Shown here: one piece after another, positions 1 through 57,497 of the stretch | Numbering within the stretch: position 1 is the stretch's first letter | Layout: each line of letters starts with the position of its first letter | Source: a virus | Lineage: Duplodnaviria; Caudoviricetes | Direction: 5' to 3' (one strand) | IMG/VR virus record: IMGVR_UViG_3300016474_000496 | Location: 1-57,497 of that record | Length of the DNA: 57,497 bases | Notes under the pieces: model-generated | Database searches by the model: none | The model's input: the letters and a program-made list of their open reading frames with translations, nothing else | What the model was told of the DNA's origin: nothing | Translations under genes and position numbers: made by a program

Positions 1-10
1 GTAGTCGTAA
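1..10. repeat. 10-bp terminal repeat GTAGTCGTAA (second copy at 57488-57497)
   Basis: First and last 10 nt are identical, indicating a circular or circularly permuted assembly. Confidence 0.9.
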
Positions 11-351
11 TCACAATAAAACCGAGGCACTTCGGTTTGCGTTGAGTCCGGCCAATACTCACGCAGGTACTCATATTTTCGAAGCAGAACAGGCTGCCGA
101 CGCCCCGCGACTGTCAGGTTCATGCTGACTGTTTTGTGCCAACGTGCCGGTTTGTTGATGATAGGATTGCTGGCGGTCATGTTGCTAGTCTGAACGGTCA
201 GGTTACCTAGAAATTTAATCTGACTCGCTATCACCTGCTCAGCTAGGCCGATGAAGGTCGGTATGCGGTCCACAGTGGCCGTGTCGGTACGCTCAAGGTA
301 CTGCTGAATGTCAGTGACCAAGTTGTTGTAGGTCATTGCGTAGGCGGGCAT
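1..351 (-). CDS. 5' part of head-tail adaptor-like protein that continues across the contig junction into 57497-57216
   Basis: Not in the ORF track. ATG at 351 overlaps the upstream TGA and reads MPAYAMTYNNLVTDIQQYLERTD...PRFYCDYDY, open to base 1. Lies directly upstream of the tail/nozzle genes once circularised. Confidence 0.7.
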   Translation of the reverse strand, partial: MPAYAMTYNNLVTDIQQYLERTDTATVDRIPTFIGLAEQVIASQIKFLGNLTVQTSNMTASNPIINKPARWHKTVSMNLTVAGRRQPVLLRKYEYLREYWPDSTQTEVPRFYCDYDY

Positions 352-515
352 CACCAGCTCCTTTTAGCCTTAGCGCCGGCCATGTTTGCGACTAGCGAAG
401 GGTACTTAGTGCCGGTGCGTTTGGCGAACGCCTTGGCGGCTCGTTTCTGATTCGGACTCAGAGACTTGGACTCGCCGAGTGACTTGGGCCGTGGTTTTTC
501 CCATACCTCTTTCAT
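351..515 (-). CDS. small basic hypothetical protein (54 aa)
   Basis: Hand-translated MKEVWEKPRPKSLGESKSLSPNQKRAAKAFAKRTGTKYPSLVANMAGAKAKRSW. Preceded by GAGGA; fills the gap between endolysin and adaptor. Confidence 0.7.
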   Translation of the reverse strand: MKEVWEKPRPKSLGESKSLSPNQKRAAKAFAKRTGTKYPSLVANMAGAKAKRSW

Positions 516-522
516 AGCTTCC

Positions 523-984
523 TCACCCCATTAGGTTGCATTCGGCTTGACGTCTGAGGACTAAGCCGCGTAACACTTTACCACCCCCACGCACCCAGAG
601 TCCGAGCTGCTCTTTTGCGCCTTCCCAGTCTTGAGCGTTTATTTTACGCCTCAAAGTCGAGGTTTGTAAGCGCCCCACCCCTAGATTATAGCAGAAATCT
701 ACTATTGCATTTAACTTTCCCCAATCTTTCTTTTGAATCGCGAGGGTCAACAATATCGGGCATAGTCGAATTACCCCCGGCGCGTAGGTGTGAACTAATT
801 CGTGCATCAACAGCTGCTCGGCGTATTCACGCGTTATCGGAGGGTCGTCCTTAGTGACCCGGTCGCCGCTTTGGTAGTAGGTCGACCCATACCCAATGGT
901 CCACACACCTGCCGGACAAAGATAAGGCTTCGCAGAGAAGCCTTCAAAGCGCCGGCACAGTTCGGCTGAAAGATCGAGCTTCAC
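523..984 (-). CDS. endolysin, GH24 phage lysozyme
   Basis: FEGFSAKPYLCPAGVWTIGYGST (E-x8-C-x5-T triad), FCYNLGVG, and C-terminal GGKVLRGLVLRRQAE. Confidence 0.93.
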   Translation of the reverse strand: MKLDLSAELCRRFEGFSAKPYLCPAGVWTIGYGSTYYQSGDRVTKDDPPITREYAEQLLMHELVHTYAPGVIRLCPILLTLAIQKKDWGKLNAIVDFCYNLGVGRLQTSTLRRKINAQDWEGAKEQLGLWVRGGGKVLRGLVLRRQAECNLMG

Positions 985-1478
985 GCAAGCCCTCTAGCCT
1001 TCAGAGTGCGATCAAGAAACCAGTAGTTGAAGGTGCCTGCAACAAGCGCAGCAAAGTCAGGTGACATGATCATCTTGAAGACTTCCTGCACAGGCAGACC
1101 TTCACGCGAGGCGATGATCGCAAACCAAATGTGCGAAGCCGACCAAATGGCTAAAATCCAATAAGTAACGACGGGTCGAACCGAGGCTGATAACGAAGCT
1201 ACCCAGCCGCCGGCTGCTTTGGCCATTTCAGTCTGAGAATTGATTGCAGCTTCAAATGCTGCCATGACACCTGTGTCAATCGCCTTGTCGCGTTCGGCCC
1301 CGATCTCGGCAAGCTTCATTTCGCCGCGAATCTGCTCGAGTTCACACTGGCGGTTGAACATGGAAAGCTCATGCTGCCGCTCGTTCTTGCGGTCCAAGAA
1401 CTTTAAGACTTCAGGTGCTAGTCGAAATAGACCGCCGAAAATCGTGCCAAACAAACCACCACCAATGATGTCTAGCAT
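981..1478 (-). CDS. holin-like membrane protein (GTA 3TM-holin-like)
   Basis: Hydrophobic N-terminus, W...LSASVRPVVTY followed by TM segments and FNYWFLDRTL; adjacent to the endolysin. Confidence 0.6.
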   Translation of the reverse strand: MLDIIGGGLFGTIFGGLFRLAPEVLKFLDRKNERQHELSMFNRQCELEQIRGEMKLAEIGAERDKAIDTGVMAAFEAAINSQTEMAKAAGGWVASLSASVRPVVTYWILAIWSASHIWFAIIASREGLPVQEVFKMIMSPDFAALVAGTFNYWFLDRTLKARGLA

Positions 1479-1676
1479 TTAGATACCCAAGATCTTCTTA
1501 ACGAACATAGCCGCGACACCTGGACCAAGCAAGACGGCAGCGATCGTAATGTAAAGCAGCCATTCAATATGCTTCATGCGCCTGCTACCGTCGCCGAGGC
1601 GTTTCTCGATATTCTCGTAGCGTTGGGCGCAAATCGCTTCATGCACCGATAAGCGCTTGTCCAGGTCGTCGCTCAT
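1479..1676 (-). CDS. small coiled-coil plus TM protein in lysis cassette (XhlA/holin-like)
   Basis: HEAICAQRY..IEKRL coiled coil, then one C-terminal hydrophobic helix. Confidence 0.55.
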   Translation of the reverse strand: MSDDLDKRLSVHEAICAQRYENIEKRLGDGSRRMKHIEWLLYITIAAVLLGPGVAAMFVKKILGI

Positions 1677-1841
1677 TTAAGCCGCCTCTTGTTCCTCGGT
1701 AGGTACTTCTTGCAATGGGGTCATGGGTGGCTTTGCAGCCTCCTTCATGCCGTCGATTAGTTGGTAGACCTCTTGGTACGGGCGAGTGCCCAGGTAGCCA
1801 ATAATCTGGTTAGCTAGTTCCATAGGTAGGTGTAACTTCAT
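1677..1841 (-). CDS. hypothetical protein (54 aa)
   Basis: ATGA overlap with the upstream gene; MKLHLPMELANQIIGYLGTRPYQEV. Confidence 0.6.
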   Translation of the reverse strand: MKLHLPMELANQIIGYLGTRPYQEVYQLIDGMKEAAKPPMTPLQEVPTEEQEAA

Positions 1842-2095
1842 TTTGGCTCTTCCCCTTGTGGGTAACAAATAGACGCAATACCGTTCTCATCAATAACCCA
1901 CGAATTATTTCCAGGAGTAACGCTTCCATCTAGTTCAATAATAAAAGCGGCATATACCTCCCCTGGAATAGCGATCATACCCTCCGGGGGATCGTAATCA
2001 GATATGGAATTTACATAGATTACGCCATGGGTGTGCAAGATTATTTGACGACCGTCAGTCATTTTGGCCGTACTAGCTAACGTAATTTTTTCCAT
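1838..2095 (-). CDS. hypothetical protein, possible tail-fibre assembly factor
   Basis: 85-aa ORF immediately after the glycine-rich fibre gene; function inferred from position only. Confidence 0.45.
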   Translation of the reverse strand: MEKITLASTAKMTDGRQIILHTHGVIYVNSISDYDPPEGMIAIPGEVYAAFIIELDGSVTPGNNSWVIDENGIASICYPQGEEPK

Positions 2096-2096
2096 G

Positions 2097-2930
2097 CTAA
2101 AACTCCACTATTACAAGCCCATCCGCCCCGGCCCCATACCCACCACCACCGCCGCCTGGAAAGCCACCTGTGACTGGAAAATAGTTTGCATTAGTGGAAT
2201 TAACATATCCGCCACCACCACCATTAATTCCAGCTTGGTAGTACCCACCCCCAGGACCGGCTCCCAAGAAATCTATAGAGAAAAAAGGCATTGTTGAAAC
2301 AGGCGGAAATGAATTAAAGCCTGACGCCGCAGTTGGGTTGAAACCTCTGCCGCCAGTACCGAACATACCATTGCCACCATACGTCCCCTCTGCCGCACCA
2401 CCCCCACCGCCGGACGAACCAGAGCTTGGTATATAAGCATCAGCTACTGTTCCGACGCCGTTGTAAAAAGACGAATTACCACCCGGTCCAAATAAGTTCG
2501 CCGCGCCCCCTCCGCCACCTACACCGCTGCCGGTGCCGCCTTGATAAACAATATCACCATAACCGCCGAGAGGAACGCTATATTGCACTTGAGGCCCCCC
2601 GCCTTGCGCGAAAACATAGTCTCCAAACATGCTGTTTGTGCCTATTTGGTCAATGCTATTGGCCATCACTATTTTCACTGAAACACCGACCTGTACAGCT
2701 ACCGACGTAACATCGCCAAGGTCGTAAATGGTTTTCATGGCAAAGCCTCCGCCCGATCCGCCTCCGGGTGCGCTAACATACCCGCCGCCAGCCCCCCACA
2801 TTCGAACTCTTACAGCGTTAATTCCCGGCGGGCGATACCAAGTACCAGACTTCGCGAACATTCGAACTTGACCCGTTCCAAATGTTCCTGTTATTGGATT
2901 GTTCGCAGTGGAAATAATAGGAATAGTCAT
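2097..2930 (-). CDS. glycine-rich tail fibre/receptor-binding protein
   Basis: FAKSGTWYRPPGINAVRVRMWGAGGG...GGGSGGGF and C-terminal GAGADGLVIVEF, typical of phage Gly-rich fibre domains. Confidence 0.65.
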   Translation of the reverse strand: MTIPIISTANNPITGTFGTGQVRMFAKSGTWYRPPGINAVRVRMWGAGGGYVSAPGGGSGGGFAMKTIYDLGDVTSVAVQVGVSVKIVMANSIDQIGTNSMFGDYVFAQGGGPQVQYSVPLGGYGDIVYQGGTGSGVGGGGGAANLFGPGGNSSFYNGVGTVADAYIPSSGSSGGGGGAAEGTYGGNGMFGTGGRGFNPTAASGFNSFPPVSTMPFFSIDFLGAGPGGGYYQAGINGGGGGYVNSTNANYFPVTGGFPGGGGGGYGAGADGLVIVEF

Positions 2931-4813
2931 TCTTCGACTCCTTGTAACGTGACATTTCTTCCTGACACTCGACCCCTTTGACCCAGAGTGCCGTAACCGC
3001 CTGTATCGTATGAAAAGCTTAAAGAATTTGAAACGGACGGATAGGATGAATTCAGGGTTGCCTCGCCGTTAATAATTACTTGACCTGTTGCACCCGCAGC
3101 CGCTGATGTTACAGCAACGCCTAACAAGTAATAACCATAATCAGGCGAATAACGCTTTCCATAAAGCAATGTGGAACCATTTGTAGCGGTTAGATTGCTC
3201 ACCGTCGACAAATATAAATAATTTGATGCGTTTTGATATACAAGACCATAAAGCCGATCTCGAAATACATTCAATGAAGGGGTTTGATTATTAATAACAC
3301 TATTAGTGGTCGACAAATCTGTCATAAATCCGTTTAATGGTGTAGAGTCTTGAAATTGATCCAACAGCAGCCATTTATATAATGTGGAATTACTACTGGT
3401 ACTGGCTGAAAGCGGGTACTTCCCGATAGCCATATTGTTTCCTGAAGAATACGTTACATAATTGCCAGCACCGCTATACACCATAAAATTATTAAACATA
3501 GGATGCACTGCGAAATTTTTACTATAATTTCGAGAGTTATTGCCACCTAGGTTACTAGTAGATTCATTAACCAGAGTGGCACTTACAGGTCCAGGGTTGC
3601 CACCATATATATCTCTGCGCGGAAAAACAGAATAAACAGCAGTGGTTTGTGTCGCGTTAGCTACAAAACTTGACCCATTAGGAAATGGCATTGGGACCAT
3701 AGCCGTCCCAATATCATAGGGGCTGCCAGTTATCCCATAAGAAACCCAGCTATTAGTAACGCCACCTACAAGAGGGTTTGGAGAGTTAGAAAAGCTTAGG
3801 GTCGCAAACCTTGCCTTATTCACCATGAAACACATTAAATACTGAGCCCCGGCCGCTGTTTTTTGCATAATAGCTGCCATCGAATGACCAGAATGTTGAT
3901 TGGGAAAAGTGGTAACGACCATATCGATCAAATCGTTTCTGGCACCATTGCTGGGAGTAGCGCCTATCGTTAAATACCCATATTTATTATTAGTTGGGCC
4001 CAAGCGCATACTTATGCCGTCCGCACGATTAGACCTCCCCCATACTGCTATGCTCATGTTTGTAGTGCCGCTGTTGACAGGTCCACCCACTATCAAAACG
4101 TCTGTACCACTTAAATTAGCCATCCTCACCGCAAATGGGGTGTTAGGAAAATAATAGCTTAGATAAGTAGCATTGGAGGCGAATTCCTCTAATACGGTGC
4201 CCGAGTCATCATAAAGTCTCCAATAAATACCTTGAACAGAGCTATCTGACCAAGCGACTAAAAATCCAACATCCGGAATTGTTATAACATCGAAACTACA
4301 AATCGGAGCCGGAGAAGCGGCGCCAAACGTAGTGGTTCTAATACTTGTTGTTACTGTCGTAGCGGCTACGACGCTTGATCCTGAGCTTGTGCTAATGATG
4401 AATTTTAATGTCGATGTAGTGGCCGATGGGTTATAAAGAACCACTAAATTACCATTTGTTAAAACGCATGTCCGCCAGTTTTTTACAGCCTCGGCGTTGA
4501 GGGCTACATTGTTAGTTACGACCGCCCCCTCCGTTACCGTAGTTCCAGTATAGGTACCGTAATCCTGCATAGGACCATAAGAAACAGATTCTGCGGATTG
4601 CGCACTTTTCCCGGTAGATTTTTTGTCCCACCCGCAATAGGTCAGATCTTCGCCAAGGTAGCCATAGGTCCCTTTGCTGCCTACCGTGCCATCCGGGTGG
4701 AGATACACATAATCCCCAGCGTTGTAGCCTCGGCTCGTATAAACAGGGACAGTAACTTGCGACCCTAGACCAACGCGGCCAGGACGGATTATTTCGCTCA
4801 AGACTCTTGACAT
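2927..4813 (-). CDS. putative receptor-binding / tail accessory protein (628 aa)
   Basis: S/T/N/G-rich beta-type sequence; C-terminal LGVAVTSAAAGATGQV; AT-rich DNA; located in the tail fibre block. Confidence 0.5.
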   Translation of the reverse strand: MSRVLSEIIRPGRVGLGSQVTVPVYTSRGYNAGDYVYLHPDGTVGSKGTYGYLGEDLTYCGWDKKSTGKSAQSAESVSYGPMQDYGTYTGTTVTEGAVVTNNVALNAEAVKNWRTCVLTNGNLVVLYNPSATTSTLKFIISTSSGSSVVAATTVTTSIRTTTFGAASPAPICSFDVITIPDVGFLVAWSDSSVQGIYWRLYDDSGTVLEEFASNATYLSYYFPNTPFAVRMANLSGTDVLIVGGPVNSGTTNMSIAVWGRSNRADGISMRLGPTNNKYGYLTIGATPSNGARNDLIDMVVTTFPNQHSGHSMAAIMQKTAAGAQYLMCFMVNKARFATLSFSNSPNPLVGGVTNSWVSYGITGSPYDIGTAMVPMPFPNGSSFVANATQTTAVYSVFPRRDIYGGNPGPVSATLVNESTSNLGGNNSRNYSKNFAVHPMFNNFMVYSGAGNYVTYSSGNNMAIGKYPLSASTSSNSTLYKWLLLDQFQDSTPLNGFMTDLSTTNSVINNQTPSLNVFRDRLYGLVYQNASNYLYLSTVSNLTATNGSTLLYGKRYSPDYGYYLLGVAVTSAAAGATGQVIINGEATLNSSYPSVSNSLSFSYDTGGYGTLGQRGRVSGRNVTLQGVEE

Positions 4814-4822
4814 GGCTTTTCC

Positions 4823-5134
4823 TTATTGCTCGAAACCATAAACGGAAACGGCGCAGTTCGCGGTTGTGCAATTAACCACGACCTGCTTTGTAGCTTGCGC
4901 CACACTAACGGCACGTTCCAACACACCGAAACCGGGGATGATCGTATTGTTCTCAATCCATTCGGCAGCGGAAGGCGTTCCCGTTGCTGCTACAGCGACT
5001 TTTGCGGCAACCGGAGTACCCCCGGTGTTAAACACGCTAATCGTAAACGAGGCCGTAGTAGATGCAGGAACGGTATAGACCGTGGTGTTTGTATTAGCGG
5101 CAGGATTGGACTGCCCGAGAATGCCTGATGCCAT
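4823..5134 (-). CDS. small virion structural protein (103 aa)
   Basis: TTVYTVPASTTA...VSVYGFE beta-sandwich-type sequence; RBS GAGG; located between fibre genes. Confidence 0.55.
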   Translation of the reverse strand: MASGILGQSNPAANTNTTVYTVPASTTASFTISVFNTGGTPVAAKVAVAATGTPSAAEWIENNTIIPGFGVLERAVSVAQATKQVVVNCTTANCAVSVYGFEQ

Positions 5135-5143
5135 GATGACCTC

Positions 5144-5752
5144 TTATGATTGACCGAAGAAGTAGGCCAAGGGGATGCTTGCAGACGTACCGCCCGAAGC
5201 GCTTAATGTACCGCCTACAAAGGATAGACCGGTACCTACCGTTACAGCTTGCATACTTGAACCATTACCGTAAATAATGCCGTTGACCGTAGTCGTCAAT
5301 GTTAACGCAGGCGTAGCGCCGCCAGAACTAGTGCCAGCGAAACCATTCGCTGAAGTAACTGAAATAGCGGTTACCGTTCCACCCGTACCCGTTGCGGTTA
5401 GAGTACCACCAACGAAACTCACGCCCGTTCCAATAGTAACGGCTTGCATACTGGTGCCATTACCGTATATGATACCGTTCACCGAAGTTGTGAGTGTGAT
5501 TGCCGGGGTTGAGGTCGCGGTGGCCTGGGCAACCGTCCCGGCAAATCCATTGGCCGACGCTACAGACACCGAAAGCTTGTCGGTGAGCAGCCTGACCGTC
5601 CCTGCGTTGTCTTTGTAATACAGCTTCCCATCGGTGTAGTTTAGTGCGAGTTCAGCGCCATTAGCGGACGATGTCAGGTTTGCCGCTGCTGGAACTGCAG
5701 ATGCGGTGCTGCTACCGTAAAGAAGTATTGGGGTGTAACCTGATTGTGACAT
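5144..5752 (-). CDS. tail fibre connector protein with internal duplication
   Basis: N-terminal AELALNYTDGKLYYKD motif; two copies of S.SANGFAGT...TPA.TLTT.VNGIIYGNG.SMQAVT.GTG.SFVGGTL. Confidence 0.6.
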   Translation of the reverse strand: MSQSGYTPILLYGSSTASAVPAAANLTSSANGAELALNYTDGKLYYKDNAGTVRLLTDKLSVSVASANGFAGTVAQATATSTPAITLTTSVNGIIYGNGTSMQAVTIGTGVSFVGGTLTATGTGGTVTAISVTSANGFAGTSSGGATPALTLTTTVNGIIYGNGSSMQAVTVGTGLSFVGGTLSASGGTSASIPLAYFFGQS

Positions 5753-8700
5753 TAAAATGCCCCTCCGGCGATACCAGCCGTCATTTTGCCAGTTGATGGG
5801 TTCGCTGTCAAGCCGGACGATACCTGCGCGGCCTGATTACCACTGGTGGCTGCGACCAGCGTGAAATAGTAGTTAGCATTTGTGACGTTGGCAGTTGTGC
5901 CAATATTCGTAGCATTTGTGGCCGTCGTGGCTGTTGTAGCCGTAGCGGCGTTACCGCCTATAGAAAGGCTAGCAGCAGTCCCGGTCAATCCCGTTCCGGG
6001 TCCGGTGAATTGCGTGGAAGCGGTGACCGTAGTTCCAGTGACAGCTGCAGCAGTCGTCGCGCCAATCGTGGTACCATTGATCGAACCACCAGTAATCGCA
6101 ACGCTGTTTGCATTCTGAGTGGCCATTGTACCGAGGCCAGTAATGTCAGAACTGGGAATAGTAGCCGATGCAGTGAAAGCTGAAGTGCCGTTGCCCTTAA
6201 TGTACCCGGTTAAAGTGGTCGCTCCAGATCCACCATTTGCCACCGGCAGCGCAACCCCTGACAATGTGACCGCCAAGGTCCCGCTAGTCATAATCGGGGA
6301 TCCCGTGACTGACAAGAAGGCTGGGACCGTCATCGCTACCGAAGTGACCGTACCACCAGCAGCCGGGGTAGCTGAAACCGTAATGCCCCCCGCTGTGTTT
6401 GAAATGGAAACGTTAGTTCCTGCGGTGAGTGTGCTTAACGTGTAACCGGTTCCATTACCGATTAAAAGTTGTCCATTGGTGGGAGTCGCCGTGTTTCCGG
6501 TTCCACCATACCCGACCCCGATTGCAGTACCCTGCCATACACCCGCAGCAAGAGTGCCAACGCCGGTAATACCAGTATAAGAACCAGACAGACGGGCAGC
6601 AGGCAAAGTGCCAGAAGATATATTAGAAGCGTTAGTAGTGTCCGTTGTAGCCGAAGCGGCCAAGCCTGAGACTGCTGCGGCAGCGATGGCAATTGAGGTG
6701 TTCGTGACCGATGTAACGCGTCCATAGGTGTCCACCGCAAAAACAGGTACTTGGGAAGCCGAGCCATAAGTAGCAGCCAAAACACCCGAGGTATTAAGCG
6801 CGATAGTTACCGCAGCCGAGCCGTTGTAGCTTGTTCCGGTAAGGCCCGTCCCTATGGTCAGAGCGTTTGGATTGATCGCTGTTATTGTTCCTGAACTACC
6901 TAGCGATATTGCAATGCCGTTTACGGTCAGTGAACTATTGGTCAGCATCGAATTGCCAAAGGTTCCCGAGGTAACTTGGGAAGCGGCAATTGCGATACTG
7001 GTATTGCTTGCGCTAGTAATCTGCCCTTGAGCGTTGACGGCAATCGTTGGAACTTGAGAGGCAGTTCCGTAAGACGCCGCTGTAACGCCCGTATTGGCAA
7101 TATTGAACGTGTAGGTTGGAGACTCGTTTAGGCCCGTTCCTGGTGAGTAAGTGATCGGCGCATTGAACTGAACAAACGATAGTGCCGTGGTACCAATGGT
7201 GATCGGAAGGGCGGTCTGCTGTACCCAGGCAGTGGACGCCAAGGTGCCCGAGATAACCAGCACATAATCGCCCTGATCAACTTCGTTTGATCCCGTGCCC
7301 GACGTGTCGTAATCGGTTGCTCGAGTCAAGACCCATGGCGTGGCACCCGAACCGACCGAGGTGACGGTATAAACCCCGTTGTAAGGCGCATTGCCTGCCG
7401 TTTCGTTCTTGACTAATACGCGCTGGCCAACGCTAGGAGATCCACCGCCAATTGAAAGCGTTGCATAGGGAACTGACTTGGTGATTGTTGCGCCGACCCC
7501 GGAAACGCCATTGTTGTAAACGTAAGTGCCCAGAACTGCGGTTGTCGCGTAGTTAACAGGTTGGTGGTAATTAAGCCCCGAAGCAATTGAGTCAGCGTAG
7601 TCTTTATTAACAATGTCGGTTGGGTTAACGGGCGTTGTGCTAATCGTCCCCGAGGTTAAGGTGACATTGGTGAACGTGCCTGCCGCTGCCGTCGTAGCCC
7701 CGATCGTCGTGCCATTAATTGACCCGCCGGTGATCGCAACGCTGCTTGCATTTTGCGTGGACATCGTCCCCAGGCCGGAAACCTGGGTGTTGGTGATGGC
7801 AATCGGCGTATCAGCAAGCGCCGTTAACTGGCCTTGCGCGTTAACCGTAGCGGTCAGGGTCTTGGAAGCTGCGCCATAGGAAGCTGCGGTTACCGTTGTA
7901 TTGGCTAGGTTGATCGTTGTGGCTACAGACCCGTTATAAGAGCCTGCGCTAAAACCCGTTCCAAAAGTAAGCGCATTTGGGTTTACCGCAGTGACAGTAC
8001 CCGATCCGCCGAGGCTGATTGTAACACCGTTAACGGTAACCTGGGGATTAGCAATCTGCGCGTTTGTTACCGTTCCTGAAAGGTCCGAGGTCGGAATCGT
8101 CGCTGAAGCCGTAAACGCAGATGCGCCATTTCCTTTTACGTAACCCGTTAATGATGTTGCGCCCGTACCGCCGCTTCCAACCAACAACGTGCCTGACAAC
8201 ACAATGTTGCCGCCCGTTGGCGCATTAGGTAGTAAACCCGTGCTTCCACCACTAAAAGTAGTTACCCCGCCTGTTAATGAAAACTGCTGCCATGACCCCG
8301 ACGTATAACCTTCAAAAGCATTTAGATTTGAATTGTATCTAAACTGCCCATCAGTTCCAACAGGTCTTTGCGCAGTCGAACCGCCAGGCAAGAGCACAGC
8401 CCCAGTGCCTGGAAGTGTAGGATTATTGGCGATTGAAAAAGTAGGATTACCCGCGACGCCATCGCCGTCTACTACAGTTATTTGGTTTGCTGTACCTGTA
8501 AGAAGTCTAAGTCCTGCATTTGTGCCTGAATTTACAAACGCAACTCCAGAGCCTCCAAGATTCGCGAATGACGCGGCCAGGCCCGTCAACGAAATAATAG
8601 GATTAGCGCCTGTTCCATCAGCGTTTGAAACATTAACACCTGCGCCAGACGTTGTTAGCTGCCGCGCAACAACAGTTGAAGCACCCGTTTTAACTATAAA

Positions 8701-8988
8701 ACCTGAACCTGCGGTTTCAAGCGAGCCGGACGCACCATTGAGCGTAATGCGATAGAACGAGGTTGCACCACCATCGGTAAGACCTAGGCCGGTCCCTGTT
8801 GAAAGGTATCGACTGTTCGCTAACGATGGCTCTTGGTTTACCGTCAAAAATGTTTGTGTCTGACTCGGCGTAGCTGAAATGTTTCCCGTCGTAGTCTGAA
8901 CGGTCTGCCCGTTTTGAACAATCGGTACTAGCTCAGCGCCGGTCAGCGCACCTGCGGCGGGTAACTGCGTAATAGTCTGATTAGCCAT
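5752..8988 (-). CDS. long tail fibre protein (1078 aa)
   Basis: N-terminal TITQLPAAGALTGAELVPIVQNG; repeated YG.AS.V...VNAQGQ.T and GLGTM.TQNA.SVAITGGSINGTTIGATTAAA units; G/T/S-rich. Confidence 0.8.
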   Translation of the reverse strand: MANQTITQLPAAGALTGAELVPIVQNGQTVQTTTGNISATPSQTQTFLTVNQEPSLANSRYLSTGTGLGLTDGGATSFYRITLNGASGSLETAGSGFIVKTGASTVVARQLTTSGAGVNVSNADGTGANPIISLTGLAASFANLGGSGVAFVNSGTNAGLRLLTGTANQITVVDGDGVAGNPTFSIANNPTLPGTGAVLLPGGSTAQRPVGTDGQFRYNSNLNAFEGYTSGSWQQFSLTGGVTTFSGGSTGLLPNAPTGGNIVLSGTLLVGSGGTGATSLTGYVKGNGASAFTASATIPTSDLSGTVTNAQIANPQVTVNGVTISLGGSGTVTAVNPNALTFGTGFSAGSYNGSVATTINLANTTVTAASYGAASKTLTATVNAQGQLTALADTPIAITNTQVSGLGTMSTQNASSVAITGGSINGTTIGATTAAAGTFTNVTLTSGTISTTPVNPTDIVNKDYADSIASGLNYHQPVNYATTAVLGTYVYNNGVSGVGATITKSVPYATLSIGGGSPSVGQRVLVKNETAGNAPYNGVYTVTSVGSGATPWVLTRATDYDTSGTGSNEVDQGDYVLVISGTLASTAWVQQTALPITIGTTALSFVQFNAPITYSPGTGLNESPTYTFNIANTGVTAASYGTASQVPTIAVNAQGQITSASNTSIAIAASQVTSGTFGNSMLTNSSLTVNGIAISLGSSGTITAINPNALTIGTGLTGTSYNGSAAVTIALNTSGVLAATYGSASQVPVFAVDTYGRVTSVTNTSIAIAAAAVSGLAASATTDTTNASNISSGTLPAARLSGSYTGITGVGTLAAGVWQGTAIGVGYGGTGNTATPTNGQLLIGNGTGYTLSTLTAGTNVSISNTAGGITVSATPAAGGTVTSVAMTVPAFLSVTGSPIMTSGTLAVTLSGVALPVANGGSGATTLTGYIKGNGTSAFTASATIPSSDITGLGTMATQNANSVAITGGSINGTTIGATTAAAVTGTTVTASTQFTGPGTGLTGTAASLSIGGNAATATTATTATNATNIGTTANVTNANYYFTLVAATSGNQAAQVSSGLTANPSTGKMTAGIAGGAF

Positions 8989-9329
8989 TATGGTGAAATC
9001 GCTATGCCGTCAAGGTTCCCATTGTTTTCGGGCGTCTGGGTATTGCCTTCGGTCGAAAGTATAACGCTTTGTTGATTGTTCGTTACAATATTATTTTGAA
9101 TTGCCGCAACCGAAACATCAGGTCTAGGGAAACGCAAGTTGATGCGCTCGGTTTGCCGTGCTGGCAGGCGATACGGGTCTTTTTGGTCCGCGCAGCCTTC
9201 ATTACATACCCGCAAGCCCGCAAAATTTGGGTCATTCATCAGCACCGAGTATGGACGTTTCATCCGGCAGCGGTCGCAGATCGCAATCGCTAGCGATGAA
9301 TAACCCGTGGTGTCAAGGAAAATAGGCAT
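8988..9329 (-). CDS. Cys-containing structural-region protein (113 aa)
   Basis: ICDRC...VCNEGC.D..DP four-Cys pattern; tightly packed in the operon. Confidence 0.55.
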   Translation of the reverse strand: MPIFLDTTGYSSLAIAICDRCRMKRPYSVLMNDPNFAGLRVCNEGCADQKDPYRLPARQTERINLRFPRPDVSVAAIQNNIVTNNQQSVILSTEGNTQTPENNGNLDGIAISP

Positions 9330-9330
9330 G

Positions 9331-10401
9331 TTAGGCCGTGTAAACGCTGATATTTGGCGCGAAGTAAATTGGAGAACGGTCGCGCTCTTCTTGCTCAGCC
9401 AGATTCAAATATTTTTCGGCTTGCGTTTCGAGATATTGAACGCGGTCGAGAGGAACTGAAGGAAGTTCTAGCGACAGCTGATGGCTAAACATAGCGAGCG
9501 TAGCAAGGTACCAGCGCTGTGGAATTTGAAGGTCATCAGTAAGCTCACCTACGTCCATGATTTGTTTTGAGTACCATACGGTCATCTGAACAAACGGGTC
9601 TGAAGGTGTCGGCCAGAGGTAAATTTCAGGTTGCGGGATCGTGCGGTTAAACCAAAACTGATAAGGCTGGTTAGCCGTAAAGTTTTTGTTAGGTAGATTT
9701 GTGTAGTCGTCACGATTCAGACGCGACATCGTAATCTCGCGACTGTTGTTGCCTACGTACCACTCGCGCAACGCTAGCGTTGTGCCGCCCGAAGCCTCAA
9801 TTCGGTAGTAACGAACCGTTTGGCCGGGGTCGATATCGTACCAAAGCCACTGATTGTCAGTTACAACCGTTGTGCCAACGTTCTCGAGCATGTTCCAAGT
9901 CGATCCGTCAGTTGAATACTTGAGGGTAAAAGTCCAAGTGGCGCTTCCGCCCCCAGAAACATAGGGCAGCACACCTATAGATCCCGCGTAAACGGGGTTA
10001 TCAGTTCCAAAATCAACCGTAATGTTACCGTTGGTTGAGCTCTGCTGACAATACGTGTCAACATCATTGTCAGCTACATTGCTGACCGTTCCGCCAGCCG
10101 AAGTGCTGTAGCTGCCCGTAGGTCGGTTCATAGTGCGGTACAACGCATTAAGCACGTCATTAGCCCCAACGGGCAGCGTGTAAATGTACTTATCAGGCGT
10201 AAGACCAATGACCTCTTTCTTTATGGCCCAATACTGGATGCCGATATTGATGAGGTTAGTCAGCACGAAGCCGAGCGACTCCCTCGCGGTGAGTAGCTGT
10301 TCGCTTGTGAGTTCTTCGGCTAACTTTCCACACCGACGAGCGGCATGGTCGATTAGCGTTTGTACGTTGTAGACTTGACCGTAAGTGTCTGAATAAGCCA
10401 T
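9331..10401 (-). CDS. putative head-tail connector protein with inserted beta domain
   Basis: N-terminal LIDHAARRCG helical part and C-terminal IYLWPTP...DDLQIPQRWYLA are typical of podovirus adaptors; middle part resembles a discoidin-like insert (KYSTDGSTW, RYYRI). Confidence 0.55.
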   Translation of the reverse strand: MAYSDTYGQVYNVQTLIDHAARRCGKLAEELTSEQLLTARESLGFVLTNLINIGIQYWAIKKEVIGLTPDKYIYTLPVGANDVLNALYRTMNRPTGSYSTSAGGTVSNVADNDVDTYCQQSSTNGNITVDFGTDNPVYAGSIGVLPYVSGGGSATWTFTLKYSTDGSTWNMLENVGTTVVTDNQWLWYDIDPGQTVRYYRIEASGGTTLALREWYVGNNSREITMSRLNRDDYTNLPNKNFTANQPYQFWFNRTIPQPEIYLWPTPSDPFVQMTVWYSKQIMDVGELTDDLQIPQRWYLATLAMFSHQLSLELPSVPLDRVQYLETQAEKYLNLAEQEERDRSPIYFAPNISVYTA

Positions 10402-10405
10402 TCGT

Positions 10406-10810
10406 TCACCACCCTGGGCAATTCCAGCGTTTCATTGAGGCGCGAGCACGCGACCCGCGATCTGACTTACGCGCCACCGGACCCATTCGAGCACAAAACG
10501 AATCACGCCGTGGGCCGCCTTCGGGCTGCGGCGCTTTTAGGTTTGATCCTGTTTCTCGGTTGTATTTCGCTCTACCCTTGGCGGTAAGACCCGCGCCCTG
10601 ATCTGCCGGAAGTTTCTCACCACGGCTAATCGCCAGGCTCGGGCCGCCGTCTTTAAGCCGTTCAGGAAGTTTTGCATACGATTTCCCCTTTACATTGGAC
10701 TGCGTAAACTCCGCAGCCACGTCGGGCCGAATGCCGACCTTCTTTGCGAACGCGGGGTTGTTTTCCGCCGCTTTCATCAACCGAAACTGCGCTTTAGTTT
10801 TAGCTGGCAT
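10406..10810 (-). CDS. basic hypothetical protein of head operon
   Basis: MPAKTKAQFRLMKAA; GLTAKGRAKYNRETGSNLKAP...SFCARM...RWNC; contains LKDGG. Confidence 0.6.
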   Translation of the reverse strand: MPAKTKAQFRLMKAAENNPAFAKKVGIRPDVAAEFTQSNVKGKSYAKLPERLKDGGPSLAISRGEKLPADQGAGLTAKGRAKYNRETGSNLKAPQPEGGPRRDSFCARMGPVARKSDRGSRARASMKRWNCPGW

Positions 10811-11207
10811 AGGTCTTGATCATCTCAAGAACAACCGTATACGTATCCCCGACACTTGCATCAGCAGTTGAAAAAACTATATTACCGTTTTTACCCGCAC
10901 CTGCGTTGTTTGTGATACCTCCGATTTTTGAAAAATCATTTTCATAATTTGTGTTGACTGTGCTCAGAAAGAAAGGCACATCAGTTGTTGCGTCCCAATA
11001 CATCCGCACTTCCATGCCGTGACATACTGAGCTGATTTTGTTAACAATCACGCCATTACAGGCTTTACCTGAGGCGCTAGCCGCCAACGCGGAAACATTA
11101 ACTTTGGTCACGGCGCTTTCGCCCGTTCCGTCGCTTATGTTTGTGAATTTCATGATAGCCAAACGCTCACCATCAAGCAGGGTTTGACTTGTTACTGCAT
11201 CAGCCAT
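10800..11207 (-). CDS. virion structural protein (135 aa)
   Basis: RBS GAGG; MADAVTSQTLLDGER...YTVVLEMIK beta-rich sequence. Confidence 0.55.
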   Translation of the reverse strand: MADAVTSQTLLDGERLAIMKFTNISDGTGESAVTKVNVSALAASASGKACNGVIVNKISSVCHGMEVRMYWDATTDVPFFLSTVNTNYENDFSKIGGITNNAGAGKNGNIVFSTADASVGDTYTVVLEMIKTYAS

Positions 11208-11221
11208 AATGCACCTCTAAA

Positions 11222-11247
11222 GTAAAGCAGGGGCCGAAGCCCCTGCT
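11222..11247 (-). terminator. hairpin / weak intrinsic terminator after the GG-repeat gene
   Basis: Minus strand AGCAGGGGC-TTCG-GCCCCTGCT followed by TTAC. Confidence 0.6.
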
Positions 11248-11249
11248 AT

Positions 11250-12116
11250 TTAGCATGCGCCGCCGTAGGCCTTTTTGTACACTCCGCCACCCTTTTTAAA
11301 GGTTCCAGACTGCATATTATTAGCCACCGGCTTCGACACAGGATGACGAGGCATTGCTACGGCGCGGCCCGAGTCAACAAGACCCCCCGTAGCGTAACGC
11401 TTTCCCAGAGCACCGCCTTTCTTAAAGCCGCCGGCATTGCCTTTCTTCACTTCGCCAGTGGTGGTGTTGGTTGGGCCGGGTTTGGACGTCGAAACATTGC
11501 CTTCGACTCCGCCGCCTTTAGCGTACTTGGGGCTACCGCCGTGCTTGTAACCGCCGGGTTTGCCCATTGCCACATCGCCAGTCTTCTTCGGGGTATGATG
11601 CTCGCCTGAAGCAGTGTCCATCTTAGTGCTGACATAACCTTTAGCTCCCTTCTCAGAGGCCGCTACGCCAATTACTCCGCCTTCTTTGAACCCTGCCTGA
11701 CCCATCACGACACCGCCCGTATTGAGCCCTTTGTGCCCTTTTGAAGCTGGCTTTGACTCGTGAGATTTGAGCTCTTTCTCAAGGCTTTTCATCTTACTCA
11801 TCTCAGCTTTGTGCTCAGCTTTAGTTTCGCCACCTTCTTTCATCATGGGGCGAGCTGTTGCCGGAGCCCCGACCGGGCCAGCCATTGCGGGTTTAGCCAT
11901 CATAGCCCGCCGACGCATCGCCATCGAGGGGCGTGCCGGGGCCGTCGCCGGAGGCATCCCGCCTCGAGCACCGGGCGAAGGCACATCAGACAACCCGCGC
12001 ATCACCCCACCGTCCATCATCTTTTTGGGCGCTTTGACCGAACCACCTTTCTTCAGTTTCAAAATCACTGAAGGCTCGGTAGTCATCATTTTGACCATTG
12101 GTTTAAATTGACCCAT
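11250..12116 (-). CDS. Lys/Gly-rich protein with ~11 hydrophobic-x-x-GG repeats (putative internal head protein)
   Basis: LKKGG, MMDGG, MKEGG, LNTGG, FKEGG, YKHGG, YAKGG, FKKGG, YATGG, FKKGG, KAYGG; lies downstream of the capsid genes. Confidence 0.6.
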   Translation of the reverse strand: MGQFKPMVKMMTTEPSVILKLKKGGSVKAPKKMMDGGVMRGLSDVPSPGARGGMPPATAPARPSMAMRRRAMMAKPAMAGPVGAPATARPMMKEGGETKAEHKAEMSKMKSLEKELKSHESKPASKGHKGLNTGGVVMGQAGFKEGGVIGVAASEKGAKGYVSTKMDTASGEHHTPKKTGDVAMGKPGGYKHGGSPKYAKGGGVEGNVSTSKPGPTNTTTGEVKKGNAGGFKKGGALGKRYATGGLVDSGRAVAMPRHPVSKPVANNMQSGTFKKGGGVYKKAYGGAC

Positions 12117-12128
12117 GATCGTGCCCCC

Positions 12129-12578
12129 TTAGACTTTCTGCGCATACACAACGGTGAAGCGATAAACGCCTTGCGTTGTGCTGATTGTGCCGTTAGGGGT
12201 TAATGTCAATACGACATTGGTATTTGAACCAATATCAGACATCGCCAAAAGTTGTGCCGCCGTAAACGTAAGCGCGGCGCGACCGCCCGCGATTACATTC
12301 GTTGAAGACACATACTGCGTACCCGCTGCGGCCGTTCCAACGGTTGCATTAATCTGAGTTGCTGTTCCGCCGCCAACGACTTCGTCCACAACTTGATCAA
12401 TAAAAATATTGATAATTTGTGAATTAGCCGGCAACACTTCAGTGGCGCTTACAGCCGTACCAGCAGCGACCGTGGTCACCGTTGTCGTCTGCATAAGCAC
12501 CATGAAACCGCCGTCAGTTGCGTCGGTCAACGTCCCAGAACCAGCACGTACGGTTGAGCCAAAATACGTTTGAGCCAT
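12129..12578 (-). CDS. putative capsid decoration protein
   Basis: Strong RBS AAAGGAGA; T/A/V-rich 149 aa directly after the major capsid gene. Confidence 0.5.
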   Translation of the reverse strand: MAQTYFGSTVRAGSGTLTDATDGGFMVLMQTTTVTTVAAGTAVSATEVLPANSQIINIFIDQVVDEVVGGGTATQINATVGTAAAGTQYVSSTNVIAGGRAALTFTAAQLLAMSDIGSNTNVVLTLTPNGTISTTQGVYRFTVVYAQKV

Positions 12579-12599
12579 TTCGTCTTTCTCCTTTAAGGC

Positions 12600-12619
12600 G
12601 AGGGGGTCTAAACCCCCTC
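12600..12619 (-). promoter_or_regulatory. G5/C5 stem-loop between capsid and decoration genes
   Basis: Minus strand GAGGGGG-TTTAGA-CCCCCTC; no U-tract; just upstream of an RBS. Confidence 0.45.
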
Positions 12620-12625
12620 TTGGGT

Positions 12626-13540
12626 TTAGACGCCGGGCGTGCCGTACATTGCTCGCCAGTCAGTGAAGCCCACATCGTAACGCTCGGTGGCTTTGTACCG
12701 CATTGTGTCGGTTTCAAAATCACCTTCCATCGTCTTTTCAAGACGACGGCGCATCAACAGCTTCATACCTTCTGGGGCGTCGGTTTGCACCCACCACGCG
12801 GTTGCGCTAGTCAAACGCGACAGAACCGCAGCGCCTTCATCGAGCAAGCCGATGGATTTTACTGGGTTGATGTCGTTGTTTGCGTTGCCTGAGCGCAAAA
12901 CGCTTTTCAACAGGACTTCAGCCTGGAAGATGTTGCCCGGAGCTACGACAAGCTGTCGCGGCACGAGGCGAATCTTTTTCCCGTTGTTGTCAACTGCTTG
13001 ACGGATCTGAATGAGCATTTGCTCGAGCGAGGTCTGGCTTAAAACTGCTGCGGTCGTAAGCAAATTGCTCGCACTACCGTTAACAATTGGATGCGAAGAG
13101 CTGTTCAGCGAAACACCGTCGCCGCCAGGGTACGAGGCGCTAAAAGCGTTGTTCAACACGTTAGCGCACAAAGTCTCTTTAGTTTCCACCAAAGATTGCG
13201 CCAGGTGCCGAGCATACACCGACCCGATGCGAATGTGGTCGCCGTCTTCGACGAGGACTTTCGTCAGCGCGAAGGCCAGACCGTACACCGAATAGACGTA
13301 ACGCTTCAGGAACAACACGCCGCCCTGCTGATAGGTTACGGGGCTGCCGTCAGGAAGCAACGGCGCAAGCCCGAAACCGTACAGAACGGGTTCTTCGTGA
13401 TAGTTACGGGGAATGCCGTCTTGCTCGCGGAAAACTCGCGACCACTCATCGGCACGCTGATCATAGACTCCATCGAAGCATTCGTTCAGGATAGGCTCAA
13501 CGATGCTCCGAAAGTCCGTACTGCGCATTGGGGCTGCCAT
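12626..13540 (-). CDS. major capsid protein (HK97 fold, Mu gpT-like)
   Basis: 304 aa with LKRYVYSVYGLAFALT, GGDGVSLNSSSHP, PRQLVVAP and DFETDTMRYKATERY..GFTDWR.MYG; RBS AAGGAGG. Confidence 0.85.
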   Translation of the reverse strand: MAAPMRSTDFRSIVEPILNECFDGVYDQRADEWSRVFREQDGIPRNYHEEPVLYGFGLAPLLPDGSPVTYQQGGVLFLKRYVYSVYGLAFALTKVLVEDGDHIRIGSVYARHLAQSLVETKETLCANVLNNAFSASYPGGDGVSLNSSSHPIVNGSASNLLTTAAVLSQTSLEQMLIQIRQAVDNNGKKIRLVPRQLVVAPGNIFQAEVLLKSVLRSGNANNDINPVKSIGLLDEGAAVLSRLTSATAWWVQTDAPEGMKLLMRRRLEKTMEGDFETDTMRYKATERYDVGFTDWRAMYGTPGV

Positions 13541-13553
13541 TTGTTAGCCCTCC

Positions 13554-14129
13554 TTAGAATGCATTAACGGTCGCTTGAACTTGCGACTCGTTAATAGTTA
13601 CACGAACGATCGTGAACGCATCACCCCAAGCGTTGCTGGGGTAAGGTGCAATGTCAACGATACGCATTTGGGCCGAATTACCCGCACCAACCAAAACGGT
13701 TGATATCATGGCTTGTGACAGTCCGGTGGTTGAAGAACCATCCGTAATGTTAACAAAATCAGCCTGATCACCAATTGCCGTTTGAGCCAGCGAGCCGTTT
13801 GCTTGGATTTCATAAACGATCTGCGGATCGCTGTAGAAATACGCAGTTGCGACTGTGCCGGTTGCGAGCCCCTGGCTAGCTGGCCAATAGTTCGACACGC
13901 GATAACGGCCCGTAGTGTCAGTGAACTCAACGCCTGCGAAAGCCCCAACAAACGAATCACCAGCTGCGGCGGGAACAATTTGGCCGCTGCTGTTGTACTT
14001 GACGGGTTGGCCTTTCAGAATCTGAGTGGCATACCCGGACGGAATACCGCCGGACAATACCGTCGCGCGATCTAACCCTGAAGGGTGATACACTGGACGG
14101 AGACCGAACGGAGCACTAGTAGCGCTCAT
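13554..14129 (-). CDS. capsid-associated (cement/decoration) protein
   Basis: APFGLRPV...ILKGQPV...VGAFAGVEFTD...DPQIVYEIQ; immediately upstream of the capsid gene. Confidence 0.55.
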   Translation of the reverse strand: MSATSAPFGLRPVYHPSGLDRATVLSGGIPSGYATQILKGQPVKYNSSGQIVPAAAGDSFVGAFAGVEFTDTTGRYRVSNYWPASQGLATGTVATAYFYSDPQIVYEIQANGSLAQTAIGDQADFVNITDGSSTTGLSQAMISTVLVGAGNSAQMRIVDIAPYPSNAWGDAFTIVRVTINESQVQATVNAF

Positions 14130-14151
14130 GATTTAGTCCTCATTAAAAGAG

Positions 14152-14700
14152 TTAACCCTCGAACACCGGGGGTCGATTAACGGATTGTTTCGAGACGTTA
14201 CCGAAGCCTTCACCTTCTGTTTTCAGAAGTCGATGGCCCGAGCTATCAGCACCCTGCTGGAGTTCTTCCATACGTTCCATGATTGCTTGAGTTGCTTCCA
14301 TTGGTTTTTGATAATGAAAGTGCGTCATGACCCGCTGGTAAATCTCAGATGGCAGCTTGAATAATAACATCTCGTTACATGATATAAACCCCGCGTGCTC
14401 GCCCGCTTTTACGCGATAGTTCTCGAACCCAGGTATCTCTTCGGATTTAACCGGAACGTACCCAAGCCGGATTCGCTTATCAATGGTGTCGTAGCTGTTG
14501 GTGGTTGAGAGCCAGCAAAGGTGCCAACCGGGCAGGTCGGGCACTTTTGGCAAGGCTGATTGCGTCCACTCGTCACTCCACATCTTGTCGATGTCCTGTG
14601 AGGCGGCGAACATAGTCTCAGGCGGAAGGCGGTCGAAGTCTTCGCTTGCGCGGCTTTCTCGGCCTCCGGCTGAGAGGGATTTTTTAAGTCTTGAATCCAT
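14152..14700 (-). CDS. conserved head-region hypothetical protein
   Basis: PGWHLCWLST...RIRLGYVPV...EMLLFKLP; alternative TTG start at 14724. Confidence 0.55.
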   Translation of the reverse strand: MDSRLKKSLSAGGRESRASEDFDRLPPETMFAASQDIDKMWSDEWTQSALPKVPDLPGWHLCWLSTTNSYDTIDKRIRLGYVPVKSEEIPGFENYRVKAGEHAGFISCNEMLLFKLPSEIYQRVMTHFHYQKPMEATQAIMERMEELQQGADSSGHRLLKTEGEGFGNVSKQSVNRPPVFEG

Positions 14701-14724
14701 TTGCGTTGTCCTTGTATCTTGCAA

Positions 14725-15726
14725 TTAGCGGGAGGTCGAGGCGGCACGTTTGCGGGCTTCCGCCGCATAGCGCTTGATCATGCTGTTGCGCTTGACGGGG
14801 TCGTCCCAAAAGCCCGCATCTTTCATGGCGCGAACTTGCTCGGGTTCAAGCATGAACTGACCCTTAGGGGAGCCGCCACTATTTGATGATTCTCGACCAG
14901 TGCTGGTTTGCATATTACGAGGCCTTGAACGCTGATTGGGCGCATTATAACCCGAATCATACCTGTGAGGCAAGTATTTTCTTGCCCGGTCATCGAGCTC
15001 ATCCCAGTAGTCTTGGCTCGCGGGGTTCCAACCTTCGGCAGTGAGCTCTTCGTCGATCTGCTTGACGATTTTCGAATCGGTGTCACGGTGTTGCGGGTCG
15101 TACCAGTCGCTGCGTTTAATCCAATCAGCCGCCATTTTTTGTACTCGCGGATCGGGCACGGTATTGGGCTGCTGTTTGGGGGCGGTGCTCGCTTTTTTCA
15201 GGTTCTTCAGAGATTCGAGCTGCTGCCTCGACTCGTACCACATTTCTTGCGCCTGCGCCAGAGCGTCGCCGTCTTGGGCGCGGGTGGCTTCGGCGATTTT
15301 GCGTTTTGCGTATTCGAGCCGCAGTTCTTGATCTTCAACTGCCCGGTCAAGTTTAGCGAGCTCGCCGGCGTGCGTTTTGCGCTCGACGATGCTTAACCGC
15401 TCCATGAGCTCTTGGTTTTGTCGCTGGAGCAGCTGCAGCCGCTGATCTTTTTCGGCGCTAGTTTTGCGGGCTAACTCGCGCTTAGCGCGGCGGCGCTCGC
15501 GTTTGGCGTTGCGGAGCGCCACGGTGTCGTCGTCAGAGTCGGCGTCCGCTGGGTCGTCGACTGCGCCGCCTTCGGCTTTTGATTCAACGGAAGCGCGGTC
15601 ATCATCATCGTCGTCTTCTTCAATTGAAGGTGGGGCGAGATCTTCAGGTAGTTCAACCGTAACGGAGCCGTCAGGTTGCTCTTTGATCTCAATGTCCGGT
15701 TCTTTTACGTCGGCAGTTGTGCTCAT
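14725..15726 (-). CDS. putative scaffolding protein
   Basis: Acidic N-terminus, long coiled coil, W..RSDWY and YWDELD motifs, basic C-terminus; lies between portal and capsid. Confidence 0.65.
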   Translation of the reverse strand: MSTTADVKEPDIEIKEQPDGSVTVELPEDLAPPSIEEDDDDDDRASVESKAEGGAVDDPADADSDDDTVALRNAKRERRRAKRELARKTSAEKDQRLQLLQRQNQELMERLSIVERKTHAGELAKLDRAVEDQELRLEYAKRKIAEATRAQDGDALAQAQEMWYESRQQLESLKNLKKASTAPKQQPNTVPDPRVQKMAADWIKRSDWYDPQHRDTDSKIVKQIDEELTAEGWNPASQDYWDELDDRARKYLPHRYDSGYNAPNQRSRPRNMQTSTGRESSNSGGSPKGQFMLEPEQVRAMKDAGFWDDPVKRNSMIKRYAAEARKRAASTSR

Positions 15727-16163
15727 AGGAATGCCTTAGTTTCGAGGGGGTTTGAGGTGATTCGTGCGATGACCTCGTGGTCATTGACGATCATGAAAAG
15801 TGAGGGGTCTTCAAGGTGATCTTCACCGGGCACTTTGACTTCCCAGCGGTCACCGCCCCACTTGGGCACACGAATAAAGTCACCCACCGCACACCACGAC
15901 CCTTCGGGCCAGGGGTTCATGGAGTCACGATGCCGAAAGGCGAGCGGCCCCACCGCGATGACTTTCGCGATTTGAGTGTTCCACTTTTCAGTTTCTTTAG
16001 TTTCCTCGACAAGCACTATGCCGGCTTTTGTGGTCTTTTTGCGGCTGCGGCGCAATTGCACCAACAACCGACCACCTAACGGCTGCGCACCAGGATCAAC
16101 GCTCGGAAAAGCCCAAGCCATCTCAGCGTCTTGCGACACTACTGGTTCAGTCATCATGTTCAT
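15723..16163 (-). CDS. groES: GroES-like co-chaperonin
   Basis: QPLGGRLLVQ, TKAGIVL mobile loop, AKVIAVGP, VGDFI, IVNDHEVIARI. Confidence 0.85.
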   Translation of the reverse strand: MNMMTEPVVSQDAEMAWAFPSVDPGAQPLGGRLLVQLRRSRKKTTKAGIVLVEETKETEKWNTQIAKVIAVGPLAFRHRDSMNPWPEGSWCAVGDFIRVPKWGGDRWEVKVPGEDHLEDPSLFMIVNDHEVIARITSNPLETKAFL

Positions 16164-16338
16164 TTTCTTCCTCTATGAAGTTCTCGATAATGTCAAGGGC
16201 TTTTTGCAGCCCCATGTGTTCGCCGACCATGCGCTGGTACGCCTCCCAGGTCGCAGCGTTACCCGCCGCTAAGGAATGGCCTATTTCAGCCTGACGTGCC
16301 TTGTATGCGCCGATCAGTTTGCTAAGGGTTAAGGTCAC
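16147..16338 (-). CDS. hypothetical protein (63 aa)
   Basis: LAAGNAATWEAYQRMVGEHMGL; GTGA overlap with the upstream ORF. Confidence 0.6.
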   Translation of the reverse strand: MTLTLSKLIGAYKARQAEIGHSLAAGNAATWEAYQRMVGEHMGLQKALDIIENFIEEENEHDD

Positions 16339-16502
16339 TTGTTTTTACGTGCTATCGGGGCGGGGGCTCCTTTCGATGAGGGTTGAGGGGCGGTGGTGCC
16401 TTTGGACTTCAGGCTAGTGCCGTCGAGCGCCGCACCCATGGCGATGCGCTTGTGGTAGGGGACGGCTTCGTTGTCTTTGAGGTTATTGGATGGTTGGGCC
16501 AC
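16335..16502 (-). CDS. small hypothetical protein (55 aa)
   Basis: Hand-translated GTG start after AGGAG: MAQPSNNLKDNEAVPYHKRIAMGAALDG...ARKNK; fills the gap after the portal. Confidence 0.55.
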   Translation of the reverse strand: MAQPSNNLKDNEAVPYHKRIAMGAALDGTSLKSKGTTAPQPSSKGAPAPIARKNK

Positions 16503-19044
16503 GACTATCTCCTAGGTTACGTTGAGCTTCGTTTTGAAGCCGAATTGCAGTTTCCATCTGCTCGGTGCGTAGCCTCTCGTCTTGTTGCGTGAGGCGTGCG
16601 GTTTCTATGCGCTCGCGAGTGAGGTTGTTCGAAGCGCTAATGGCCACGTCAAGCTGATCGCGATCGGCGGCGCGTTGTTGCTCGGCCTGAAGCCGCGCCA
16701 CATCAAGCTGACCGCGCTGTTGAAGGTCAGCGCCTTTGAGCTGCATCTCAGCCTGGTCGCGCTGTGCGCGGCGCTGCGTTTCAGCCAAGCTGGTTTCCTT
16801 AAGCACTTGCGCTTCGGGCGGTAGCTGGGGTTGGGGCGTGAGTTTCTGCATAGCCTGAAGCAGTTGCCCCACGAGGGGGAGAATTTTACCGAACGCCTGC
16901 TCGGCATCAGATTTGACGTGTTGCGAAACGAGCGCATACACTTTGTCGATCTGCGCCGTGAGGGCTTTGTCCTCGTATTCGGCCTCGGTCACGGGGCGAC
17001 CGTCGCGCAGCTTTGTAACGTACCCTTGAGAGCGGTTCAGGTACCATAGAATCATGTGCTGCTTGACGTGCTCAAGCGCTCGAGGTAGGTAAATCGACGC
17101 CATAATGGGGTTACCGCCGAACGCCGGGTTCAGGGCGAAGTCCAAGTGCGTTTGAATATGCGCCAAGTGATCTTGATGCATATAGGCGTAGCCGTTCTGT
17201 CCCAACGCCATAGCGACGTTCTCATCGACGGCGCTGAGTTCATCTGGCGAAGGTGTGTTTTTGAGCAGCTCGTTGTAACCGGGTATTTTCAGCTGTTTCA
17301 GCAGCCGTTCTTCCACCGCTCGGCGGTCGTAGAGGTCCGGGGCTTTGTCCGCACGGGCCAAAACCGCCTGAATTTGGGCCATGCGTTGGGTTTCGCTAAA
17401 GATATGCGGATCCGAAACCGGTACAACGTCCGTATTACGCTTGAAATCATCTTCTTCGATCTCGAGGTCTGCTACAACCTCGCCTTTACGCATGTCGCTG
17501 AGGTGCCAGCGGTTCAAACGGCCAAGAACTTTCAAAAGTCGCCCTTGCGCATCGTGCAGCCGGGCGTGAATGGCGCTGAAAACCGCCGCACCCTGCTCGA
17601 TGAGCGCCTGCGTGGTGCCGACGGGGGTTTGCGCGCTCACGTCGGCGATTTTTTCTTCCGCCGTCGTGACTACGCCCTTAGTGGCCTTGTCAAGCCACCC
17701 CAAAAGCTCAAAAAGCACCGCGCTCGGGGGGTTAAAAGGCATAGGCATCGCGATTTTCTTGATATCGTCAACGCCCGGTGCACCTTCGATCTCCACAACT
17801 TGCGTGATGTCGACCTGTTGGCTCTGCCCGCTCACCTTTGCGCCCTTCAGTTTGAGCATCGCGGGGGCGTTGTTGATGTGCGCCGAATCGAGCAGGGCGC
17901 GTAACGCCCCGGTCAAGGCCGCCGAGAGCCCTCCGATGAGGTGCGGCAGCCCGATTGCGTACGCTCCGCGCCAAGGGATGAATTTATACTCAATGACCCA
18001 GTCCAATTTCGTCATCGAGTCGTCGCCGTCTTCCCAGTTGCGGTACAACCCCACCACTTCTGACTCGAGTTCGTCAATCATCAGGATGTACGGGGCCATT
18101 TCGCCCCCGCTTTCGCGGTCATCTTCGAGCTCGAGCCACGTGTAAATGTGAAAAACACGGCGTTCGCCGTCGGTGTTCTCATCCCACTTGCGGCCTTCGA
18201 TCTTGTTGTTGGCCTTTTCGGCCTTAGTTTCCTCGGGCTCCATTGTGGCGCGGATCAGGCTGATGTCGCGATACATACCGGAGCTGATCCGGCGTTTGAA
18301 TTCCCATTCGCTGATGTCGTGGATCTCGGTGGCCCGCTGCGCGGTGTAGAAGTTCGTGGCCGAAAAAGGGATCAACACCTTGTCGATGGGCAGGAACTCG
18401 GCGCAGGGGCGCTTTTGCCGGTCATCGTACCAGAGCTTCAGGTACTGCGACCCGCCCAAGGGCAGCTGCGTGAGGAGTTGCTCCTGCTCGTCGCGGAACT
18501 CTTCAATCTGCTCCGTGAGCTGCCAGTTCATCCAGTCGCGTTTACGCTCGGCACGCTGGGTTTTCTCTTCGTCGTTGGTGCCTAGGATCTTAGTCTTGAC
18601 GGGGCCGTCGGGCGGGAACAGTTCTTTTATGGCTCGGGAGGCAAAGTCCACGCAAGCTTCCGCCATCGCGGGGTGCACAACTTTGCTCGCGCCCATGAAC
18701 GTCGCGCCGCCGGGGGCGTCCTTGCCCATACCGGTGCGTTTGAGGCCTTCTTCGTACTGCTTGTCGCGGTCTTCCCGCGCCGTTTTGTCTTTCTTGATGA
18801 GTTCCAAATACCGACTGGCGAGCGTATCGAGGTCCAGCGGGTCAAACACCTCCGCCAGGTTGGCGTAGAAGTCCGGGTTATCTTCCGGGCCGCTGTCCGG
18901 CTCAAGATTGACGAGCACCGACCCATCGGGCAGCTCCTCAAGCTCGGCGTCGCCCAGCTCGAGTTCTTCCTCTTCGTACTCTACGGTCATCGGCCCAGCG
19001 GGCAGTTCGTCTTCAAGTTGGGGTTGTGGAAATTCGATAGCCAT
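16483..19044 (-). CDS. portal protein (P22-like, long C-terminal coiled coil)
   Basis: GASKVVHPAMAEACVDF, ELFPPDGPVKTKI, LPLGGSQYLK, YAIGLPHLIGGL, PVGTTQALIEQG, VVPVSDPHIFS; 853 aa. Confidence 0.85.
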   Translation of the reverse strand: MAIEFPQPQLEDELPAGPMTVEYEEEELELGDAELEELPDGSVLVNLEPDSGPEDNPDFYANLAEVFDPLDLDTLASRYLELIKKDKTAREDRDKQYEEGLKRTGMGKDAPGGATFMGASKVVHPAMAEACVDFASRAIKELFPPDGPVKTKILGTNDEEKTQRAERKRDWMNWQLTEQIEEFRDEQEQLLTQLPLGGSQYLKLWYDDRQKRPCAEFLPIDKVLIPFSATNFYTAQRATEIHDISEWEFKRRISSGMYRDISLIRATMEPEETKAEKANNKIEGRKWDENTDGERRVFHIYTWLELEDDRESGGEMAPYILMIDELESEVVGLYRNWEDGDDSMTKLDWVIEYKFIPWRGAYAIGLPHLIGGLSAALTGALRALLDSAHINNAPAMLKLKGAKVSGQSQQVDITQVVEIEGAPGVDDIKKIAMPMPFNPPSAVLFELLGWLDKATKGVVTTAEEKIADVSAQTPVGTTQALIEQGAAVFSAIHARLHDAQGRLLKVLGRLNRWHLSDMRKGEVVADLEIEEDDFKRNTDVVPVSDPHIFSETQRMAQIQAVLARADKAPDLYDRRAVEERLLKQLKIPGYNELLKNTPSPDELSAVDENVAMALGQNGYAYMHQDHLAHIQTHLDFALNPAFGGNPIMASIYLPRALEHVKQHMILWYLNRSQGYVTKLRDGRPVTEAEYEDKALTAQIDKVYALVSQHVKSDAEQAFGKILPLVGQLLQAMQKLTPQPQLPPEAQVLKETSLAETQRRAQRDQAEMQLKGADLQQRGQLDVARLQAEQQRAADRDQLDVAISASNNLTRERIETARLTQQDERLRTEQMETAIRLQNEAQRNLGDSRGPTIQ

Positions 19045-19056
19045 TTCGGGGGGTTC

Positions 19057-22002
19057 CTATCGGCGCTTATGGCCTTTGAACAACAGCTCATCAGCCATGA
19101 GCGTGGGGTTAGTTTCGATTTTGACTGCGCCGCCCTTCTTGAGCTTGTTCTTTTTCAGGAACTCCTGAGCAGGCTCGCGAATCATCTCGTAAAAGTCACG
19201 CAGCTCGGCGTTGGGAGCCACGGCGTTAGCGCCCAGGTCTAACCGCTGCCGGCCCGCGCCCTGAGCGGCTCGCCGTTCGAGCAGCAACAACGGGGCCGCC
19301 TCACCGAGGAGGTCTTGCAGGTCCACCGCACCCGACTCAAACGCCGCCGCAAACGCCGGGTCGCGCCGCACGCGGTCAAACCGACCGAGTCGGCCCGCGT
19401 TTTGAAGCTCCAACTCGGCTTTTTCAAAAAGATCTTTGTCGTAAACGCGGCGCGGCACGTCGGTCTCAAAGAAGCTGTACGCCGTGGAGGCTCGACCACC
19501 TCCGGTCGAAGGGGGTGAAGCGATGAAGGTCTTCAGCGTCCGGGGCCACGCACCCCGCTCATAGTCGGCGTAAAACGCCACGTCATCCGCGCTGGGCGAA
19601 ACCCGCAGCCCGCTGACGTCGCTCGGGTGAGTGTGGAAGTCCACAATGGCGCGACGCTGCGGGTCGCTGACCGCTCGGCTGACGTCCGCCGCACTGGGGA
19701 TGACTCGCGTGCGGTTGCCCGAGGTAACAACCTCGCCTGGGACGCCGGCTTCGGTCAACCCCACGACGGAATGCTCGTGGCCGGTGCGGTATGCGCGGCG
19801 GAGCGCCTCCCGAGCAGCAGCAGACTGCGCGGGGGCTTCGGTTCTCAACAGCTCGCGCAACGCAGCCGCTGCCCCGGCGGGGCGCTTCACGGCCCCCACT
19901 GCGCCCGCCACCGGCGGAAACGCCCCGAGGGCTTGCGCCAGTCGGAACAACTCGCTGGGGTTGGTGGGTTCGGCGGGTTTCTCGCCCATGAACCCGCGCA
20001 CCACGTCGCTCAACGCTCCGGCGGAACCCTCGCCGTAACCGGGAAGGTCTGACGCCCGACGCTTAGGGGGTTTGCCGCCCTCGTTCATGCGCACCGCACC
20101 ACCGGCGGCGTAGCCTTCTGGGCTACTAGGCGGTAGGTTTGTCCTGCCGTATTTGTCTAAAAGATCGCCGAGTTGGCGTTGCGTGACGAACTCGGGCGCG
20201 GTTACATTCGCGGCTCGAAGGTTCATACCTAGGTCGCTGTCTGGATGAATACGGACGATACCGTAAAGATCAAGATCTTTTACTTTACCCCACTTGCCGC
20301 TGTTCAAGAATTTTAGAACAGCGTTTTCGACCTTGCGGAAATATTCTGGATCGCGCTTGCCGTACTCTTGGGCGCGTTCGCTTTTGAAACTATTGCCGAC
20401 CGGTTTTAATTCGGTGATGTCGGGCGGCTCTTTAGGTTGGCTCGCCAAGACATTTTGATATTTCTTGTACACGTTTGGCGCGTGCTCTTGCAACCACTCT
20501 AAAGCGTCTTTTAATTCGGGCGGTCCGCCTGAATCTGTGCCAAAGTGTGCGTCCCAAGCAGCTTCTTGTGCTGGCGTTAGGTCGTCAATGACGGCGTCGA
20601 ATGCGCCGGTATCGTCGACAATCGATGTGATTTTCGCCTGCGCGTGTGGGCGACCTTCGGTGTCTACGAGCGCGGTCAGTCGGTTCTCGCCCGAGCCGTA
20701 GCTCTTGGCGGCCCACTCAGCTTGCGTGCACCAGCCGCCTGCTTTGCCGATGGAGCTGCACAGTTTCATACCTTTGTCAGTCACTGTCTCGGGGATGTCC
20801 ACCCAAGCACCGCCGGGTTTATCGACAAACGACAACTGAAACGAATCGTCCGCCATGCGCGGGGTTGCTTGAAGGTTTCCCAGCATCCCGGCCCTCTCAG
20901 CTTTGATAGCCTCCTCGGCTCGCCACTTGTTGATCTTGTCGACCAGCTCGACAGCCTGCGGCACCGTGACCTTCTGTAACTTCTCGGGGCTTAGCTGCAG
21001 CGCTCTCGGCAAGTCCGAGTCGGGGCTGGCGGCGTTGGTGAGCTCGTCGATGAGGTGACGGAACCCGGTATGTTCATACAGACGGCTATATGCGCTTTCC
21101 ATGTCATAGACCGGCGTCTTTGGGTCGAGCTTTTCAAGCCAAGGATTACTTTGAACGGTTGGTATGCCGGTGTCAGAGCTCTTTGTGTGTAAAAGTCTCT
21201 GAGGCTCGTCGATTGAGATTGCGCGGTCTGCCACAAACTCCCAGAACTGAGCCTCTGGGCTGACGGCCATACCCTTTTCAGGGAACCCTTGCGAGCTGCG
21301 CATTGCCTGCATGTCCCAGCCCGGCTCACCCAACTCATACATGTTGCGGTGCAGCACCCCGCGCTCAGCCAACGCCCTGACAGGGTCTTCCGGGGTGGCC
21401 ATCTCATTACGAATGTATTTGCCGAGTTTAGTGTCGAGCCAGGTGTTTATCGCGGCTTCTTCCGGACGTAGCAGGTCGTTATAAACTTCGGGGTGGTTCT
21501 TGCGAGTCCACTCGACTAAACCCACCGTTGGGTCTTTCTTGTAAGACTGCTGATACTCCTTGAACAGCTCCCGGCCTGAAGCTGCGTCAATAAGTTCGCC
21601 GGAAATTATTGGCTCGTTTTTCATCGGCTTGAGTGCCCGCTCAATCGAGCCGGCGAGCCAGTTGCCGCCCTTGGGCTTGACGACCCCCAGCGCCCCCAGC
21701 CCGCTCAACGCGGTGGCGGCCTTACCCGCAGCCTGAGCCGCCTCAGGGATGATTGCCGCCGGGGTGGGGGCGTTCATCAACGCCTGAACGGCGCGGTAGC
21801 TGCCAGTGGGGTTGGTCTCGTCGTAGGGCTTCGCGCCCACCACGGCCCGGCCCGCCTCGCCGAGATTGCGCCGCACGTTGAGCAGCGCCTGAGCCGTGGG
21901 GTCTTCAGCGCCCTCGCCGTAACCCTTCAGCTGAGACGCCCGGCGGCGGAGGCGGAGCTCTTCGAGTTCTTCGGGGGTGGGCGGCAGTAGGCTAGGCGGC
22001 AT
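19057..22002 (-). CDS. modular (polyvalent-type) protein with PcfJ-like central region and C-terminal JAB/MPN-like domain
   Basis: GGWCTQ...ALVDTEGRPHAQ (PcfJ-like); HEH...FHTHP...SPSADD (JAB-like); duplicated RRAS.L.GYGEG leader; lies between TerL and portal. Confidence 0.6.
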   Translation of the reverse strand: MPPSLLPPTPEELEELRLRRRASQLKGYGEGAEDPTAQALLNVRRNLGEAGRAVVGAKPYDETNPTGSYRAVQALMNAPTPAAIIPEAAQAAGKAATALSGLGALGVVKPKGGNWLAGSIERALKPMKNEPIISGELIDAASGRELFKEYQQSYKKDPTVGLVEWTRKNHPEVYNDLLRPEEAAINTWLDTKLGKYIRNEMATPEDPVRALAERGVLHRNMYELGEPGWDMQAMRSSQGFPEKGMAVSPEAQFWEFVADRAISIDEPQRLLHTKSSDTGIPTVQSNPWLEKLDPKTPVYDMESAYSRLYEHTGFRHLIDELTNAASPDSDLPRALQLSPEKLQKVTVPQAVELVDKINKWRAEEAIKAERAGMLGNLQATPRMADDSFQLSFVDKPGGAWVDIPETVTDKGMKLCSSIGKAGGWCTQAEWAAKSYGSGENRLTALVDTEGRPHAQAKITSIVDDTGAFDAVIDDLTPAQEAAWDAHFGTDSGGPPELKDALEWLQEHAPNVYKKYQNVLASQPKEPPDITELKPVGNSFKSERAQEYGKRDPEYFRKVENAVLKFLNSGKWGKVKDLDLYGIVRIHPDSDLGMNLRAANVTAPEFVTQRQLGDLLDKYGRTNLPPSSPEGYAAGGAVRMNEGGKPPKRRASDLPGYGEGSAGALSDVVRGFMGEKPAEPTNPSELFRLAQALGAFPPVAGAVGAVKRPAGAAAALRELLRTEAPAQSAAAREALRRAYRTGHEHSVVGLTEAGVPGEVVTSGNRTRVIPSAADVSRAVSDPQRRAIVDFHTHPSDVSGLRVSPSADDVAFYADYERGAWPRTLKTFIASPPSTGGGRASTAYSFFETDVPRRVYDKDLFEKAELELQNAGRLGRFDRVRRDPAFAAAFESGAVDLQDLLGEAAPLLLLERRAAQGAGRQRLDLGANAVAPNAELRDFYEMIREPAQEFLKKNKLKKGGAVKIETNPTLMADELLFKGHKRR

Positions 22003-23461
22003 ATGGGTTCACCCTTGGGCCGGCGTAATCCGGCGAGTCGTTGAGCGCGTCGATGTAATCCTCGGGGTCGTACTCATCACGCGGCGCGGGGTCAATGTTG
22101 AGCCAGCTCGCGTCGCGCAGGTACCGCAGCGCCTGCGAGAAGGCGTCCACAAAGTCATCGTGCGTGGCGTTGGGGAAGCTGCATATCTGCGCGATCATGC
22201 CCTCGGCCCAGTCCCGTACGTAGCCGGCCCGCACGCTTGACTCCGGGACGTAGACCCGGCCCGCACGCACGATGTTGGCCACGATGCTGAGCCGCTGAAC
22301 CTTGTCGGCGTTGCCGGGGTTGTAGGCCCGCACCGGAACGTGCGCCCGCTGAAGGTCTTGAATCAGCACGATGCCCGCCGCTTTATCTTCAACCAGCACG
22401 AGGTCGACCTTCTTGAGGTTGCGGCCCTCGCCGAACACGATTTCATACTCGTCGATGACTTTGGGTTTGAGGTCCGGGTACTGCAACCGGTCTTGCCACG
22501 CGTCAATGATCAGCACGCTCATGGGGCCGTCTTGCGGCTTAAACACCCCGAACGTAATCGACGCTGTGGGGTCGTTTTGAGTCTTCTCCGTGAAGGCGCA
22601 ATCGTAACTTTGTAAGATGAACTCTAGCTTCGGGAGCTCTTTCTCCGCCGGCCAGAGCCTGAACCAGTCCCGCTTGACGATGCCTGACTCTTCGGGGTCA
22701 ATAACCTCGGCGTAAATCTCTTGCCTGCCGAGGTTGGTGCCCTCGTAAGCGAGGATCTGCGAGCGAAAGTTGTCGCTCAGGTTGTCGACGTTAGTGTAAG
22801 TGCTGGCCGTTGTGAGCGTGACGTCCGCGCCGTCCCGGCCAATGAGGTCAACAATCAGGTCGCGGGGTTTAGGCGTTGTGGTGATGAGGAGCCGCGACTT
22901 CATGTCGGGCAACTTCAAACGCACACCGAACTGAATCTGATCCCAACTGTCCTGAAGGTACTCCCACGCCGCTAGCTCGTCGCACCACGCACCGTGGAAC
23001 TGCGGCCCCCTGAACCGCTCAGGCTCCGAGGCCGGTATGCCTTTAATCAGCGAGCCATTAGCTAGGCGTAGCTCGTGAAGAGCTTTATTGTAGTCGGTGA
23101 CGAGCGGCTGCGGTATCACGGTGAGCAGCCCCGAGTCGCCCTCGAAGCACGTGCTGCGCACGTCGCTGCTGGTCGGTGCGGCCACCAGCCACCGGGTCTT
23201 CGGGTAGCTCCACGCCCACCAGCCGATTTGCTCGGCGGCGGTGCGGGTCTTGCCCGCGCCACGGCCCGCCAACATCAACCATATTGTCCACCACTCGCCT
23301 TCGGGCAGCAGCTGATGACGATGCGCTTTCGAAAGCCACAGCGCCCGCCATGCCCAGGCGGCTTGCCGCTCGAGGGGTAGCCGCCCGAACTCCTCGCGCA
23401 GCTTTGAGTCTTGCAGCAGTTCGCGGAGCGTTGAGTCAGCCGCGCCCACTGCCGCCCTCAT
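21992..23461 (-). CDS. terL: terminase large subunit
   Basis: Walker A LAGRGAGKT, Walker B WCDE, coupling motif TTTPKP, RNase H-like QSYDCA...HDDFVDA. Confidence 0.95.
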   Translation of the reverse strand: MRAAVGAADSTLRELLQDSKLREEFGRLPLERQAAWAWRALWLSKAHRHQLLPEGEWWTIWLMLAGRGAGKTRTAAEQIGWWAWSYPKTRWLVAAPTSSDVRSTCFEGDSGLLTVIPQPLVTDYNKALHELRLANGSLIKGIPASEPERFRGPQFHGAWCDELAAWEYLQDSWDQIQFGVRLKLPDMKSRLLITTTPKPRDLIVDLIGRDGADVTLTTASTYTNVDNLSDNFRSQILAYEGTNLGRQEIYAEVIDPEESGIVKRDWFRLWPAEKELPKLEFILQSYDCAFTEKTQNDPTASITFGVFKPQDGPMSVLIIDAWQDRLQYPDLKPKVIDEYEIVFGEGRNLKKVDLVLVEDKAAGIVLIQDLQRAHVPVRAYNPGNADKVQRLSIVANIVRAGRVYVPESSVRAGYVRDWAEGMIAQICSFPNATHDDFVDAFSQALRYLRDASWLNIDPAPRDEYDPEDYIDALNDSPDYAGPRVNPYAA

Positions 23462-23909
23462 CGGGCTGACGCCGTTTGAGCTCGATGTTTTTCAGAATCT
23501 CGTCAAACACATTTACCTCAACCCGCAGCGGCCCGTCGTCCGCTCCGGCGTGCTGAATGCGGTGGGTCTCGGCCCAGCGCAGCTGCGTCTTCGACCACCA
23601 AATGGCGCTCGCCGTGTCGCCCTCAACCGCTTTAGTGAAAAGGGTCTTGCCGACTTTGCTGTTGGCGCTCGCCTTACCGAGCAGCAGTTCGCGCTCAAAG
23701 TGCTTGCGCAACGTACTCAGGTCGATTCCGTCCCGGACCAAAATCGCAATCTGATCCTGCGGCAACCCGTAGCCCGAGAGCGTCGCCACCAGCTCCCGCT
23801 CGGTCTTAGTCGGCACGAACGCCGGCCTTCCCGCACCGGGCTGCGCACCCCCCGAGCGGCGCTTCTCGGTCACTGGGGCTTTTTCTTGTTTGGGTTTTTC
23901 TGCTTTCAT
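23436..23909 (-). CDS. terS: terminase small subunit
   Basis: HTH-like LPQDQIA...DLSTLRKHFERELLLG, GDTASAIWWSKT; directly upstream of TerL. Confidence 0.75.
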   Translation of the reverse strand: MKAEKPKQEKAPVTEKRRSGGAQPGAGRPAFVPTKTERELVATLSGYGLPQDQIAILVRDGIDLSTLRKHFERELLLGKASANSKVGKTLFTKAVEGDTASAIWWSKTQLRWAETHRIQHAGADDGPLRVEVNVFDEILKNIELKRRQPDEGGSGRG

Positions 23910-23920
23910 GGTTGCGGCGC

Positions 23921-23950
23921 ATTATAACCCGGTTCTTCTCGGCCCGGCAA
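23921..23950 (-). promoter_or_regulatory. sigma70-like promoter for the packaging/structural arm
   Basis: Minus strand TTGCCG-N18-TATAAT, ending 11 nt before the terS ATG. Confidence 0.6.
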
Positions 23951-23955
23951 CCACC

Positions 23956-24470
23956 GGTTTTGATCGTTCGGTTTTGATCGTTCGGCCGATCGTTCGAACG
24001 TTCACCCCGAACGAACGTTCACCCACGCCGCCGCGCAAGCTCGGGCGTGATCGGTCGGAACGTGCGGAGTCGGTGTTGGGAGCACCTTTAGGTCTCCCAC
24101 ACCGCGCAGCCGATCAGACCGTCAGGGGATTTCGCACAGATTCAACCCATACCGCTCAACCCCCAAACATGACCGCTCAGGCCTCCCCCTCGACCCCCAG
24201 AAGTGATCGTTCGTTCGGTTGGTTTCTTTAAGGGCGATCAAACCGAACGAACGATCACTTTTCGGGTTCCCCGAACGGTCATTTTTCAGCCCCGAACGGT
24301 GCCCCCCTCAACGCCGAGCGGTGAGCCCCGACCGCCAAACGTTTTCTCGCCCCCCGAGCCCAATCGTTCGGCCGATCGTTTGACCGAACGTTCACCCGAA
24401 CGATCACCCGAACGTTCAGGTTCTAGCCACTCATTCAACGCCGCTCAACCGCCCCATTGAACCGTTCAGC
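23956..24470. repeat. non-coding control region with iterated GATCGTTCG / CCGAACG(T/A)TCAC motifs (candidate origin or pac region)
   Basis: GATCGTTCG at 23962, 23976, 23988 and 24205; three tandem 12-mers at 24384-24419; lies between the divergent arms. Confidence 0.7.
24201..24260. repeat. perfect 20-bp inverted repeat with 20-bp spacer
   Basis: AAGTGATCGTTCGTTCGGTT (24201-24220) and AACCGAACGAACGATCACTT (24241-24260). Confidence 0.95.
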
Positions 24471-24486
24471 GGAAACTTGAAGATTT

Positions 24487-24517
24487 TTCAACCCGGCTCG
24501 GGAAAAGTCAGTATAAT
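24487..24517 (+). promoter_or_regulatory. probable early promoter (-10 TATAAT at 24512-24517)
   Basis: Perfect -10 box about 50 nt upstream of the first early gene; -35 box poorly defined. Confidence 0.45.
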
Positions 24518-24568
24518 GACTTCAAGCGCAGCAAATCACAACTCAATAACTTAACTGGAGAACTAAAC

Positions 24569-24925
24569 ATGGAAAAGAAAACATACGAAGTCGAGCTCCG
24601 TCTCACAGGTTTTGTGCGCACTGAGATCGAAGCCGAGAACAAAGATGAAGCTGTCGAACTCGCGATAGAGAAACTCTACGACAGCGACTACCCCAACGCC
24701 GACGATCACGACATCGAAGCTGAATCAATTAAAGCGTGCGACTCGACAGAAAATCTATTCGAAGTCGAGCTGCGTCTGACCAGCTTCGTGCGTATCCAAG
24801 TCGAAGCTGAGAACGCCGAAGCAGCTGCCGAGCTCGCCATCGAAGAGCTTTACGGCAGCGACCATCCCAACGCCCAAGACCACGACATCGAAGTCGAGTC
24901 AATCGAATCCATCGAAGATCGTTGA
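24569..24925 (+). CDS. highly acidic two-repeat early protein
   Basis: Two copies, 58 aa apart, of EVELRLT.FVR..IEAEN...A.ELAIE.LY.SD.PNA.DHDIE; 35 D/E versus 10 K/R; RBS GGAG. Confidence 0.8.
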   Translation: MEKKTYEVELRLTGFVRTEIEAENKDEAVELAIEKLYDSDYPNADDHDIEAESIKACDSTENLFEVELRLTSFVRIQVEAENAEAAAELAIEELYGSDHPNAQDHDIEVESIESIEDR

Positions 24926-24954
24926 AGACTACGCCTAACTCAGGAGCTCACAGC

Positions 24955-25782
24955 ATGAACATTTTTCAAAACGATGATGACCTTGCGATGCTTGAAGCCT
25001 CGCAGCCGCGCTATGCAACAATCAAACCAGCGCCGCAAATTTACAGCCAAAAGTGCGGCAAGTGCGGCGGCTCGGGCATGTACTACGGGCACAGTCGTTT
25101 CGGCCAGCGTTGCTTTGCTTGCAACGGCGCAGGTCACAAGACTTTCAAAAGCAGCCCTGAGGCACGCGCCAAAGCCCGTGAGAAGCGCGTTGAGCGCCAG
25201 CAGCGTGTTCAGCAGGCTAACCTGTCGGTTTTCAAGGCTGATCAGCCTGAAGCCTACGCATGGATGGTCGCTAAGGCTCCCACTTTCGGCTTTGCCGCCT
25301 CGATGCTGCAGGCTCTTCAGCAATACGGTTCATTGACTGCAAACCAGCTTGCAGCCGTGAAGCGCTGCATCGACATCGACGCCCAACGTCAGGCCGAGCG
25401 TGCCCAGCGAGAGCAGCAGCGTGCTGCAGCCCCTGTGATCGCCCTGAACGCCCTTCACAGCGTCCTGCAGAAGCACGCCAAGTTCTACGCTGGCGACCTG
25501 ACCCTGTCCCGCCGCCGTGACGACCAGTTGGTCTGGATCAAGCACGCCAACGCCGAGAAGGTCATCGGCAAGATCGACAGCGGTGTCCTGACCCTGTGGA
25601 ACCGCCCCGGTGTGGACAACAACGAGGTGCGCGGGATGCTCAACGAGTTCGAGGGTGCCCCGCTGCAGGCCGCAATGAAGTACGGCAAGCTGTCTGGCCG
25701 CTGCTGCTCCTGTGGCCGTGAGCTGACAAACGACGGCAGCATCGAGGCTGGCATTGGCCCGATCTGCGCTCAAAAGTTTTAG
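24955..25782 (+). CDS. zinc-finger protein (DnaJ-type CxxCxGxG pair plus DUF6011-like C-terminus)
   Basis: CGKCGGSG...CFACNGAG; C-terminal CCSCGRELT...SIEAGIGPICA; RBS AGGAG. Confidence 0.7.
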   Translation: MNIFQNDDDLAMLEASQPRYATIKPAPQIYSQKCGKCGGSGMYYGHSRFGQRCFACNGAGHKTFKSSPEARAKAREKRVERQQRVQQANLSVFKADQPEAYAWMVAKAPTFGFAASMLQALQQYGSLTANQLAAVKRCIDIDAQRQAERAQREQQRAAAPVIALNALHSVLQKHAKFYAGDLTLSRRRDDQLVWIKHANAEKVIGKIDSGVLTLWNRPGVDNNEVRGMLNEFEGAPLQAAMKYGKLSGRCCSCGRELTNDGSIEAGIGPICAQKF

Positions 25783-25793
25783 TAAAATCACTC

Positions 25794-25809
25794 GGGGGCT
25801 ACGGCCCCC
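25794..25809 (+). promoter_or_regulatory. UNCG-tetraloop G5/C5 hairpin upstream of an RBS
   Basis: GGGGGC-TACG-GCCCCC; no U-tract. Confidence 0.5.
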
Positions 25810-25831
25810 TCAACTCAGGAGAACTCATAAC

Positions 25832-26218
25832 ATGAAACTAGGAACTCAAACCGGAAGCCTCATCAATCACGTTCTTTCGAGCCGCACCACGGGCGAGCCT
25901 CCCTACGCGGGCATGCCCGCAACGCTGCTCGCTTGGTCGGACCGTTACCCCGCGACGGTGGTCGAGGTCAACAACCTGAAGCGGTACATCGTCGTTCAGG
26001 AAGACGACGCCCGACGCATTGACCGCAACGGTCTCGGCGAGCAGCAAGTCTACGAATACACGCCCAACCCCAACGGTCATCGGCGAATTTTCCGTAAAAT
26101 GAAGAACGGTCAGTGGGCTGAGCACTTTGTCAACCCCGAGACTAAGCGCCTCGTAAAGGCCAGCAGCTGCGGGTTGCGGCTGGGGCACCGCGAGAAGTAT
26201 GAAGACCCTTCGTTTTGA
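25832..26218 (+). CDS. hypothetical early protein
   Basis: RBS AGGAG; GMPATLLAWSDRYPATVVEV...LGHREKYEDPSF. Confidence 0.7.
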   Translation: MKLGTQTGSLINHVLSSRTTGEPPYAGMPATLLAWSDRYPATVVEVNNLKRYIVVQEDDARRIDRNGLGEQQVYEYTPNPNGHRRIFRKMKNGQWAEHFVNPETKRLVKASSCGLRLGHREKYEDPSF

Positions 26219-26237
26219 TAACAAAGGAGCAAACAGC

Positions 26238-26438
26238 ATGACGCCCTACCAATCCTTCTCAATCGAAATGGCCGCGCTCGATTTAGCCCACGCAATCAAA
26301 GCACAAAGGGATTGCGTACCCATGGACGAGAAAGCACTACTGGCCACGCTTCAAGACTTGCGCGATGCCTTTATTAGCGTGCGCGATATCTCCGACCGAG
26401 TCGACAAGATTGTTCAAACCCTTGACGAGGAGCAGTAA
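26238..26438 (+). CDS. hypothetical protein
   Basis: RBS AAAGGAG; helical 66 aa. Confidence 0.6.
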   Translation: MTPYQSFSIEMAALDLAHAIKAQRDCVPMDEKALLATLQDLRDAFISVRDISDRVDKIVQTLDEEQ

Positions 26439-26442
26439 TCAC

Positions 26443-26757
26443 ATGCAAAAGAAACGCAACATGCGCGGCGACCCCGGCAGCCTCGATGACGAGCCGAGCT
26501 GCTCACAAGACCCCGCGCACCCTCACGGTTTTGACCGCAACGCTAGCCACAGCGCCGGGCGCTACGTATGCCTTTGCGAAGGGTTCCTGGACGCTTCTGT
26601 AGACGATGGCTCGTTGGCGGTGGTGCGCCAACTGGCGCAACGCGACGACTACGTCATGGTACACGCCACGGAACTGCAAGAGCTGCTCGCTCAGTTGGAC
26701 GAGCTCCGCGACCGAGTTGCGGCGCTCACGCACAGGGAGGAGAAACAAAAATGGTGA
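26443..26757 (+). CDS. hypothetical protein with C/H-rich motif
   Basis: C...PAHPHGFDRNASHSAGRYVCLC plus C-terminal coiled coil; RBS GAGGAG. Confidence 0.55.
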   Translation: MQKKRNMRGDPGSLDDEPSCSQDPAHPHGFDRNASHSAGRYVCLCEGFLDASVDDGSLAVVRQLAQRDDYVMVHATELQELLAQLDELRDRVAALTHREEKQKW

Positions 26758-27005
26758 AAAGTTACGTCGCGGGTCAGACCACGTGGCGACTGCCCGCCGA
26801 AGACCCCCCGCCGCTGGGCGTGAAGATGCTCCTCCTGAACCGAGGGGGCGTATGCGTCATAGGCACTTGGGGCGCGTGGGCGTTGGCCTGGGCACCGTTG
26901 CCGCTCATCCCCGAGCACATAAAAGCGGAGATGCTCCCGGTGGGCTATGCCCCGCAGCCCGAACCCGTTGAGGATTGGAAACTACACGCAGGAGACGCCG
27001 CATGA
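26751..27005 (+). CDS. hypothetical protein
   Basis: RBS GGAGGAG; PPPLGVKMLLLNRGGVCVIGTW...WAPLP. Confidence 0.6.
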   Translation: MVKSYVAGQTTWRLPAEDPPPLGVKMLLLNRGGVCVIGTWGAWALAWAPLPLIPEHIKAEMLPVGYAPQPEPVEDWKLHAGDAA

Positions 27006-27196
27006 ACGCTCTATCAGAACCCGCTCTGTACCAGCTCGCTTTGAAGTTTCAAAACAAACTTCAGCTCGAGATTTTTGAAACCCTACTCAGCATCATGCGT
27101 GATGAGAACACTCCCGCACGCGACCGCTTAAAAGCCGCCGAGCTTTTAACGCGCCATGGTGCTGAAATGCTCAAAACCGCAGGAGGTAAAGTATGA
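27002..27196 (+). CDS. hypothetical protein
   Basis: ATGA overlap; IMRDENTPARDRLKAAELL. Confidence 0.55.
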   Translation: MNALSEPALYQLALKFQNKLQLEIFETLLSIMRDENTPARDRLKAAELLTRHGAEMLKTAGGKV

Positions 27197-27564
27197 GCCG
27201 TGAAGCTATGAAGCTGGCGCTTGAGGCGCTGGTCTTTGCTCAGTACGAAGACGATGACTACGATGACGTGTGCGATCGGAAAGTTCGCGAAGCGCGTGAT
27301 GCCCTGCGCCAAGCACTATCGCAGCCTGAACAAGAGCCCGTAGCGTGGATGCACACAACCGGAACTGGGCATGTGTATTTTAGAAAAAAGCCGCAAGACA
27401 AGGTATTCAACCCGCAGCCTGTGTATGTCGCACCACCAAAGCGCGAATGGGTCGGGTTGACAGAAAAAGAATTGTATGAAGCCACTGGCATTCCAAAAAA
27501 CGCTACTTTGCCAATGCCTATGCTCAAAGGCGTTGAGAAAGCCTTGAAGGAGAAGAACACATGA
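27193..27564 (+). CDS. hypothetical protein, PPKREWVGLT family paralog 1
   Basis: MSREAMKLALEAL, QEPVAWM, PPKREWVGLT, C-terminal LKEKN. Confidence 0.65.
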   Translation: MSREAMKLALEALVFAQYEDDDYDDVCDRKVREARDALRQALSQPEQEPVAWMHTTGTGHVYFRKKPQDKVFNPQPVYVAPPKREWVGLTEKELYEATGIPKNATLPMPMLKGVEKALKEKNT

Positions 27565-27941
27565 GCGAGAACAAGAATGCAAAGACACCTGCAGACGGGC
27601 CAGAATACGAGCGTGGGTTCGTTGAAGGTATGCAGAGACAGATGCAATTGCATGTGAACAGGGTAATTAGGGAGGATCCTACGGCGTGGCTGAAAACTTG
27701 GTCTGATGGGTCTTTGACTGTCCTAAAAACTAAGTCGCATGCTTTTGCTGACCATGAATTAGAACCCCTTTACGCAGCACCACCAAAGCGTGAATGGGTT
27801 GGTCTGACAGCAGATGAAATTTGGCAATGCAACAGAGCGAGTGGCAGTGCTGTGGAGTTTCATATTTGTTACGAACATCAGAACGTATTAGATTTTGCGG
27901 AGTCTCTCGAAGCCAAGCTGCGGGAGAAGAATCATGGATAG
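27561..27941 (+). CDS. hypothetical protein, PPKREWVGLT family paralog 2
   Basis: PPKREWVGLT and C-terminal LREKN; ATGA overlap. Confidence 0.65.
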   Translation: MSENKNAKTPADGPEYERGFVEGMQRQMQLHVNRVIREDPTAWLKTWSDGSLTVLKTKSHAFADHELEPLYAAPPKREWVGLTADEIWQCNRASGSAVEFHICYEHQNVLDFAESLEAKLREKNHG

Positions 27942-28284
27942 AGAAGCTGTTATACGCATGGCGCGGGAGGCCTGTGACCAAGCACCGCGTGAGGATTGGA
28001 ACTCTACTGCTTGGGTGTTTGGTGACGAAACTCTTGAACGCTTCGCTGGCCTTGTTGCTGCTGCCGAGCGAAACAAGCTGGCCGCATGGATGATCGAGCG
28101 CGGCTACGCAACAGGGCACGGCGACACCGTTGAGGACTTGCTGAAAGAGCTTGAGTGGCAAATCGCGGAGCGAGAGCGTGAGGCGTGTGCGAAGGCGTGT
28201 GAGGACATCGACACCGAGTACGAAGGTCAAGATGTATTGGCAACGTGGTGCGCCGCCGCTATACGAGCAAGGGGGCAGACATGA
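27934..28284 (+). CDS. hypothetical protein
   Basis: IRMAREA, LERFAGLVAAAER, EREACAKAC...CAAAIRARG. Confidence 0.65.
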   Translation: MDREAVIRMAREACDQAPREDWNSTAWVFGDETLERFAGLVAAAERNKLAAWMIERGYATGHGDTVEDLLKELEWQIAEREREACAKACEDIDTEYEGQDVLATWCAAAIRARGQT

Positions 28285-28457
28285 AAGTTCGTAAGGTCAG
28301 AGGTGAAGACAGGATAAGCAAGGTCGTCGTGTCGCAAGCGGACATGCTTCACGCCAAGGCGCTAGGCATTGAAATCAAAACCTACATCAAGCGTTACTTA
28401 GAAATGATCGCCAAGAAGCGCCGATGGACGTGGTACTTTGCAAGGGAGAACAGATGA
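28281..28457 (+). CDS. small basic hypothetical protein
   Basis: ATGA overlap; HAKALGIEIKTY suggests a small DNA-binding fold. Confidence 0.5.
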   Translation: MKVRKVRGEDRISKVVVSQADMLHAKALGIEIKTYIKRYLEMIAKKRRWTWYFARENR

Positions 28458-28681
28458 ACACCGCCGATTACGAACGTGCCTTGAGAGACCTTGAGGATAT
28501 CAAACGCACTCTAGCAGCGCTCCGCGCCAACGTTAACATGTTGATGTTTGCCTCCGCAGCAGCTGAAAACGAACAGTGCGCCCGGCTAATCGAACGCATG
28601 GGCACGGACGGTTACGGCACGTTGGCGATTGCGGCTGCGGTGCGGCAGCGTATGTTTGACGGCCCCGGTGCGGTGCATTGA
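28454..28681 (+). CDS. hypothetical protein
   Basis: ATGA overlap; ENEQCARL...AAAVRQR. Confidence 0.55.
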   Translation: MNTADYERALRDLEDIKRTLAALRANVNMLMFASAAAENEQCARLIERMGTDGYGTLAIAAAVRQRMFDGPGAVH

Positions 28682-28711
28682 AAAAGACCCCGCACGCTGG
28701 TTGGGTATGAT

Positions 28712-28740
28712 TTGCCTTCTTTTCAAGAGTTGCGCATAAT
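28712..28740 (+). promoter_or_regulatory. sigma70-like promoter for replication genes
   Basis: TTGCCT-N17-CATAAT, upstream of the helicase. Confidence 0.55.
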
Positions 28741-28774
28741 TAAAAATCGTTCAACCCCATAACAGATAACTACG

Positions 28775-30313
28775 ATGGACTTAAGACCCTATCAGCTCGA
28801 GGCGGTCGAGGCCGCACTCAATGCGCTCAACGCGGGAGGTAACCCGGCGTTGCAGCTCGCCACCGGCACGGGAAAATCCCTCATCATTGCCGAGCTGGCT
28901 CGCCGCCGGCTGCCCGGTCGTACGTGGGTACTCACTCACGTTCAACAGTTAGTGAGGCAAAATGCCGCCACCTACGCTCGGCATACGGGCGCGGAGCCGG
29001 GCATCGTCTGCACCGGCCTCAAGCGCCGCGACTATGACGCGCCCGTAGTCTACGGCACGATTCAGACCGTCATCAGCGCCGCAAAGCGTATGCCCTCGCC
29101 CGAGCTCATCATCATTGACGAAGCGCACCGCGTTCCGCACAATCACGGCGAGCCCACGCAGTATGAGCGTCTGCTTAGCGGGCAACCCCACGCACAACGC
29201 ATCGCTATGACCGCCACTCCATGGCGCATGGACAACGGGGTGATTTACGGCGAGGGAGAAAAGTTCTGGTTCGATCGGCTGGCGTATTCTTATAACGTCC
29301 CACGCGCTGTGCGGGAAGGTTACCTCTGCCCGCTCGTGGGGGTTGAGACCGCCGTGCAGCTCGACGTGTCGGGAGTGCGTAAAGCCGAGGGCGACTACGC
29401 GCAATCCGAAGTGGCGTCGCTCGAGACTCAAGAGTGGCTTATGAGCGTAGCCCGGTCGATTGCGGAGCTAGCCGTGCGCCGGCGTTACGTAGCCGTTTAC
29501 TGCCCGACGGTGGCCGCCGCAGACCGAGCCGCGCTCGTGATTGGCGCTATGACCGGCTGGACAACCGAAGTGCTGACTAGCGCCCTGCCCGAAGACGAGC
29601 GGCAAGCCGTGTTGGGCCGGTTCATGCGCGGTGAGACGCGAGTTCTGTGCTCAGTTGATATGCTCACAACCGGGTTTGACCACCCGGCACTGGACTGCAT
29701 CGTGTGCTTGCGGCCCACGTTGTCCTCGTCGTTGTGGGTTCAGATGCAAGGCCGAGGCACCCGGCTACACGACAGTAAGCGTAACTGCCTCATCTTAGAC
29801 TACGTCGGCAACCTCATCCGGCTGGGCGGCGTTGATATGATGGAGACGTATTACCGCGAGAAAGGCGACGCCGATCAGCTTCAACAAGTCCCCGCCGAGC
29901 CGCGAGAACGCCGCGAGAGGGAAATGCGCCCTGGGTTGATGAACCTTACCCCTATCGACCCGATGACCGGCCAAGAGGCGCAAGACGGCGCAGTGTTGAC
30001 GGCGCAAGTGCATACCGTCAACAGCGTAGCGATTACAACGCGGCGCGACCCCGCAACCCCGGTGCTGATGGTCAACTACAACTGCACCACCCCCGAGGGT
30101 GCACGCCTTCAGGCGTCGCAGTTCATCAACCCGGCGCGGCCTGATCAGCGGGCGGTAAAGTTCTTCAATCAGCGGGCGCTGGCGGTGCGGTTACCCTCGC
30201 CGGCAAAAGCTGTACTGTGGCAGTTGCGCAATGCGTCGCGACAGCCGCAAGAAATCCGTATCATAAAACGTGGGCGTTACTGGAACGTTCTGGAGGAGAG
30301 ATTCGTTGCGTAG
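28775..30313 (+). CDS. superfamily 2 DEAH helicase (RadD/YejH-like)
   Basis: LRPYQ, ATGTGKS, IIIDEAH, MTATP, LTTGFDHP, QMQGRGTR. Confidence 0.92.
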   Translation: MDLRPYQLEAVEAALNALNAGGNPALQLATGTGKSLIIAELARRRLPGRTWVLTHVQQLVRQNAATYARHTGAEPGIVCTGLKRRDYDAPVVYGTIQTVISAAKRMPSPELIIIDEAHRVPHNHGEPTQYERLLSGQPHAQRIAMTATPWRMDNGVIYGEGEKFWFDRLAYSYNVPRAVREGYLCPLVGVETAVQLDVSGVRKAEGDYAQSEVASLETQEWLMSVARSIAELAVRRRYVAVYCPTVAAADRAALVIGAMTGWTTEVLTSALPEDERQAVLGRFMRGETRVLCSVDMLTTGFDHPALDCIVCLRPTLSSSLWVQMQGRGTRLHDSKRNCLILDYVGNLIRLGGVDMMETYYREKGDADQLQQVPAEPRERREREMRPGLMNLTPIDPMTGQEAQDGAVLTAQVHTVNSVAITTRRDPATPVLMVNYNCTTPEGARLQASQFINPARPDQRAVKFFNQRALAVRLPSPAKAVLWQLRNASRQPQEIRIIKRGRYWNVLEERFVA

Positions 30314-32465
30314 CAAGAAAGATAAACAACTCTGGGCCGTTGACCGCGCCCCCACCACGCTCGACTACGCGTTGGCCTATGCCCGACTCGGGTGGGCGGT
30401 GCTGCCGGTGTGGTCGGTGGACGCCCATGGGCAGTGCCGGTGCGGTCGCGCCAACAACGAGCAGGGGCACAAAGCCGGCAAGCACCCTCAGTCTCAACTG
30501 GTTCCGCATGGGCATCAAGACGCCACAACCGACGCCGAGCGCATCCGTTCGTGGTGGTCAACCGACCCGGACGCGGGCATCGGCGTGAGCTTGGCCGACT
30601 CGGGATTGCTCGCGCTCGACATCGACCCGCAAAATGGCGGCGCTGAGAGCCTTGCGGCGCTCGAGGCCGAACACGGTGTTCTGCACTCAGACCTTACGGC
30701 GGTTACGCAGGGCGGCGGTGAGCATCGGATTTTCAACGCCGACCCCGAAATGAGTTACCCCGGCTCGCTCGGTAAAGGGCTTGACCTCAAACATAACGGC
30801 TACATCTGCGTAGCCCCAACCCTTGGGCCGTCAGGCGAATACCGCTGGGCCGAAGGGCGATCCCCGCTGAGCCGCACCGCGCCCGCCGAGCCTTCCCCGT
30901 TGCCGGGGTTGATTGCGGCTCGGGCACGCTCGCCCGTTTCATATAATTTGACCGAGCGCGGCGGAGTTCCCGTAGCCACGGCGCAAACATTTGATGACTT
31001 GCGATCCGCGCTCAAACACGTCGACGCCGACGACTACACAACGTGGGTCAACGTGGGCATGGCGCTCAAACCGTATGGCGAGAACGGTTACAAAATCTGG
31101 ACTGAGTGGTCGGCGCAAAGCGAAAAGTTCAACGCCGCCGCGCAGCGCAAAAAGTGGGAGCGCGACCTGACCAACCCGCATAGCATTACGTACCGTTCGA
31201 TTTTCCGTCTAGCGATTGACGCCGGCTGGCCGGGCAACAACGCATCCGCCGTTGCCGGTCCCGGGGAAAAAGCCGCACACCCATTTGCGCTGAGTCGCGC
31301 AGTGTTTACGGGTGCGGATCGGGTAGCAATTTTCGAGTACATCTTCGACGACTTCATGAGCATCGGCGTTAACGTTGTGGCGGGAGCGCCCGGCGTCGGC
31401 AAGACCACGCTCGTGATACCGTTGGCATTGGCGGCTGCGCATCTTTGCCCGACTGATTATTTGATGCGCCCCACGGTGCGCCGCAACGTCATCATAATCA
31501 CTGAGTCGGTCGAGCAGGTTCAACGCACCATTTACTCGCTGTACAGCTGGGGGTTCACCGGTGCAAGCACCGCCGACTTTGAGGCTCGGGTGCGGGTGCT
31601 CGCCGCCCAACGCCTCGACCCCAAAGCAGTCGGGGCCGTGGCCGACGAGTATCGCGCATGGACCGTGAGTAACGCCCGCACCGACGACCCCGACACCTTT
31701 TACGAGGCGTTGCCGCTGGTGGTGTTTGACACGGCCAACGCCGTATTTGACCTTGAGTCTGAAAACGACAACGCCGAAGTTGGTCGCGCAATGGCCGCGA
31801 TTAAGCAAGCGTTTTCCGCGTTTCCAATCATCATCGTCAGCCATACCGCAAAAATCTTAGGCTCGCAAGAAGCCTCAAACCTCGGCCCGCGTGGCGCATC
31901 GGCTTGGACCGGAGATGCGCAGGGGGTTTATGCCGTGTTCAAAGACGGCGAAGACGCCGACGCGCCTCGGGTTCTCAAAGCCGTAAAAGTTCGGTTCCCG
32001 GCAGCTTACCCTGAGTTAGTGTTCGAGCTCGTCAGCAACCGCGAGCGCCACCCGGACGTGCTGGGCACTCCGCGTGACATATGGTTCGCACACGCCGTGG
32101 CTCGACCGCTGAAGGCCGGCGAACGCACCGCGTTAAAAACGCAAGTCAAAGAGGAGCGTGAACGCACCGCGCTGAACGCCCTAACACACCAGCTGATACG
32201 GCTCATTCGCGACAACCCCAACCGCGCTCGCAGCTACTTTGAGCGGCTAGCCACAGCCGAAGGCGGCCTGAAGTGTTCGCAAGAACGGCGTGAGCGGCTG
32301 ATGAACTCCCTGCTTGCAGACGGCCTCGTCGAACGCATTGAGCTCGAGAAACCGCAAGGTCGCGCCAATCACTATGTGCGTGTCAACGAAGAGTTAGTCG
32401 CGCAACATTACCCCACCGAGCCCGGCTCGTTACGTGTTTTTAACCCTGACGATGGAGAACTTTAG
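30306..32465 (+). CDS. bifunctional primase-polymerase with PriCT-2 and RepA-like (AAA_25) helicase domains
   Basis: ALAYARLGWAVLPV, CRC...GKHP, LALDID, TQGGGEH; YTTWVNVGMAL..W.EWS; GAPGVGKT, VVFDT, IVSHTAK, RGASAW. TTG start after GGAGGAG. Confidence 0.88.
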   Translation: MRSKKDKQLWAVDRAPTTLDYALAYARLGWAVLPVWSVDAHGQCRCGRANNEQGHKAGKHPQSQLVPHGHQDATTDAERIRSWWSTDPDAGIGVSLADSGLLALDIDPQNGGAESLAALEAEHGVLHSDLTAVTQGGGEHRIFNADPEMSYPGSLGKGLDLKHNGYICVAPTLGPSGEYRWAEGRSPLSRTAPAEPSPLPGLIAARARSPVSYNLTERGGVPVATAQTFDDLRSALKHVDADDYTTWVNVGMALKPYGENGYKIWTEWSAQSEKFNAAAQRKKWERDLTNPHSITYRSIFRLAIDAGWPGNNASAVAGPGEKAAHPFALSRAVFTGADRVAIFEYIFDDFMSIGVNVVAGAPGVGKTTLVIPLALAAAHLCPTDYLMRPTVRRNVIIITESVEQVQRTIYSLYSWGFTGASTADFEARVRVLAAQRLDPKAVGAVADEYRAWTVSNARTDDPDTFYEALPLVVFDTANAVFDLESENDNAEVGRAMAAIKQAFSAFPIIIVSHTAKILGSQEASNLGPRGASAWTGDAQGVYAVFKDGEDADAPRVLKAVKVRFPAAYPELVFELVSNRERHPDVLGTPRDIWFAHAVARPLKAGERTALKTQVKEERERTALNALTHQLIRLIRDNPNRARSYFERLATAEGGLKCSQERRERLMNSLLADGLVERIELEKPQGRANHYVRVNEELVAQHYPTEPGSLRVFNPDDGEL

Positions 32466-32466
32466 A

Positions 32467-32676
32467 ATGGAAAACCCCACCCCCTTAGAAAAACCAACCG
32501 CCCCGCTATGGCTTGAAGAGTTCAACCGCCAGATCAAACCCGGTAACTGGTGCATACCCGTGGAAGACGTTTGGCGTAAATACGGTTGGGTTCCGCCTTC
32601 GAGAGAGTGCCCCGCCACGATGCGCAAGCACGAAACCTACCGTCGTTGGATACCCGTTGAGCACCCCCAGCCATGA
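32467..32676 (+). CDS. hypothetical protein
   Basis: DVWRKYGWVPPS motif; GGAG upstream. Confidence 0.55.
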   Translation: MENPTPLEKPTAPLWLEEFNRQIKPGNWCIPVEDVWRKYGWVPPSRECPATMRKHETYRRWIPVEHPQP

Positions 32677-33026
32677 GCCACCCCGCACTTCCCCCGCTGA
32701 AGCTCAACCCCCGGCAGCGTGAGCTGCTGAACTACCTGAAGAACCGCAGCACGCCGGCTTCAACCGTCCTGCTAGCGCAACGGTTTAAGGTTACTACGGC
32801 GTGCATCACGGGCAACCTGCGCCCGCTGCTGATGGCCGGCGAAGTTGAGCGAACCTTCAAACTTGAGCAGACCTCCATAGCGGGCAAGGTCTCAAAGCTC
32901 GGCTACTACAAAGCCACTAAGCCTATTCCGTCAAAGAAGCCGCGCCCTAAGACGTCACCCTCAATGTTTAACGACCCGTTCAACCTTGGGAGCGGCAGGG
33001 AGCGAATCGATACCCAACCAGATTGA
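32673..33026 (+). CDS. winged-HTH DNA-binding protein
   Basis: LNPRQRELLNYL...STVLLAQRFKVTTACITGNLRPLLMAGEVER. Confidence 0.6.
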   Translation: MSHPALPPLKLNPRQRELLNYLKNRSTPASTVLLAQRFKVTTACITGNLRPLLMAGEVERTFKLEQTSIAGKVSKLGYYKATKPIPSKKPRPKTSPSMFNDPFNLGSGRERIDTQPD

Positions 33027-33037
33027 AGGGTTATCAC

Positions 33038-33067
33038 TTGTCAAACAATGATGGAATAAGGTTTAAT
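33038..33067 (+). promoter_or_regulatory. sigma70-like promoter
   Basis: TTGTCA-N18-TTTAAT in an AT-rich intergenic gap. Confidence 0.5.
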
Positions 33068-33112
33068 TCAAACCGTTGTACTTCATAACTGCGATAACTT
33101 AGGAGAACTGAA

Positions 33113-33445
33113 ATGCTAAACGACCTCAAACTCACTAGTGTTGATCAGCTCGGCGCGTTGCTCGCTGAGATCAAAACCCTCGAGGCTCGTGCCGAGGAAA
33201 TCAAGACAAAAATCAAAGAGTCCGCCAGTGCCGGTGGCCCACGTGTTGTTGAAGGTGCGCTGTTCAAGGCAATTTACAGCGAGTCGAATCGCGCAACGGT
33301 TGACTACAAATCTATCGTAACGGTGCTCGCTGACCTTATCCAGCAGCAGAACCCTCAGGTCGACATCAAAAGCGTCATCAACAATCTTGTCGCCGAGAAC
33401 ACCAAGGTTTCCGCCGTATTTGCCGTAAAAGTAACTTCAAGGTAA
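33113..33445 (+). CDS. hypothetical protein
   Basis: RBS AGGAG; VDQLGALLAEIKTL coiled coil, VEGALFKA. Confidence 0.7.
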   Translation: MLNDLKLTSVDQLGALLAEIKTLEARAEEIKTKIKESASAGGPRVVEGALFKAIYSESNRATVDYKSIVTVLADLIQQQNPQVDIKSVINNLVAENTKVSAVFAVKVTSR

Positions 33446-33455
33446 GATTCATTCC

Positions 33456-33474
33456 AGGGGGTCAACCGCCCCCT
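33456..33474 (+). promoter_or_regulatory. G5/C5 hairpin upstream of an RBS
   Basis: AGGGGG-TCAACCG-CCCCCT followed by CAA; no U-tract. Confidence 0.45.
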
Positions 33475-33506
33475 CAATCTAACTCAACAACTCAAAGGAA
33501 CTCAAA

Positions 33507-33692
33507 ATGAAAGTACAACTCAATCAACTTGTTAAAGTAATTGAAGTGCTAAGCAAGATCGAAAAAGCAAGCATGAAAACGTTTCAAGACCCGCAGTACG
33601 TCGGAGCGTTGCAAGCTGAAGCTTGGTTAGCGATGTGGCCTCTGAAGCACGCAATCGAAGACGCTCAACTTGAAGTCACCGTCGAGGAGTAA
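33507..33692 (+). CDS. hypothetical protein
   Basis: RBS AAAGGA; 61 aa. Confidence 0.6.
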   Translation: MKVQLNQLVKVIEVLSKIEKASMKTFQDPQYVGALQAEAWLAMWPLKHAIEDAQLEVTVEE

Positions 33693-33697
33693 GTCTG

Positions 33698-33967
33698 ATG
33701 GAACCCTTTCGCCTTACATTCGAGCACGTCATTGGCGGCGTGCCCTGCTTAATCGGTGTGCTGTCCTTCGAGAGCGTGCCCGGCACGTTCAGCCGCAACG
33801 CCGCCAGCGACCTTGACTATTACGGCTGGTTTGACTGCGAGTGGCATGTGCTTGACGAAGACGGTCAACTGTCACCTGAACTGGCCGCCAAAGCCACCTG
33901 GGCCGAAGATCAAGCCATCCGCGAAAAAGTCCAAGACCTTTTGAGCAAGGAGTTCCGCCGTGCTTAA
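33698..33967 (+). CDS. hypothetical acidic protein
   Basis: GVPCLIGV...AASDLDYYGW...EWHVLD; RBS GAGGAG. Confidence 0.6.
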   Translation: MEPFRLTFEHVIGGVPCLIGVLSFESVPGTFSRNAASDLDYYGWFDCEWHVLDEDGQLSPELAAKATWAEDQAIREKVQDLLSKEFRRA

Positions 33968-34151
33968 AATTCTAACTCAACACATTATGCCGCCGGTTCC
34001 AGTGCGTTTCTTTGACTGGACAGCCTTTAGTCCTGATTACGAGCCCGGCGACCCGGTAGGTTACGGCACTACGCAGCAAGAAGCTGTCGAAGAATATCTC
34101 TCAGCCATTGACGCTCCGCTCGATGTTGAGTACGTTGTTGAGAGAGTTTGA
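33960..34151 (+). CDS. hypothetical protein
   Basis: FDWTA...DYEPGDPVGYGTTQQEAV; GTG start after AAGGAG. Confidence 0.6.
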   Translation: MLKILTQHIMPPVPVRFFDWTAFSPDYEPGDPVGYGTTQQEAVEEYLSAIDAPLDVEYVVERV

Positions 34152-34152
34152 A

Positions 34153-34374
34153 ATGCGCCATCATCAGGTTGGAGACCGCGTCATGACACCCTCAGGCGTA
34201 GGAGTGTTGGAGGCCGTTCACGCAGACGGCGGATGCTCGGTACGGCTCATCGGCCAGCAGCCCGCCAACTGGCCGTTCCCGAAGTGGGTGATACTGCCGC
34301 TGTCGCAAGTGAAAGCTGCCCGCACCCCGAAACCACCGCCGAGCATTGAAGAGTTTGAAGAAGCACCGTTTTGA
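34153..34374 (+). CDS. hypothetical protein (KOW/SH3-like start)
   Basis: VGDRVMTPSGVGV; C-terminal EEAPF. Confidence 0.55.
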   Translation: MRHHQVGDRVMTPSGVGVLEAVHADGGCSVRLIGQQPANWPFPKWVILPLSQVKAARTPKPPPSIEEFEEAPF

Positions 34375-34395
34375 ACATACAGGAGATTACTCAAA

Positions 34396-34911
34396 ATGAC
34401 TAACATCGACCCCCATCAAACCGAAACCAGCAAGTCACTTTACGCTTGGCTAGAGACCGCCTCAATTGAGCAGCTCATTGAGTTCCACAACAAGTACGCT
34501 GAGCGCCGTGTTCGGGCGTTCTCTGACCGTCAAATGGCAGTTGACCGCTGTCGCGAGCTGTGGGATAAGCTTCAGGTTTCTTTTGCGGGCAAAGTCATCA
34601 ACACTAAAGAGCGTTCCGCAACCGGCAGCGGTAAGCGCCCCGCCATGAGCGAGTCGCTTCGGCTGCCTGATCGGCGCGTACGCTGCATCGAGACCGGTGA
34701 GGTTTGGGCCAACGCTTTGAAACTTCGCCGTGATCGTCCCGACTGGATGACCAGCGGTCAGCAGGATCGTCTTACGCGCCAGTTGTACAACGCCGCAAAA
34801 GCCGGTCAGCGGGCGGTGGTTGAGATCAACGGACGCTCGTTTGAGCTCGTCAATTCGTTCCTGACCTATGAGCATCAGAAAGCTGCCGCAGCAAAAGGAG
34901 TCTCAAAATGA
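34396..34911 (+). CDS. hypothetical protein, possible DNA-binding C-terminal domain
   Basis: RBS AGGAG; RVRAFSDRQMA; RVRCIETGEVW resembles NUMOD1-type starts. Confidence 0.55.
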   Translation: MTNIDPHQTETSKSLYAWLETASIEQLIEFHNKYAERRVRAFSDRQMAVDRCRELWDKLQVSFAGKVINTKERSATGSGKRPAMSESLRLPDRRVRCIETGEVWANALKLRRDRPDWMTSGQQDRLTRQLYNAAKAGQRAVVEINGRSFELVNSFLTYEHQKAAAAKGVSK

Positions 34912-35063
34912 GAAACCGTAACCGAAGTGTGTTTGATAGCGGGGGGTTCTTCTTCCTTTGGGTACTGAGCTGGGTAGCGCTCATCGCGGCGGGTACGGTC
35001 TTAGCGGGGGTGTTCTGCCGCGTCATGAGCTCGTTATTTAACTTTGGGTGGAACCTTCTATGA
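34908..35063 (+). CDS. small membrane protein (51 aa)
   Basis: Hand-translated MRNRNRSVFDSGGFFFLWVLSWVALIAAGTVLAGVFCRVMSSLFNFGWNLL; RBS AAGGAG; ATGA overlaps at both ends. Confidence 0.6.
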   Translation: MRNRNRSVFDSGGFFFLWVLSWVALIAAGTVLAGVFCRVMSSLFNFGWNLL

Positions 35064-35260
35064 ACGATCACTGGTGGTGGGATCAGGTTCGTAAAAATGG
35101 CGGGTTCGCCCGCGACATGTCGGTGCGCGAAGTTGTTGCGATGTTCTTCATGTTGCAGTATGCTGCTAACGACGAAACGTCGCTGCAGGAAGACGCGTCT
35201 AATGCGTTCTTGGCGGCCGATATCTTCATCAAAGAAGGTGCTCGAAATGCTAACGACTGA
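35060..35260 (+). CDS. hypothetical protein
   Basis: DMSVREVVAMFFM...AFLAADIFIKEG; ATGA overlap. Confidence 0.55.
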   Translation: MNDHWWWDQVRKNGGFARDMSVREVVAMFFMLQYAANDETSLQEDASNAFLAADIFIKEGARNAND

Positions 35261-36254
35261 TTATCGGCTGCGGGAAAACCGCCGCGAATATTTCGATAAG
35301 CTCTACGGCTTGAACTTGACCTACGGCGTGATGCCGGGGCTGGTGTACCTTTATATGCCGGAGCTGGCGCGGCGTTATGACTGGGATGCCGAGCAGCGCC
35401 TTTGGTTCGCGTTCTTGAACGGCTTGACTCAAAACCCTATCACTTCGATGAGTCTCGCGAAGCGCCTTCCGTCGGTGCCGCCGCCCGGCGCAACATTGAG
35501 CGGTTTCTCGGAATGGTTCGGAACTGAGTGGGATCGGCTTCAGTTCGACACCGATCGCCGATATCAAAAAGCGCACACCGTTGAGGCTATCCGTACCTAC
35601 GCCAATCTTGTAGCCGAGCACGGCACGCAAGCCGCCATGCTTAGTGGGAAAACTTACGCCGAGTTGTGGGCGTTGGTTCGGGGGCAGTATCATTCGTTCG
35701 GGCGGTTGTCATCGTTCTCTTACCTCGAGTACGTTTACCTGAATGGGTTTGGCGCTGACTGTGATAACTTGCTTTTCAACGACAAGTCGGGCAGCCGCTC
35801 TCACCGCAACGGTATGTTGTTCTTAACGGGCAACGACCAGTTAGTCTGGGACAAGCGGGCGGGCAACGACTTTGACGGCAGTTATTTCAATTTTGAAGGC
35901 ATGTGTACCTGGTTGAGCCGAGAAGCCGACAACATTCTTTTTGACTTTTCTGAGCAGAACCACGACACCCCCAACGTAAGCAACTTTACACTTGAGAGCA
36001 ATCTGTGCACGTTCAAGAATCACTTCTTCGGGCGGCGTTACCCCGGCGTTTACGCCGACATGGCGTGGGAGCGCATCGAGTGGGCGGACGCTCGGGGCTT
36101 GAGCGAAGTCACGGCGGTGTTCAAAGACATGCGCAGTCTGGACCTGCCTGAGTGGTTGCGCGCCGAGTGTGAGCCGCAACAGTTGTCTTTGAAAGAAAAA
36201 GCGCGTATATTTCCAACTACGGGTCAGCCGTATCGTGCTGAACACTTTTTATAA
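35247..36254 (+). CDS. amino acid:DNA transferase-like protein (aGPT-Pplase2/ADDT family, HhH-glycosylase fold)
   Basis: DYRLRENRREYF, EQRLWFAFLNG, FDTDRRY, FGRLSSFSYLEY, SHRNG, LESNLCTFK, RRYPGVYAD; adjacent to a kinase and a dUMP hydroxymethylase. Confidence 0.75.
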   Translation: MLTTDYRLRENRREYFDKLYGLNLTYGVMPGLVYLYMPELARRYDWDAEQRLWFAFLNGLTQNPITSMSLAKRLPSVPPPGATLSGFSEWFGTEWDRLQFDTDRRYQKAHTVEAIRTYANLVAEHGTQAAMLSGKTYAELWALVRGQYHSFGRLSSFSYLEYVYLNGFGADCDNLLFNDKSGSRSHRNGMLFLTGNDQLVWDKRAGNDFDGSYFNFEGMCTWLSREADNILFDFSEQNHDTPNVSNFTLESNLCTFKNHFFGRRYPGVYADMAWERIEWADARGLSEVTAVFKDMRSLDLPEWLRAECEPQQLSLKEKARIFPTTGQPYRAEHFL

Positions 36255-36276
36255 CGAAACAACTGGAAAAACTCAA

Positions 36277-36843
36277 ATGCGAAACGTCATCTTACGCGTC
36301 TCGGGTACCTTCGGCTCAGGTAAAACCACCGCTGTGCGACAGTTCTTAGCCTACGGCGCTAAAGCGCTGATGAGCGGTGAGAAAATCGCCGGCTACCGCA
36401 CGAGCGCCCCTACGTTACGCACTCCGATCTACGTCATCGGAAAGTACGATAATGTTTGCGGCGGCACTGACGCAATCAAAACTCAAGCCGAGGTGGCTCA
36501 GCGAATCTTGAAAGCGCACCCGTTGGGGCATGTGCTTTACGAAGGGGCGTTGGTTTCCGCTAGCGGGCTGGGCGGTCAAATCACTCAGGCCGTTCACCCC
36601 ACGGGTTGCGCGGTCTATGCGTTCATGAACACGCCGCTCGAGCTGTGTATCGAGCGCGTGAAGCAGCGGCGACTCACGGCCGGAAACGAAAAACCGCTTG
36701 ACCCTAAAAACCTGATTCAAAAGTTCAACGCCGTTGTGAACTGCTACCGCAACCTTCGCGCTGCCGGTTACGACGTACGGCTCATTGACTACGCTGACCC
36801 TCACCCTCAGCTGATGACTATTTTCGAGGAGTTCGAAGCATGA
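36277..36843 (+). CDS. P-loop kinase, putative 5-hmdU DNA kinase
   Basis: SGTFGSGKTT, IGKY...CGGTD, VLYEG, TPLELCIERV..RR; sits in the hypermodification cluster. Confidence 0.7.
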   Translation: MRNVILRVSGTFGSGKTTAVRQFLAYGAKALMSGEKIAGYRTSAPTLRTPIYVIGKYDNVCGGTDAIKTQAEVAQRILKAHPLGHVLYEGALVSASGLGGQITQAVHPTGCAVYAFMNTPLELCIERVKQRRLTAGNEKPLDPKNLIQKFNAVVNCYRNLRAAGYDVRLIDYADPHPQLMTIFEEFEA

Positions 36844-37757
36844 TCGAAGACTGCCCTTACGGGCCGCCCGCCGCTGATAAAATCGCTTCAATTGAGGGGC
36901 TGTTGTATTTTGTTTGGGAACGGGAAGTGATTCGCATATCCCGTGAAAACAAGCTGCCGCCCCCGTGGACCGAGGACCCCATTCTGCGTGAATATAAGTT
37001 TACGAACATTCGCCGCCGCGACGACCGGGTATCTCAGTGGATCATCAAATACCTTATAGAACCTGATGCCGGTCGGCCGGACTTATGGTTTACGCTTTTG
37101 ATAGCGCGGCTGATCAACTGGCCACCTACGCTGCGAGTGTTGGTTTACGAGAAGATGTTGCCCGTGTCGCCTGAGAAGTTTTCACCTGAGGCGTTTAGCG
37201 CTCTCATCGAAGCGTATCGCCGCAAGGTTGACAAGATTTACAGCGGTGCGTACATGGTTTACCCTACGAAAAAAGACCCGGCGGGGATCAAGAGCCTTGC
37301 GCTGGCGCGGCATATCATTGAGCCCGCAATCGAACTCAACGCTCAACTGATCGAAGAGCTGAACTACGAGCGCCCACGAATCGAGAACTTTGTGAATACG
37401 CTGTCAACTTCGTTCGGGCTGAATACGTTCATGGCCGGTCAGGTTGCCGCTGATCTTACTTACACTGATAAACAGCTCGGCGTTGCAGAGGACCTTCACA
37501 CCTACGCCCCGATCGGTCCCGGCAGCACCAAAGGTCTAAATTATCTTACGGGCCGTAAGTCAACGATGCCTTGGAACCAGACCCAGTTCAACAAGAAGCT
37601 GGTTGAAATCAAAGACGCAATCGAGACGCAGCTCGACATTACGGACCTCACACTACATGACGTACAGAACGTGATGTGCGAATACAGCAAGTACGCACGC
37701 ACCGTGGTTGGAGACGGCGTACCTAAAACCCGATACAAGCCCGAGAAGGAGTTCTAG
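36840..37757 (+). CDS. aGPT-Pplase1 (HMUDK helical domain) family protein, second HhH-fold DNA-modification enzyme
   Basis: YFVWERE.IR...PPPWTEDPILREYKFTNIRRRDDRVS, FMAGQVAADL, GPGSTKGL, DVQNVMCEYSKY. Confidence 0.8.
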   Translation: MIEDCPYGPPAADKIASIEGLLYFVWEREVIRISRENKLPPPWTEDPILREYKFTNIRRRDDRVSQWIIKYLIEPDAGRPDLWFTLLIARLINWPPTLRVLVYEKMLPVSPEKFSPEAFSALIEAYRRKVDKIYSGAYMVYPTKKDPAGIKSLALARHIIEPAIELNAQLIEELNYERPRIENFVNTLSTSFGLNTFMAGQVAADLTYTDKQLGVAEDLHTYAPIGPGSTKGLNYLTGRKSTMPWNQTQFNKKLVEIKDAIETQLDITDLTLHDVQNVMCEYSKYARTVVGDGVPKTRYKPEKEF

Positions 37758-37761
37758 AGCC

Positions 37762-38751
37762 ATGGCCTACACAATCACCGCAACGAACGTCAACGAGGCC
37801 TTCGCGGAGGTTTTCTGGAAGCTTCGCACGTACCCTACTCATGAGCGCAACACGCGTAACGGGCCAGCGATTACCTTTACCGACACATTCATCATTACGT
37901 ACCTCAAACCGCAAGAGCGGGTGCTGTTTCATGAAGGGCGCGACGCTAATCCGATTTTTCACCTCATGGAGTCAATCTGGATGCTCGCGGGGCGAAATGA
38001 CGTGGCGTTTCTGGAGCGGTTCAACAGCCGCATTCGGCAGTACAGCGACGACGGCGTAACGTTTAACGCTGCGTACGGCTACCGCTGGCGGCGACATTTC
38101 GGGTTCGATCAGCTGTTGGGCGTGATTGACCTTTTACGCAGTGACCCCCGGACTCGGCAAGCCGTTGTGCAAATCTGGGACCCCGCTGATCTCACAAAGA
38201 CCACTAAAGATAAAGCCTGCAACACGCAGATAATCTTTGAAACCCAGGCCGGGCAGCTTGACATGACCGTTTTGAACCGCAGCAACGATATCTGGTGGGG
38301 TGCGCTCGGTGCTAACGTTGTTCACTTTAGCGTGCTGCAGGAGTTTGTCGCCACGGCGCTTCAGGTTCCGTTAGGGGTTTATCGGCAAGTGAGCGCGAAT
38401 CTTCACCTTTATCGCAATCTCTACAAAGCCGATCAGTATATTACGCTACCGCCCCAAGCGAGTGACTTCGACCGTTACTGGCGCGGCATGGTCACACCGC
38501 GCCCGCTGATGACCGAGCCGGACCCGCAACTGTTCTTGTACGAGTGTGAATGGTTCTGCGTTGACCCGCTAGCCCCCAACCCATATCGCAACACGTTCTT
38601 GAGCGAAGTCGCCCGCCCGATGGCTATGGTCACTGCCGCTCGCAGGGGCGGGGGAACTGGCCGGGCCGAGGCGGCTTCGGTTCGAGCTACCGATTGGCGA
38701 AGCGCTGCGATGGATTGGGTTGAGCGGCGCGAAGCAGCTCGGAAGCGCTAA
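37762..38751 (+). CDS. thymidylate-synthase-family dUMP hydroxymethylase
   Basis: TRNG, RDANPIFHLMESIWMLAGRND, AYGYRWR, catalytic DKACN, NRSNDIWWGALGANVVHF (Asn implies dUMP specificity), NLHLY. Confidence 0.85.
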   Translation: MAYTITATNVNEAFAEVFWKLRTYPTHERNTRNGPAITFTDTFIITYLKPQERVLFHEGRDANPIFHLMESIWMLAGRNDVAFLERFNSRIRQYSDDGVTFNAAYGYRWRRHFGFDQLLGVIDLLRSDPRTRQAVVQIWDPADLTKTTKDKACNTQIIFETQAGQLDMTVLNRSNDIWWGALGANVVHFSVLQEFVATALQVPLGVYRQVSANLHLYRNLYKADQYITLPPQASDFDRYWRGMVTPRPLMTEPDPQLFLYECEWFCVDPLAPNPYRNTFLSEVARPMAMVTAARRGGGTGRAEAASVRATDWRSAAMDWVERREAARKR

Positions 38752-38753
38752 TT

Positions 38754-38781
38754 TTGCGTTTTCGAAAATGCGGCCTATACT
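38754..38781 (+). promoter_or_regulatory. sigma70-like promoter
   Basis: TTGCGT-N16-TATACT upstream of the HD/polymerase genes. Confidence 0.45.
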
Positions 38782-38823
38782 TTTATGTTCTAGCTTTATA
38801 ACTTTTAACTTGAGACTGTTGAA

Positions 38824-39318
38824 ATGAGAAAAACCCTTCAGTTCATCATCAACGGAAGCGAAGTCAAACGCTTTCACACCCTCACGACCCTGCAGATTGA
38901 AACCGTCGGCCATCACTCGCACGGCGTTGCGTGTTTTACTCTACTGTTGAACCCGGACGCTAGCCGCCAGCTGATTTTGGCTGCGCTGTTTCATGATCTC
39001 GCCGAGCAGCATACGGGCGACATCCCCTCGCCGGCGAAACGCGAATACGGCATAGGTGATCAGGTTGATAAACTTGAGCGCCGGCTGATGTTTGATGCAG
39101 GAATTCAATATCCTGAGCTCAACGCCTTCGATCAGCGTACGCTCAAGCTCGCTGACATAGCCCATGGGGCGGTGTTTTGTTTACGGGAAGCGCAGCTCGG
39201 CAATCGACGGATGCTTGAGGTTCATGACCGCTACGTCGCCTATGCGCATGAGTTGATTCTCGTGGGACGTGAGCTTGATCTTTTCAACACCATCAAAGGG
39301 TTACGTTATGAGCGCTAA
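38824..39318 (+). CDS. HD-domain 5'-deoxynucleotidase (YfbR-like)
   Basis: VKRFHT, ETVGHHS, ALFHDLAE..TGDIPSPAK, LKLAD. Confidence 0.85.
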   Translation: MRKTLQFIINGSEVKRFHTLTTLQIETVGHHSHGVACFTLLLNPDASRQLILAALFHDLAEQHTGDIPSPAKREYGIGDQVDKLERRLMFDAGIQYPELNAFDQRTLKLADIAHGAVFCLREAQLGNRRMLEVHDRYVAYAHELILVGRELDLFNTIKGLRYER

Positions 39319-39565
39319 CGAAAAGCAAGTCGCCGGCTCACACTATCGCTCCGGCATTCAGCACTGGGACTACGTCATTGCTAATGATCTTGACTATTTT
39401 CAGGGTCAGATAACGAAGTATGTCACGCGTTGGAAACGTAAGAACGGTCTTACAGACCTGCTCAAGGCTCAGCACTTCCTTGAGAAATACATCGAGATCG
39501 CCCGCCAAGCTGAGCAGTCCGACGGTGCTGAACCTACTTCCGGCTACACCAATCAAGACAGATGA
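39308..39565 (+). CDS. DUF3310 (SaV-like / T7 gp1.7-related) protein
   Basis: QVAGSHY...IQHWDY...GQITKYVTRW..KNG..DLLKAQHFLE. Confidence 0.75.
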   Translation: MSANEKQVAGSHYRSGIQHWDYVIANDLDYFQGQITKYVTRWKRKNGLTDLLKAQHFLEKYIEIARQAEQSDGAEPTSGYTNQDR

Positions 39566-41415
39566 GCACTTGGGTGTTTGATACCGAGACCTACCGCAAC
39601 CGCACGTTGTTCTGCGCCAAGAACGTAGACACCGGCGAGTGGTTTGACCTTTGGCGTCACGAGCCAGAGGCTCCTGCGCGACTCAAAAAACTGCTCACCT
39701 CGGGGGGTACGTTTGTAGGGTTCAACTCGCGGGAGTTCGACAATATCATTGTGGCGGCGTTCTGCAGCACCCGTACAGAGGCTGAAATCAAACGCATCGC
39801 CGACGACATCATCAGCAACCGCCTAGCGCCTTGGGCCGCGATGCGTAAGTTCATGCTGCCGGAAGTTCGGTTTGACTGGATCGACCTGATTGAGGTTGCG
39901 CCGTCGTTTGTGAGTCTGAAGGCTTATGGGGCGCGGATGCATATGCCTCGGCTGCAGGATCTTCCAATTCATCATGCTGAACTCATACGCCCCGAGCAGG
40001 AGGCGACTCTCCTTGAGTATTGCCACAATGACGTCGAGACAACTGCGGAGCTCTTACGGCATTTGGAAAAAGAGGTTTTACTGCGGGTCGAAATGAGCCG
40101 ACGTTACGGCGCTGACATGCGTAGCAAGTCTGATTCACAAATGGCTGAACAGGCTTATATCAGTAGCATGAGGCTTCAGCGCCGCGAAAATGAAGTGCCG
40201 AAAAGCGTGCGGTACACGCCACCTCAGTTTTTGAAGTTTCAAGACGCCACTCTTCAACAGCTTTTGGAACGCGTCGCGGTGCATACGTTTGAGATGAATC
40301 CGAACACTGGACACGTTGTGCTCCCGGAGTTTTTAGGCCGCACGACGATTCCGTTCGGCACTGGCGAGTATCAGCTCGGCGTAGGAGGTATACACAGTGT
40401 TCACGACCGGAAAGTCTGTCACGTTGCGGGAGCTGACGTCATTTGTGATATTGATGCCGCTAGTTTTTACCCCAGTATCATACTTGAGTGCGGTTTTGTA
40501 CCCGCCGGATTGGGTGAGGACTTTGTCAGCGAGTATCGTAAAATCTACGAGCGGCGGTTAGAAGCAAAACGTTCAGGAGATAAGACCACAGGCGAGACGC
40601 TCAAGATTTCGTTGAACGGCACGTTCGGCAAACTCGCTAGCCGATACTCGGTGCTGTATTCGCCAGATTTGATGCTTGCTGTGACACTGACCGGACAGTT
40701 CACCCTGCTGATGTTGATCGAGTGGCTAGAGCACGCTGGCGCAACTACGCTCTCAGCCAACACCGACGGCATCGCTATTCGGTATCCGGCAGCGTTGGAA
40801 ACCACGGTCCAGAAAGTCATTAGCCGCTTCAGCGAGGTTTCTCGGTTTGTGTTTGAGTTTACGCCGTATCGAGTTTTAGCAATGAAGGATGTAAACAACT
40901 ACATTGCGGTCAAACCCGACCGCTCGCTAAAAGTCAAAGGTATTTACGCACCGTTGTCGTTGAAAAAGAACCCCACCGCACAAGTTTGCGCTGACGCGGT
41001 CGGTCAATGGTTGGCACGGGGGACCCCGCTTCTCGAAACAATATACGCCGCGCCGTTCAAAGATTTTATCTCAGCGCGTAATGTAACCGGGGGCGGTGCT
41101 CAGGCCGGCCAGTATTTAGGGCGGGTAGTCCGCTGGTATCAGTCTAACGACCCGGCTCTGGAACCTATACGTTACGTGAAGAATAACAACAAAGTTCCAA
41201 AGACCGACGGGGCGCGAGCCTGCATGACGGTTACGGATTTCGTTACGCACCCCGCCGATACCGACTACACATGGTACCACGCGGAAGCTATCAGAATCGC
41301 GGTCGCCGTGGGTTGTGAAAACTACCTCAGCCCGGAAGAACTCGCGCTCATAGCGCCGCCCCCTAAACAACCTAGGAAACGTAAAAATGACAACACCTCT
41401 GCAGTCGCCCGGTAA
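39562..41415 (+). CDS. family B DNA polymerase with N-terminal 3'-5' exonuclease
   Basis: Exo motifs FDTE, GFNS..FD, YCHND; polymerase motifs DIDAASFYPSII, KISLNGTFGK, SANTDG. Confidence 0.9.
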   Translation: MSTWVFDTETYRNRTLFCAKNVDTGEWFDLWRHEPEAPARLKKLLTSGGTFVGFNSREFDNIIVAAFCSTRTEAEIKRIADDIISNRLAPWAAMRKFMLPEVRFDWIDLIEVAPSFVSLKAYGARMHMPRLQDLPIHHAELIRPEQEATLLEYCHNDVETTAELLRHLEKEVLLRVEMSRRYGADMRSKSDSQMAEQAYISSMRLQRRENEVPKSVRYTPPQFLKFQDATLQQLLERVAVHTFEMNPNTGHVVLPEFLGRTTIPFGTGEYQLGVGGIHSVHDRKVCHVAGADVICDIDAASFYPSIILECGFVPAGLGEDFVSEYRKIYERRLEAKRSGDKTTGETLKISLNGTFGKLASRYSVLYSPDLMLAVTLTGQFTLLMLIEWLEHAGATTLSANTDGIAIRYPAALETTVQKVISRFSEVSRFVFEFTPYRVLAMKDVNNYIAVKPDRSLKVKGIYAPLSLKKNPTAQVCADAVGQWLARGTPLLETIYAAPFKDFISARNVTGGGAQAGQYLGRVVRWYQSNDPALEPIRYVKNNNKVPKTDGARACMTVTDFVTHPADTDYTWYHAEAIRIAVAVGCENYLSPEELALIAPPPKQPRKRKNDNTSAVAR

Positions 41416-41761
41416 TACGCGTACGGTTTTTGTGGTTCAAATCGACAATAGCAAAGACCTTAGTGATGCTCGGCGTTTTGGCCAGCTGAGAGCTGTTTTC
41501 AGCCGTCCTCGTAAGCCTTACAACACCCGCATGATGATCGAAAAAGCGCGGCGCGTGTTGAGCGAATGGAAACACGGTGACTACCTGTTAATGATTGGTG
41601 ACCCTTCGTTGTGCGCCATTTGCGCCGCCATCGCCGCTGAGCAAGATGATGTGCTGAACCTGCTGAGTTGGGACCGTGAGCTCTTCCAGTACATAACGCA
41701 TCAATGGGACTTCGGGCAACAGCCTGACAATTACGACGATTTCGCAACGGCGGATGACTAA
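41387..41761 (+). CDS. hypothetical protein
   Basis: VFVVQ...DLSDARRFGQL...DYLLMIGDP...LLSWDR. Confidence 0.6.
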   Translation: MTTPLQSPGNTRTVFVVQIDNSKDLSDARRFGQLRAVFSRPRKPYNTRMMIEKARRVLSEWKHGDYLLMIGDPSLCAICAAIAAEQDDVLNLLSWDRELFQYITHQWDFGQQPDNYDDFATADD

Positions 41762-41789
41762 CCGCCTCTACTCAGAAAGGAGAAACAAA

Positions 41790-42554
41790 ATGTCAAAAGA
41801 GAAGCAACCCGCCCCCAGCAGCTGGCAGGATACGCTGCGCCGGGGCAAGCAAGCCGTACCGCCCCGGTTCGTGATTTACGGTGGTCACGGCATCGGCAAG
41901 TCAACGCTCGCTAGCCAGTTCCCGGCCCCCATCTTCATTAGCACTGAGGACGGCTTAGACTCGCTCGACGTTACGAGCTTTCCCCGAGCGACTAAGATTA
42001 GCGATGTTGTTGACAGTATCAAGACGCTGATCAAGGAAGATCACCAGTTCAAGACCGTTGTGGTTGATTCGGTTGACTGGCTCATAGAGCCGCTAATTGT
42101 GGGGCATGTTGAGTCAACTCACGAAGCTAAAGACCTCGCCTACGGCAAAGGGCAGATGCTGGTGGCGGAAGAGTTCCGTGAGATCCTGCAAGGGCTCGAT
42201 GTACTCCGGCTCAAACGCGGTATGAACGTTGTGCTAATTGCGCATGCGGCAGTCGTGAAGTTCGAAGATCCCCGCACCGAGCCCTATGATCGGTATCAGC
42301 CTAAGCTGCCTAACCGCTGCAACGCGCTCTTGCAAGAGTGGGCCGATGTGATTGCGTTTGCGGCGTTCAAAGTGATAATCCGCAAATCTGACACCGGGTT
42401 CAATAATCAAAAGACCCGAGGCGTGACCACAGGCGAGCGACTGCTGCACTTTATCGAGAACCCCGCATACGCCGCAAAGAACCGTTACGGTTGCCCTGAG
42501 GAAATCGAGATGAAAATCGAAAACCTCGAAAAGCTCATCCCCATTGCCGCTTAA
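41790..42554 (+). CDS. AAA_24 / Sak4-like ATPase
   Basis: IYGGHGIGKST, TVVVDSVDW, VLIAHA, AKNR; RBS AAAGGAG. Confidence 0.85.
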   Translation: MSKEKQPAPSSWQDTLRRGKQAVPPRFVIYGGHGIGKSTLASQFPAPIFISTEDGLDSLDVTSFPRATKISDVVDSIKTLIKEDHQFKTVVVDSVDWLIEPLIVGHVESTHEAKDLAYGKGQMLVAEEFREILQGLDVLRLKRGMNVVLIAHAAVVKFEDPRTEPYDRYQPKLPNRCNALLQEWADVIAFAAFKVIIRKSDTGFNNQKTRGVTTGERLLHFIENPAYAAKNRYGCPEEIEMKIENLEKLIPIAA

Positions 42555-42572
42555 TTAAAGGAGCCCCTTATC

Positions 42573-43079
42573 ATGGCAAAGTTTGGATTTGATACCGCCG
42601 AAGTTGACGTTTCCGCCCCCGCCGAGTATGATCCCATTCCAGAGGGTGAGTACGTTTTGAAGGCGCTCGACGCTGAAGAGAAGTCAACTAACCGAGGCGA
42701 CGGCAGCTACATCAAGGCGAAGTTTGAAGTCGTCAAGGGCGAATACGCAGGTCGCCTCTTGTGGCAAAACTTCAACATTAACAACCCCAGTGAGAAAGCG
42801 CAGCGCATCGGCCGCCAGCAAATCGTAGCTTGGGCCACGGCATGCGGTAGGCCCGAGGCCGACGACACCGACAAACTGCTCGAAAAACCTTTCCGGGCAG
42901 CGGTCGCAATCGAGCCGGGCAGCAACGGCTACAAAGCCAGCAACAAGATCAAAGCGTTCTTGTTTAGCGATGACGGATCTGCCGCACCGCTAGCCCCAAA
43001 AGCCGCCGCCCCGAAAGCTGCCCCGAAGGCCGCTGCCCCTAGCCGGGCACCGGCAGCTTCGGCCAATCCCTGGGACTGA
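42573..43079 (+). CDS. DUF669-family putative single-stranded DNA-binding protein
   Basis: YDPIPEGEY, GEYAGRLLW, A/P-rich tail ending NPWD; follows the Sak4-like ATPase. Confidence 0.75.
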   Translation: MAKFGFDTAEVDVSAPAEYDPIPEGEYVLKALDAEEKSTNRGDGSYIKAKFEVVKGEYAGRLLWQNFNINNPSEKAQRIGRQQIVAWATACGRPEADDTDKLLEKPFRAAVAIEPGSNGYKASNKIKAFLFSDDGSAAPLAPKAAAPKAAPKAAAPSRAPAASANPWD

Positions 43080-43084
43080 GCGTC

Positions 43085-43921
43085 ATGGTAGCCATCCCGC
43101 CCAAACCTGAGCAGCAGGTCATCAACCGCATTTACAATGCGATTGAGAAAGAAAAGGCAGACACCGAACTGTACTTAGGGCGGCTTGGCTCTTCGGGGAT
43201 AGGCGAAGAATGTGCCCGTCAGGTGTGGCTCAACTGGCGAGGTTTCGCCCGTGAGCAGTTTGACGGACGCATGCTTCGCCTTTTCGACACCGGCCATCAA
43301 CAAGAGGCGCGAATCGTAGCTGATTTGCGTCGTGCGGGATTCGCGGTCTGGGATAAGCAACCCGACGGACGTCAGTATGAGTTTGTCGACTCTACCGGGC
43401 ACTTTATAACAAAGGTTGATGGTGTCGTGAAAGACGTCCCTGAGAGCGATAAGCCTCATTTGCTTGAAGTCAAAACACACAACAAGAACAGCTTTAGTTC
43501 ACTCGTAAAGAAAGGTGTAGCCGACGCAAAGCCCTCACACTATGCGCAGGTTCAGATCAGCATGGCGCTGGGCGGGTTTACGCGGGCGCTTTACGTCGCG
43601 GTATGTAAAGACGATGAGCAGTTTTACGTCGAGCGTATACGGGAAGACAAAGCCAAGCAGAACCGACTGCGAGCGCGAATCGTCAAACTCACAGAAGCCC
43701 GGCTACGCCCTGCCGGGATCAGCGATGACGGGTCGAGTTTCGGCTGCAAGTTCTGTAGCATGAAAGCGGCGTGCACTCGCGAAGTTGAACCCCTGCGCCA
43801 CTGCCGCACCTGCTCAATGTGCACCCCAGGGCCGGAAGGCAAGTGGGTGTGCGAACTCAACAACCACACCCTAACCCTCGACGAGCAGCGGGCCGGGTGC
43901 GAACACTACGAGGCATTATGA
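43085..43921 (+). CDS. Cas4-like PD-(D/E)XK exonuclease with Cys cluster
   Basis: LGSS.IGEEC.R..W, VDG...LLEVKT, HYAQVQ, CKFC....C, CRTC. Confidence 0.8.
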   Translation: MVAIPPKPEQQVINRIYNAIEKEKADTELYLGRLGSSGIGEECARQVWLNWRGFAREQFDGRMLRLFDTGHQQEARIVADLRRAGFAVWDKQPDGRQYEFVDSTGHFITKVDGVVKDVPESDKPHLLEVKTHNKNSFSSLVKKGVADAKPSHYAQVQISMALGGFTRALYVAVCKDDEQFYVERIREDKAKQNRLRARIVKLTEARLRPAGISDDGSSFGCKFCSMKAACTREVEPLRHCRTCSMCTPGPEGKWVCELNNHTLTLDEQRAGCEHYEAL

Positions 43922-44394
43922 TCACAATCGGCATTGACCCCGGCTTGAATGGGGCGGTGGGAATACTCAGAGACGGACGATTCGTCGCCGTAGAGGACAT
44001 GCCCATCGTCGCTAAGGGTTCGGGTAGCGTTAAAAACGAAGTTGACGCGGTGGGGCTTCTCAAGCTTCTGAGGCACTATGCCCCAGCGGACGAAGACGCG
44101 GAAGTTGCGCTTGAGCGTGTCAACGCTATGCCCGGCCAAGGCGTGAGCTCGGTTTTCAGCCTAGGGGATTCGTTTGGGGTTGCGCGAGCGGCGGTTTCGG
44201 CTACGCGACGCCACATTGTATACGTAACCCCTGCGAGTTGGAAAAAGTACTTCAGGTTGAGCTCTGATAAAGAGATGTGCCGGGCGTTTGCGATCAGAAC
44301 TTATCCCGAGGCACCGCTCAACCTAAAGAAATACGCCGACCGGGCCGAGGCGCTTTTAATGGCGCGATGGCTTTATAACTGTAAGCACAGGTAG
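43918..44394 (+). CDS. RuvC-like Holliday junction resolvase
   Basis: IGIDPG..GA, ALERV, QGVSSVFSLG, VTPASWKK, DRAEALL. Confidence 0.85.
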   Translation: MITIGIDPGLNGAVGILRDGRFVAVEDMPIVAKGSGSVKNEVDAVGLLKLLRHYAPADEDAEVALERVNAMPGQGVSSVFSLGDSFGVARAAVSATRRHIVYVTPASWKKYFRLSSDKEMCRAFAIRTYPEAPLNLKKYADRAEALLMARWLYNCKHR

Positions 44395-44431
44395 AAAAAG
44401 AAAAACCCCCGAACCTAAACAGTTCGGGGGT
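44395..44431 (-). terminator. intrinsic terminator at the convergence of the two arms
   Basis: Minus strand ACCCCCGAAC-TGTTTAG-GTTCGGGGGT followed by TTTTCTTTTT. Confidence 0.8.
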
Positions 44432-44478
44432 CAAGTCACCCCGCATGGACAGAGGGGCGACAAGGAGTCCCCACACAC

Positions 44479-45849
44479 TCAGGGACTGGTGTAGCCGGAG
44501 TATATTGACGGTGCGGGGAGTTGCTGCCCAGCAGCTAGCGCACCATACCCTTGGGCTTGAGAAACTGCGCGTTCTTTCATTTTATCGTAAGCTAGCAACG
44601 CCAGCGGCGACATAACTGCTAATAATGTTGAAGGTACGCGGGTTACTGGAAACGGAAACAACGAAAGTGCTGAGCTCCCGGCTCCGACGCTCGCGAGGAT
44701 GCCGCCCGGAACGTCACCTTCTGAGAATCGGCTGTACGCCTGCTGCCCGAGATCGGCCATTCCTAAACCTGCTAGCGCACCAGCTGTTCCGGGAAACGCC
44801 CTGTACCCAATATTTACTCCGCGTGAGAGTGCCTGCGCACCACGTGACAACGGTGAAGGCTGACGGGGTTGAGGCGGTTCTGGCGGCGGTGGGGGTGTGG
44901 GGGCTGTGCCTTGAGGCGGCGGAATATCCGCATAGACCTGACTCGAAGGTAGCAAGACCCCTGAAGGTGTCGAGGTTAGGCCTGGGGCTTTCGCGAGCAG
45001 GGACTTTGCGTCACCCGTTACAACCCCTTGACGCTTAAGCTGCTCGATGACTTTGGCCTGCTCATTAGCGGCGGCAGCCTGCTGAGAGGTGCCTACGTTA
45101 TAGGTCTGTTGCCTTGCACGACCTGTAGCCCCTGCGTCCGTGGTGCCTTGCATCTGCCGGGTATGCATCGGGTCCGTAGGTATCGGGGCCGGAGGAGTGG
45201 CCGCTGGTTGAACCGCTGGGGCAACGGGTTGAGCCGAACTCCGTAGCAAGTCGGTTGCGGCTTGTGCTACCCGTTCTCTACCTCTTTCGGTGAACCGGCT
45301 CGCCTGTGAACCTAAAGCAGCCCCCGCAGCGTCAATCGCGACGCGACTAGCAGTAGGATACTCTTCATAGATTTTTCCAGGGAGCGCTTTGATCTCTTCA
45401 GTTAGTTTATCCCTGCGCTGTTGATCGGTGAGCTGACCGCTAGTTTCTTCTGTGCTCGGACTTGAAGGTGCGGCTGCTGGGGGCTTTCCCCACGTGCCGC
45501 TCTCAAACTGTGCTACGGCGTCGGCTATTTTTTCGGCTGAGTCTTTAGGGAAAGGAGCATTAGTACTTTCAAGACCTAACGACCCGGCGAGCCAAATTTT
45601 GTAGTTGTCTTGGGCTTCCTGCGGGTTCTCGTTACCGCGTGGGGCGTAACGCTCGATGAACTTATCGGGGCTGTTCAAACCACGCTTGAGCTTGATTTCA
45701 ATATCGTTGATGAGTGCCCGGCGTCCGTAGTCTTTGTTTTCAAAGATAGCGAACCCGTTCTCATCAACGCCTATCTGGCCGTCATATTTTACCCCCGCCG
45801 GTGGGCGCAAATTACCTGGATTATTGTTGTACTCAGCCAACGTACTCAT
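44479..45849 (-). CDS. putative ejection protein with N-terminal lysozyme-like NNPGN domain
   Basis: NNNPGNLR...GFAIF...GRRAL...YAP..NENP; P/A/Q-rich linker; hydrophobic C-terminus. Confidence 0.6.
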   Translation of the reverse strand: MSTLAEYNNNPGNLRPPAGVKYDGQIGVDENGFAIFENKDYGRRALINDIEIKLKRGLNSPDKFIERYAPRGNENPQEAQDNYKIWLAGSLGLESTNAPFPKDSAEKIADAVAQFESGTWGKPPAAAPSSPSTEETSGQLTDQQRRDKLTEEIKALPGKIYEEYPTASRVAIDAAGAALGSQASRFTERGRERVAQAATDLLRSSAQPVAPAVQPAATPPAPIPTDPMHTRQMQGTTDAGATGRARQQTYNVGTSQQAAAANEQAKVIEQLKRQGVVTGDAKSLLAKAPGLTSTPSGVLLPSSQVYADIPPPQGTAPTPPPPPEPPQPRQPSPLSRGAQALSRGVNIGYRAFPGTAGALAGLGMADLGQQAYSRFSEGDVPGGILASVGAGSSALSLFPFPVTRVPSTLLAVMSPLALLAYDKMKERAVSQAQGYGALAAGQQLPAPSIYSGYTSP

Positions 45850-45861
45850 CGGTGAGGCTCC

Positions 45862-47481
45862 TTACTTTTTCTTCTGGACATACGAGCCGTTGGGCTGCAG
45901 AACCCAGACGCTACCGTCAGGCATAGTGCGTTCGGCGGGTCTGGAGCCGGCAGCCGGACGACCGCCCGCTGGTGCGCCGCTGGCGGCAGGCTGAAAGTTT
46001 ATGATCGAATCGCGAACGGTCTGAATACCGTCATCATATTCTTTGACCGCTGCCTTGTACTCATCGGTGTCTTTGAAATCTCGAACGCTGATACCGCGTT
46101 TCTGCGCAGCGCGGAAAACGTCAGCCGCCTTGCGGTCAAACTCAGAGCGCAACTTGATCATCTGAGCCTTGGCGACTATACCTTCTGGGGTGTCTTTTAT
46201 TGACCCACCCAGCTGGCGAACCACCTCAGCTTCCATGTTTGAGACACTACCCTCATTTTTGTAAAACAATTTTCTAAAATTCAGTTCAAGCGTAGTTGAC
46301 GCGGCGGAAGCAAGCTCAGCAGCACGTATCTCAGCAGGCGAGCGGGTTGCGGTCCGGATAGCCTGCTCGATCGACGGAATACCGATGTTGTATGAGCCAA
46401 CGCGTAACGTGTTTTCACCCAGCTGCCCTAACGCACCGAGGAACCCCGACTGAGCAAGGATACCGAACGTGCCTTTAGTCTTCGGATTTGTAGCTAATTG
46501 AATGAGTGTATCAGCGCTACGAATCAGATCGGGCGCAACCTTAGCATCCGAGTAAATTGCTTCTTCATTCTTTACGTCAACTTTAGCACGTTCTCTAGCT
46601 CGCTCGCCAGAGGCCTCGATATCCTCTTTAGTTTGCCGACCTCTAACAAAATTTCGCACCGCCTGATCGCGAGCCTCACCGGTCAGGTTACCCACCCTAC
46701 CGATCAGTTCTCGGTATTCGCTGGGAGTCATCAAAAACTGGCCTTCAACGCCGGGTAACGTATAAGGTTTCTGCTCTTCCGCACCCGTGAACACTACTTC
46801 TCTTGTGCGGGTATCGACGAGATTACCACCCACCACCATGAGGTTTTCACGATCGTCTTTGCGCAAATTTAAAACAAACTTCGCCAGTGCCTGAACCCGT
46901 GGGTTGTTACTTATAGCCATCGCACTCAGCTGAGGGCCAGTGAGTTGATCGAGCGTAGAGCCTTCCTGAAGGCCTCGTACGGGAGCAGCGGTCGCCTGAG
47001 CCTCAGCGGGTTTCGGCGCTAACGGCGCACCCGCAATCGGCTCAGCCGCAGGGGCTCCTTCAACCGGGGCTGCGGGGGGTGTTGCGCCTTCAGCCGCCGG
47101 CGTAGCCGCTGGGGTGGTCGGGGTCGGTTTGAGCAGTCCGCGCAGCATTTGCTCATCGCGGGAGGCCTGCTGAGCGCCGAGCTTAGACGCCGCGAGATCG
47201 CGACGCATAGCAATGTTCTCCAGCATGCGTTTTTCTTCGGCCTGCTGCGCGGGGACGACTTGGGAAGCTACATTACCGAGCGCCTCGCCAAACTTACCCG
47301 TCTTGGTTGGGGCTAGGAACCCTTGCGCCATCGCGAGCAGCACCGGGTCAAACAACTGCTGCCGGTTAGTTAAGGCTTTCTCAAGCTCGTCCTGAATACG
47401 TAAAAAATCATCAAGACTTTTCTTTTCACCGGGCGTCTCGGTGTAGTAAGAAACGGGCAAAGCGCCTTTGGAAGTAGTCAT
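45862..47481 (-). CDS. putative internal virion/ejection protein (539 aa)
   Basis: LAMAQGFLAPTKTGKFGEALG, helical body, GSVSNMEA; lies in the ejection block. Confidence 0.55.
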   Translation of the reverse strand: MTTSKGALPVSYYTETPGEKKSLDDFLRIQDELEKALTNRQQLFDPVLLAMAQGFLAPTKTGKFGEALGNVASQVVPAQQAEEKRMLENIAMRRDLAASKLGAQQASRDEQMLRGLLKPTPTTPAATPAAEGATPPAAPVEGAPAAEPIAGAPLAPKPAEAQATAAPVRGLQEGSTLDQLTGPQLSAMAISNNPRVQALAKFVLNLRKDDRENLMVVGGNLVDTRTREVVFTGAEEQKPYTLPGVEGQFLMTPSEYRELIGRVGNLTGEARDQAVRNFVRGRQTKEDIEASGERARERAKVDVKNEEAIYSDAKVAPDLIRSADTLIQLATNPKTKGTFGILAQSGFLGALGQLGENTLRVGSYNIGIPSIEQAIRTATRSPAEIRAAELASAASTTLELNFRKLFYKNEGSVSNMEAEVVRQLGGSIKDTPEGIVAKAQMIKLRSEFDRKAADVFRAAQKRGISVRDFKDTDEYKAAVKEYDDGIQTVRDSIINFQPAASGAPAGGRPAAGSRPAERTMPDGSVWVLQPNGSYVQKKK

Positions 47482-47483
47482 TA

Positions 47484-48551
47484 TTAGCCGCCCCCTTTAT
47501 TCCACCAATCAACCCAGCTGCCTGTATCACCACTGTCGCTACCGCCGCTAAAGATTTTCTCAATAACGCCAATAATTTTATCACCCACGCCTTTTCCGCC
47601 AGCCGGAAATGCCGCCCCGACCAAGGTCCCAAGTCCGGCGATCTGCTGCAACGGTGAGGGGGCGAAAGTTGTTGGAAGCGTTTCAGCGGTTTCAGTTGAG
47701 GTCGTCGGGTACGTGTAACCGCGCATAATTTCAGCCACGTTCAAAGCTCGCTTGAGCGGTGCTTCTATCTGAGACTGATCGTAAGCCAGTTTCGCAGCCC
47801 CTACGTCACTCAAAGTCTTCAACCCCGAAGTTGCGGCCTCTTGTTCCTGAGCACCTAAACCTGTGAGAGCACTCGTGGCGGTTGCTAATTGACCTTGCTG
47901 TTTGAGTGCAGCGTCTAGTGCGGTTTGAAAACCTTTCGACCGAGCAGCGGTTTGTTGCGCCTGAAGATTAGCCGCGATATCTGCAAGCGCTTGACCGCTA
48001 ATGTTTCCAGTGCGACTGCTCCCTAACGCTCCACCCATGCCGCTTACGCCCAACGCTTTGAGCGCGGGCAACACGTTCCGCTGAACGTTGATATCAGACT
48101 GCTCCTGCATCTTGTCAATGACCTGTTGTTGAAACGGATCATAAAACGACCGTAGCTCGTCTGAGAAAACGGGTTTCCCCTCTTCGTCATACGTAAGTCC
48201 GATGTTCTTAGAAGCTGCTTTTCCCGCCGTAAGAGCTTGATCTAAAGCGCTCTGATAACGCGTCAAATCTGAAAGACCCGGTAAGTTCGCATCAGCTTCC
48301 GGGGTCATAAGAGTTTTATAAAAATCGGGAAGGTCTGCAATCAACTCTTTACCGGTAAACGATTTAAACGTCGGGTCGGTGCCCGGCGTTGTATCAGTTG
48401 CCGAAGTGCCGGGAGTTGTGGTGCCCAATGCACCTATTCCGGCCTGAGACAGCGCGGTGAGATAATTTGTAAGATACTCCGGCGCTTTTGTGGTTGAGGT
48501 CTTAGTTAGTTCGACGGGTTCTGGGGCGGAACCTTCAAATAATCCGGACAT
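47484..48551 (-). CDS. putative ejection (DNA pilot-like) protein
   Basis: APEYLTNY, FYDPFQQQVID, Q/A-rich helices, C-terminal SPLQQIAGLG. Confidence 0.55.
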   Translation of the reverse strand: MSGLFEGSAPEPVELTKTSTTKAPEYLTNYLTALSQAGIGALGTTTPGTSATDTTPGTDPTFKSFTGKELIADLPDFYKTLMTPEADANLPGLSDLTRYQSALDQALTAGKAASKNIGLTYDEEGKPVFSDELRSFYDPFQQQVIDKMQEQSDINVQRNVLPALKALGVSGMGGALGSSRTGNISGQALADIAANLQAQQTAARSKGFQTALDAALKQQGQLATATSALTGLGAQEQEAATSGLKTLSDVGAAKLAYDQSQIEAPLKRALNVAEIMRGYTYPTTSTETAETLPTTFAPSPLQQIAGLGTLVGAAFPAGGKGVGDKIIGVIEKIFSGGSDSGDTGSWVDWWNKGGG

Positions 48552-48552
48552 G

Positions 48553-51500
48553 TTATTTGCCTTTCTTCAGGTAGTCGAGCGGGCTTTTGTGAGCCGGCGG
48601 AGGCAGATCTTTCGGGTGCTTTGAGCGAGCACGGTGCCTGATCTCATGCATCATCTTATACAATTTTTCAGTTCCGGCTTTAGTTGAGCCGTTTCCAAGG
48701 GCACTGACAACGTCCGCCGGAAACACGAACTCCCCGTCAGCAAGCCACGCCGGAATATCGTCTGATTGCCCGTCACCGGGGCCGGCCACATGCTTACCGT
48801 CACGGAAGTCTTCACGAGCGTGCCCACCTTTGGCGTACATCATTTGAATGTTCAGCGGGGATACTTTTCCGCCGGTTCTGAACATTGGAACGTAATCAGA
48901 TTCATTATAGCTTGAAGATTCTTGATCGGACAAGCCCAGAACTTCATCAATTGAGGGCTCTTGACCATAGGCATAATAGGGCATAGCACCACGCTCCGTT
49001 AAAACATTGGCTAGTTCGGGTTGTATCTGTTTAAGCAGGTCTTGCTGCTCGTTGGCTTGCTGAAGCGCTTGAAATTCGGCAAGTGGGTCAACATAAGCAC
49101 CGCGCTCTTTAGACTTCAAAAACTGCGGACCTAACCAATCAACCGCAGCCGCCGCACCCGCCATCGCGGGCATCATGATAGCAGAACTGCTGCCCGATTG
49201 AGAAGTCTTTGGTTTTGTTTCTTTCGGCGTTTCAGGCTTGACTTCTGGTTTAACAGGCTCAAGAGGCACAACGATATCGACTTTCGGAGGGTCGCCAACG
49301 TCAAGATCATCAAAAACAGTTTCCTGACCTTCAGGGTCCGTAAAAGTACACCTGGTCTCTCCGCCAGGCTTCCACTCTACAGTCACTTTGGTGTTTGTAG
49401 TTGTATCCGTAACAACCTGCGTCGTGACGTTTGTGGTAGGGTCAACTGTAACGTCTGTTGTGCGAGTGCCATCAACTGTCGTTTGAGTGGTCACACCTGT
49501 GCTTGTATCGCTTGTAACCGTAGTGGTCGTGCTACCAACGGTCGTTACTTGCGAAGTGACGTTGTTATTAGTCGTAGTGGTCGTTGCCGTATTAGTTGTG
49601 CTGTTAACTGTAGTCTGGCTCGTTACGTTTGTCGTCACATCGGTTGCGGTTGTGGATGTGACGTTGTTGTTTGTTGTGCTATTTGCCGTGATGTTTGAGT
49701 TTGCATTTGCGGCCGCCGCGATAGCCGTGTTAGTGTCTGTGCCAGCAGCAATCGCAGCCGTAATCGATGATGCTGTAGCAACCGAGGCGTTAGCCCCTGC
49801 ATCGGTGGCTGCGGTCACAGCGGAGCTAACAGCAGTACTTGCGTCAACGCCGCTTGCGATTGCTGTTGATACGGCCGTGCTCGTTGAGCCTGCGACAACC
49901 GCTGTCGCATTTGCACCATTTTGCGTAGCCGTCGAGACGGCTGCGGTTACTGAGGATGCAATAACAGTCGAGGCGTCAGCACCGCTTTCAATTCCGGTCT
50001 TGACTGAAGATCCAACGGTCGATGAGACCGTCACCGAAGCATTAACACCGTTATTGAGCGATGCGGTAACGGAGTCTGCAACAATCGTGCTGACGGCTGT
50101 TGAGGTGTCCGCGCCGCTACTTAGTGCGGTCGAAAGACCCGTATCAATTGACGCAGTGATAACGGCTGACATGTCACCGCCAGACTTGGCGGCTGCGTCA
50201 ATTACGGTTGAAACCGCTGCGCCAGGGGCGAGACCATTATTGATTGCAGCCGTAACAGAACCCGATGAGGCTTGGGTTATGTCGCCAGTCTGAGCGAGCG
50301 TGTTATTGAATGAGGCTTGAACGCCTGAGCCAATCGACGTTGATGCGGCCTGATCGAGCGTATCAAGCTTTGTGCCTTGCATGGACCCTGCCGTAACGCC
50401 ACCATACAAAGCACCGCCTGTCATGTTAGTGAGCGCATTTGCAGCATCAATAGGTCTACCCAACGCCAAATCAATCGACCCGGCAATACTGCCTTCCTCG
50501 AGAACTTCCTGTGCTGACTCTTTCAGCGTGGTCTTGCCAACTTGAGATACGCCACTTGCCGCCTCATCAGCCTGGCTGCCAAAGACCTTGCCTGCCACCT
50601 TGCCTAAGCCAGCAGCACCGCCTGCAAGGGCTACGGTGACGCCAGCAGCTGTACCGGCAGCTTTCTGGGCGGCCAAGTGCGCATCCTCCTTTGAAGCGCC
50701 TTTGGCAATCTGTGACTCATATTCTGTGTTGTAAGCAGCGCCACCATTTTCTAAGGCCGAGGCAACGGTCTCTTTGACAAGGAAGCTGCCGGGGAACTTA
50801 ACTGTTGCAAGTTGCAATACTTCTTCAACAACCTCACTACCAACAGTAGCGCCAAATGCTTTTGGATTCTTAAAAGCCGTTGATACAAGATCGCCAACAT
50901 TAGTTGCAAACTCTTTAATTCCAGAGGAGTCGCCAACTTTTTGGATAGCCGCATTGATGTCCTTCTTTCCCTGCGTGATGTCAGCGCCTTCTGCTGCAGT
51001 AGCGGCAGCAGCAATTTGATTGGCCTTATCAAGAACTGTCCTGCCCGCATCTGTAAAACCTAGTGCGCTTAATACGCCAGCGATGGAGTTAGCCCCGAAG
51101 CTTGCTACGCCTTGCGCAGCAACACTGCCAAGCACTGAGTCAACCCTGGGCTTTTCCATTGTGACCGGGCCTGTGGTCGGTGGAAGGTCCTTGCCAGCAC
51201 TATTGACTGATGCTGGCGTAATGAGGGTTCCTGACTTGCCTTCACTGATTAGCGCATTAACGGCATTGACATACTTGGCGTAATCCGCATCACTTGTACC
51301 GCCGCCAGCCTGAATAAAGGCTGCACGGTTATGCATACCGTTGGGTGCGACATACGGGACTTCAGTTGATGGCTTGCTTGCTGCACCTGATAAGTCAGGT
51401 CTTTCTGCTGCCGTAGCGGTGCTATAAGTTTTGCCTTGCCAAGTAAACGTTGCATCAGCGCCAAGCTTTTCACGCGCTAAGGCGTAGGCCTCATTGAAAT

Positions 51501-53472
51501 TGCTCTTGCCTGCGATCTCACCCCTGATATCGGGCAGGTTCTCAGCGCGAACTTGAGCCTGCTCGCCGGAGGTTAATTTGCTACCTTCAAGAACACCTCG
51601 ACCTCGAGTGACAAGTTCGTTGATTTGCGCGTCGTTATAGCCAGCAGAAGTTAGAGCGCTGCGTAGCTGGTCTTCAGAGCCTTTACCTTGCGTGAAGCTT
51701 TGATATGCAGACTGAACGCTCAGTTTGTTTTCTAACTTAATCGCATTCTGGGCATCAATACCGTTCAATAGTTCATTGGCTCGATCTGATGTGAAGCCAG
51801 CCGCCACAAGTTCTTGTGTGGCCGTATCTCGATCAAGCTGAGGCGTTCCAAATTCTGGATCAATCTTTGAGTAGCGGCTCATCACATCAGCGCCGACGCG
51901 GTTCATATTGATCCGCTGATCTGCCTGTTGTGCGTAACCTTCAGCTTGATCTGCCGTGAAGCCAAGGTTTTTCAATTGACTAACAAGACCTTCACGGCTT
52001 AAGTCATTGCCTGGTCCCAGGTAATCTGACAGGGTTTGATTGGCAGCGTTTTGCCGTTGCAGCAGTGCAATCTGCTCATCTTCAGCACTTAACCCAAGTG
52101 GTGAGGCGTTGGCCTCAAGAAACGCAGCGCGGTCTTGCGGACTCATACCCGAGGTTGAGCCTTGGGCTAATGAGCCTAATACACCGGACTGCAAAAGCGA
52201 CGTGGTTGCACCTGTTAAGTTACCCTGCGCAGCTTGATAGCCTGCATTGAGCAGTCGTCCAGCAGTAGCCTTATCAAGGCCCGTTTCAGCCGCAATAACG
52301 TCTGAGGCTGCGCTCATGCCCACGCTCGTTACGAGCGCCATCGGGTCAATCTTGCCTGTATTAATAAGTTGCGACAGAATATTCTTGCCTGCTGCAGCAA
52401 ACTCGGCTGGCAATAACGCTCCCAATGAGTTAGCAGCCGCGTTAACGCCGCCAGTCAATACCGTGGTTTTGATCGCATCCATTGGATCAACACCGCGAAG
52501 CAATTGAGCGCCAAGATTCAGTGCTCCGCTACCCAATGTGGCCGCACTTGCGCCTGTTAAAGCGCCGCCAGACAACGTACCACCTAAAGCTTCTGCAAAA
52601 CCCGACCCGCCAGCGGCTGTAAGCAGCATTGGCAAGACGCCTTCAATCAAAAACTCTTTGAAAAATGGCGTCTCTTTTGGTACGGTATAAGACTTAGCTT
52701 CGCCAACGGGTATTAACTTTCCGTCTTTCATCATGTAGGCTTGAGCAACGCGATTCTGGCCTGCGTAGTCACCACCTGGCGCACCACCCACATAAAACAA
52801 CACATTGCCCGATGCTATGTCTTGAGCATTTGCTTGAATGGGCGTGAGCTTGCCGTTCTCAACTTTAAAGGTCTCAACAAATGTGCCGTTGTAACGATCG
52901 CTTGAGCCAGGCTTAAAAAATGCCTGCTGGATATTTGGGTCCGCAGCCATGAGAAAGTTCTCAGCCGCTGTTGTATTTGCTCTAAAATCAACGCTTGGTT
53001 TTACACCTGTTGTTAGCTCGGTTTCGCCTGACAAATGATCAGTTGGGGAAGTTAGCTTTCCAGCCACCAGCGTATGTTTGCCAGTGGCTGGGTCAAACAC
53101 ATACCGACCGGCATTAGGATCTGCTATGTAGCGTGATGAAGCGGGATCATTTGGATTGTAACGGTCTTCGGTGTAAGTGATTTCTGTAGCAGGTGCTGTA
53201 CTTACGCCGCTGGCTAATGACCCTAAAGCGGTAGCGCCAGGAACACCCCCAGGAGGGGCACCCATATTATCATTAGTTGGGTAATAATCAGCCAGTGACT
53301 TACCTGTGGCTCTGCGAATATCCTCGTCTGATACCCCATACTCGGACATTGCAGCACGCGTAGCTTCTTCAGTAGGTGCGCCCGCAAAAAACTTGCGGAT
53401 GTTCTCATTCATGGCATCTAAGCCAATACCGCCTTCACCCGTTGCGTATTGATAAGCGGTTGATGTGCTCAT
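48553..53472 (-). CDS. giant putative ejection protein (~1639 aa)
   Basis: A/G-rich hydrophobic helices, T/S/V-rich stalk, C-terminal YAKGG and GPGDGQSDDIPAWLADGEFV. Confidence 0.6.
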   Translation of the reverse strand: MSTSTAYQYATGEGGIGLDAMNENIRKFFAGAPTEEATRAAMSEYGVSDEDIRRATGKSLADYYPTNDNMGAPPGGVPGATALGSLASGVSTAPATEITYTEDRYNPNDPASSRYIADPNAGRYVFDPATGKHTLVAGKLTSPTDHLSGETELTTGVKPSVDFRANTTAAENFLMAADPNIQQAFFKPGSSDRYNGTFVETFKVENGKLTPIQANAQDIASGNVLFYVGGAPGGDYAGQNRVAQAYMMKDGKLIPVGEAKSYTVPKETPFFKEFLIEGVLPMLLTAAGGSGFAEALGGTLSGGALTGASAATLGSGALNLGAQLLRGVDPMDAIKTTVLTGGVNAAANSLGALLPAEFAAAGKNILSQLINTGKIDPMALVTSVGMSAASDVIAAETGLDKATAGRLLNAGYQAAQGNLTGATTSLLQSGVLGSLAQGSTSGMSPQDRAAFLEANASPLGLSAEDEQIALLQRQNAANQTLSDYLGPGNDLSREGLVSQLKNLGFTADQAEGYAQQADQRINMNRVGADVMSRYSKIDPEFGTPQLDRDTATQELVAAGFTSDRANELLNGIDAQNAIKLENKLSVQSAYQSFTQGKGSEDQLRSALTSAGYNDAQINELVTRGRGVLEGSKLTSGEQAQVRAENLPDIRGEIAGKSNFNEAYALAREKLGADATFTWQGKTYSTATAAERPDLSGAASKPSTEVPYVAPNGMHNRAAFIQAGGGTSDADYAKYVNAVNALISEGKSGTLITPASVNSAGKDLPPTTGPVTMEKPRVDSVLGSVAAQGVASFGANSIAGVLSALGFTDAGRTVLDKANQIAAAATAAEGADITQGKKDINAAIQKVGDSSGIKEFATNVGDLVSTAFKNPKAFGATVGSEVVEEVLQLATVKFPGSFLVKETVASALENGGAAYNTEYESQIAKGASKEDAHLAAQKAAGTAAGVTVALAGGAAGLGKVAGKVFGSQADEAASGVSQVGKTTLKESAQEVLEEGSIAGSIDLALGRPIDAANALTNMTGGALYGGVTAGSMQGTKLDTLDQAASTSIGSGVQASFNNTLAQTGDITQASSGSVTAAINNGLAPGAAVSTVIDAAAKSGGDMSAVITASIDTGLSTALSSGADTSTAVSTIVADSVTASLNNGVNASVTVSSTVGSSVKTGIESGADASTVIASSVTAAVSTATQNGANATAVVAGSTSTAVSTAIASGVDASTAVSSAVTAATDAGANASVATASSITAAIAAGTDTNTAIAAAANANSNITANSTTNNNVTSTTATDVTTNVTSQTTVNSTTNTATTTTTNNNVTSQVTTVGSTTTTVTSDTSTGVTTQTTVDGTRTTDVTVDPTTNVTTQVVTDTTTNTKVTVEWKPGGETRCTFTDPEGQETVFDDLDVGDPPKVDIVVPLEPVKPEVKPETPKETKPKTSQSGSSSAIMMPAMAGAAAAVDWLGPQFLKSKERGAYVDPLAEFQALQQANEQQDLLKQIQPELANVLTERGAMPYYAYGQEPSIDEVLGLSDQESSSYNESDYVPMFRTGGKVSPLNIQMMYAKGGHAREDFRDGKHVAGPGDGQSDDIPAWLADGEFVFPADVVSALGNGSTKAGTEKLYKMMHEIRHRARSKHPKDLPPPAHKSPLDYLKKGK

Positions 53473-53720
53473 TAGATTGCCCTCGGGTTTACGGCACCGA
53501 CTAATGCGGCGGCCCATTCTTGCCAGTCGTTAAACTGATAAGGCTCGGGTATAGCCTCATTAGCAAATACGTCAATAGCCTTTAACCCCGCGCCCCATGA
53601 CTTCCAATCAGTATCAACCGTTGGGATCTGAAGCTGTTGCGCAGCATAAGCCTCAACCATCAACGCTGCCCAAGACTCAAAGCTGTGATAACGCGGATCA
53701 TAAGCCAACGGAACGGTCAT
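53472..53720 (-). CDS. Trp-rich small tail-region protein
   Basis: YDPRY.SFESWA...WKSWGAGL...PEPYQFNDWQEWA; overlaps neighbouring genes. Confidence 0.6.
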   Translation of the reverse strand: MTVPLAYDPRYHSFESWAALMVEAYAAQQLQIPTVDTDWKSWGAGLKAIDVFANEAIPEPYQFNDWQEWAAALVGAVNPRAI

Positions 53721-56011
53721 GTTGAGTAGCCTCGAACGTCGCCGGTATCGGCGTCAACTATGATTTTACCCGTTTGATAATCGCCGCCTGAAACATTGCT
53801 AACTATCTTGATTCTCAGTATGCGGCGCTGCTCTTTCATGTCGATTTTGCCCGTGCCCGGCGCAAATGTGTATGGCCCCGTAACCTGATCAACTTCATCA
53901 GCATAGGGGCGACCGATGATGTATAAGTCAAGGTTTCCAACCTGCACAAAGTTTGGCTCAACGCGCTCGATACGCGTCCATTTGTTTTCACCCACAGGAG
54001 AGAACGTAGCCGGACCGCCGGCTATGACGCCGAGATCAGAGGTCGTAAAGTATGATTCTATTGCGAGCACGGTTGCGCCCTGAACCACGTCTTTTCCAAT
54101 TTCATGTTGCCACAACGAGACTTGTTGAACTAGCGAGCTAACCGTAATTTGAAAGTTAGATCCAGCAGGAAGAGCTGCGGTCAAGGTGTCGCTCACCGCG
54201 TAGTTTTGACCCCCGCTATTAATAGACACCGTGACAACTTTTCCACCAAGAACCGTAATTGTGGCGGTTGCCCCAGTACCTGACCCGCCTGTGAGCGCTT
54301 GATAGAGATAAGTGCCGTCGGTGTAGCCAGATCCTTGATTGCTGATTGTAAAATTGTTTATCGCATTGGCGGTGTTGACGTTATAGCCGGCCTGAATTGG
54401 AAAGCGAAATACCTGAGAGAAATAACCCGCCGAGCGCTGCGCACCGGAGGCTTCCCCGGTATCGTACCAGGTGTTGTCGCGTACGTTGTAAATCACTGCG
54501 TCAGTGCACTCAGTGGCGTTACCCCTGGGGTAAAACCACCAAACCTCACCGAAGCGAGGCACTTTAGTAGCCCAAACTTTTTGTCGCTGCGCGTAGTTGA
54601 GGTTGTCGAAAAAGTAGTTCTGATTGAACGTGTTTGGAATCTCTTTTGTAACCCCGTTATACAACAGGAACCGATCGACCCCTGTCCAGAAGTAAATACC
54701 GTCATACTCAATGACCGCCGAAGACGACAGAAATGAGGACTGCGAAGTGATGATATCGTAACGCCAGTAGGTCGTAGCTGCGAAGTTAGGCGTACCCGCC
54801 ACACCTAACGATTGAGGTGCGTAAGACACTCGAACCAGTGAGTCTAACGACCAAAAAAGTCCCGAAGGCGAGTTTGAACCGCCCCGCACCGGCAGCCCTT
54901 GCAGTATCTTACCCGTTGCGGCGTTGACCTGATTGGCGTCGGCTGAAACCCAATCATCAATATCACCGGCTGAGCAGTTCCAGATAAGACCGTTGTTGCC
55001 GTAAACGAATACATAAGGATGAAGGGCAACAACTCCGCCCGAAATCGAAACCTCGTTGTCAAACGTGAGCGTTGTTACGCTCGTAGCGGTTGCGTTCTGG
55101 CTCAGCGTTATAGTGCTCGTAACGACTGAAACAACCGTCGTACCTGCCGGTATTCCGTAACCTTTGACCACCTGCCCGGCAGCGATACGCAAGTCGGTGG
55201 TCGGGATAGTAACCGTGGGCAAACCACTCGTGACGGTACAGCTATATACGGGGAAGAGACCCGCAGCCCAGAGCGTTGTTCCGGTCAACGGACCGCATAG
55301 CAACCGCGTGTTGGTCTCATTATCAATACTGACTAAGTCCTGCGACGGGTGCGCGAGCAGTAGGCTCGTGTTGTAACCTACCGTGTCGGTAAACGTGTCA
55401 AACTGCCAAGAGTTCAGGTCCGAAGCCACAAACGGCGAGTCAATGGCGCTCACCTGAAGCACTAACCCTGAGCCCACACCACCAAGAGAAGTATTGCTAG
55501 CGGTGAGGAAGTCCCCAGCCACGTAACGTACTCCGCCTCCGGTCACGGTCACGGCGGTTACGGTTCCGCCACCACCAACAGTCACCGTAGCGACTCCGCC
55601 CAGCCCGGTGCCTGAAGTCGTGTAAGTCAGAGGCACATTTGTGTAAATTCCGGGCAGGTAACCCGAACCGGCAACCGCTATACTCATTGACGTTGCAGGG
55701 CCGCCAAAGGTCATATTCGTAATGCCTGAGCCGACCCCGTTGTTGTCAACCGGGATTAACTGAAGGCCGTCATTGTAACCGCTGTAAACGTTGTTGTATA
55801 GGTTTCGAACAACAACGTATACCCCGCGAGAAGGCCCGGCGAGCGAGTTTACAATCTGACGATAGCCGCCCATTTTTCGCGGACGAGCCAGCTCACCCCC
55901 AAACTTTTGAAAACGCACCCAGCGCCCATCGGTGTAATACTCTTTATCGAAAATGGTGCCGTCACGTTGTATGCCGGGCCGAGTATCAAGGGAGAAGACT
56001 TTCTTAGTCAT
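53717..56011 (-). CDS. tail nozzle / P22 gp10-like stabilisation protein
   Basis: PGIQRDGT..D...YTDGRWVRF...PRKMGG, FWTGVDRFLLYNG, FGEVWWFYP, VIYNV..NTWY; beta-propeller-like. Confidence 0.65.
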   Translation of the reverse strand: MTKKVFSLDTRPGIQRDGTIFDKEYYTDGRWVRFQKFGGELARPRKMGGYRQIVNSLAGPSRGVYVVVRNLYNNVYSGYNDGLQLIPVDNNGVGSGITNMTFGGPATSMSIAVAGSGYLPGIYTNVPLTYTTSGTGLGGVATVTVGGGGTVTAVTVTGGGVRYVAGDFLTASNTSLGGVGSGLVLQVSAIDSPFVASDLNSWQFDTFTDTVGYNTSLLLAHPSQDLVSIDNETNTRLLCGPLTGTTLWAAGLFPVYSCTVTSGLPTVTIPTTDLRIAAGQVVKGYGIPAGTTVVSVVTSTITLSQNATATSVTTLTFDNEVSISGGVVALHPYVFVYGNNGLIWNCSAGDIDDWVSADANQVNAATGKILQGLPVRGGSNSPSGLFWSLDSLVRVSYAPQSLGVAGTPNFAATTYWRYDIITSQSSFLSSSAVIEYDGIYFWTGVDRFLLYNGVTKEIPNTFNQNYFFDNLNYAQRQKVWATKVPRFGEVWWFYPRGNATECTDAVIYNVRDNTWYDTGEASGAQRSAGYFSQVFRFPIQAGYNVNTANAINNFTISNQGSGYTDGTYLYQALTGGSGTGATATITVLGGKVVTVSINSGGQNYAVSDTLTAALPAGSNFQITVSSLVQQVSLWQHEIGKDVVQGATVLAIESYFTTSDLGVIAGGPATFSPVGENKWTRIERVEPNFVQVGNLDLYIIGRPYADEVDQVTGPYTFAPGTGKIDMKEQRRILRIKIVSNVSGGDYQTGKIIVDADTGDVRGYST

Positions 56012-57213
56012 CAGAAAGAGCCTCCCGACAAGCCTTCAGAGGTGACAAGGAGTTTCAAACTACTAAGTACCGATATTCCGAACTTCCCGGCTCCGGGTCT
56101 GAAGATACCTGTGTTTGTTTCTGAGCCAAAGTTTAAAGAAGGATTTAATGCTGTGCCGTTTACAAGGCTAAAGGTTGTTCCCCCTGCTTGAACTGTGTTA
56201 GCGTTCAAAATATTTGTGCCGTCGCAGAACAAGCTCGCCTGCCCCGGCGCAGGCACGGTTGCAGTATTCGCACCTACCGCCCCGGTTGATATAGTTAGCG
56301 TAAATGTGCCGGCATTACATTGGTTACTGACGACATAGAAGTTAACAACCGGCGGAACGATAATTGTAACATCACCTGCAAGGGTTCCGTTGTAAATTTG
56401 AATTGTGTTTGAGGCTTCGTTAGCTGTTAGGGTGTATGTTCCGCTGGTTACGGTTTTAGTCAGAATACCATACTCGAACTGCGTGCTAACCCCGTAGCCC
56501 ACTGTAATGAACCCGGTTCCAGTCGAAACAATAAAAGCCGACTCGTTAGGCGCAAACGCTTTTGAAGCCCCGCCGTCAATCAGCTGACCGCCTATACAAT
56601 TAACCGTAAGCGTGCCCGTTCCAGCATTTTTTATTAAAAAGAACCAGTTACTGCCGACTACAGTAGCGGAAGGCAATGTTGTGGTTGTAAGGCCGCCGCT
56701 CCAGATATAAGTTTTCGCCCGATCACCATCAACAAACACCTGACTCGCGGTGATGGCTGAAACCGGATGGCTTTGATTCAGGGTTAAACCACTAGCGAGC
56801 AGCCCCGCCCCGGCAAGCGTAGCCGCATCAGCTGAGGACGTTCCCGCGCCGAACGTAAAATTACCCCAAGTTCCGTACTCGTCGGCGTTGTCGGTCAAAT
56901 AAAGGTAACGCGCCGCACCGGAAGGTATCGACACAATAGTGCCGTTGCCATCGTAGGTCTTGACCGTAAACGTGCTGCTACCGACGTTACGTATCAGCGC
57001 ATCCTGCCCGACCGAAACCTGATTGGCCGGAGGCATGCGCAGCTCGTAGCTGCCCGAAGCGTCCACGTCCATGATTCGAGCAGCCGGGGTCTCGGTGGCT
57101 TCATTGCCGTTAATTGGCCAGAACAGCTGAAGATTTGCGTCGAGTTGAATCTCAAGGTAGAGAACATCGGTCGGCTGTATTACATCGCCGGTAAAAGGGC
57201 TAATGTAACTCAT
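56011..57213 (-). CDS. tail structural protein (400 aa)
   Basis: TLPSA..VG..WFFLIKNAGTGTLTV, PSLNFGSETNTGIFRPG; ends GLSGGSF. Confidence 0.6.
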   Translation of the reverse strand: MSYISPFTGDVIQPTDVLYLEIQLDANLQLFWPINGNEATETPAARIMDVDASGSYELRMPPANQVSVGQDALIRNVGSSTFTVKTYDGNGTIVSIPSGAARYLYLTDNADEYGTWGNFTFGAGTSSADAATLAGAGLLASGLTLNQSHPVSAITASQVFVDGDRAKTYIWSGGLTTTTLPSATVVGSNWFFLIKNAGTGTLTVNCIGGQLIDGGASKAFAPNESAFIVSTGTGFITVGYGVSTQFEYGILTKTVTSGTYTLTANEASNTIQIYNGTLAGDVTIIVPPVVNFYVVSNQCNAGTFTLTISTGAVGANTATVPAPGQASLFCDGTNILNANTVQAGGTTFSLVNGTALNPSLNFGSETNTGIFRPGAGKFGISVLSSLKLLVTSEGLSGGSF

Positions 57214-57215
57214 GA

Positions 57216-57497
57216 TCAGCTATCCGAAGCAATCGCCTGACGATCGGCGATACGTAGTTTGTCTTCGGCTATAAGCGTTTGCATAATCGCGTTGTACTGT
57301 GACTGCCACATCGGCATCCGTTCATCGTTTTTCAAGAACGGCATAGCCTGCAGGAGCGACCCGTACAGCAATGCCTGCGGAGCGTATTCGGTGAACCAGT
57401 TTGTTTGATTTGAAGAATCTAACGGTTGAACCCGCTCATAGTACAACACCTCAAAACTATAAGCTTGAACCGGTGGAACCAGTGCGTGTAGTCGTAA
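57216..57497 (-). CDS. 3' part of head-tail adaptor-like protein
   Basis: YSFEVLYYERVQPL...NQTNWFTEYAPQALLYGSLLQA.PFLK..ER..W; open to the window end and joins 351-1. Confidence 0.7.
   Translation of the reverse strand, partial: LRLHALVPPVQAYSFEVLYYERVQPLDSSNQTNWFTEYAPQALLYGSLLQAMPFLKNDERMPMWQSQYNAIMQTLIAEDKLRIADRQAIASDS

Follow-up and report, generated by a model that had tools for sequence, protein, structure and literature searches.

A two-cassette candidate polyvalent protein with exchangeable payloads and Gly-Gly-tagged adaptors in the terL-portal interval of a tailed phage

Between the terL and portal genes of a tailed phage lies a protein of 981 residues, here called P0001 (19057..22002, minus strand), that is built of two cassettes. 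The terL-portal interval is a fixed hot spot, in which whole payloads, the core allele included, are exchanged with breakpoints in the adaptors. The adaptors stay about 85-100% identical while the payloads drop to about 13-50%. We propose, with a probability of roughly 0.6, that P0001 is a polyvalent protein of the beads-on-a-string kind, that its modules are joined by adaptors with docking GG tags, and that it is packaged and injected. The window referred to below is the whole stretch of DNA that was analyzed (57,497 nucleotides).

Results

A first-pass annotation of the window had described a 981-residue open reading frame between terL and portal, organized as two cassettes of leader, payload and GG motif. 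The reading frame is real. Both flanks are identified by Pfam or PHROG: terL lies upstream (21992..23461, minus strand; Pfam Terminase_6N/6C, Terminase_6N E 1.3e-21) and the portal gene downstream (16483..19044, minus strand; phrog_1216, E 1.1e-16). The start of P0001 overlaps the terL stop by 11 nt, its end is spaced 12 nt from the portal gene, and full-length relatives with 60-85% identity come from independent sources. The two-cassette layout was also recovered, with two homologous leaders, two folded modules and two [FY/K]xxGGAV motifs, and the motifs lie where they had been placed: RRRASQLKGYGEG at residues 19-31, KRRASDLPGYGEG at 647-659, YAAGGAV at 631-637 and LKKGGAV at 954-960. A TNP[TS] motif occurs at residues 63, 680 and 964. 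Structure prediction per segment gave two confident folded modules and three flanking segments of low confidence, as judged by pLDDT. The whole protein matches no family in Pfam, PHROG or NCBIfam, and the family labels used here therefore rest on relatives and predicted folds; a MuF domain, the usual anchor of polyvalent proteins in phages, was not detected with Pfam or PHROG.

Module 1 (residues 107-620; 20143..21684, minus strand; pLDDT >90) forms the family's constant core. It matches 1440 cluster representatives of a very large uncultured-phage family (E<=1e-3), and it is found at the N-terminus, in the middle or at the C-terminus of proteins of about 270 to 2100 residues. The label 'PcfJ-like' that it had received holds through relatives only: 6 of 32 aligned relatives exceed the 25-bit gathering cut-off of PF14284, over about 50 of the 147 profile positions (about 75-125), but P0001 itself has no match to this profile, even with the core alone at E<=10. 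A tblastn search of 72,556 plasmids gave no match either. Foldseek found nothing in the PDB for the core at E<=1e-3. A sub-domain at residues ~380-590 (20233..20865, minus strand), with an inserted helical bundle at 463-525, aligned in a wide VIA-align search with Hat1 (7xay_A, Z 8.0, rmsd 3.0, 109 aligned), and most of the 50 matches listed are acetyltransferases of the GNAT type (Z 5.3-8.0). By eye we saw no acetyl-CoA motif in this sub-domain, and we take the predicted GNAT-like fold as a lead only.

Module 2 (residues 709-953; 19144..19878, minus strand; pLDDT about 85-90) is by motif and predicted fold a JAB/MPN+ (JAMM) metalloenzyme domain. The JAMM motif E...HxH...S..D is complete (E743, H790, H792, S804, D807) and invariant in 15 aligned sequences. 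At E<=1e-3 Foldseek returned seven PDB chains, all BRCC36-type MPN+ subunits (5cw4_A, E 3e-5). VIA-align placed BubCD first (9ea4, rmsd 3.9, 134 aligned) with a Z of 8.9 that is barely above the typical background of this aligner, 7-8, followed by BRCC36 (7.6), JAMM1 (7.1), Cap3 (6.8) and RadC (6.2). The earlier label 'JAB-like' is thus borne out by the fold and the invariant motif, although Pfam Prok-JAB stays below its cut-off (E 0.13, 12.5 bits versus 25) and RadC gives no match. BRCC36, Rpn11 homologues, BubCD and CBASS Cap3 have the same fold and the same metal-site motif, but identity to these isopeptidases is only 10-18%, and unlike them the P0001 domain is fused into a protein of a phage head operon. 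In JAB/MPN+ domains the loop between HxH and SxxD usually has about 7 residues; in module 2 it is longer, with 11. Our guess from the predicted model is that the JAB module may be an accessory enzyme of the isopeptidase type. It is present in 13 of 80 loci and in 31 of the 280 proteins that have the core; 8 of these 31 carry it on the N-terminal side of the core, the others on the C-terminal side.

Leader 1 (residues 1-106; 21685..22002, minus strand) contains a basic patch (RRRAS), GYGEG, ETNPTG followed by a helix, and an Ala/Gly-rich arm; it is predicted to be disordered, with pLDDT mostly <50. Leader 2 (residues 644-708; 19879..20073, minus strand; pLDDT <50) is its paralogue, reads KRRASDLPGYGEG ... 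EPTNPSELFRLAQAL and forms the adaptor on the JAB side. The two are 36% identical, and BLASTP with composition correction off aligns residues 19-96 with 647-719 (28/78 identities, E 3e-9). When the 72 ORFs of the window were searched with leader 1 in phmmer, P0001 was the sole protein matched, its second copy with an i-E of 1.3e-5. Judged from these alignments, the leader repeat is above chance. The 14-nt core CCCTCGCCGTAACC is indeed present in exactly two copies in the window, at 20027-20040 and 21911-21924; it is made up of the G-Y-G-E-G codons in both leaders, which indicates coding homology and nothing further. The prediction that the leader would recur fused to varied domains was confirmed by a leader HMM, which matches 63 of 291 family proteins, each time directly ahead of a module. 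One leader type precedes at least six different payloads, namely the core, JAB, RadC (P0051), DUF6884 (L031), an unnamed module (P0013, P0044, L009, P0054, P0088) and a different payload in P0372. The basic patch, L.GY..G and TPTG.aF are recognizable across clades. Leader 2 and its counterpart in L095 share 97.8% of their DNA over 231 nt, and residues 634-706, which include the end of GG tag 1 and leader 2, are 75% identical at the protein level in P0372, where the payload behind them differs. The view of the leader as a signal needed by each payload did not hold, because JAB modules encoded as stand-alone ORFs keep the GG tail and have no leader. The leader therefore behaves like an adaptor between modules and, for the core, like an N-terminal arm.

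GG tag 1 (residues 630-643, GYAAGGAVRMNEGG; 20074..20115, minus strand; pLDDT <50) closes the core, and GG tag 2 with the C-terminal tail (residues 954-981, LKKGGAVKIETNPTLMADELLFKGHKRR; 19060..19143, minus strand; pLDDT <50) closes the protein. Across 32 diverse relatives, which are 33-77% identical overall, G634, G635 and V637 do not vary, and in 66 they are at least 90% conserved. The strict motif G-[YF]-A-x-G-G-x-V occurs 389 times in 167 non-redundant proteins compared with 31.1+-5.3 in shuffles, a 12-fold enrichment. That cassettes close with a GG motif applies to module ends across the relatives: in 93 of 99 proteins the strict motif lies at most 110 residues past the end of the core, and 134 of the 167 proteins have a GG motif in their last 60 residues. 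The number of motifs grows with protein length (Spearman 0.63), and each separately encoded module has its own GG tail. Tags are often doubled, the form at the chain end being followed by a [DN]P turn and an amphipathic helix; at chain ends they stand in tandem with a spacing of 10-30 residues. In 164 of 172 cases the motif's glycines are encoded by GGC or GGT; selection therefore acts on the motif as protein and not on a ribosome-binding site. The C-terminal tail is 73-100% identical behind varied payloads (P0004, P0013, P0018, P0054, L030, L036, P0372); this conservation is confounded because the tail is physically linked to portal, a highly conserved gene that starts 12 nt downstream.

The motif is also found beyond P0001, in three other proteins of the same phage. 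P0247 (11250..12116, minus strand), a basic low-complexity repeat protein of 288 residues, has 6 strict and about 12 loose xxGGxV motifs; 2000 shuffles of its own sequence gave a mean of 0.12 strict motifs, and none reached 6. Its orthologue in G001 keeps 7. This genome, the closest relative, is the only one of five related genomes searched in which P0247 was found, so that use of the motif outside the P0001 gene is patchy. P0250 (14725..15726, minus strand) carries one KAEGGAVDDP near residue 51 (weak HMM match at 51-57). Its N-terminus is acidic and its middle is charged, rich in Arg, Lys, Glu and Gln and coiled-coil-like by eye; position and composition suggest a scaffold role. Lastly, two GG motifs, FRTGGKV and YAKGGHA (48802..48882, minus strand), lie near the C-terminus of a virion-module protein of 1654 residues.

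Both flanks were found in 55 of the 80 related viral loci; in every one of these 55 the gene follows terL and precedes portal, all on one strand. The gaps measure 2201-7417 nt and hold ORFs of 657-2408 residues. Among 46 non-redundant ORFs from these gaps we found ART-PolyVal in four, DUF6973 in three, and DUF6884, LPD23 and DUF4214 in one each; accessory domains in 30 homologues checked were ART-PolyVal, RadC, InPase, DUF6973, DUF7178 and DUF4214. Relatives have up to three or more modules per protein. A fixed domain order would have spoken against exchangeable cassettes, but the homologues vary in architecture, with JAB on either side of the core in different phages. Between near-isogenic phages entire payloads differ and the adaptors around them are conserved, and in this respect the idea of swappable cassettes stood; the part that did not is the need for a leader with each payload. 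In L095 the binned identity to P0001 is 90-96% in leader 1, 13-53% in the core, apart from two short conserved bins (76% and 96%), and 85-100% over residues 631-981, and the adaptor DNA is 93-98% identical over 230-330 nt. L102 has exchanged the second payload (13-46%) between leader 1 (86-93%), the junction (70-93%) and the tail (85%). P0004 likewise is 86-100% identical over residues 1-570, 3-36% in the second payload and 100% in the tail. P0373, on one contig, is a near-isogenic form with an in-frame loss of residues ~30-635, the rest being 97% identical, and in P0372 (2 contigs) the core is reduced to a stub.

The second cassette had been described as richer in GC. This is correct relative to the core, as the GC content is 0.703 in the junction and 0.663 in JAB but 0.556 in the core (window 0.546); leader 1, however, is equally rich (0.714). 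The GC3 of the JAB module (0.749) lies between those of portal (0.705) and terL (0.798). The contrast is therefore real but no mark of foreign origin.

Discussion

In the model that we favor, folded payloads, here the core and then a JAMM-type JAB enzyme, would be linked and terminated by adaptors that are conserved and intrinsically disordered, each consisting of a GG tag that closes one module and a basic, Gly-rich leader that fronts the next. The gene would be expressed alongside the head genes, and the protein would enter the procapsid and exit with the DNA. GG tags may work, wherever they stand in the chain, as peptides that dock on a conserved head component, and the flexible adaptors might allow the modules to thread out singly. 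The JAB enzyme would then reach the host, where it might counter, for instance, conjugation defenses of the ubiquitin-like or CBASS type. A bolder form of this model, which we put forward only tentatively and think rather doubtful, treats GG tag and leader as a grammar of address and joint in a very abundant set of uncultured phages: any tagged protein would be loaded into the procapsid through a conserved head component, the adaptors would be joints for homologous recombination by which new enzymes could be added to the virion cargo, and where JAB is present the packaged JAMM enzyme may also cut the Gly-Gly tags in the manner of a deubiquitinase and so free the cassettes after ejection.

The GG motifs could alternatively be proteolytic sites, cut at G-G or beside it by a head-maturation protease or, where the module is present, by JAB, so that payloads are freed and the GG-rich internal protein is degraded. 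The motif sits at module boundaries, and its spread over scaffold-like, multi-site basic and 1654-residue virion-module proteins resembles the substrates of prohead proteases; T4 gp21 processes scaffold, internal proteins and Alt. By the titles of the matched structures, the closest JAB/MPN+ folds are isopeptidases, and such isopeptidases cut after a C-terminal Gly-Gly or Gly. However, Pfam, PHROGs and NCBIfam recognized no prohead protease in the head module, and the motif is family-wide, yet JAB is restricted to the 13 loci and 31 proteins mentioned above. Furthermore, cleavage at tandem end tags, 10-30 residues apart or, as at the N-terminus of the DSL-LC04 protein described below, three in number, would shed only tiny peptides, and even separately encoded modules keep the tag. 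We consider cleavage a somewhat improbable explanation. It is unlikely, too, that the adaptors are mere flexible linkers, conserved through recent recombination and with no role in targeting or docking. Their predicted disorder, the high DNA identity of the joints, an expected trace of recent homologous exchange, and the stand-alone JAB ORFs that dispense with the leader would all fit. Against it, the GG core is invariant across relatives that are 33-77% identical and 12-fold enriched, and it turns up again in unrelated proteins of this phage and in distant clades within different flanking sequence, which argues for purifying selection on the short motif and not for mere ancestry; the leader motifs, too, are recognizable across clades.

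P0001 may also serve chiefly in the virion itself, as an essential structural or ejection (pilot) protein in which the core is functional and the other modules are optional decorations. The core is found in 280 of 291 proteins examined, a set gathered by similarity to P0001, so that the count is as compatible with an essential structural role as with an effector role. Its gene has a fixed place in the head operon, and the phage carries other large internal-protein genes. Between distant phages the core (40-46% identical) is more conserved than terL and portal (about 30-35%). In close relatives, in contrast, terL is 83-91% and portal 90-97% identical and the core only 40-66%, and near-identical phages have exchanged core alleles, a pattern more typical of genes in an arms race. 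In addition, the contig sequences of P0373 and P0372 lack the core or retain a stub of it, and the accessory set is enzymatic (ART-PolyVal, JAB, RadC, InPase). We judge a chiefly structural role improbable. Least probable to us is a protein that is not packaged and acts late in the producing cell, for instance as an assembly factor or a cytoplasmic anti-defense enzyme. A GroES-like gene in the same module does show that non-structural helpers are encoded there; yet the P0001 gene lies between terL and portal with frames overlapping or abutting, P0001 shares C-terminal tags with virion-module proteins, and for the polyvalent proteins that its family resembles packaging has been proposed and, in one other family, observed, as outlined next.

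Polyvalent proteins were defined by Iyer et al. 2017 (PMC5512222), who inferred packaging into the capsid for the phage-encoded ones. According to a 2026 preprint (10.64898/2026.04.10.717836), proteomics observed a polyvalent protein of 2811 residues, of a different family, in phi24B virions. Kinship of P0001 with this class, suggested at the outset, is supported by relatives that carry ART-PolyVal and LPD23, domains named for it. Like the polyvalent proteins of Iyer et al., the family combines several unrelated enzymatic domains per polypeptide with variable domain order in phages with portal and terminase genes. P0001 has two unrelated folded modules (residues 107-620 and 709-953) and a locus beside the portal and terminase genes; as to the domain repertoire, ART-PolyVal, RadC, LPD23 and InPase belong to relatives and P0001 itself has the JAB fold only. 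There are also differences. The anchor of the P0001 family is the PcfJ-like/GNAT-like core and not MuF, and the word 'PcfJ' has no occurrence in the text of PMC5512222 that was searched. The gene occupies a fixed terL-portal slot upstream of portal. GG-tag/leader adaptors bound the modules and match the exchange breakpoints, and 'linker' likewise has no occurrence in the same text, which does mention polymorphic toxins.

The logic of the adaptors can be compared with other modular systems. A short conserved border at which modules recombine between similar genes is a likeness to polymorphic toxins in logic, not in homology. In CdiA and Rhs a conserved demarcation motif precedes the variable C-terminal domain. 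Unlike these toxins, P0001 has no recognized secretion or trafficking domain, its payloads are not recognizable toxins, several cassettes have adaptors on both sides, and the 'constant' part is itself exchanged; nor is there an immunity gene, since the next gene is portal, 12 nt downstream. Short portable targeting peptides are known from the T4 capsid targeting sequence, the C-terminal tail of the HK97 protease and the cargo-loading peptides of encapsulins. GG tags, as putative docking peptides, are similarly short, terminal, disordered and common to several proteins of one phage; they differ from these peptides in sequence, and they are also internal and often in tandem. A parallel in gene order is the 'PcfJ-like protein' of phage DSL-LC04 (OR003939.1, GenBank), with the same order terL, PcfJ-like, portal, GroES-like, MCP and with GG motifs. 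That protein differs in having 825 residues, a single module and three N-terminal GG tags instead of tags after the module, and it is 34.5% identical to P0001 over only 20% of the query. DSL-LC04 is metagenome-assembled and belongs to the proposed family 'Dishuiviridae'; in the main text of its description (PMC10611076) 'PcfJ' does not occur.

Polyvalent proteins are regarded as the earliest weapons of a phage to enter the cell. For their loading into capsids and the diversification of their domain sets, the terL-portal slot offers a testable grammar, in which payloads lie between short conserved motifs and nature provides near-isogenic variants that differ in single cassettes, one of them a core-deleted form. 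Should the tags act as loading signals, they would account for the choice of cargo in a hugely abundant group of phages, whose major capsid protein has >7,000 relatives, the best 120 of them at least 89% identical, and they would give a handle for putting chosen proteins into phage heads. If they are cleavage sites, they would point to a Gly-Gly-directed maturation system, and we know of none in tailed phages. The organization of the locus suggests that these phages equip their virions with varied accessory enzymes in a plug-and-play manner.

Results

The 57,497 bases of the window make up a complete virus record (100% by CheckV) with a head operon on the minus strand. The operon runs from terS (23436-23909) and terL (21992-23461) to the gene of P0001, the 981-aa protein studied here (19057-22002), and on to portal (16483-19044). 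Between the P0001 ORF and the terL stop there is an overlap of 11 nt, and 12 nt separate the end of the ORF from the portal start. After two small ORFs follow a GroES-like gene (15723-16163; Cpn10 E 2.9e-7), a scaffold-like gene (14725-15726), two ORFs of about 190 aa and the major capsid protein gene (12626-13540), all on the same strand. The GroES-like protein carries a mobile-loop-like KAGIVL, and its gene is also present in the GenBank phage DSL-LC04 (OR003939.1). Searches of the head module against PHROGs, Pfam (E<=0.1) and NCBIfam recognised no prohead protease. The replication module, distant from the terL-adjacent terS, contains a second match resembling a terminase small subunit (36235-36843, plus strand; phrog_800, E 3.1e-19). 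At E<=1e-10 more than 7,000 relatives of the major capsid protein were found, the best 120 of which are all at least 89% identical, and by these matches the phage group carrying this protein is extremely abundant, conserved and uncultured. This conservation contrasts sharply with the variability of the P0001 gene.

The terL-portal slot is both fixed and hypervariable. A full HMMER pass returned 1440 cluster representatives at E<=1e-3 (518 at E<=1e-30), and the core, residues 107-620 of P0001, is found at the start, middle or end of family proteins of about 270-2100 aa. A Pfam scan of 30 homologues identified PcfJ as well as ART-PolyVal, RadC, InPase, DUF6973, DUF7178 and DUF4214. Of 459 candidate stretches from IMG/VR, 400 encode a relative, and 80 loci were kept. 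In 55 of these both terL and portal were found, and all 55 have terL-gene-portal along a single strand; 24 loci are without one flank and one (L023) is without both, several ending near the gene at a contig edge. Between terL and portal lie 2201-7417 nt with one to three ORFs of substantial size, of which the largest measures 657-2408 aa. Among 46 non-redundant gap ORFs, PcfJ was detected in 16, ART-PolyVal in four, DUF6973 in three, and DUF6884, LPD23 and DUF4214 in one each. The JAB domain precedes the core in 8 of 31 JAB-bearing proteins and follows it in the rest. Among 50,697 GenBank phage records, one matched: DSL-LC04, assembled from a metagenome, whose gene order at this locus is identical to that of the window; the main text of its paper (PMC10611076) contains no discussion of the PcfJ-like gene. 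Plasmids gave no match.

AlphaFold2 models, computed from alignments of relatives, divide P0001 into two modules of high confidence and three floppy segments. The pLDDT is mostly above 90 for residues 107-620 and about 85-90 for 709-955; it is mostly below 50 for residues 1-105 and 624-645, and below 50 for 620-708 and 956-981. The first-pass annotation had described the second domain as JAB-like, and fold matches together with invariant motif residues place it in the JAB/MPN class. Foldseek matched it to BRCC36 at E 3e-5, VIA-align gave Z scores of 8.9 for BubCD, 7.6 for BRCC36, 7.1 for JAMM1, 6.8 for Cap3 and 6.2 for RadC, and E743, H790, H792, S804 and D807 are without variation across 15 aligned sequences. 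The module stays below the Pfam threshold (Prok-JAB, E 0.13), and an alignment profile of this second cassette had no match in the PDB at E<=1. The description of the first domain as PcfJ-like rests on relatives: 6 of 32 aligned relatives pass PF14284, with a match that spans one third of the profile, but P0001 itself does not pass. Foldseek searches of the core against the PDB returned nothing at E<=1e-3, and the ESM Atlas gave sub-threshold PcfJ and GNAT leads only. Residues ~380-590 aligned repeatedly to GNAT acetyltransferases (Hat1, Z 8.0 in VIA-align), which make up most of the 50 matches listed, and we regard a GNAT-like fold of this predicted region as a lead. The GC content of the second cassette was considered as evidence of a foreign origin, but GC3 does not support this.

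All motifs that had been listed in P0001 were present at the residues given, and the 14-nt string reported from both leaders (residues 1-106 and 644-708) occurs exactly twice in the window, encoding GYGEG in each. The two leaders are homologous (36% identity over 78 columns, E 3e-9 with composition correction off), and in a phmmer search of leader 1 against all 72 window ORFs the second copy was the sole match (i-E 1.3e-5). A leader of the GYGEG type was found in 63 of 291 family proteins, 15 of which have two copies. The suggestion that it stands before varied payloads was borne out when domain and sequence identities were combined with leader occurrences. The leader lies directly N-terminal to the core, to JAB, to RadC (related protein P0051), to DUF6884 (locus L031), to an unnamed module (P0013, P0044, L009, P0054, P0088) and, in P0372, to a further, different payload. 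Stand-alone JAB ORFs are without a leader.

The disordered adaptors, in which a GG tag and a leader join the modules, are conserved and contain a strongly selected short motif. Since an HMM of the YDP-type tail is blind to the TNPT-type tail of the window phage, GG motifs were generally counted by regular expression. The pattern [FYWMLIV][ASGKRTEQ]xGGx[VIL] occurs 389 times in 167 non-redundant family proteins, against 31.1±5.3 in shuffles; the unbiased context logo reads G-[YF]-A-x-G-G-x-V, and G634, G635 and V637 are without variation in 32 diverse relatives. A GG tag follows the core within 110 aa in 93 of 99 proteins, 134 of 167 proteins have one among their final 60 aa, and the number of tags increases with protein length (Spearman 0.63). 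At chain ends a [DN]P turn and an amphipathic helix come after the tag; the sequence is ETNPTLMADELLF in the clade of the window phage and YDPxEIDxI, often in 2-3 tandem copies, in other clades. Internal junctions have the form [FY]AxGGAV[RH]Mx[ED]GG, after which a basic patch precedes the leader. Modules encoded as separate ORFs each keep their own GG tail, and the DSL-LC04 protein has three GG tags, all N-terminal. Of 172 glycine codons of the motif, 164 are GGC or GGT, and the motif is therefore one of the peptide and no hidden Shine-Dalgarno sequence. An internal start at M639 with the Gly-Gly codons as ribosome-binding site was rejected, because these codons are GGC/GGT and not GGAGG, and because the unit GGxV.Mx[ED]GG also lies within the N-terminus of separately encoded ORFs. 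GGA or GGG stands at the two motif glycines in 8 of 172 cases; these two codons make up about 27% of Gly codons overall in those ORFs (46 non-redundant gap ORFs from loci L001-L080). Their scarcity at the motif may reflect avoidance of sequences resembling ribosome-binding sites. A limited literature search gave no description of the adaptor motifs, and "PcfJ-like" led to one, unrelated paper.

The GG motif recurs in other proteins of the phage. A basic protein of 288 aa (11250-12116, minus strand) has 6 strict and about 12 loose motifs; its own shuffles contain on average 0.12 strict motifs, and none of 2000 reaches 6. This very basic protein, rich in Gly, Lys, Met and Pro and encoded directly after the capsid and cement-like genes, consists mostly of repeated xxGGxV (LKKGGSV, FKEGGVI, YAKGGGV, FKKGGAL, YATGGLV, FKKGGGV and less strict forms). 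No family matched it. Among five related genomes searched, an orthologue was found in the closest relative only, and more distant relatives have at most one or two small motif-bearing ORFs. The scaffold-like protein has one GG motif (KAEGGAVDDP), and a 1654-aa protein has two close to its C-terminal end. In the C-terminus of the latter (48553-49152, minus strand) the two motifs are followed by DDIPAWLADGEFVFPADVVSALGNGSTKAG, which looks like a conserved motif at the end of internal or ejection proteins.

Identity to P0001 in 30-aa bins revealed relatives that are sharp mosaics. In locus L095, leader 1 (90-96%), junction (90%), payload 2 (96-100%) and tail (85%) surround a core of 13-53% with two bins at 76% and 96%. 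Locus L102 combines leader 1 (86-93%), junction (70-93%) and tail (85%) with a core of low identity and a payload 2 of 13-46%. In locus L091, leader 1 and core are low, and identity is high from about residue 601 on (junction 100%, payload 2 96-100%, tail 85%). The related protein P0004 shares leader 1 (93-100%), the core to about residue 570 (86-100%) and the tail (100%), with a low junction and a payload 2 of 3-36%. The DNA of L095 is 93.0% identical over 329 nt in leader 1 and 97.8% over 231 nt in the junction, and the best local alignment of its core reaches 70.7% over 515 nt. In eight close relatives terL is 83-91% and portal 90-97% identical, while the core is merely 40-66% identical; in distant phages the flanks are about 30-35% and the cores 40-46% identical. 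These comparisons show that payloads have been exchanged with breakpoints at the adaptors. P0002, about 85% identical to P0001 overall, has patches of 23-63% at core residues 211-330 and 571-630, which suggests sub-module exchange within the core. P0373, from one contig (58,017 nt), is 97% identical to P0001 and misses residues ~30-635 in frame; its joint (LKGYG|AVRM) has Gly-codon microhomology only and does not run from leader repeat to leader repeat. In P0372 (2 contigs) the core is reduced to a stub. Of 15 further IMG/VR loci, the 11 closest-matching were scanned, and the core-deleted form was absent from all 11; nine have a full-length gene of 923-1280 aa and two end within the gene at a contig edge.

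Discussion

The architecture of P0001 is polyvalent, and the GG tags would act as docking peptides. Cleavage at the tags is a live alternative, because the spread of the motif over scaffold-like and internal proteins resembles that of prohead protease substrates. However, we prefer docking, because the tags are position-independent, often stand in tandem at chain ends and are retained by separately encoded modules, and because no protease was recognised in the head module. The JAB module is not a general processing enzyme of the family, since it is present in just 13 of 80 loci and 31 of 280 proteins. A "type III secretion system" label on a 63-aa ORF of DSL-LC04 was pursued as a lead to NPTH-type autocleavage and dropped, as it had no Pfam support; there was none among the small ORFs of the window either. 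A self-cleaving bond at the conserved [DN]-P behind GGxV is bare speculation. GGxV was also likened to the GroES mobile loop, but the phage's own GroES-like protein has KAGIVL and the likeness is too loose. A predicted complex of the major capsid protein with tail residues 935-981 scored 0.00 twice, which is uninformative in either direction.

From its modelled fold, we read the JAB module as a putative accessory isopeptidase-type effector. Its targets may be ubiquitin-like or CBASS conjugation defences, candidates only, suggested by the structures it resembles.

The P0001 family and its locus fit the polyvalent proteins, the closest known class. These were defined by Iyer et al. 2017 (PMC5512222), who inferred capsid packaging for the phage-borne members; the text of that paper mentions neither PcfJ nor linkers. 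Polymorphic toxins follow a similar logic of conserved border motifs, but P0001 has neither an immunity gene nor a trafficking domain. New here are the PcfJ-like/GNAT-like anchor in the terL-portal slot, an explicit adaptor grammar, near-isogenic phages that differ by adaptor-bounded cassettes, and a GG motif common to P0001 and other proteins of the virion module. Outside support is limited to a preprint (10.64898/2026.04.10.717836) that reports a different polyvalent protein in phi24B virions. In our reading, the P0001 gene would be expressed together with the head genes, and its product would be loaded into the procapsid and delivered with the DNA.

Follow-up and report, generated by a model that had tools for sequence, protein, structure and literature searches.

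We found that the window (the whole 57,497-base virus record IMGVR_UViG_3300016474_000496, from an uncultured phage) carries a gene cluster which we read, with a probability of roughly one half, as a thymidine-hypermodification pathway that still works, is mosaic in origin and has had its ViI-type decarboxylase deleted, the DNA of this clade bearing a carboxylate adduct. As the preliminary description of this DNA had supposed, the genome appeared complete (100% by CheckV), and the first 10 bases of the record were identical to the last 10. The relevant features are listed below.

34396..34911, + strand: u171, a conserved 171-aa protein with no Pfam or PHROG family; most related loci have a homologue in this place
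34908..35063, + strand: u51, a 51-aa hydrophobic ORF, followed directly by the spacer and ADDT
35064..35246, no strand: 183-bp spacer, the site of a ~320-aa gp226-like PLP gene in 52 of 79 related viral loci
35247..36254, + strand: amino acid:DNA transferase (ADDT; clade-2 aGPT-Pplase), 335 aa; Pfam PF18724, phrog_3271
36277..36843, + strand: P-loop 5-hmdU DNA kinase, 188 aa; Pfam PF18748, BLASTP, invariant P-loop
36840..37757, + strand: HMUDK_hel (clade-1 aGPT-Pplase), 305 aa; Pfam PF18723
37762..38751, + strand: thymidylate-synthase (TS) homologue, putative dUMP hydroxymethylase; Pfam PF00303, phrog_5131
38824..39318, + strand: HD-domain (YfbR-like 5'-deoxynucleotidase) protein; Pfam PF12917, PF13023, PF01966
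39308..39565, + strand: DUF3310 protein; Pfam PF11753; the ORF opens at 39269
39562..41415, + strand: DNA polymerase; phrog_1252, E 5.8e-159

All four modification genes that had been proposed for 35247–38751 were found there on the + strand by Pfam, PHROGs and BLASTP: ADDT, the P-loop kinase, aGPT-Pplase1/HMUDK_hel and the TS homologue. They were followed by the HD hydrolase, the DUF3310 protein and then DNA polymerase, in the same order as in phages M6 and PaMx11, and both the gene identities and this synteny support the earlier reading of the cluster as a thymidine-hypermodification cassette. HMM searches, suggested in the same description, placed ADDT (PF18724), HMUDK_hel (PF18723) and the kinase (HMUDK_HMUD1) above cut-off or at significance, the kinase barely.

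The ADDT ORF spans 35097–36254, and its start was placed at ATG 35247 (M51 of the ORF) because the PHROG match and all relatives start there. The protein, which is of the ViI gp247/actinophage “long” type, matched PF18724 (E 9e-16, 58.7 bits against a cut-off of 26.2) and phrog_3271 (E 1.5e-60). By BLASTP it was 39% identical to Montesquieu MONT_42, 34% to Prince gp3 and 26% to ViI gp247 (E 6e-26), with which it has a C-terminal extension in common; no BLASTP match to M6 gp51 or PaMx11 gp46 was found. Loss of catalytic residues had been named as evidence against the proposed adducts; for ADDT they were conserved, with Glu250, Ser251 and Cys254 forming an E-S-x-x-C motif aligned on that of M6, PaMx11 and ViI (catalytic residues of the family are given in PMC8989533, and as Glu243, Thr244 and Cys247 in PMC11472151). 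The best solved matches of its structural model (pLDDT 93.4) were 8z2m and 8z2n, i.e., PaMx11 gp46 (Foldseek probability 1.00, E 0.012, TM 0.53/0.60).

The kinase ORF (36235–36843) likely starts at 36277, which gives a 188-aa protein equal in length to its relatives. It matched PF18748 with an E value of 1.8e-6 and 28 bits, a margin of 1 bit over the cut-off of 27, and was 33% identical to PaMx11 gp49 (E 1.5e-20) and 27% to M6 gp54 (E 9e-12) by BLASTP. GSGKT occupies residues 13–17, and the P-loop was invariant in a 50-sequence alignment. The TS homologue (ORF 37708–38751, likely start 37762) matched PF00303 (E 2.1e-21) and phrog_5131 (E 7e-104), was 45–46% identical to PaMx11 gp51 and M6 gp58 (BLASTP) and has the conserved nucleophile Cys153; we infer from its context only that it hydroxymethylates rather than methylates. 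The HD protein, 34–35% identical to PaMx11 gp52 and M6 gp59 (BLASTP), probably edits the nucleotide pool. The DUF3310 protein is the syntenic homologue of M6 gp61 and PaMx11 gp53 (53% and 41% identity, respectively, from ORF residue 14; BLASTP). The polymerase, whose position matches the M6 gp62 and PaMx11 gp55 polymerases, would need to use 5-hmdUTP as a substrate.

Pfam, PHROGs and six-frame searches of the window revealed no PLP, radical-SAM, flavin or acetyltransferase gene. Pfam searches (E≤0.01) of 69 of the 71 greedy ORFs detected no tailoring enzyme (ORFs 5752–8988 and 48553–53517 were searched by PHROGs instead), nor did PHROGs on 64 ORFs. When the whole record was searched in six frames (E≤1), none of PF00291, PF04055, PF01266 and PF00583 had a match, the controls being positive in 14 of 14 genomes, and tblastn of four relatives' PLP proteins against the window reached an E value of only 0.17. 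The claim that the genome contains no tailoring enzyme anywhere thus holds as far as these profile searches (Pfam, PHROGs, six-frame, tblastn) reach.

This absence is meaningful because sister lineages carry a ViI gp226-type decarboxylase beside ADDT, which the window's clade has lost. In the 52 PLP-bearing loci the gene lay directly upstream of ADDT. Its product matched phrog_3650 (E 3e-78), was 33% identical to ViI gp226 (E 3e-63, BLASTP) and had an invariant NGSKMRQL segment, which a profile alignment (E 0.002) placed on the lysine region of D-cysteine desulfhydrase 4d8t; it had no BLASTP match to M6 gp52. None of five PLP-bearing relatives that were 98–100% complete had a radical-SAM match. 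The window's clade comprised nine rows (support 100/89), its other members coming from eight further viral records; the PLP gene was absent in eight rows and the context was too short in one. G001, which also belongs to this clade and is 100% complete, had no PLP match anywhere. The gene was present in the sister clade (L010, L011 and L025) and in the next clade out, a distribution that points to a single loss of the decarboxylase in the window's clade. DNA homology to L010 ended at 34374 and restarted at 35259, and the spacer contained no detectable PLP relic (local alignment to three PLP genes scored 17–22, compared with a shuffle mean of ~19 and maximum of 26–28). In relatives, u171 was located upstream of a small ORF and the PLP gene preceding ADDT; it had no Atlas lead, and its dN/dS was 0.03–0.13 within the PLP-less clade. 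The small ORF was also kept in the window as u51, which leaves the PLP gene as the sole absentee. G004 contains one PLP-less and one PLP-bearing genome, and in the PLP-bearing half a u51-like ORF (90857–90714, 44% identity) abuts the PLP gene (89764–90714).

It is very unlikely, in our view, that an unrecognised phage protein or a host enzyme still completes the base, in which case the virion base would be the decarboxylated, 5-NeOmdU-like one of the relatives. About 40 ORFs in the window had no family, which leaves room for such a decarboxylase, and small pyruvoyl-dependent decarboxylases would slip past PLP, rSAM, FAD and GNAT searches. However, the G004 comparison revealed no gene confined to the PLP-less state: genes found only in the window were those for tail fibres and a handful of small ORFs, and a 286-aa ORF (24922–25782) also occurred in PLP-bearing relatives. 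We know of no host enzyme that acts in this way on bases inside DNA.

The remaining genes were under strong purifying selection, suggesting that the pathway is still used. dN/dS between the window and clade members was 0.04–0.07 for ADDT, 0.01–0.10 for the kinase, 0.03–0.04 for HMUDK_hel and 0.05–0.07 for the TS homologue, all obtained at dS of 0.3–1.7, and the four genes were intact in every clade member examined. With one pathway gene already lost, the pathway might be decaying, leaving DNA with T or 5-hmdU only; this is extremely unlikely given intact genes with such ratios at substantial divergence and a clade spanning eight further viral records.

A PLP-less cluster could also reflect a nucleophile that was never carboxylated (an amine or alcohol, for instance ethanolamine or putrescine); the base would then be cationic or neutral and the decarboxylase dispensable, which would explain why loss of its gene was tolerated. 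The clade-2 enzyme gp109 of PhiW-14 attaches putrescine directly, being sufficient in trans, and M6 gp51 can also use foreign nucleophiles, among them beta-mercaptoethanol and borohydride (PMC8989533). For the same reason, missing tailoring enzymes alone do not imply a carboxylate. We nevertheless consider a change of substrate class rather unlikely: the branch to the PLP-less clade was short (0.038 compared with 0.062 for the sister), and only 3 of 335 ADDT positions (N196, H239 and R320), none of them in an invariant column, were both fixed in this clade and rare among the 52 PLP-bearing rows. From the short branch and these non-conserved positions we see no sign of ADDT remodelling for a new substrate class, and the enzyme appears not to have been remodelled. 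The intact carboxylate adduct put forward in the preliminary description stands as the most economical prediction, because of the PLP loss combined with purifying selection on the rest.

HMUDK_hel, whose ATG overlaps the kinase stop (ATGA), matched PF18723 with an E value of 8.9e-43 and is a remote paralogue of ADDT (hhalign against the ADDT profile, E 2.4e-4, with Cys280 aligned on the catalytic Cys254). C280, E281 and K284 were invariant in 64 sequences, the gene was intact in L004 and L013, and its model (pLDDT 91.9) adopted a helix-hairpin-helix (HhH) glycosylase-like fold (VIA Z 8.8–10.2 to HhH glycosylases, QNG1 and 8z2m). This kinship, with an invariant cysteine at the catalytic position, fits the earlier suggestion of two different adducts, in which HMUDK_hel is a second transferase attaching a different group. 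Similarly, the sole aG/PT-PPlase listed for SP10, which makes glutamyl-thymidine, is a clade-1 domain fused to a kinase (Lee 2018 Table 3, PMC5889632), and Microbacterium phages have an HMUDK_hel homologue with no ADDT match, Nucci also having no kinase annotated in its vicinity. We give this suggestion little credence and think it improbable that HMUDK_hel is a further amino-acid transferase: the window has a single clade-2 transferase, M6 gp55 is dispensable for glycine transfer in lysates, and M6 and ViI carry both clades, yet a single hypermodified base beside thymine is named for each in the passages cited (PMC8989533). Moreover, where ADDT has its essential Glu, HMUDK_hel has Gln276, invariant in the window's clade, whereas M6 gp55 and PaMx11 gp50 have Glu. 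Our preferred guess is that HMUDK_hel handles non-hypermodified 5-hmdU or 5-PmdU, perhaps converting it back to thymine; alternatively, it may aid the kinase.

In the carboxylate-adduct pathway that we favor, homology and synteny with M6 and PaMx11 suggest that the TS homologue would yield 5-hmdUMP, the HD hydrolase and DUF3310 protein would help bias the nucleotide pool, and the phage polymerase would place 5-hmdU instead of T. The kinase, homologous to enzymes with this activity, would then transfer one phosphate onto the hydroxymethyl group in DNA to give 5-PmdU; the pyrophosphorylation assumed previously does not agree with Lee et al. 2021, in which the monophosphate alone was detected (PMC8989533). 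ADDT would flip the base out, Cys254 attacking C6 with the assistance of Glu250, and expel the phosphate as a free nucleophile joins the exocyclic methylene; this mechanism has been demonstrated for the M6, ViI and PaMx11 homologues (PMC8989533, PMC11472151), and the residues are conserved in the window. The pathway would end at this step. ViI gp226 decarboxylates O-SerT and requires a free primary amine (PMC8989533); the serine adduct reported for ViI without gp226 has a nominal mass of 345 u. Since PLP decarboxylation requires a free alpha-amine, and the sisters pair ADDT with a gp226-like PLP enzyme and no radical-SAM isomerase, the ancestral nucleophile was most likely a side-chain-linked alpha-amino acid (serine in ViI). 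The likeliest product would be the undecarboxylated adduct, and in virion DNA of the clade some of the T positions are predicted to carry a zwitterionic carboxylate adduct, either O-serinyl-thymidine or a near relative of it. Serine is argued from the ancestor, and ADDT specificity may have shifted since; the 26% identity to the homologue compared is too low to read substrate choice.

Among the closest known systems is the 5-NeOmdU pathway of ViI (kinases gp67/gp243, serine:DNA transferase gp247, PLP decarboxylase gp226). The window's ADDT is of the gp247 type, the sister PLP protein is a gp226 homologue, and these relatives likewise have no radical-SAM step. In contrast to ViI, the window has no gp226 homologue, so the pathway should stop at the ViI intermediate; its genes are clustered rather than dispersed, and its kinase, HMUDK_hel, TS, HD and DUF3310 genes are closer to those of M6 and PaMx11. 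M6 (5-NedU) has the order gp51 ADDT, gp52 PLP, gp53 rSAM, gp54 kinase, gp55 HMUDK_hel, then TS, HD and polymerase, and PaMx11 (5-AcNmdU) has gp46 ADDT, gp47 FAD, gp48 AT, gp49 kinase, gp50 HMUDK_hel, gp51 TS, gp52 HD and polymerase. The backbone order (ADDT, kinase, HMUDK_hel, TS homologue, HD, polymerase) is shared with the window, with identities of 45–46% for TS, 28–31% for HMUDK_hel and 27–33% for the kinase. However, no gene separates ADDT from the kinase in the window, whereas PLP and rSAM genes do so in M6 and FAD and acetyltransferase genes in PaMx11; the window's ADDT is not of the short glycine-transferase type, and the Nmad5 gene (M6 gp56) is absent.

The expectation of an undescribed base needs qualification, as a natural thymine bearing an intact amino acid is already known: SP10 N-alpha-glutamyl-thymidine, which keeps the carboxylates of the amino acid (PMC8989533; PMC5889632 Table 3). 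In SP10 and PhiW-14 (putrescinyl-thymidine) the group is attached to phosphorylated 5-hmdU in DNA, with no later tailoring described in the passages cited. These phage types are unrelated to the window, their linkage is via the alpha-nitrogen, and in SP10 the kinase is fused to the clade-1 domain and a clade-2 gene was not detected, whereas the one-step state of the window is secondary, through decarboxylase loss. Clusters with a kinase and transferase only and no annotated tailoring gene are likewise already present in cultured actinophages (PMC11955845). These minimal clusters, in Mycobacterium phage Prince and relatives and Rhodococcus phage Tonitrus, consist of ParB, a Tet/JBP thymine dioxygenase, ADDT and a P-loop kinase. 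Among cultured phages, a closer ADDT was found only in Glutamicibacter phage Montesquieu (39%), mycobacteriophages being next (34–35%). In a tblastn search with the relatives' PLP enzyme, Mycobacterium was absent among the organisms listed. Unlike in the window, actinophage 5-hmU arises after replication through the dioxygenase and not through a TS homologue, the kinase is of a different family (Ploopntkinase3), and the complete Prince record has no HMUDK_hel or TS.

Intact amino-acid thymines (SP10) and minimal kinase-plus-transferase clusters (mycobacteriophages) were thus already known. What is new here is a clade in which known attachment genes have been kept while the decarboxylase of the nearest relatives has been lost, and in which the whole amino acid is probably retained on the base.

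The window record (57,497 bases) is rated 100% complete by CheckV, and its first 10 bases are the same as its last 10. A rightward block of replication and nucleotide-metabolism genes occupies approximately 24-44.4 kb, with structural and lysis genes lying elsewhere in the leftward direction. Within this block we found four co-directional genes, each with a Pfam match, where the preliminary description had placed a thymidine-hypermodification cluster (35247-38751), and HMM search matched all three cluster families, PF18724, PF18748 and PF18723, in window proteins. Start sites were taken from PHROG and from relatives' alignments.

35247-36254, rightward: ADDT, a predicted amino acid:DNA transferase (Pfam PF18724, E 9e-16)
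36277-36843, rightward: P-loop kinase (Pfam PF18748, 28 bits vs a cut-off of 27)
36840-37757, rightward: HMUDK_hel, a clade-1 aGPT-Pplase (Pfam PF18723, E 8.9e-43)
37762-38751, rightward: thymidylate-synthase (TS) homologue (Pfam PF00303, E 2.1e-21)

The kinase stop and the HMUDK_hel start overlap in ATGA, and the TS homologue is followed by an HD-domain hydrolase, a DUF3310 protein and then DNA polymerase. Scans of the window for tRNA and Rfam matches were negative, and promoter and terminator predictions in 33-40 kb were not above shuffles. Besides, a segment of about 1.2 kb amid the early genes (27000-28250) has only implausible ORFs, no family and no tRNA or Rfam match; it contains a 42-nt direct repeat (27430-27471 and 27777-27818, 83% identical) and might be an origin or regulatory region. 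Leftward genes include a Cpn10/GroES-like protein within the head-morphogenesis module (15723-16163, PF00166, E 2.9e-7) and, among structural genes, a 981-aa protein with no PHROG or Pfam family (19057-22002) and a 1654-aa protein with no PHROG family (48553-53517).

The ADDT scored 58.7 bits against a curated cut-off of 26.2 and was recovered at E 1.7e-17 in a six-frame search of the record. Its Glu250, Ser251 and Cys254 align on the catalytic motif, E250 and C254 being invariant among 66 sequences. The PaMx11 counterparts of these two residues are Glu243 and Cys247 (PMC11472151), and PMC8989533 states for M6 gp51 and ViI gp247 that the catalytic Cys and the nearby Glu are essential, mutation abolishing activity. 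In a Foldseek search with the AlphaFold model (pLDDT 93.4), PaMx11 gp46 structures 8z2m and 8z2n made up the top three rows (probability 1.00, E 0.012-0.018, TM 0.48-0.60), well separated from the next rows and the sole clear solved match. By profile, catalytic residues and modelled fold, the protein is predicted to be an amino acid:DNA transferase. BLASTP gave no match to M6 gp51 or PaMx11 gp46; identity was 39% to MONT_42 of Glutamicibacter phage Montesquieu, 34% to gp3 of Mycobacterium phage Prince and 26% (E 6e-26) to the ViI serine:DNA transferase gp247.

The backbone of the cluster is syntenic with those of M6 (gp51 ADDT, gp52 PLP, gp53 radical SAM, gp54 kinase, gp55 HMUDK_hel, gp56 Nmad5, gp58 TS, gp59 HD, gp62 polymerase) and PaMx11 (gp46 ADDT, gp47 FAD, gp48 acetyltransferase, gp49 kinase, gp50 HMUDK_hel, gp51 TS, gp52 HD, gp55 polymerase). 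These two phages were the nearest by BLASTP for the window TS (45-46%), kinase (27-33%), HMUDK_hel (28-31%), HD (34-35%) and DUF3310 (41-53%) proteins. Since the ADDT matches Montesquieu, Prince and ViI, an affinity different from that of the other cluster genes, the module is mosaic. Megablast of 28000-48000 against cultured phages gave no match, and with the cluster as query blastn aligned just stretches of the TS gene (~70%); there is no close cultured relative.

The kinase passed its family cut-off marginally; its P-loop GSGKT (residues 13-17) is invariant among 50 sequences, and BLASTP matched the characterised PaMx11 gp49 (E 1.5e-20) and M6 gp54 (E 9e-12). Profile and P-loop thus mark it as a predicted 5-hmdU DNA kinase (5-HMUDK). 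The TS homologue has Cys153 within KACNTQ, presumably the TS nucleophile position, and its similarity to its counterparts in M6 and PaMx11, like its occurrence alongside a kinase needing 5-hmdU, hints indirectly at 5-hmdUMP rather than dTMP as the product. The pathway logic of such systems, from 5-hmdU through 5-PmdU to the adduct, is established in PMC8989533, where a single phosphate is placed on 5-hmdU and not the pyrophosphate of the preliminary description. Among relatives (L035-L039, L043, L047, L049, L052-L057, L060, L081 and L082) the kinases fell into two groups, at least 57% and ~39-45% identical to the window kinase, with the flanking ADDT and HMUDK_hel staying at 54-70% identity, a pattern suggestive of kinase-gene exchange within the cassette.

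HMUDK_hel adjoins the kinase in the same order in M6 (gp54/gp55) and PaMx11 (gp49/gp50). A VIA-align wide search with its model (pLDDT 91.9) placed it among helix-hairpin-helix glycosylases, the enzyme of queuine salvage and PaMx11 gp46, aligning 176-233 residues at Z 8.8-10.2; Z values of 8-10 are middling for helical proteins. This placement among the glycosylases and 8z2m came from VIA-align only: Foldseek gave no row at E<=0.001, and the family profile had 0 matches to PDB sequences at E<=1. Profile-profile comparison with the ADDT family gave E 2.4e-4 (probability 43%, 190 columns) and aligned the invariant Cys280 on ADDT Cys254. At the position of the essential ADDT Glu, the window's group has Gln276 throughout, and M6 gp55 and PaMx11 gp50 have Glu. 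Describing the cluster as having two transferase-fold enzymes was fair at the level of fold. In function, HMUDK_hel is probably not a second transferase: glycine transfer in M6 did not need gp55 (PMC8989533), and although both clades are encoded in M6 and in ViI, the accounts of these phages name a single hypermodified base beside thymine. HMUDK_hel may also assist the kinase. Its Pfam name and, by analogy, SP10, in which the kinase is listed as fused to a clade-1 domain (Lee 2018, PMC5889632), suggest that it might associate physically with the kinase. No kinase-HMUDK_hel fusion was found among longer kinase homologues, a blank that is weak evidence by the search method's own warning; the sole one found, P0241 (512 aa), combined a PF18748 kinase domain with a PF18724 ADDT domain.

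A further role would be disposal of 5-hmdU left un-hypermodified, the conversion of 5-hmdU to thymidine being described as "still unknown" in Lee 2018 (PMC5889632). In a small sample, HMUDK_hel adjoined the TS homologue in the window's group, M6, PaMx11, Stenotrophomonas phage Bhz59 and Montesquieu, and also occurred in Microbacterium phage Nucci, counted with the TS-homologue route. The complete genome of Prince, which uses the dioxygenase route, had neither HMUDK_hel nor TS, and HMUDK_hel was not found in three dioxygenase-type fragments only 4-52% complete. Because this pattern rests on few, related genomes, we give the disposal role roughly one chance in three; it is a cheap, testable lead on the return of unmodified 5-hmdU to thymine. 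In Microbacterium, homologues of HMUDK_hel were found in Nucci (gene 56, locus L089) and 41 other records of ~40-kb phages, and this genus was not among the organisms listed for the ADDT tblastn search. No kinase is annotated near Nucci gene 56, and a TS gene and a glycosyltransferase gene lie a few kb off. The presence of the homologue with no listed ADDT match suggests that a clade-1 protein can work without a clade-2 transferase.

With regard to tailoring enzymes, neither Pfam at E<=0.01 (69 of 71 greedy window ORFs) nor PHROGs (64 ORFs) detected a PLP, radical-SAM, flavin or acetyltransferase family. Searched in all six frames with the profiles PF00291, PF04055, PF01266 and PF00583, the entire record yielded 0 matches to each at E<=1, and the same profiles were matched in 14 of 14 control genomes. 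The earlier statement that the genome has no tailoring enzyme is therefore correct as far as profile methods reach. By pathway, the window lacks the gp226-type PLP decarboxylase of the ViI-type route to 5-NeOmdU, the radical-SAM isomerase (PF04055) and PLP decarboxylase (PF00291) of the M6-type route to 5-NedU at E<=1, and the flavin-dependent lyase (PF01266) and acetyltransferase (PF00583) of the PaMx11-type route to 5-AcNmdU, both at E<=1 and in the ORF scans. The product of u171, a 171-aa protein encoded upstream of the ADDT and considered as a candidate cryptic tailoring enzyme, had no Pfam or PHROG family, no Atlas match and no match to the M6 or PaMx11 neighbours.

An ADDT scan of viral contigs recovered 79 related loci (58-96% identity), most from 50-60 kb contigs with the shared order ADDT, kinase, HMUDK_hel, TS, HD, DUF3310, polymerase. 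In 52 of the 79 a gene of ~318-322 aa, missing from the window, lies directly upstream of the ADDT. Twenty members of this family showed 74% mean column identity and an invariant GPNGSKMRQL motif, over which the profile matched D-cysteine desulfhydrase 4d8t (E 0.002) and ACC deaminase; the motif Lys aligned on the GGNKLRKL segment of the 4d8t chain, the Lys of which we take to bind PLP. Pfam PALP was detected in one member (E 2e-4) and phrog_3650 in two (E 3e-78 and 7e-74), together with a weak threonine-dehydratase PHROG. Tblastn with the relatives' protein found 349 phage records, most of them Ackermannviridae in which the match carries the label threonine ammonia lyase or PLP-dependent lyase. 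BLASTP gave 33% identity to ViI gp226 (377 columns, E 3e-63) and no match to M6 gp52. These similarities indicate a PLP enzyme of the gp226 type; ViI gp226 decarboxylates O-serinyl-thymidine in DNA (PMC8989533), and in ViI lysates lacking gp226 the intact serine adduct is reported at a nominal 345 u. No radical-SAM match was found in five PLP-bearing relatives that were 98-100% complete.

Other variation was seen among the more distant loci. Twelve relatives had an extra gene of ~250 aa (alignment A7), in most of them between the PLP gene and the ADDT (L058:7238-8008, L061:2315-3061, L067:3726-4493, L076:7244-8017, L078:3461-4219 and seven more loci). Neither Pfam nor PHROGs assigned it to a family, and PDB sequences gave it no significant match. 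Inspected by eye, its motifs EPFGGxGVFS and D-F-P-F seem to recall SAM-dependent amino-methyltransferases, and it is possibly a further tailoring step, e.g., N-methylation of the decarboxylated base. In L076, L078 and L079, ADDT variants 60-62% identical to that of the window are accompanied by a Tet/JBP dioxygenase, and neither TS homologue nor HMUDK_hel was found in these incomplete records. A Ploopntkinase3-type kinase replaces the window-type kinase in L076, and in L078, which adjoins terminase genes, a further ORF resembles the ADDT weakly (E 6.7e-5).

A maximum-likelihood tree of 81 ADDT rows placed the window in a nine-row clade (support 100/89; window, L004, L005, L059, L006-L009 and L013), reached by a short branch. 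The PLP gene is absent in eight of these rows, all of which extend 2.5 kb or more upstream; L007 is too short on that side to judge. The gene is present in the sister clade (L010, with the gene at 7030-7998, L011, L025) and in the next clade out (L016, L017). Whole-record profile searches found no PLP match in G001, which belongs to the clade and is likewise 100% complete, or in G002 (81% complete). In G004, a 101.8-kb record, the PLP gene occurs only in the half with the L025-type ADDT. This record (L091-L096; also L009 and L025), rated 100% complete, consists of two related ~57-kb genomes joined, one PLP-less and one PLP-bearing, with the head module once only, and is probably an assembly chimera. 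DNA homology between the window and L010 is interrupted between 34374 and 35259. In the PLP-bearing half of G004 the PLP gene follows a small hydrophobic ORF, whose counterpart u51 persists in the window, so that the PLP gene alone is missing from the locus. A pseudogene remnant was sought with four PLP proteins by tblastn against the window (best E 0.17), and when the 183-bp spacer ahead of the ADDT was aligned locally with PLP genes, its DNA scored within shuffles; the remnant reading was accordingly rejected. Comparison of all 71 window ORFs with G004 revealed none specific to the PLP-less state that could be a compensating gene. An adjacent PLP gene is also absent in L012, L018, L029, L042, L076 and L079, and in L021 and L022 it is kept ~8 kb away.

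The remaining genes appear to be in continued use. Against clade members (dS 0.3-1.7), the window's pairwise dN/dS was 0.04-0.07 for the ADDT, 0.01-0.10 for the kinase, 0.03-0.04 for HMUDK_hel and 0.05-0.07 for TS, the same range as for the polymerase. HMUDK_hel is full-length in L004 (98% identity) and L013 (93%), and clade members were drawn from eight further viral records. Low dN/dS, the intact HMUDK_hel and these further records together argue that the PLP-less state is stable and selected rather than decay. Only three ADDT positions, N196, H239 and R320, are fixed in the PLP-less clade yet rare among the 52 PLP-bearing rows, and none is in an invariant column; with the short branch, this gives no sign of a change of substrate class.

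PLP decarboxylation requires a free primary amine (PMC8989533). According to the same paper, glycine in M6 is joined through its nitrogen, because of which a radical-SAM isomerase must act first, and serine in ViI is joined through oxygen, for which reason the isomerase is not needed. Given this amine requirement and a PLP gene without radical-SAM in the relatives, the ancestral ADDT of the group most likely attached an alpha-amino acid through its side chain, and serine is the only characterised precedent for such a linkage. The adduct made by the window ADDT would then remain undecarboxylated, and we predict by analogy an O-serinyl-thymidine-like, carboxylate-bearing base, a prediction that covers amino acid, linkage and carboxylate alike. 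The ADDT family is not limited to amino acids, PhiW-14 gp109 installing putrescine (PMC8989533). We give about one chance in five to the full reading, namely that the clade is a natural decarboxylase knock-out in which virion thymine carries a zwitterionic, side-chain-linked amino acid (O-serinyl-thymidine or an analogue) and the clade-1 HMUDK_hel converts leftover 5-hmdU back to thymine. If this is true, HMUDK_hel would supply the very conversion described as "still unknown" in Lee 2018.

An intact amino-acid thymine is already known in SP10, and kinase and ADDT clusters without annotated tailoring genes occur in cultured actinophages (PMC11955845), for the chemistry of which our full-text literature search found no report. 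O-serinylthymidine appears as an intermediate in PMC8989533 and PMC11472151, the only two of the listed papers to name it, and going by these sources a zwitterionic side-chain-linked amino-acid thymine has to date been described solely as an intermediate in biosynthesis. The new element is the loss, documented and recent yet maintained by selection, of the decarboxylase in an abundant group of uncultured phages. Thymidine hypermodifications shield phage DNA against restriction and are mined as enzyme tools. The loss gives a specific, cheap experimental prediction and amounts to a natural experiment, the same transferase with and without a decarboxylase, with ADDTs still ~84% identical. The window enzymes, with or without the sister PLP enzyme, could reveal the amino acid used and whether an intact amino-acid base can be a finished product, and the same comparison bears on how the phage copes when a cationic side chain is replaced by a zwitterionic one.
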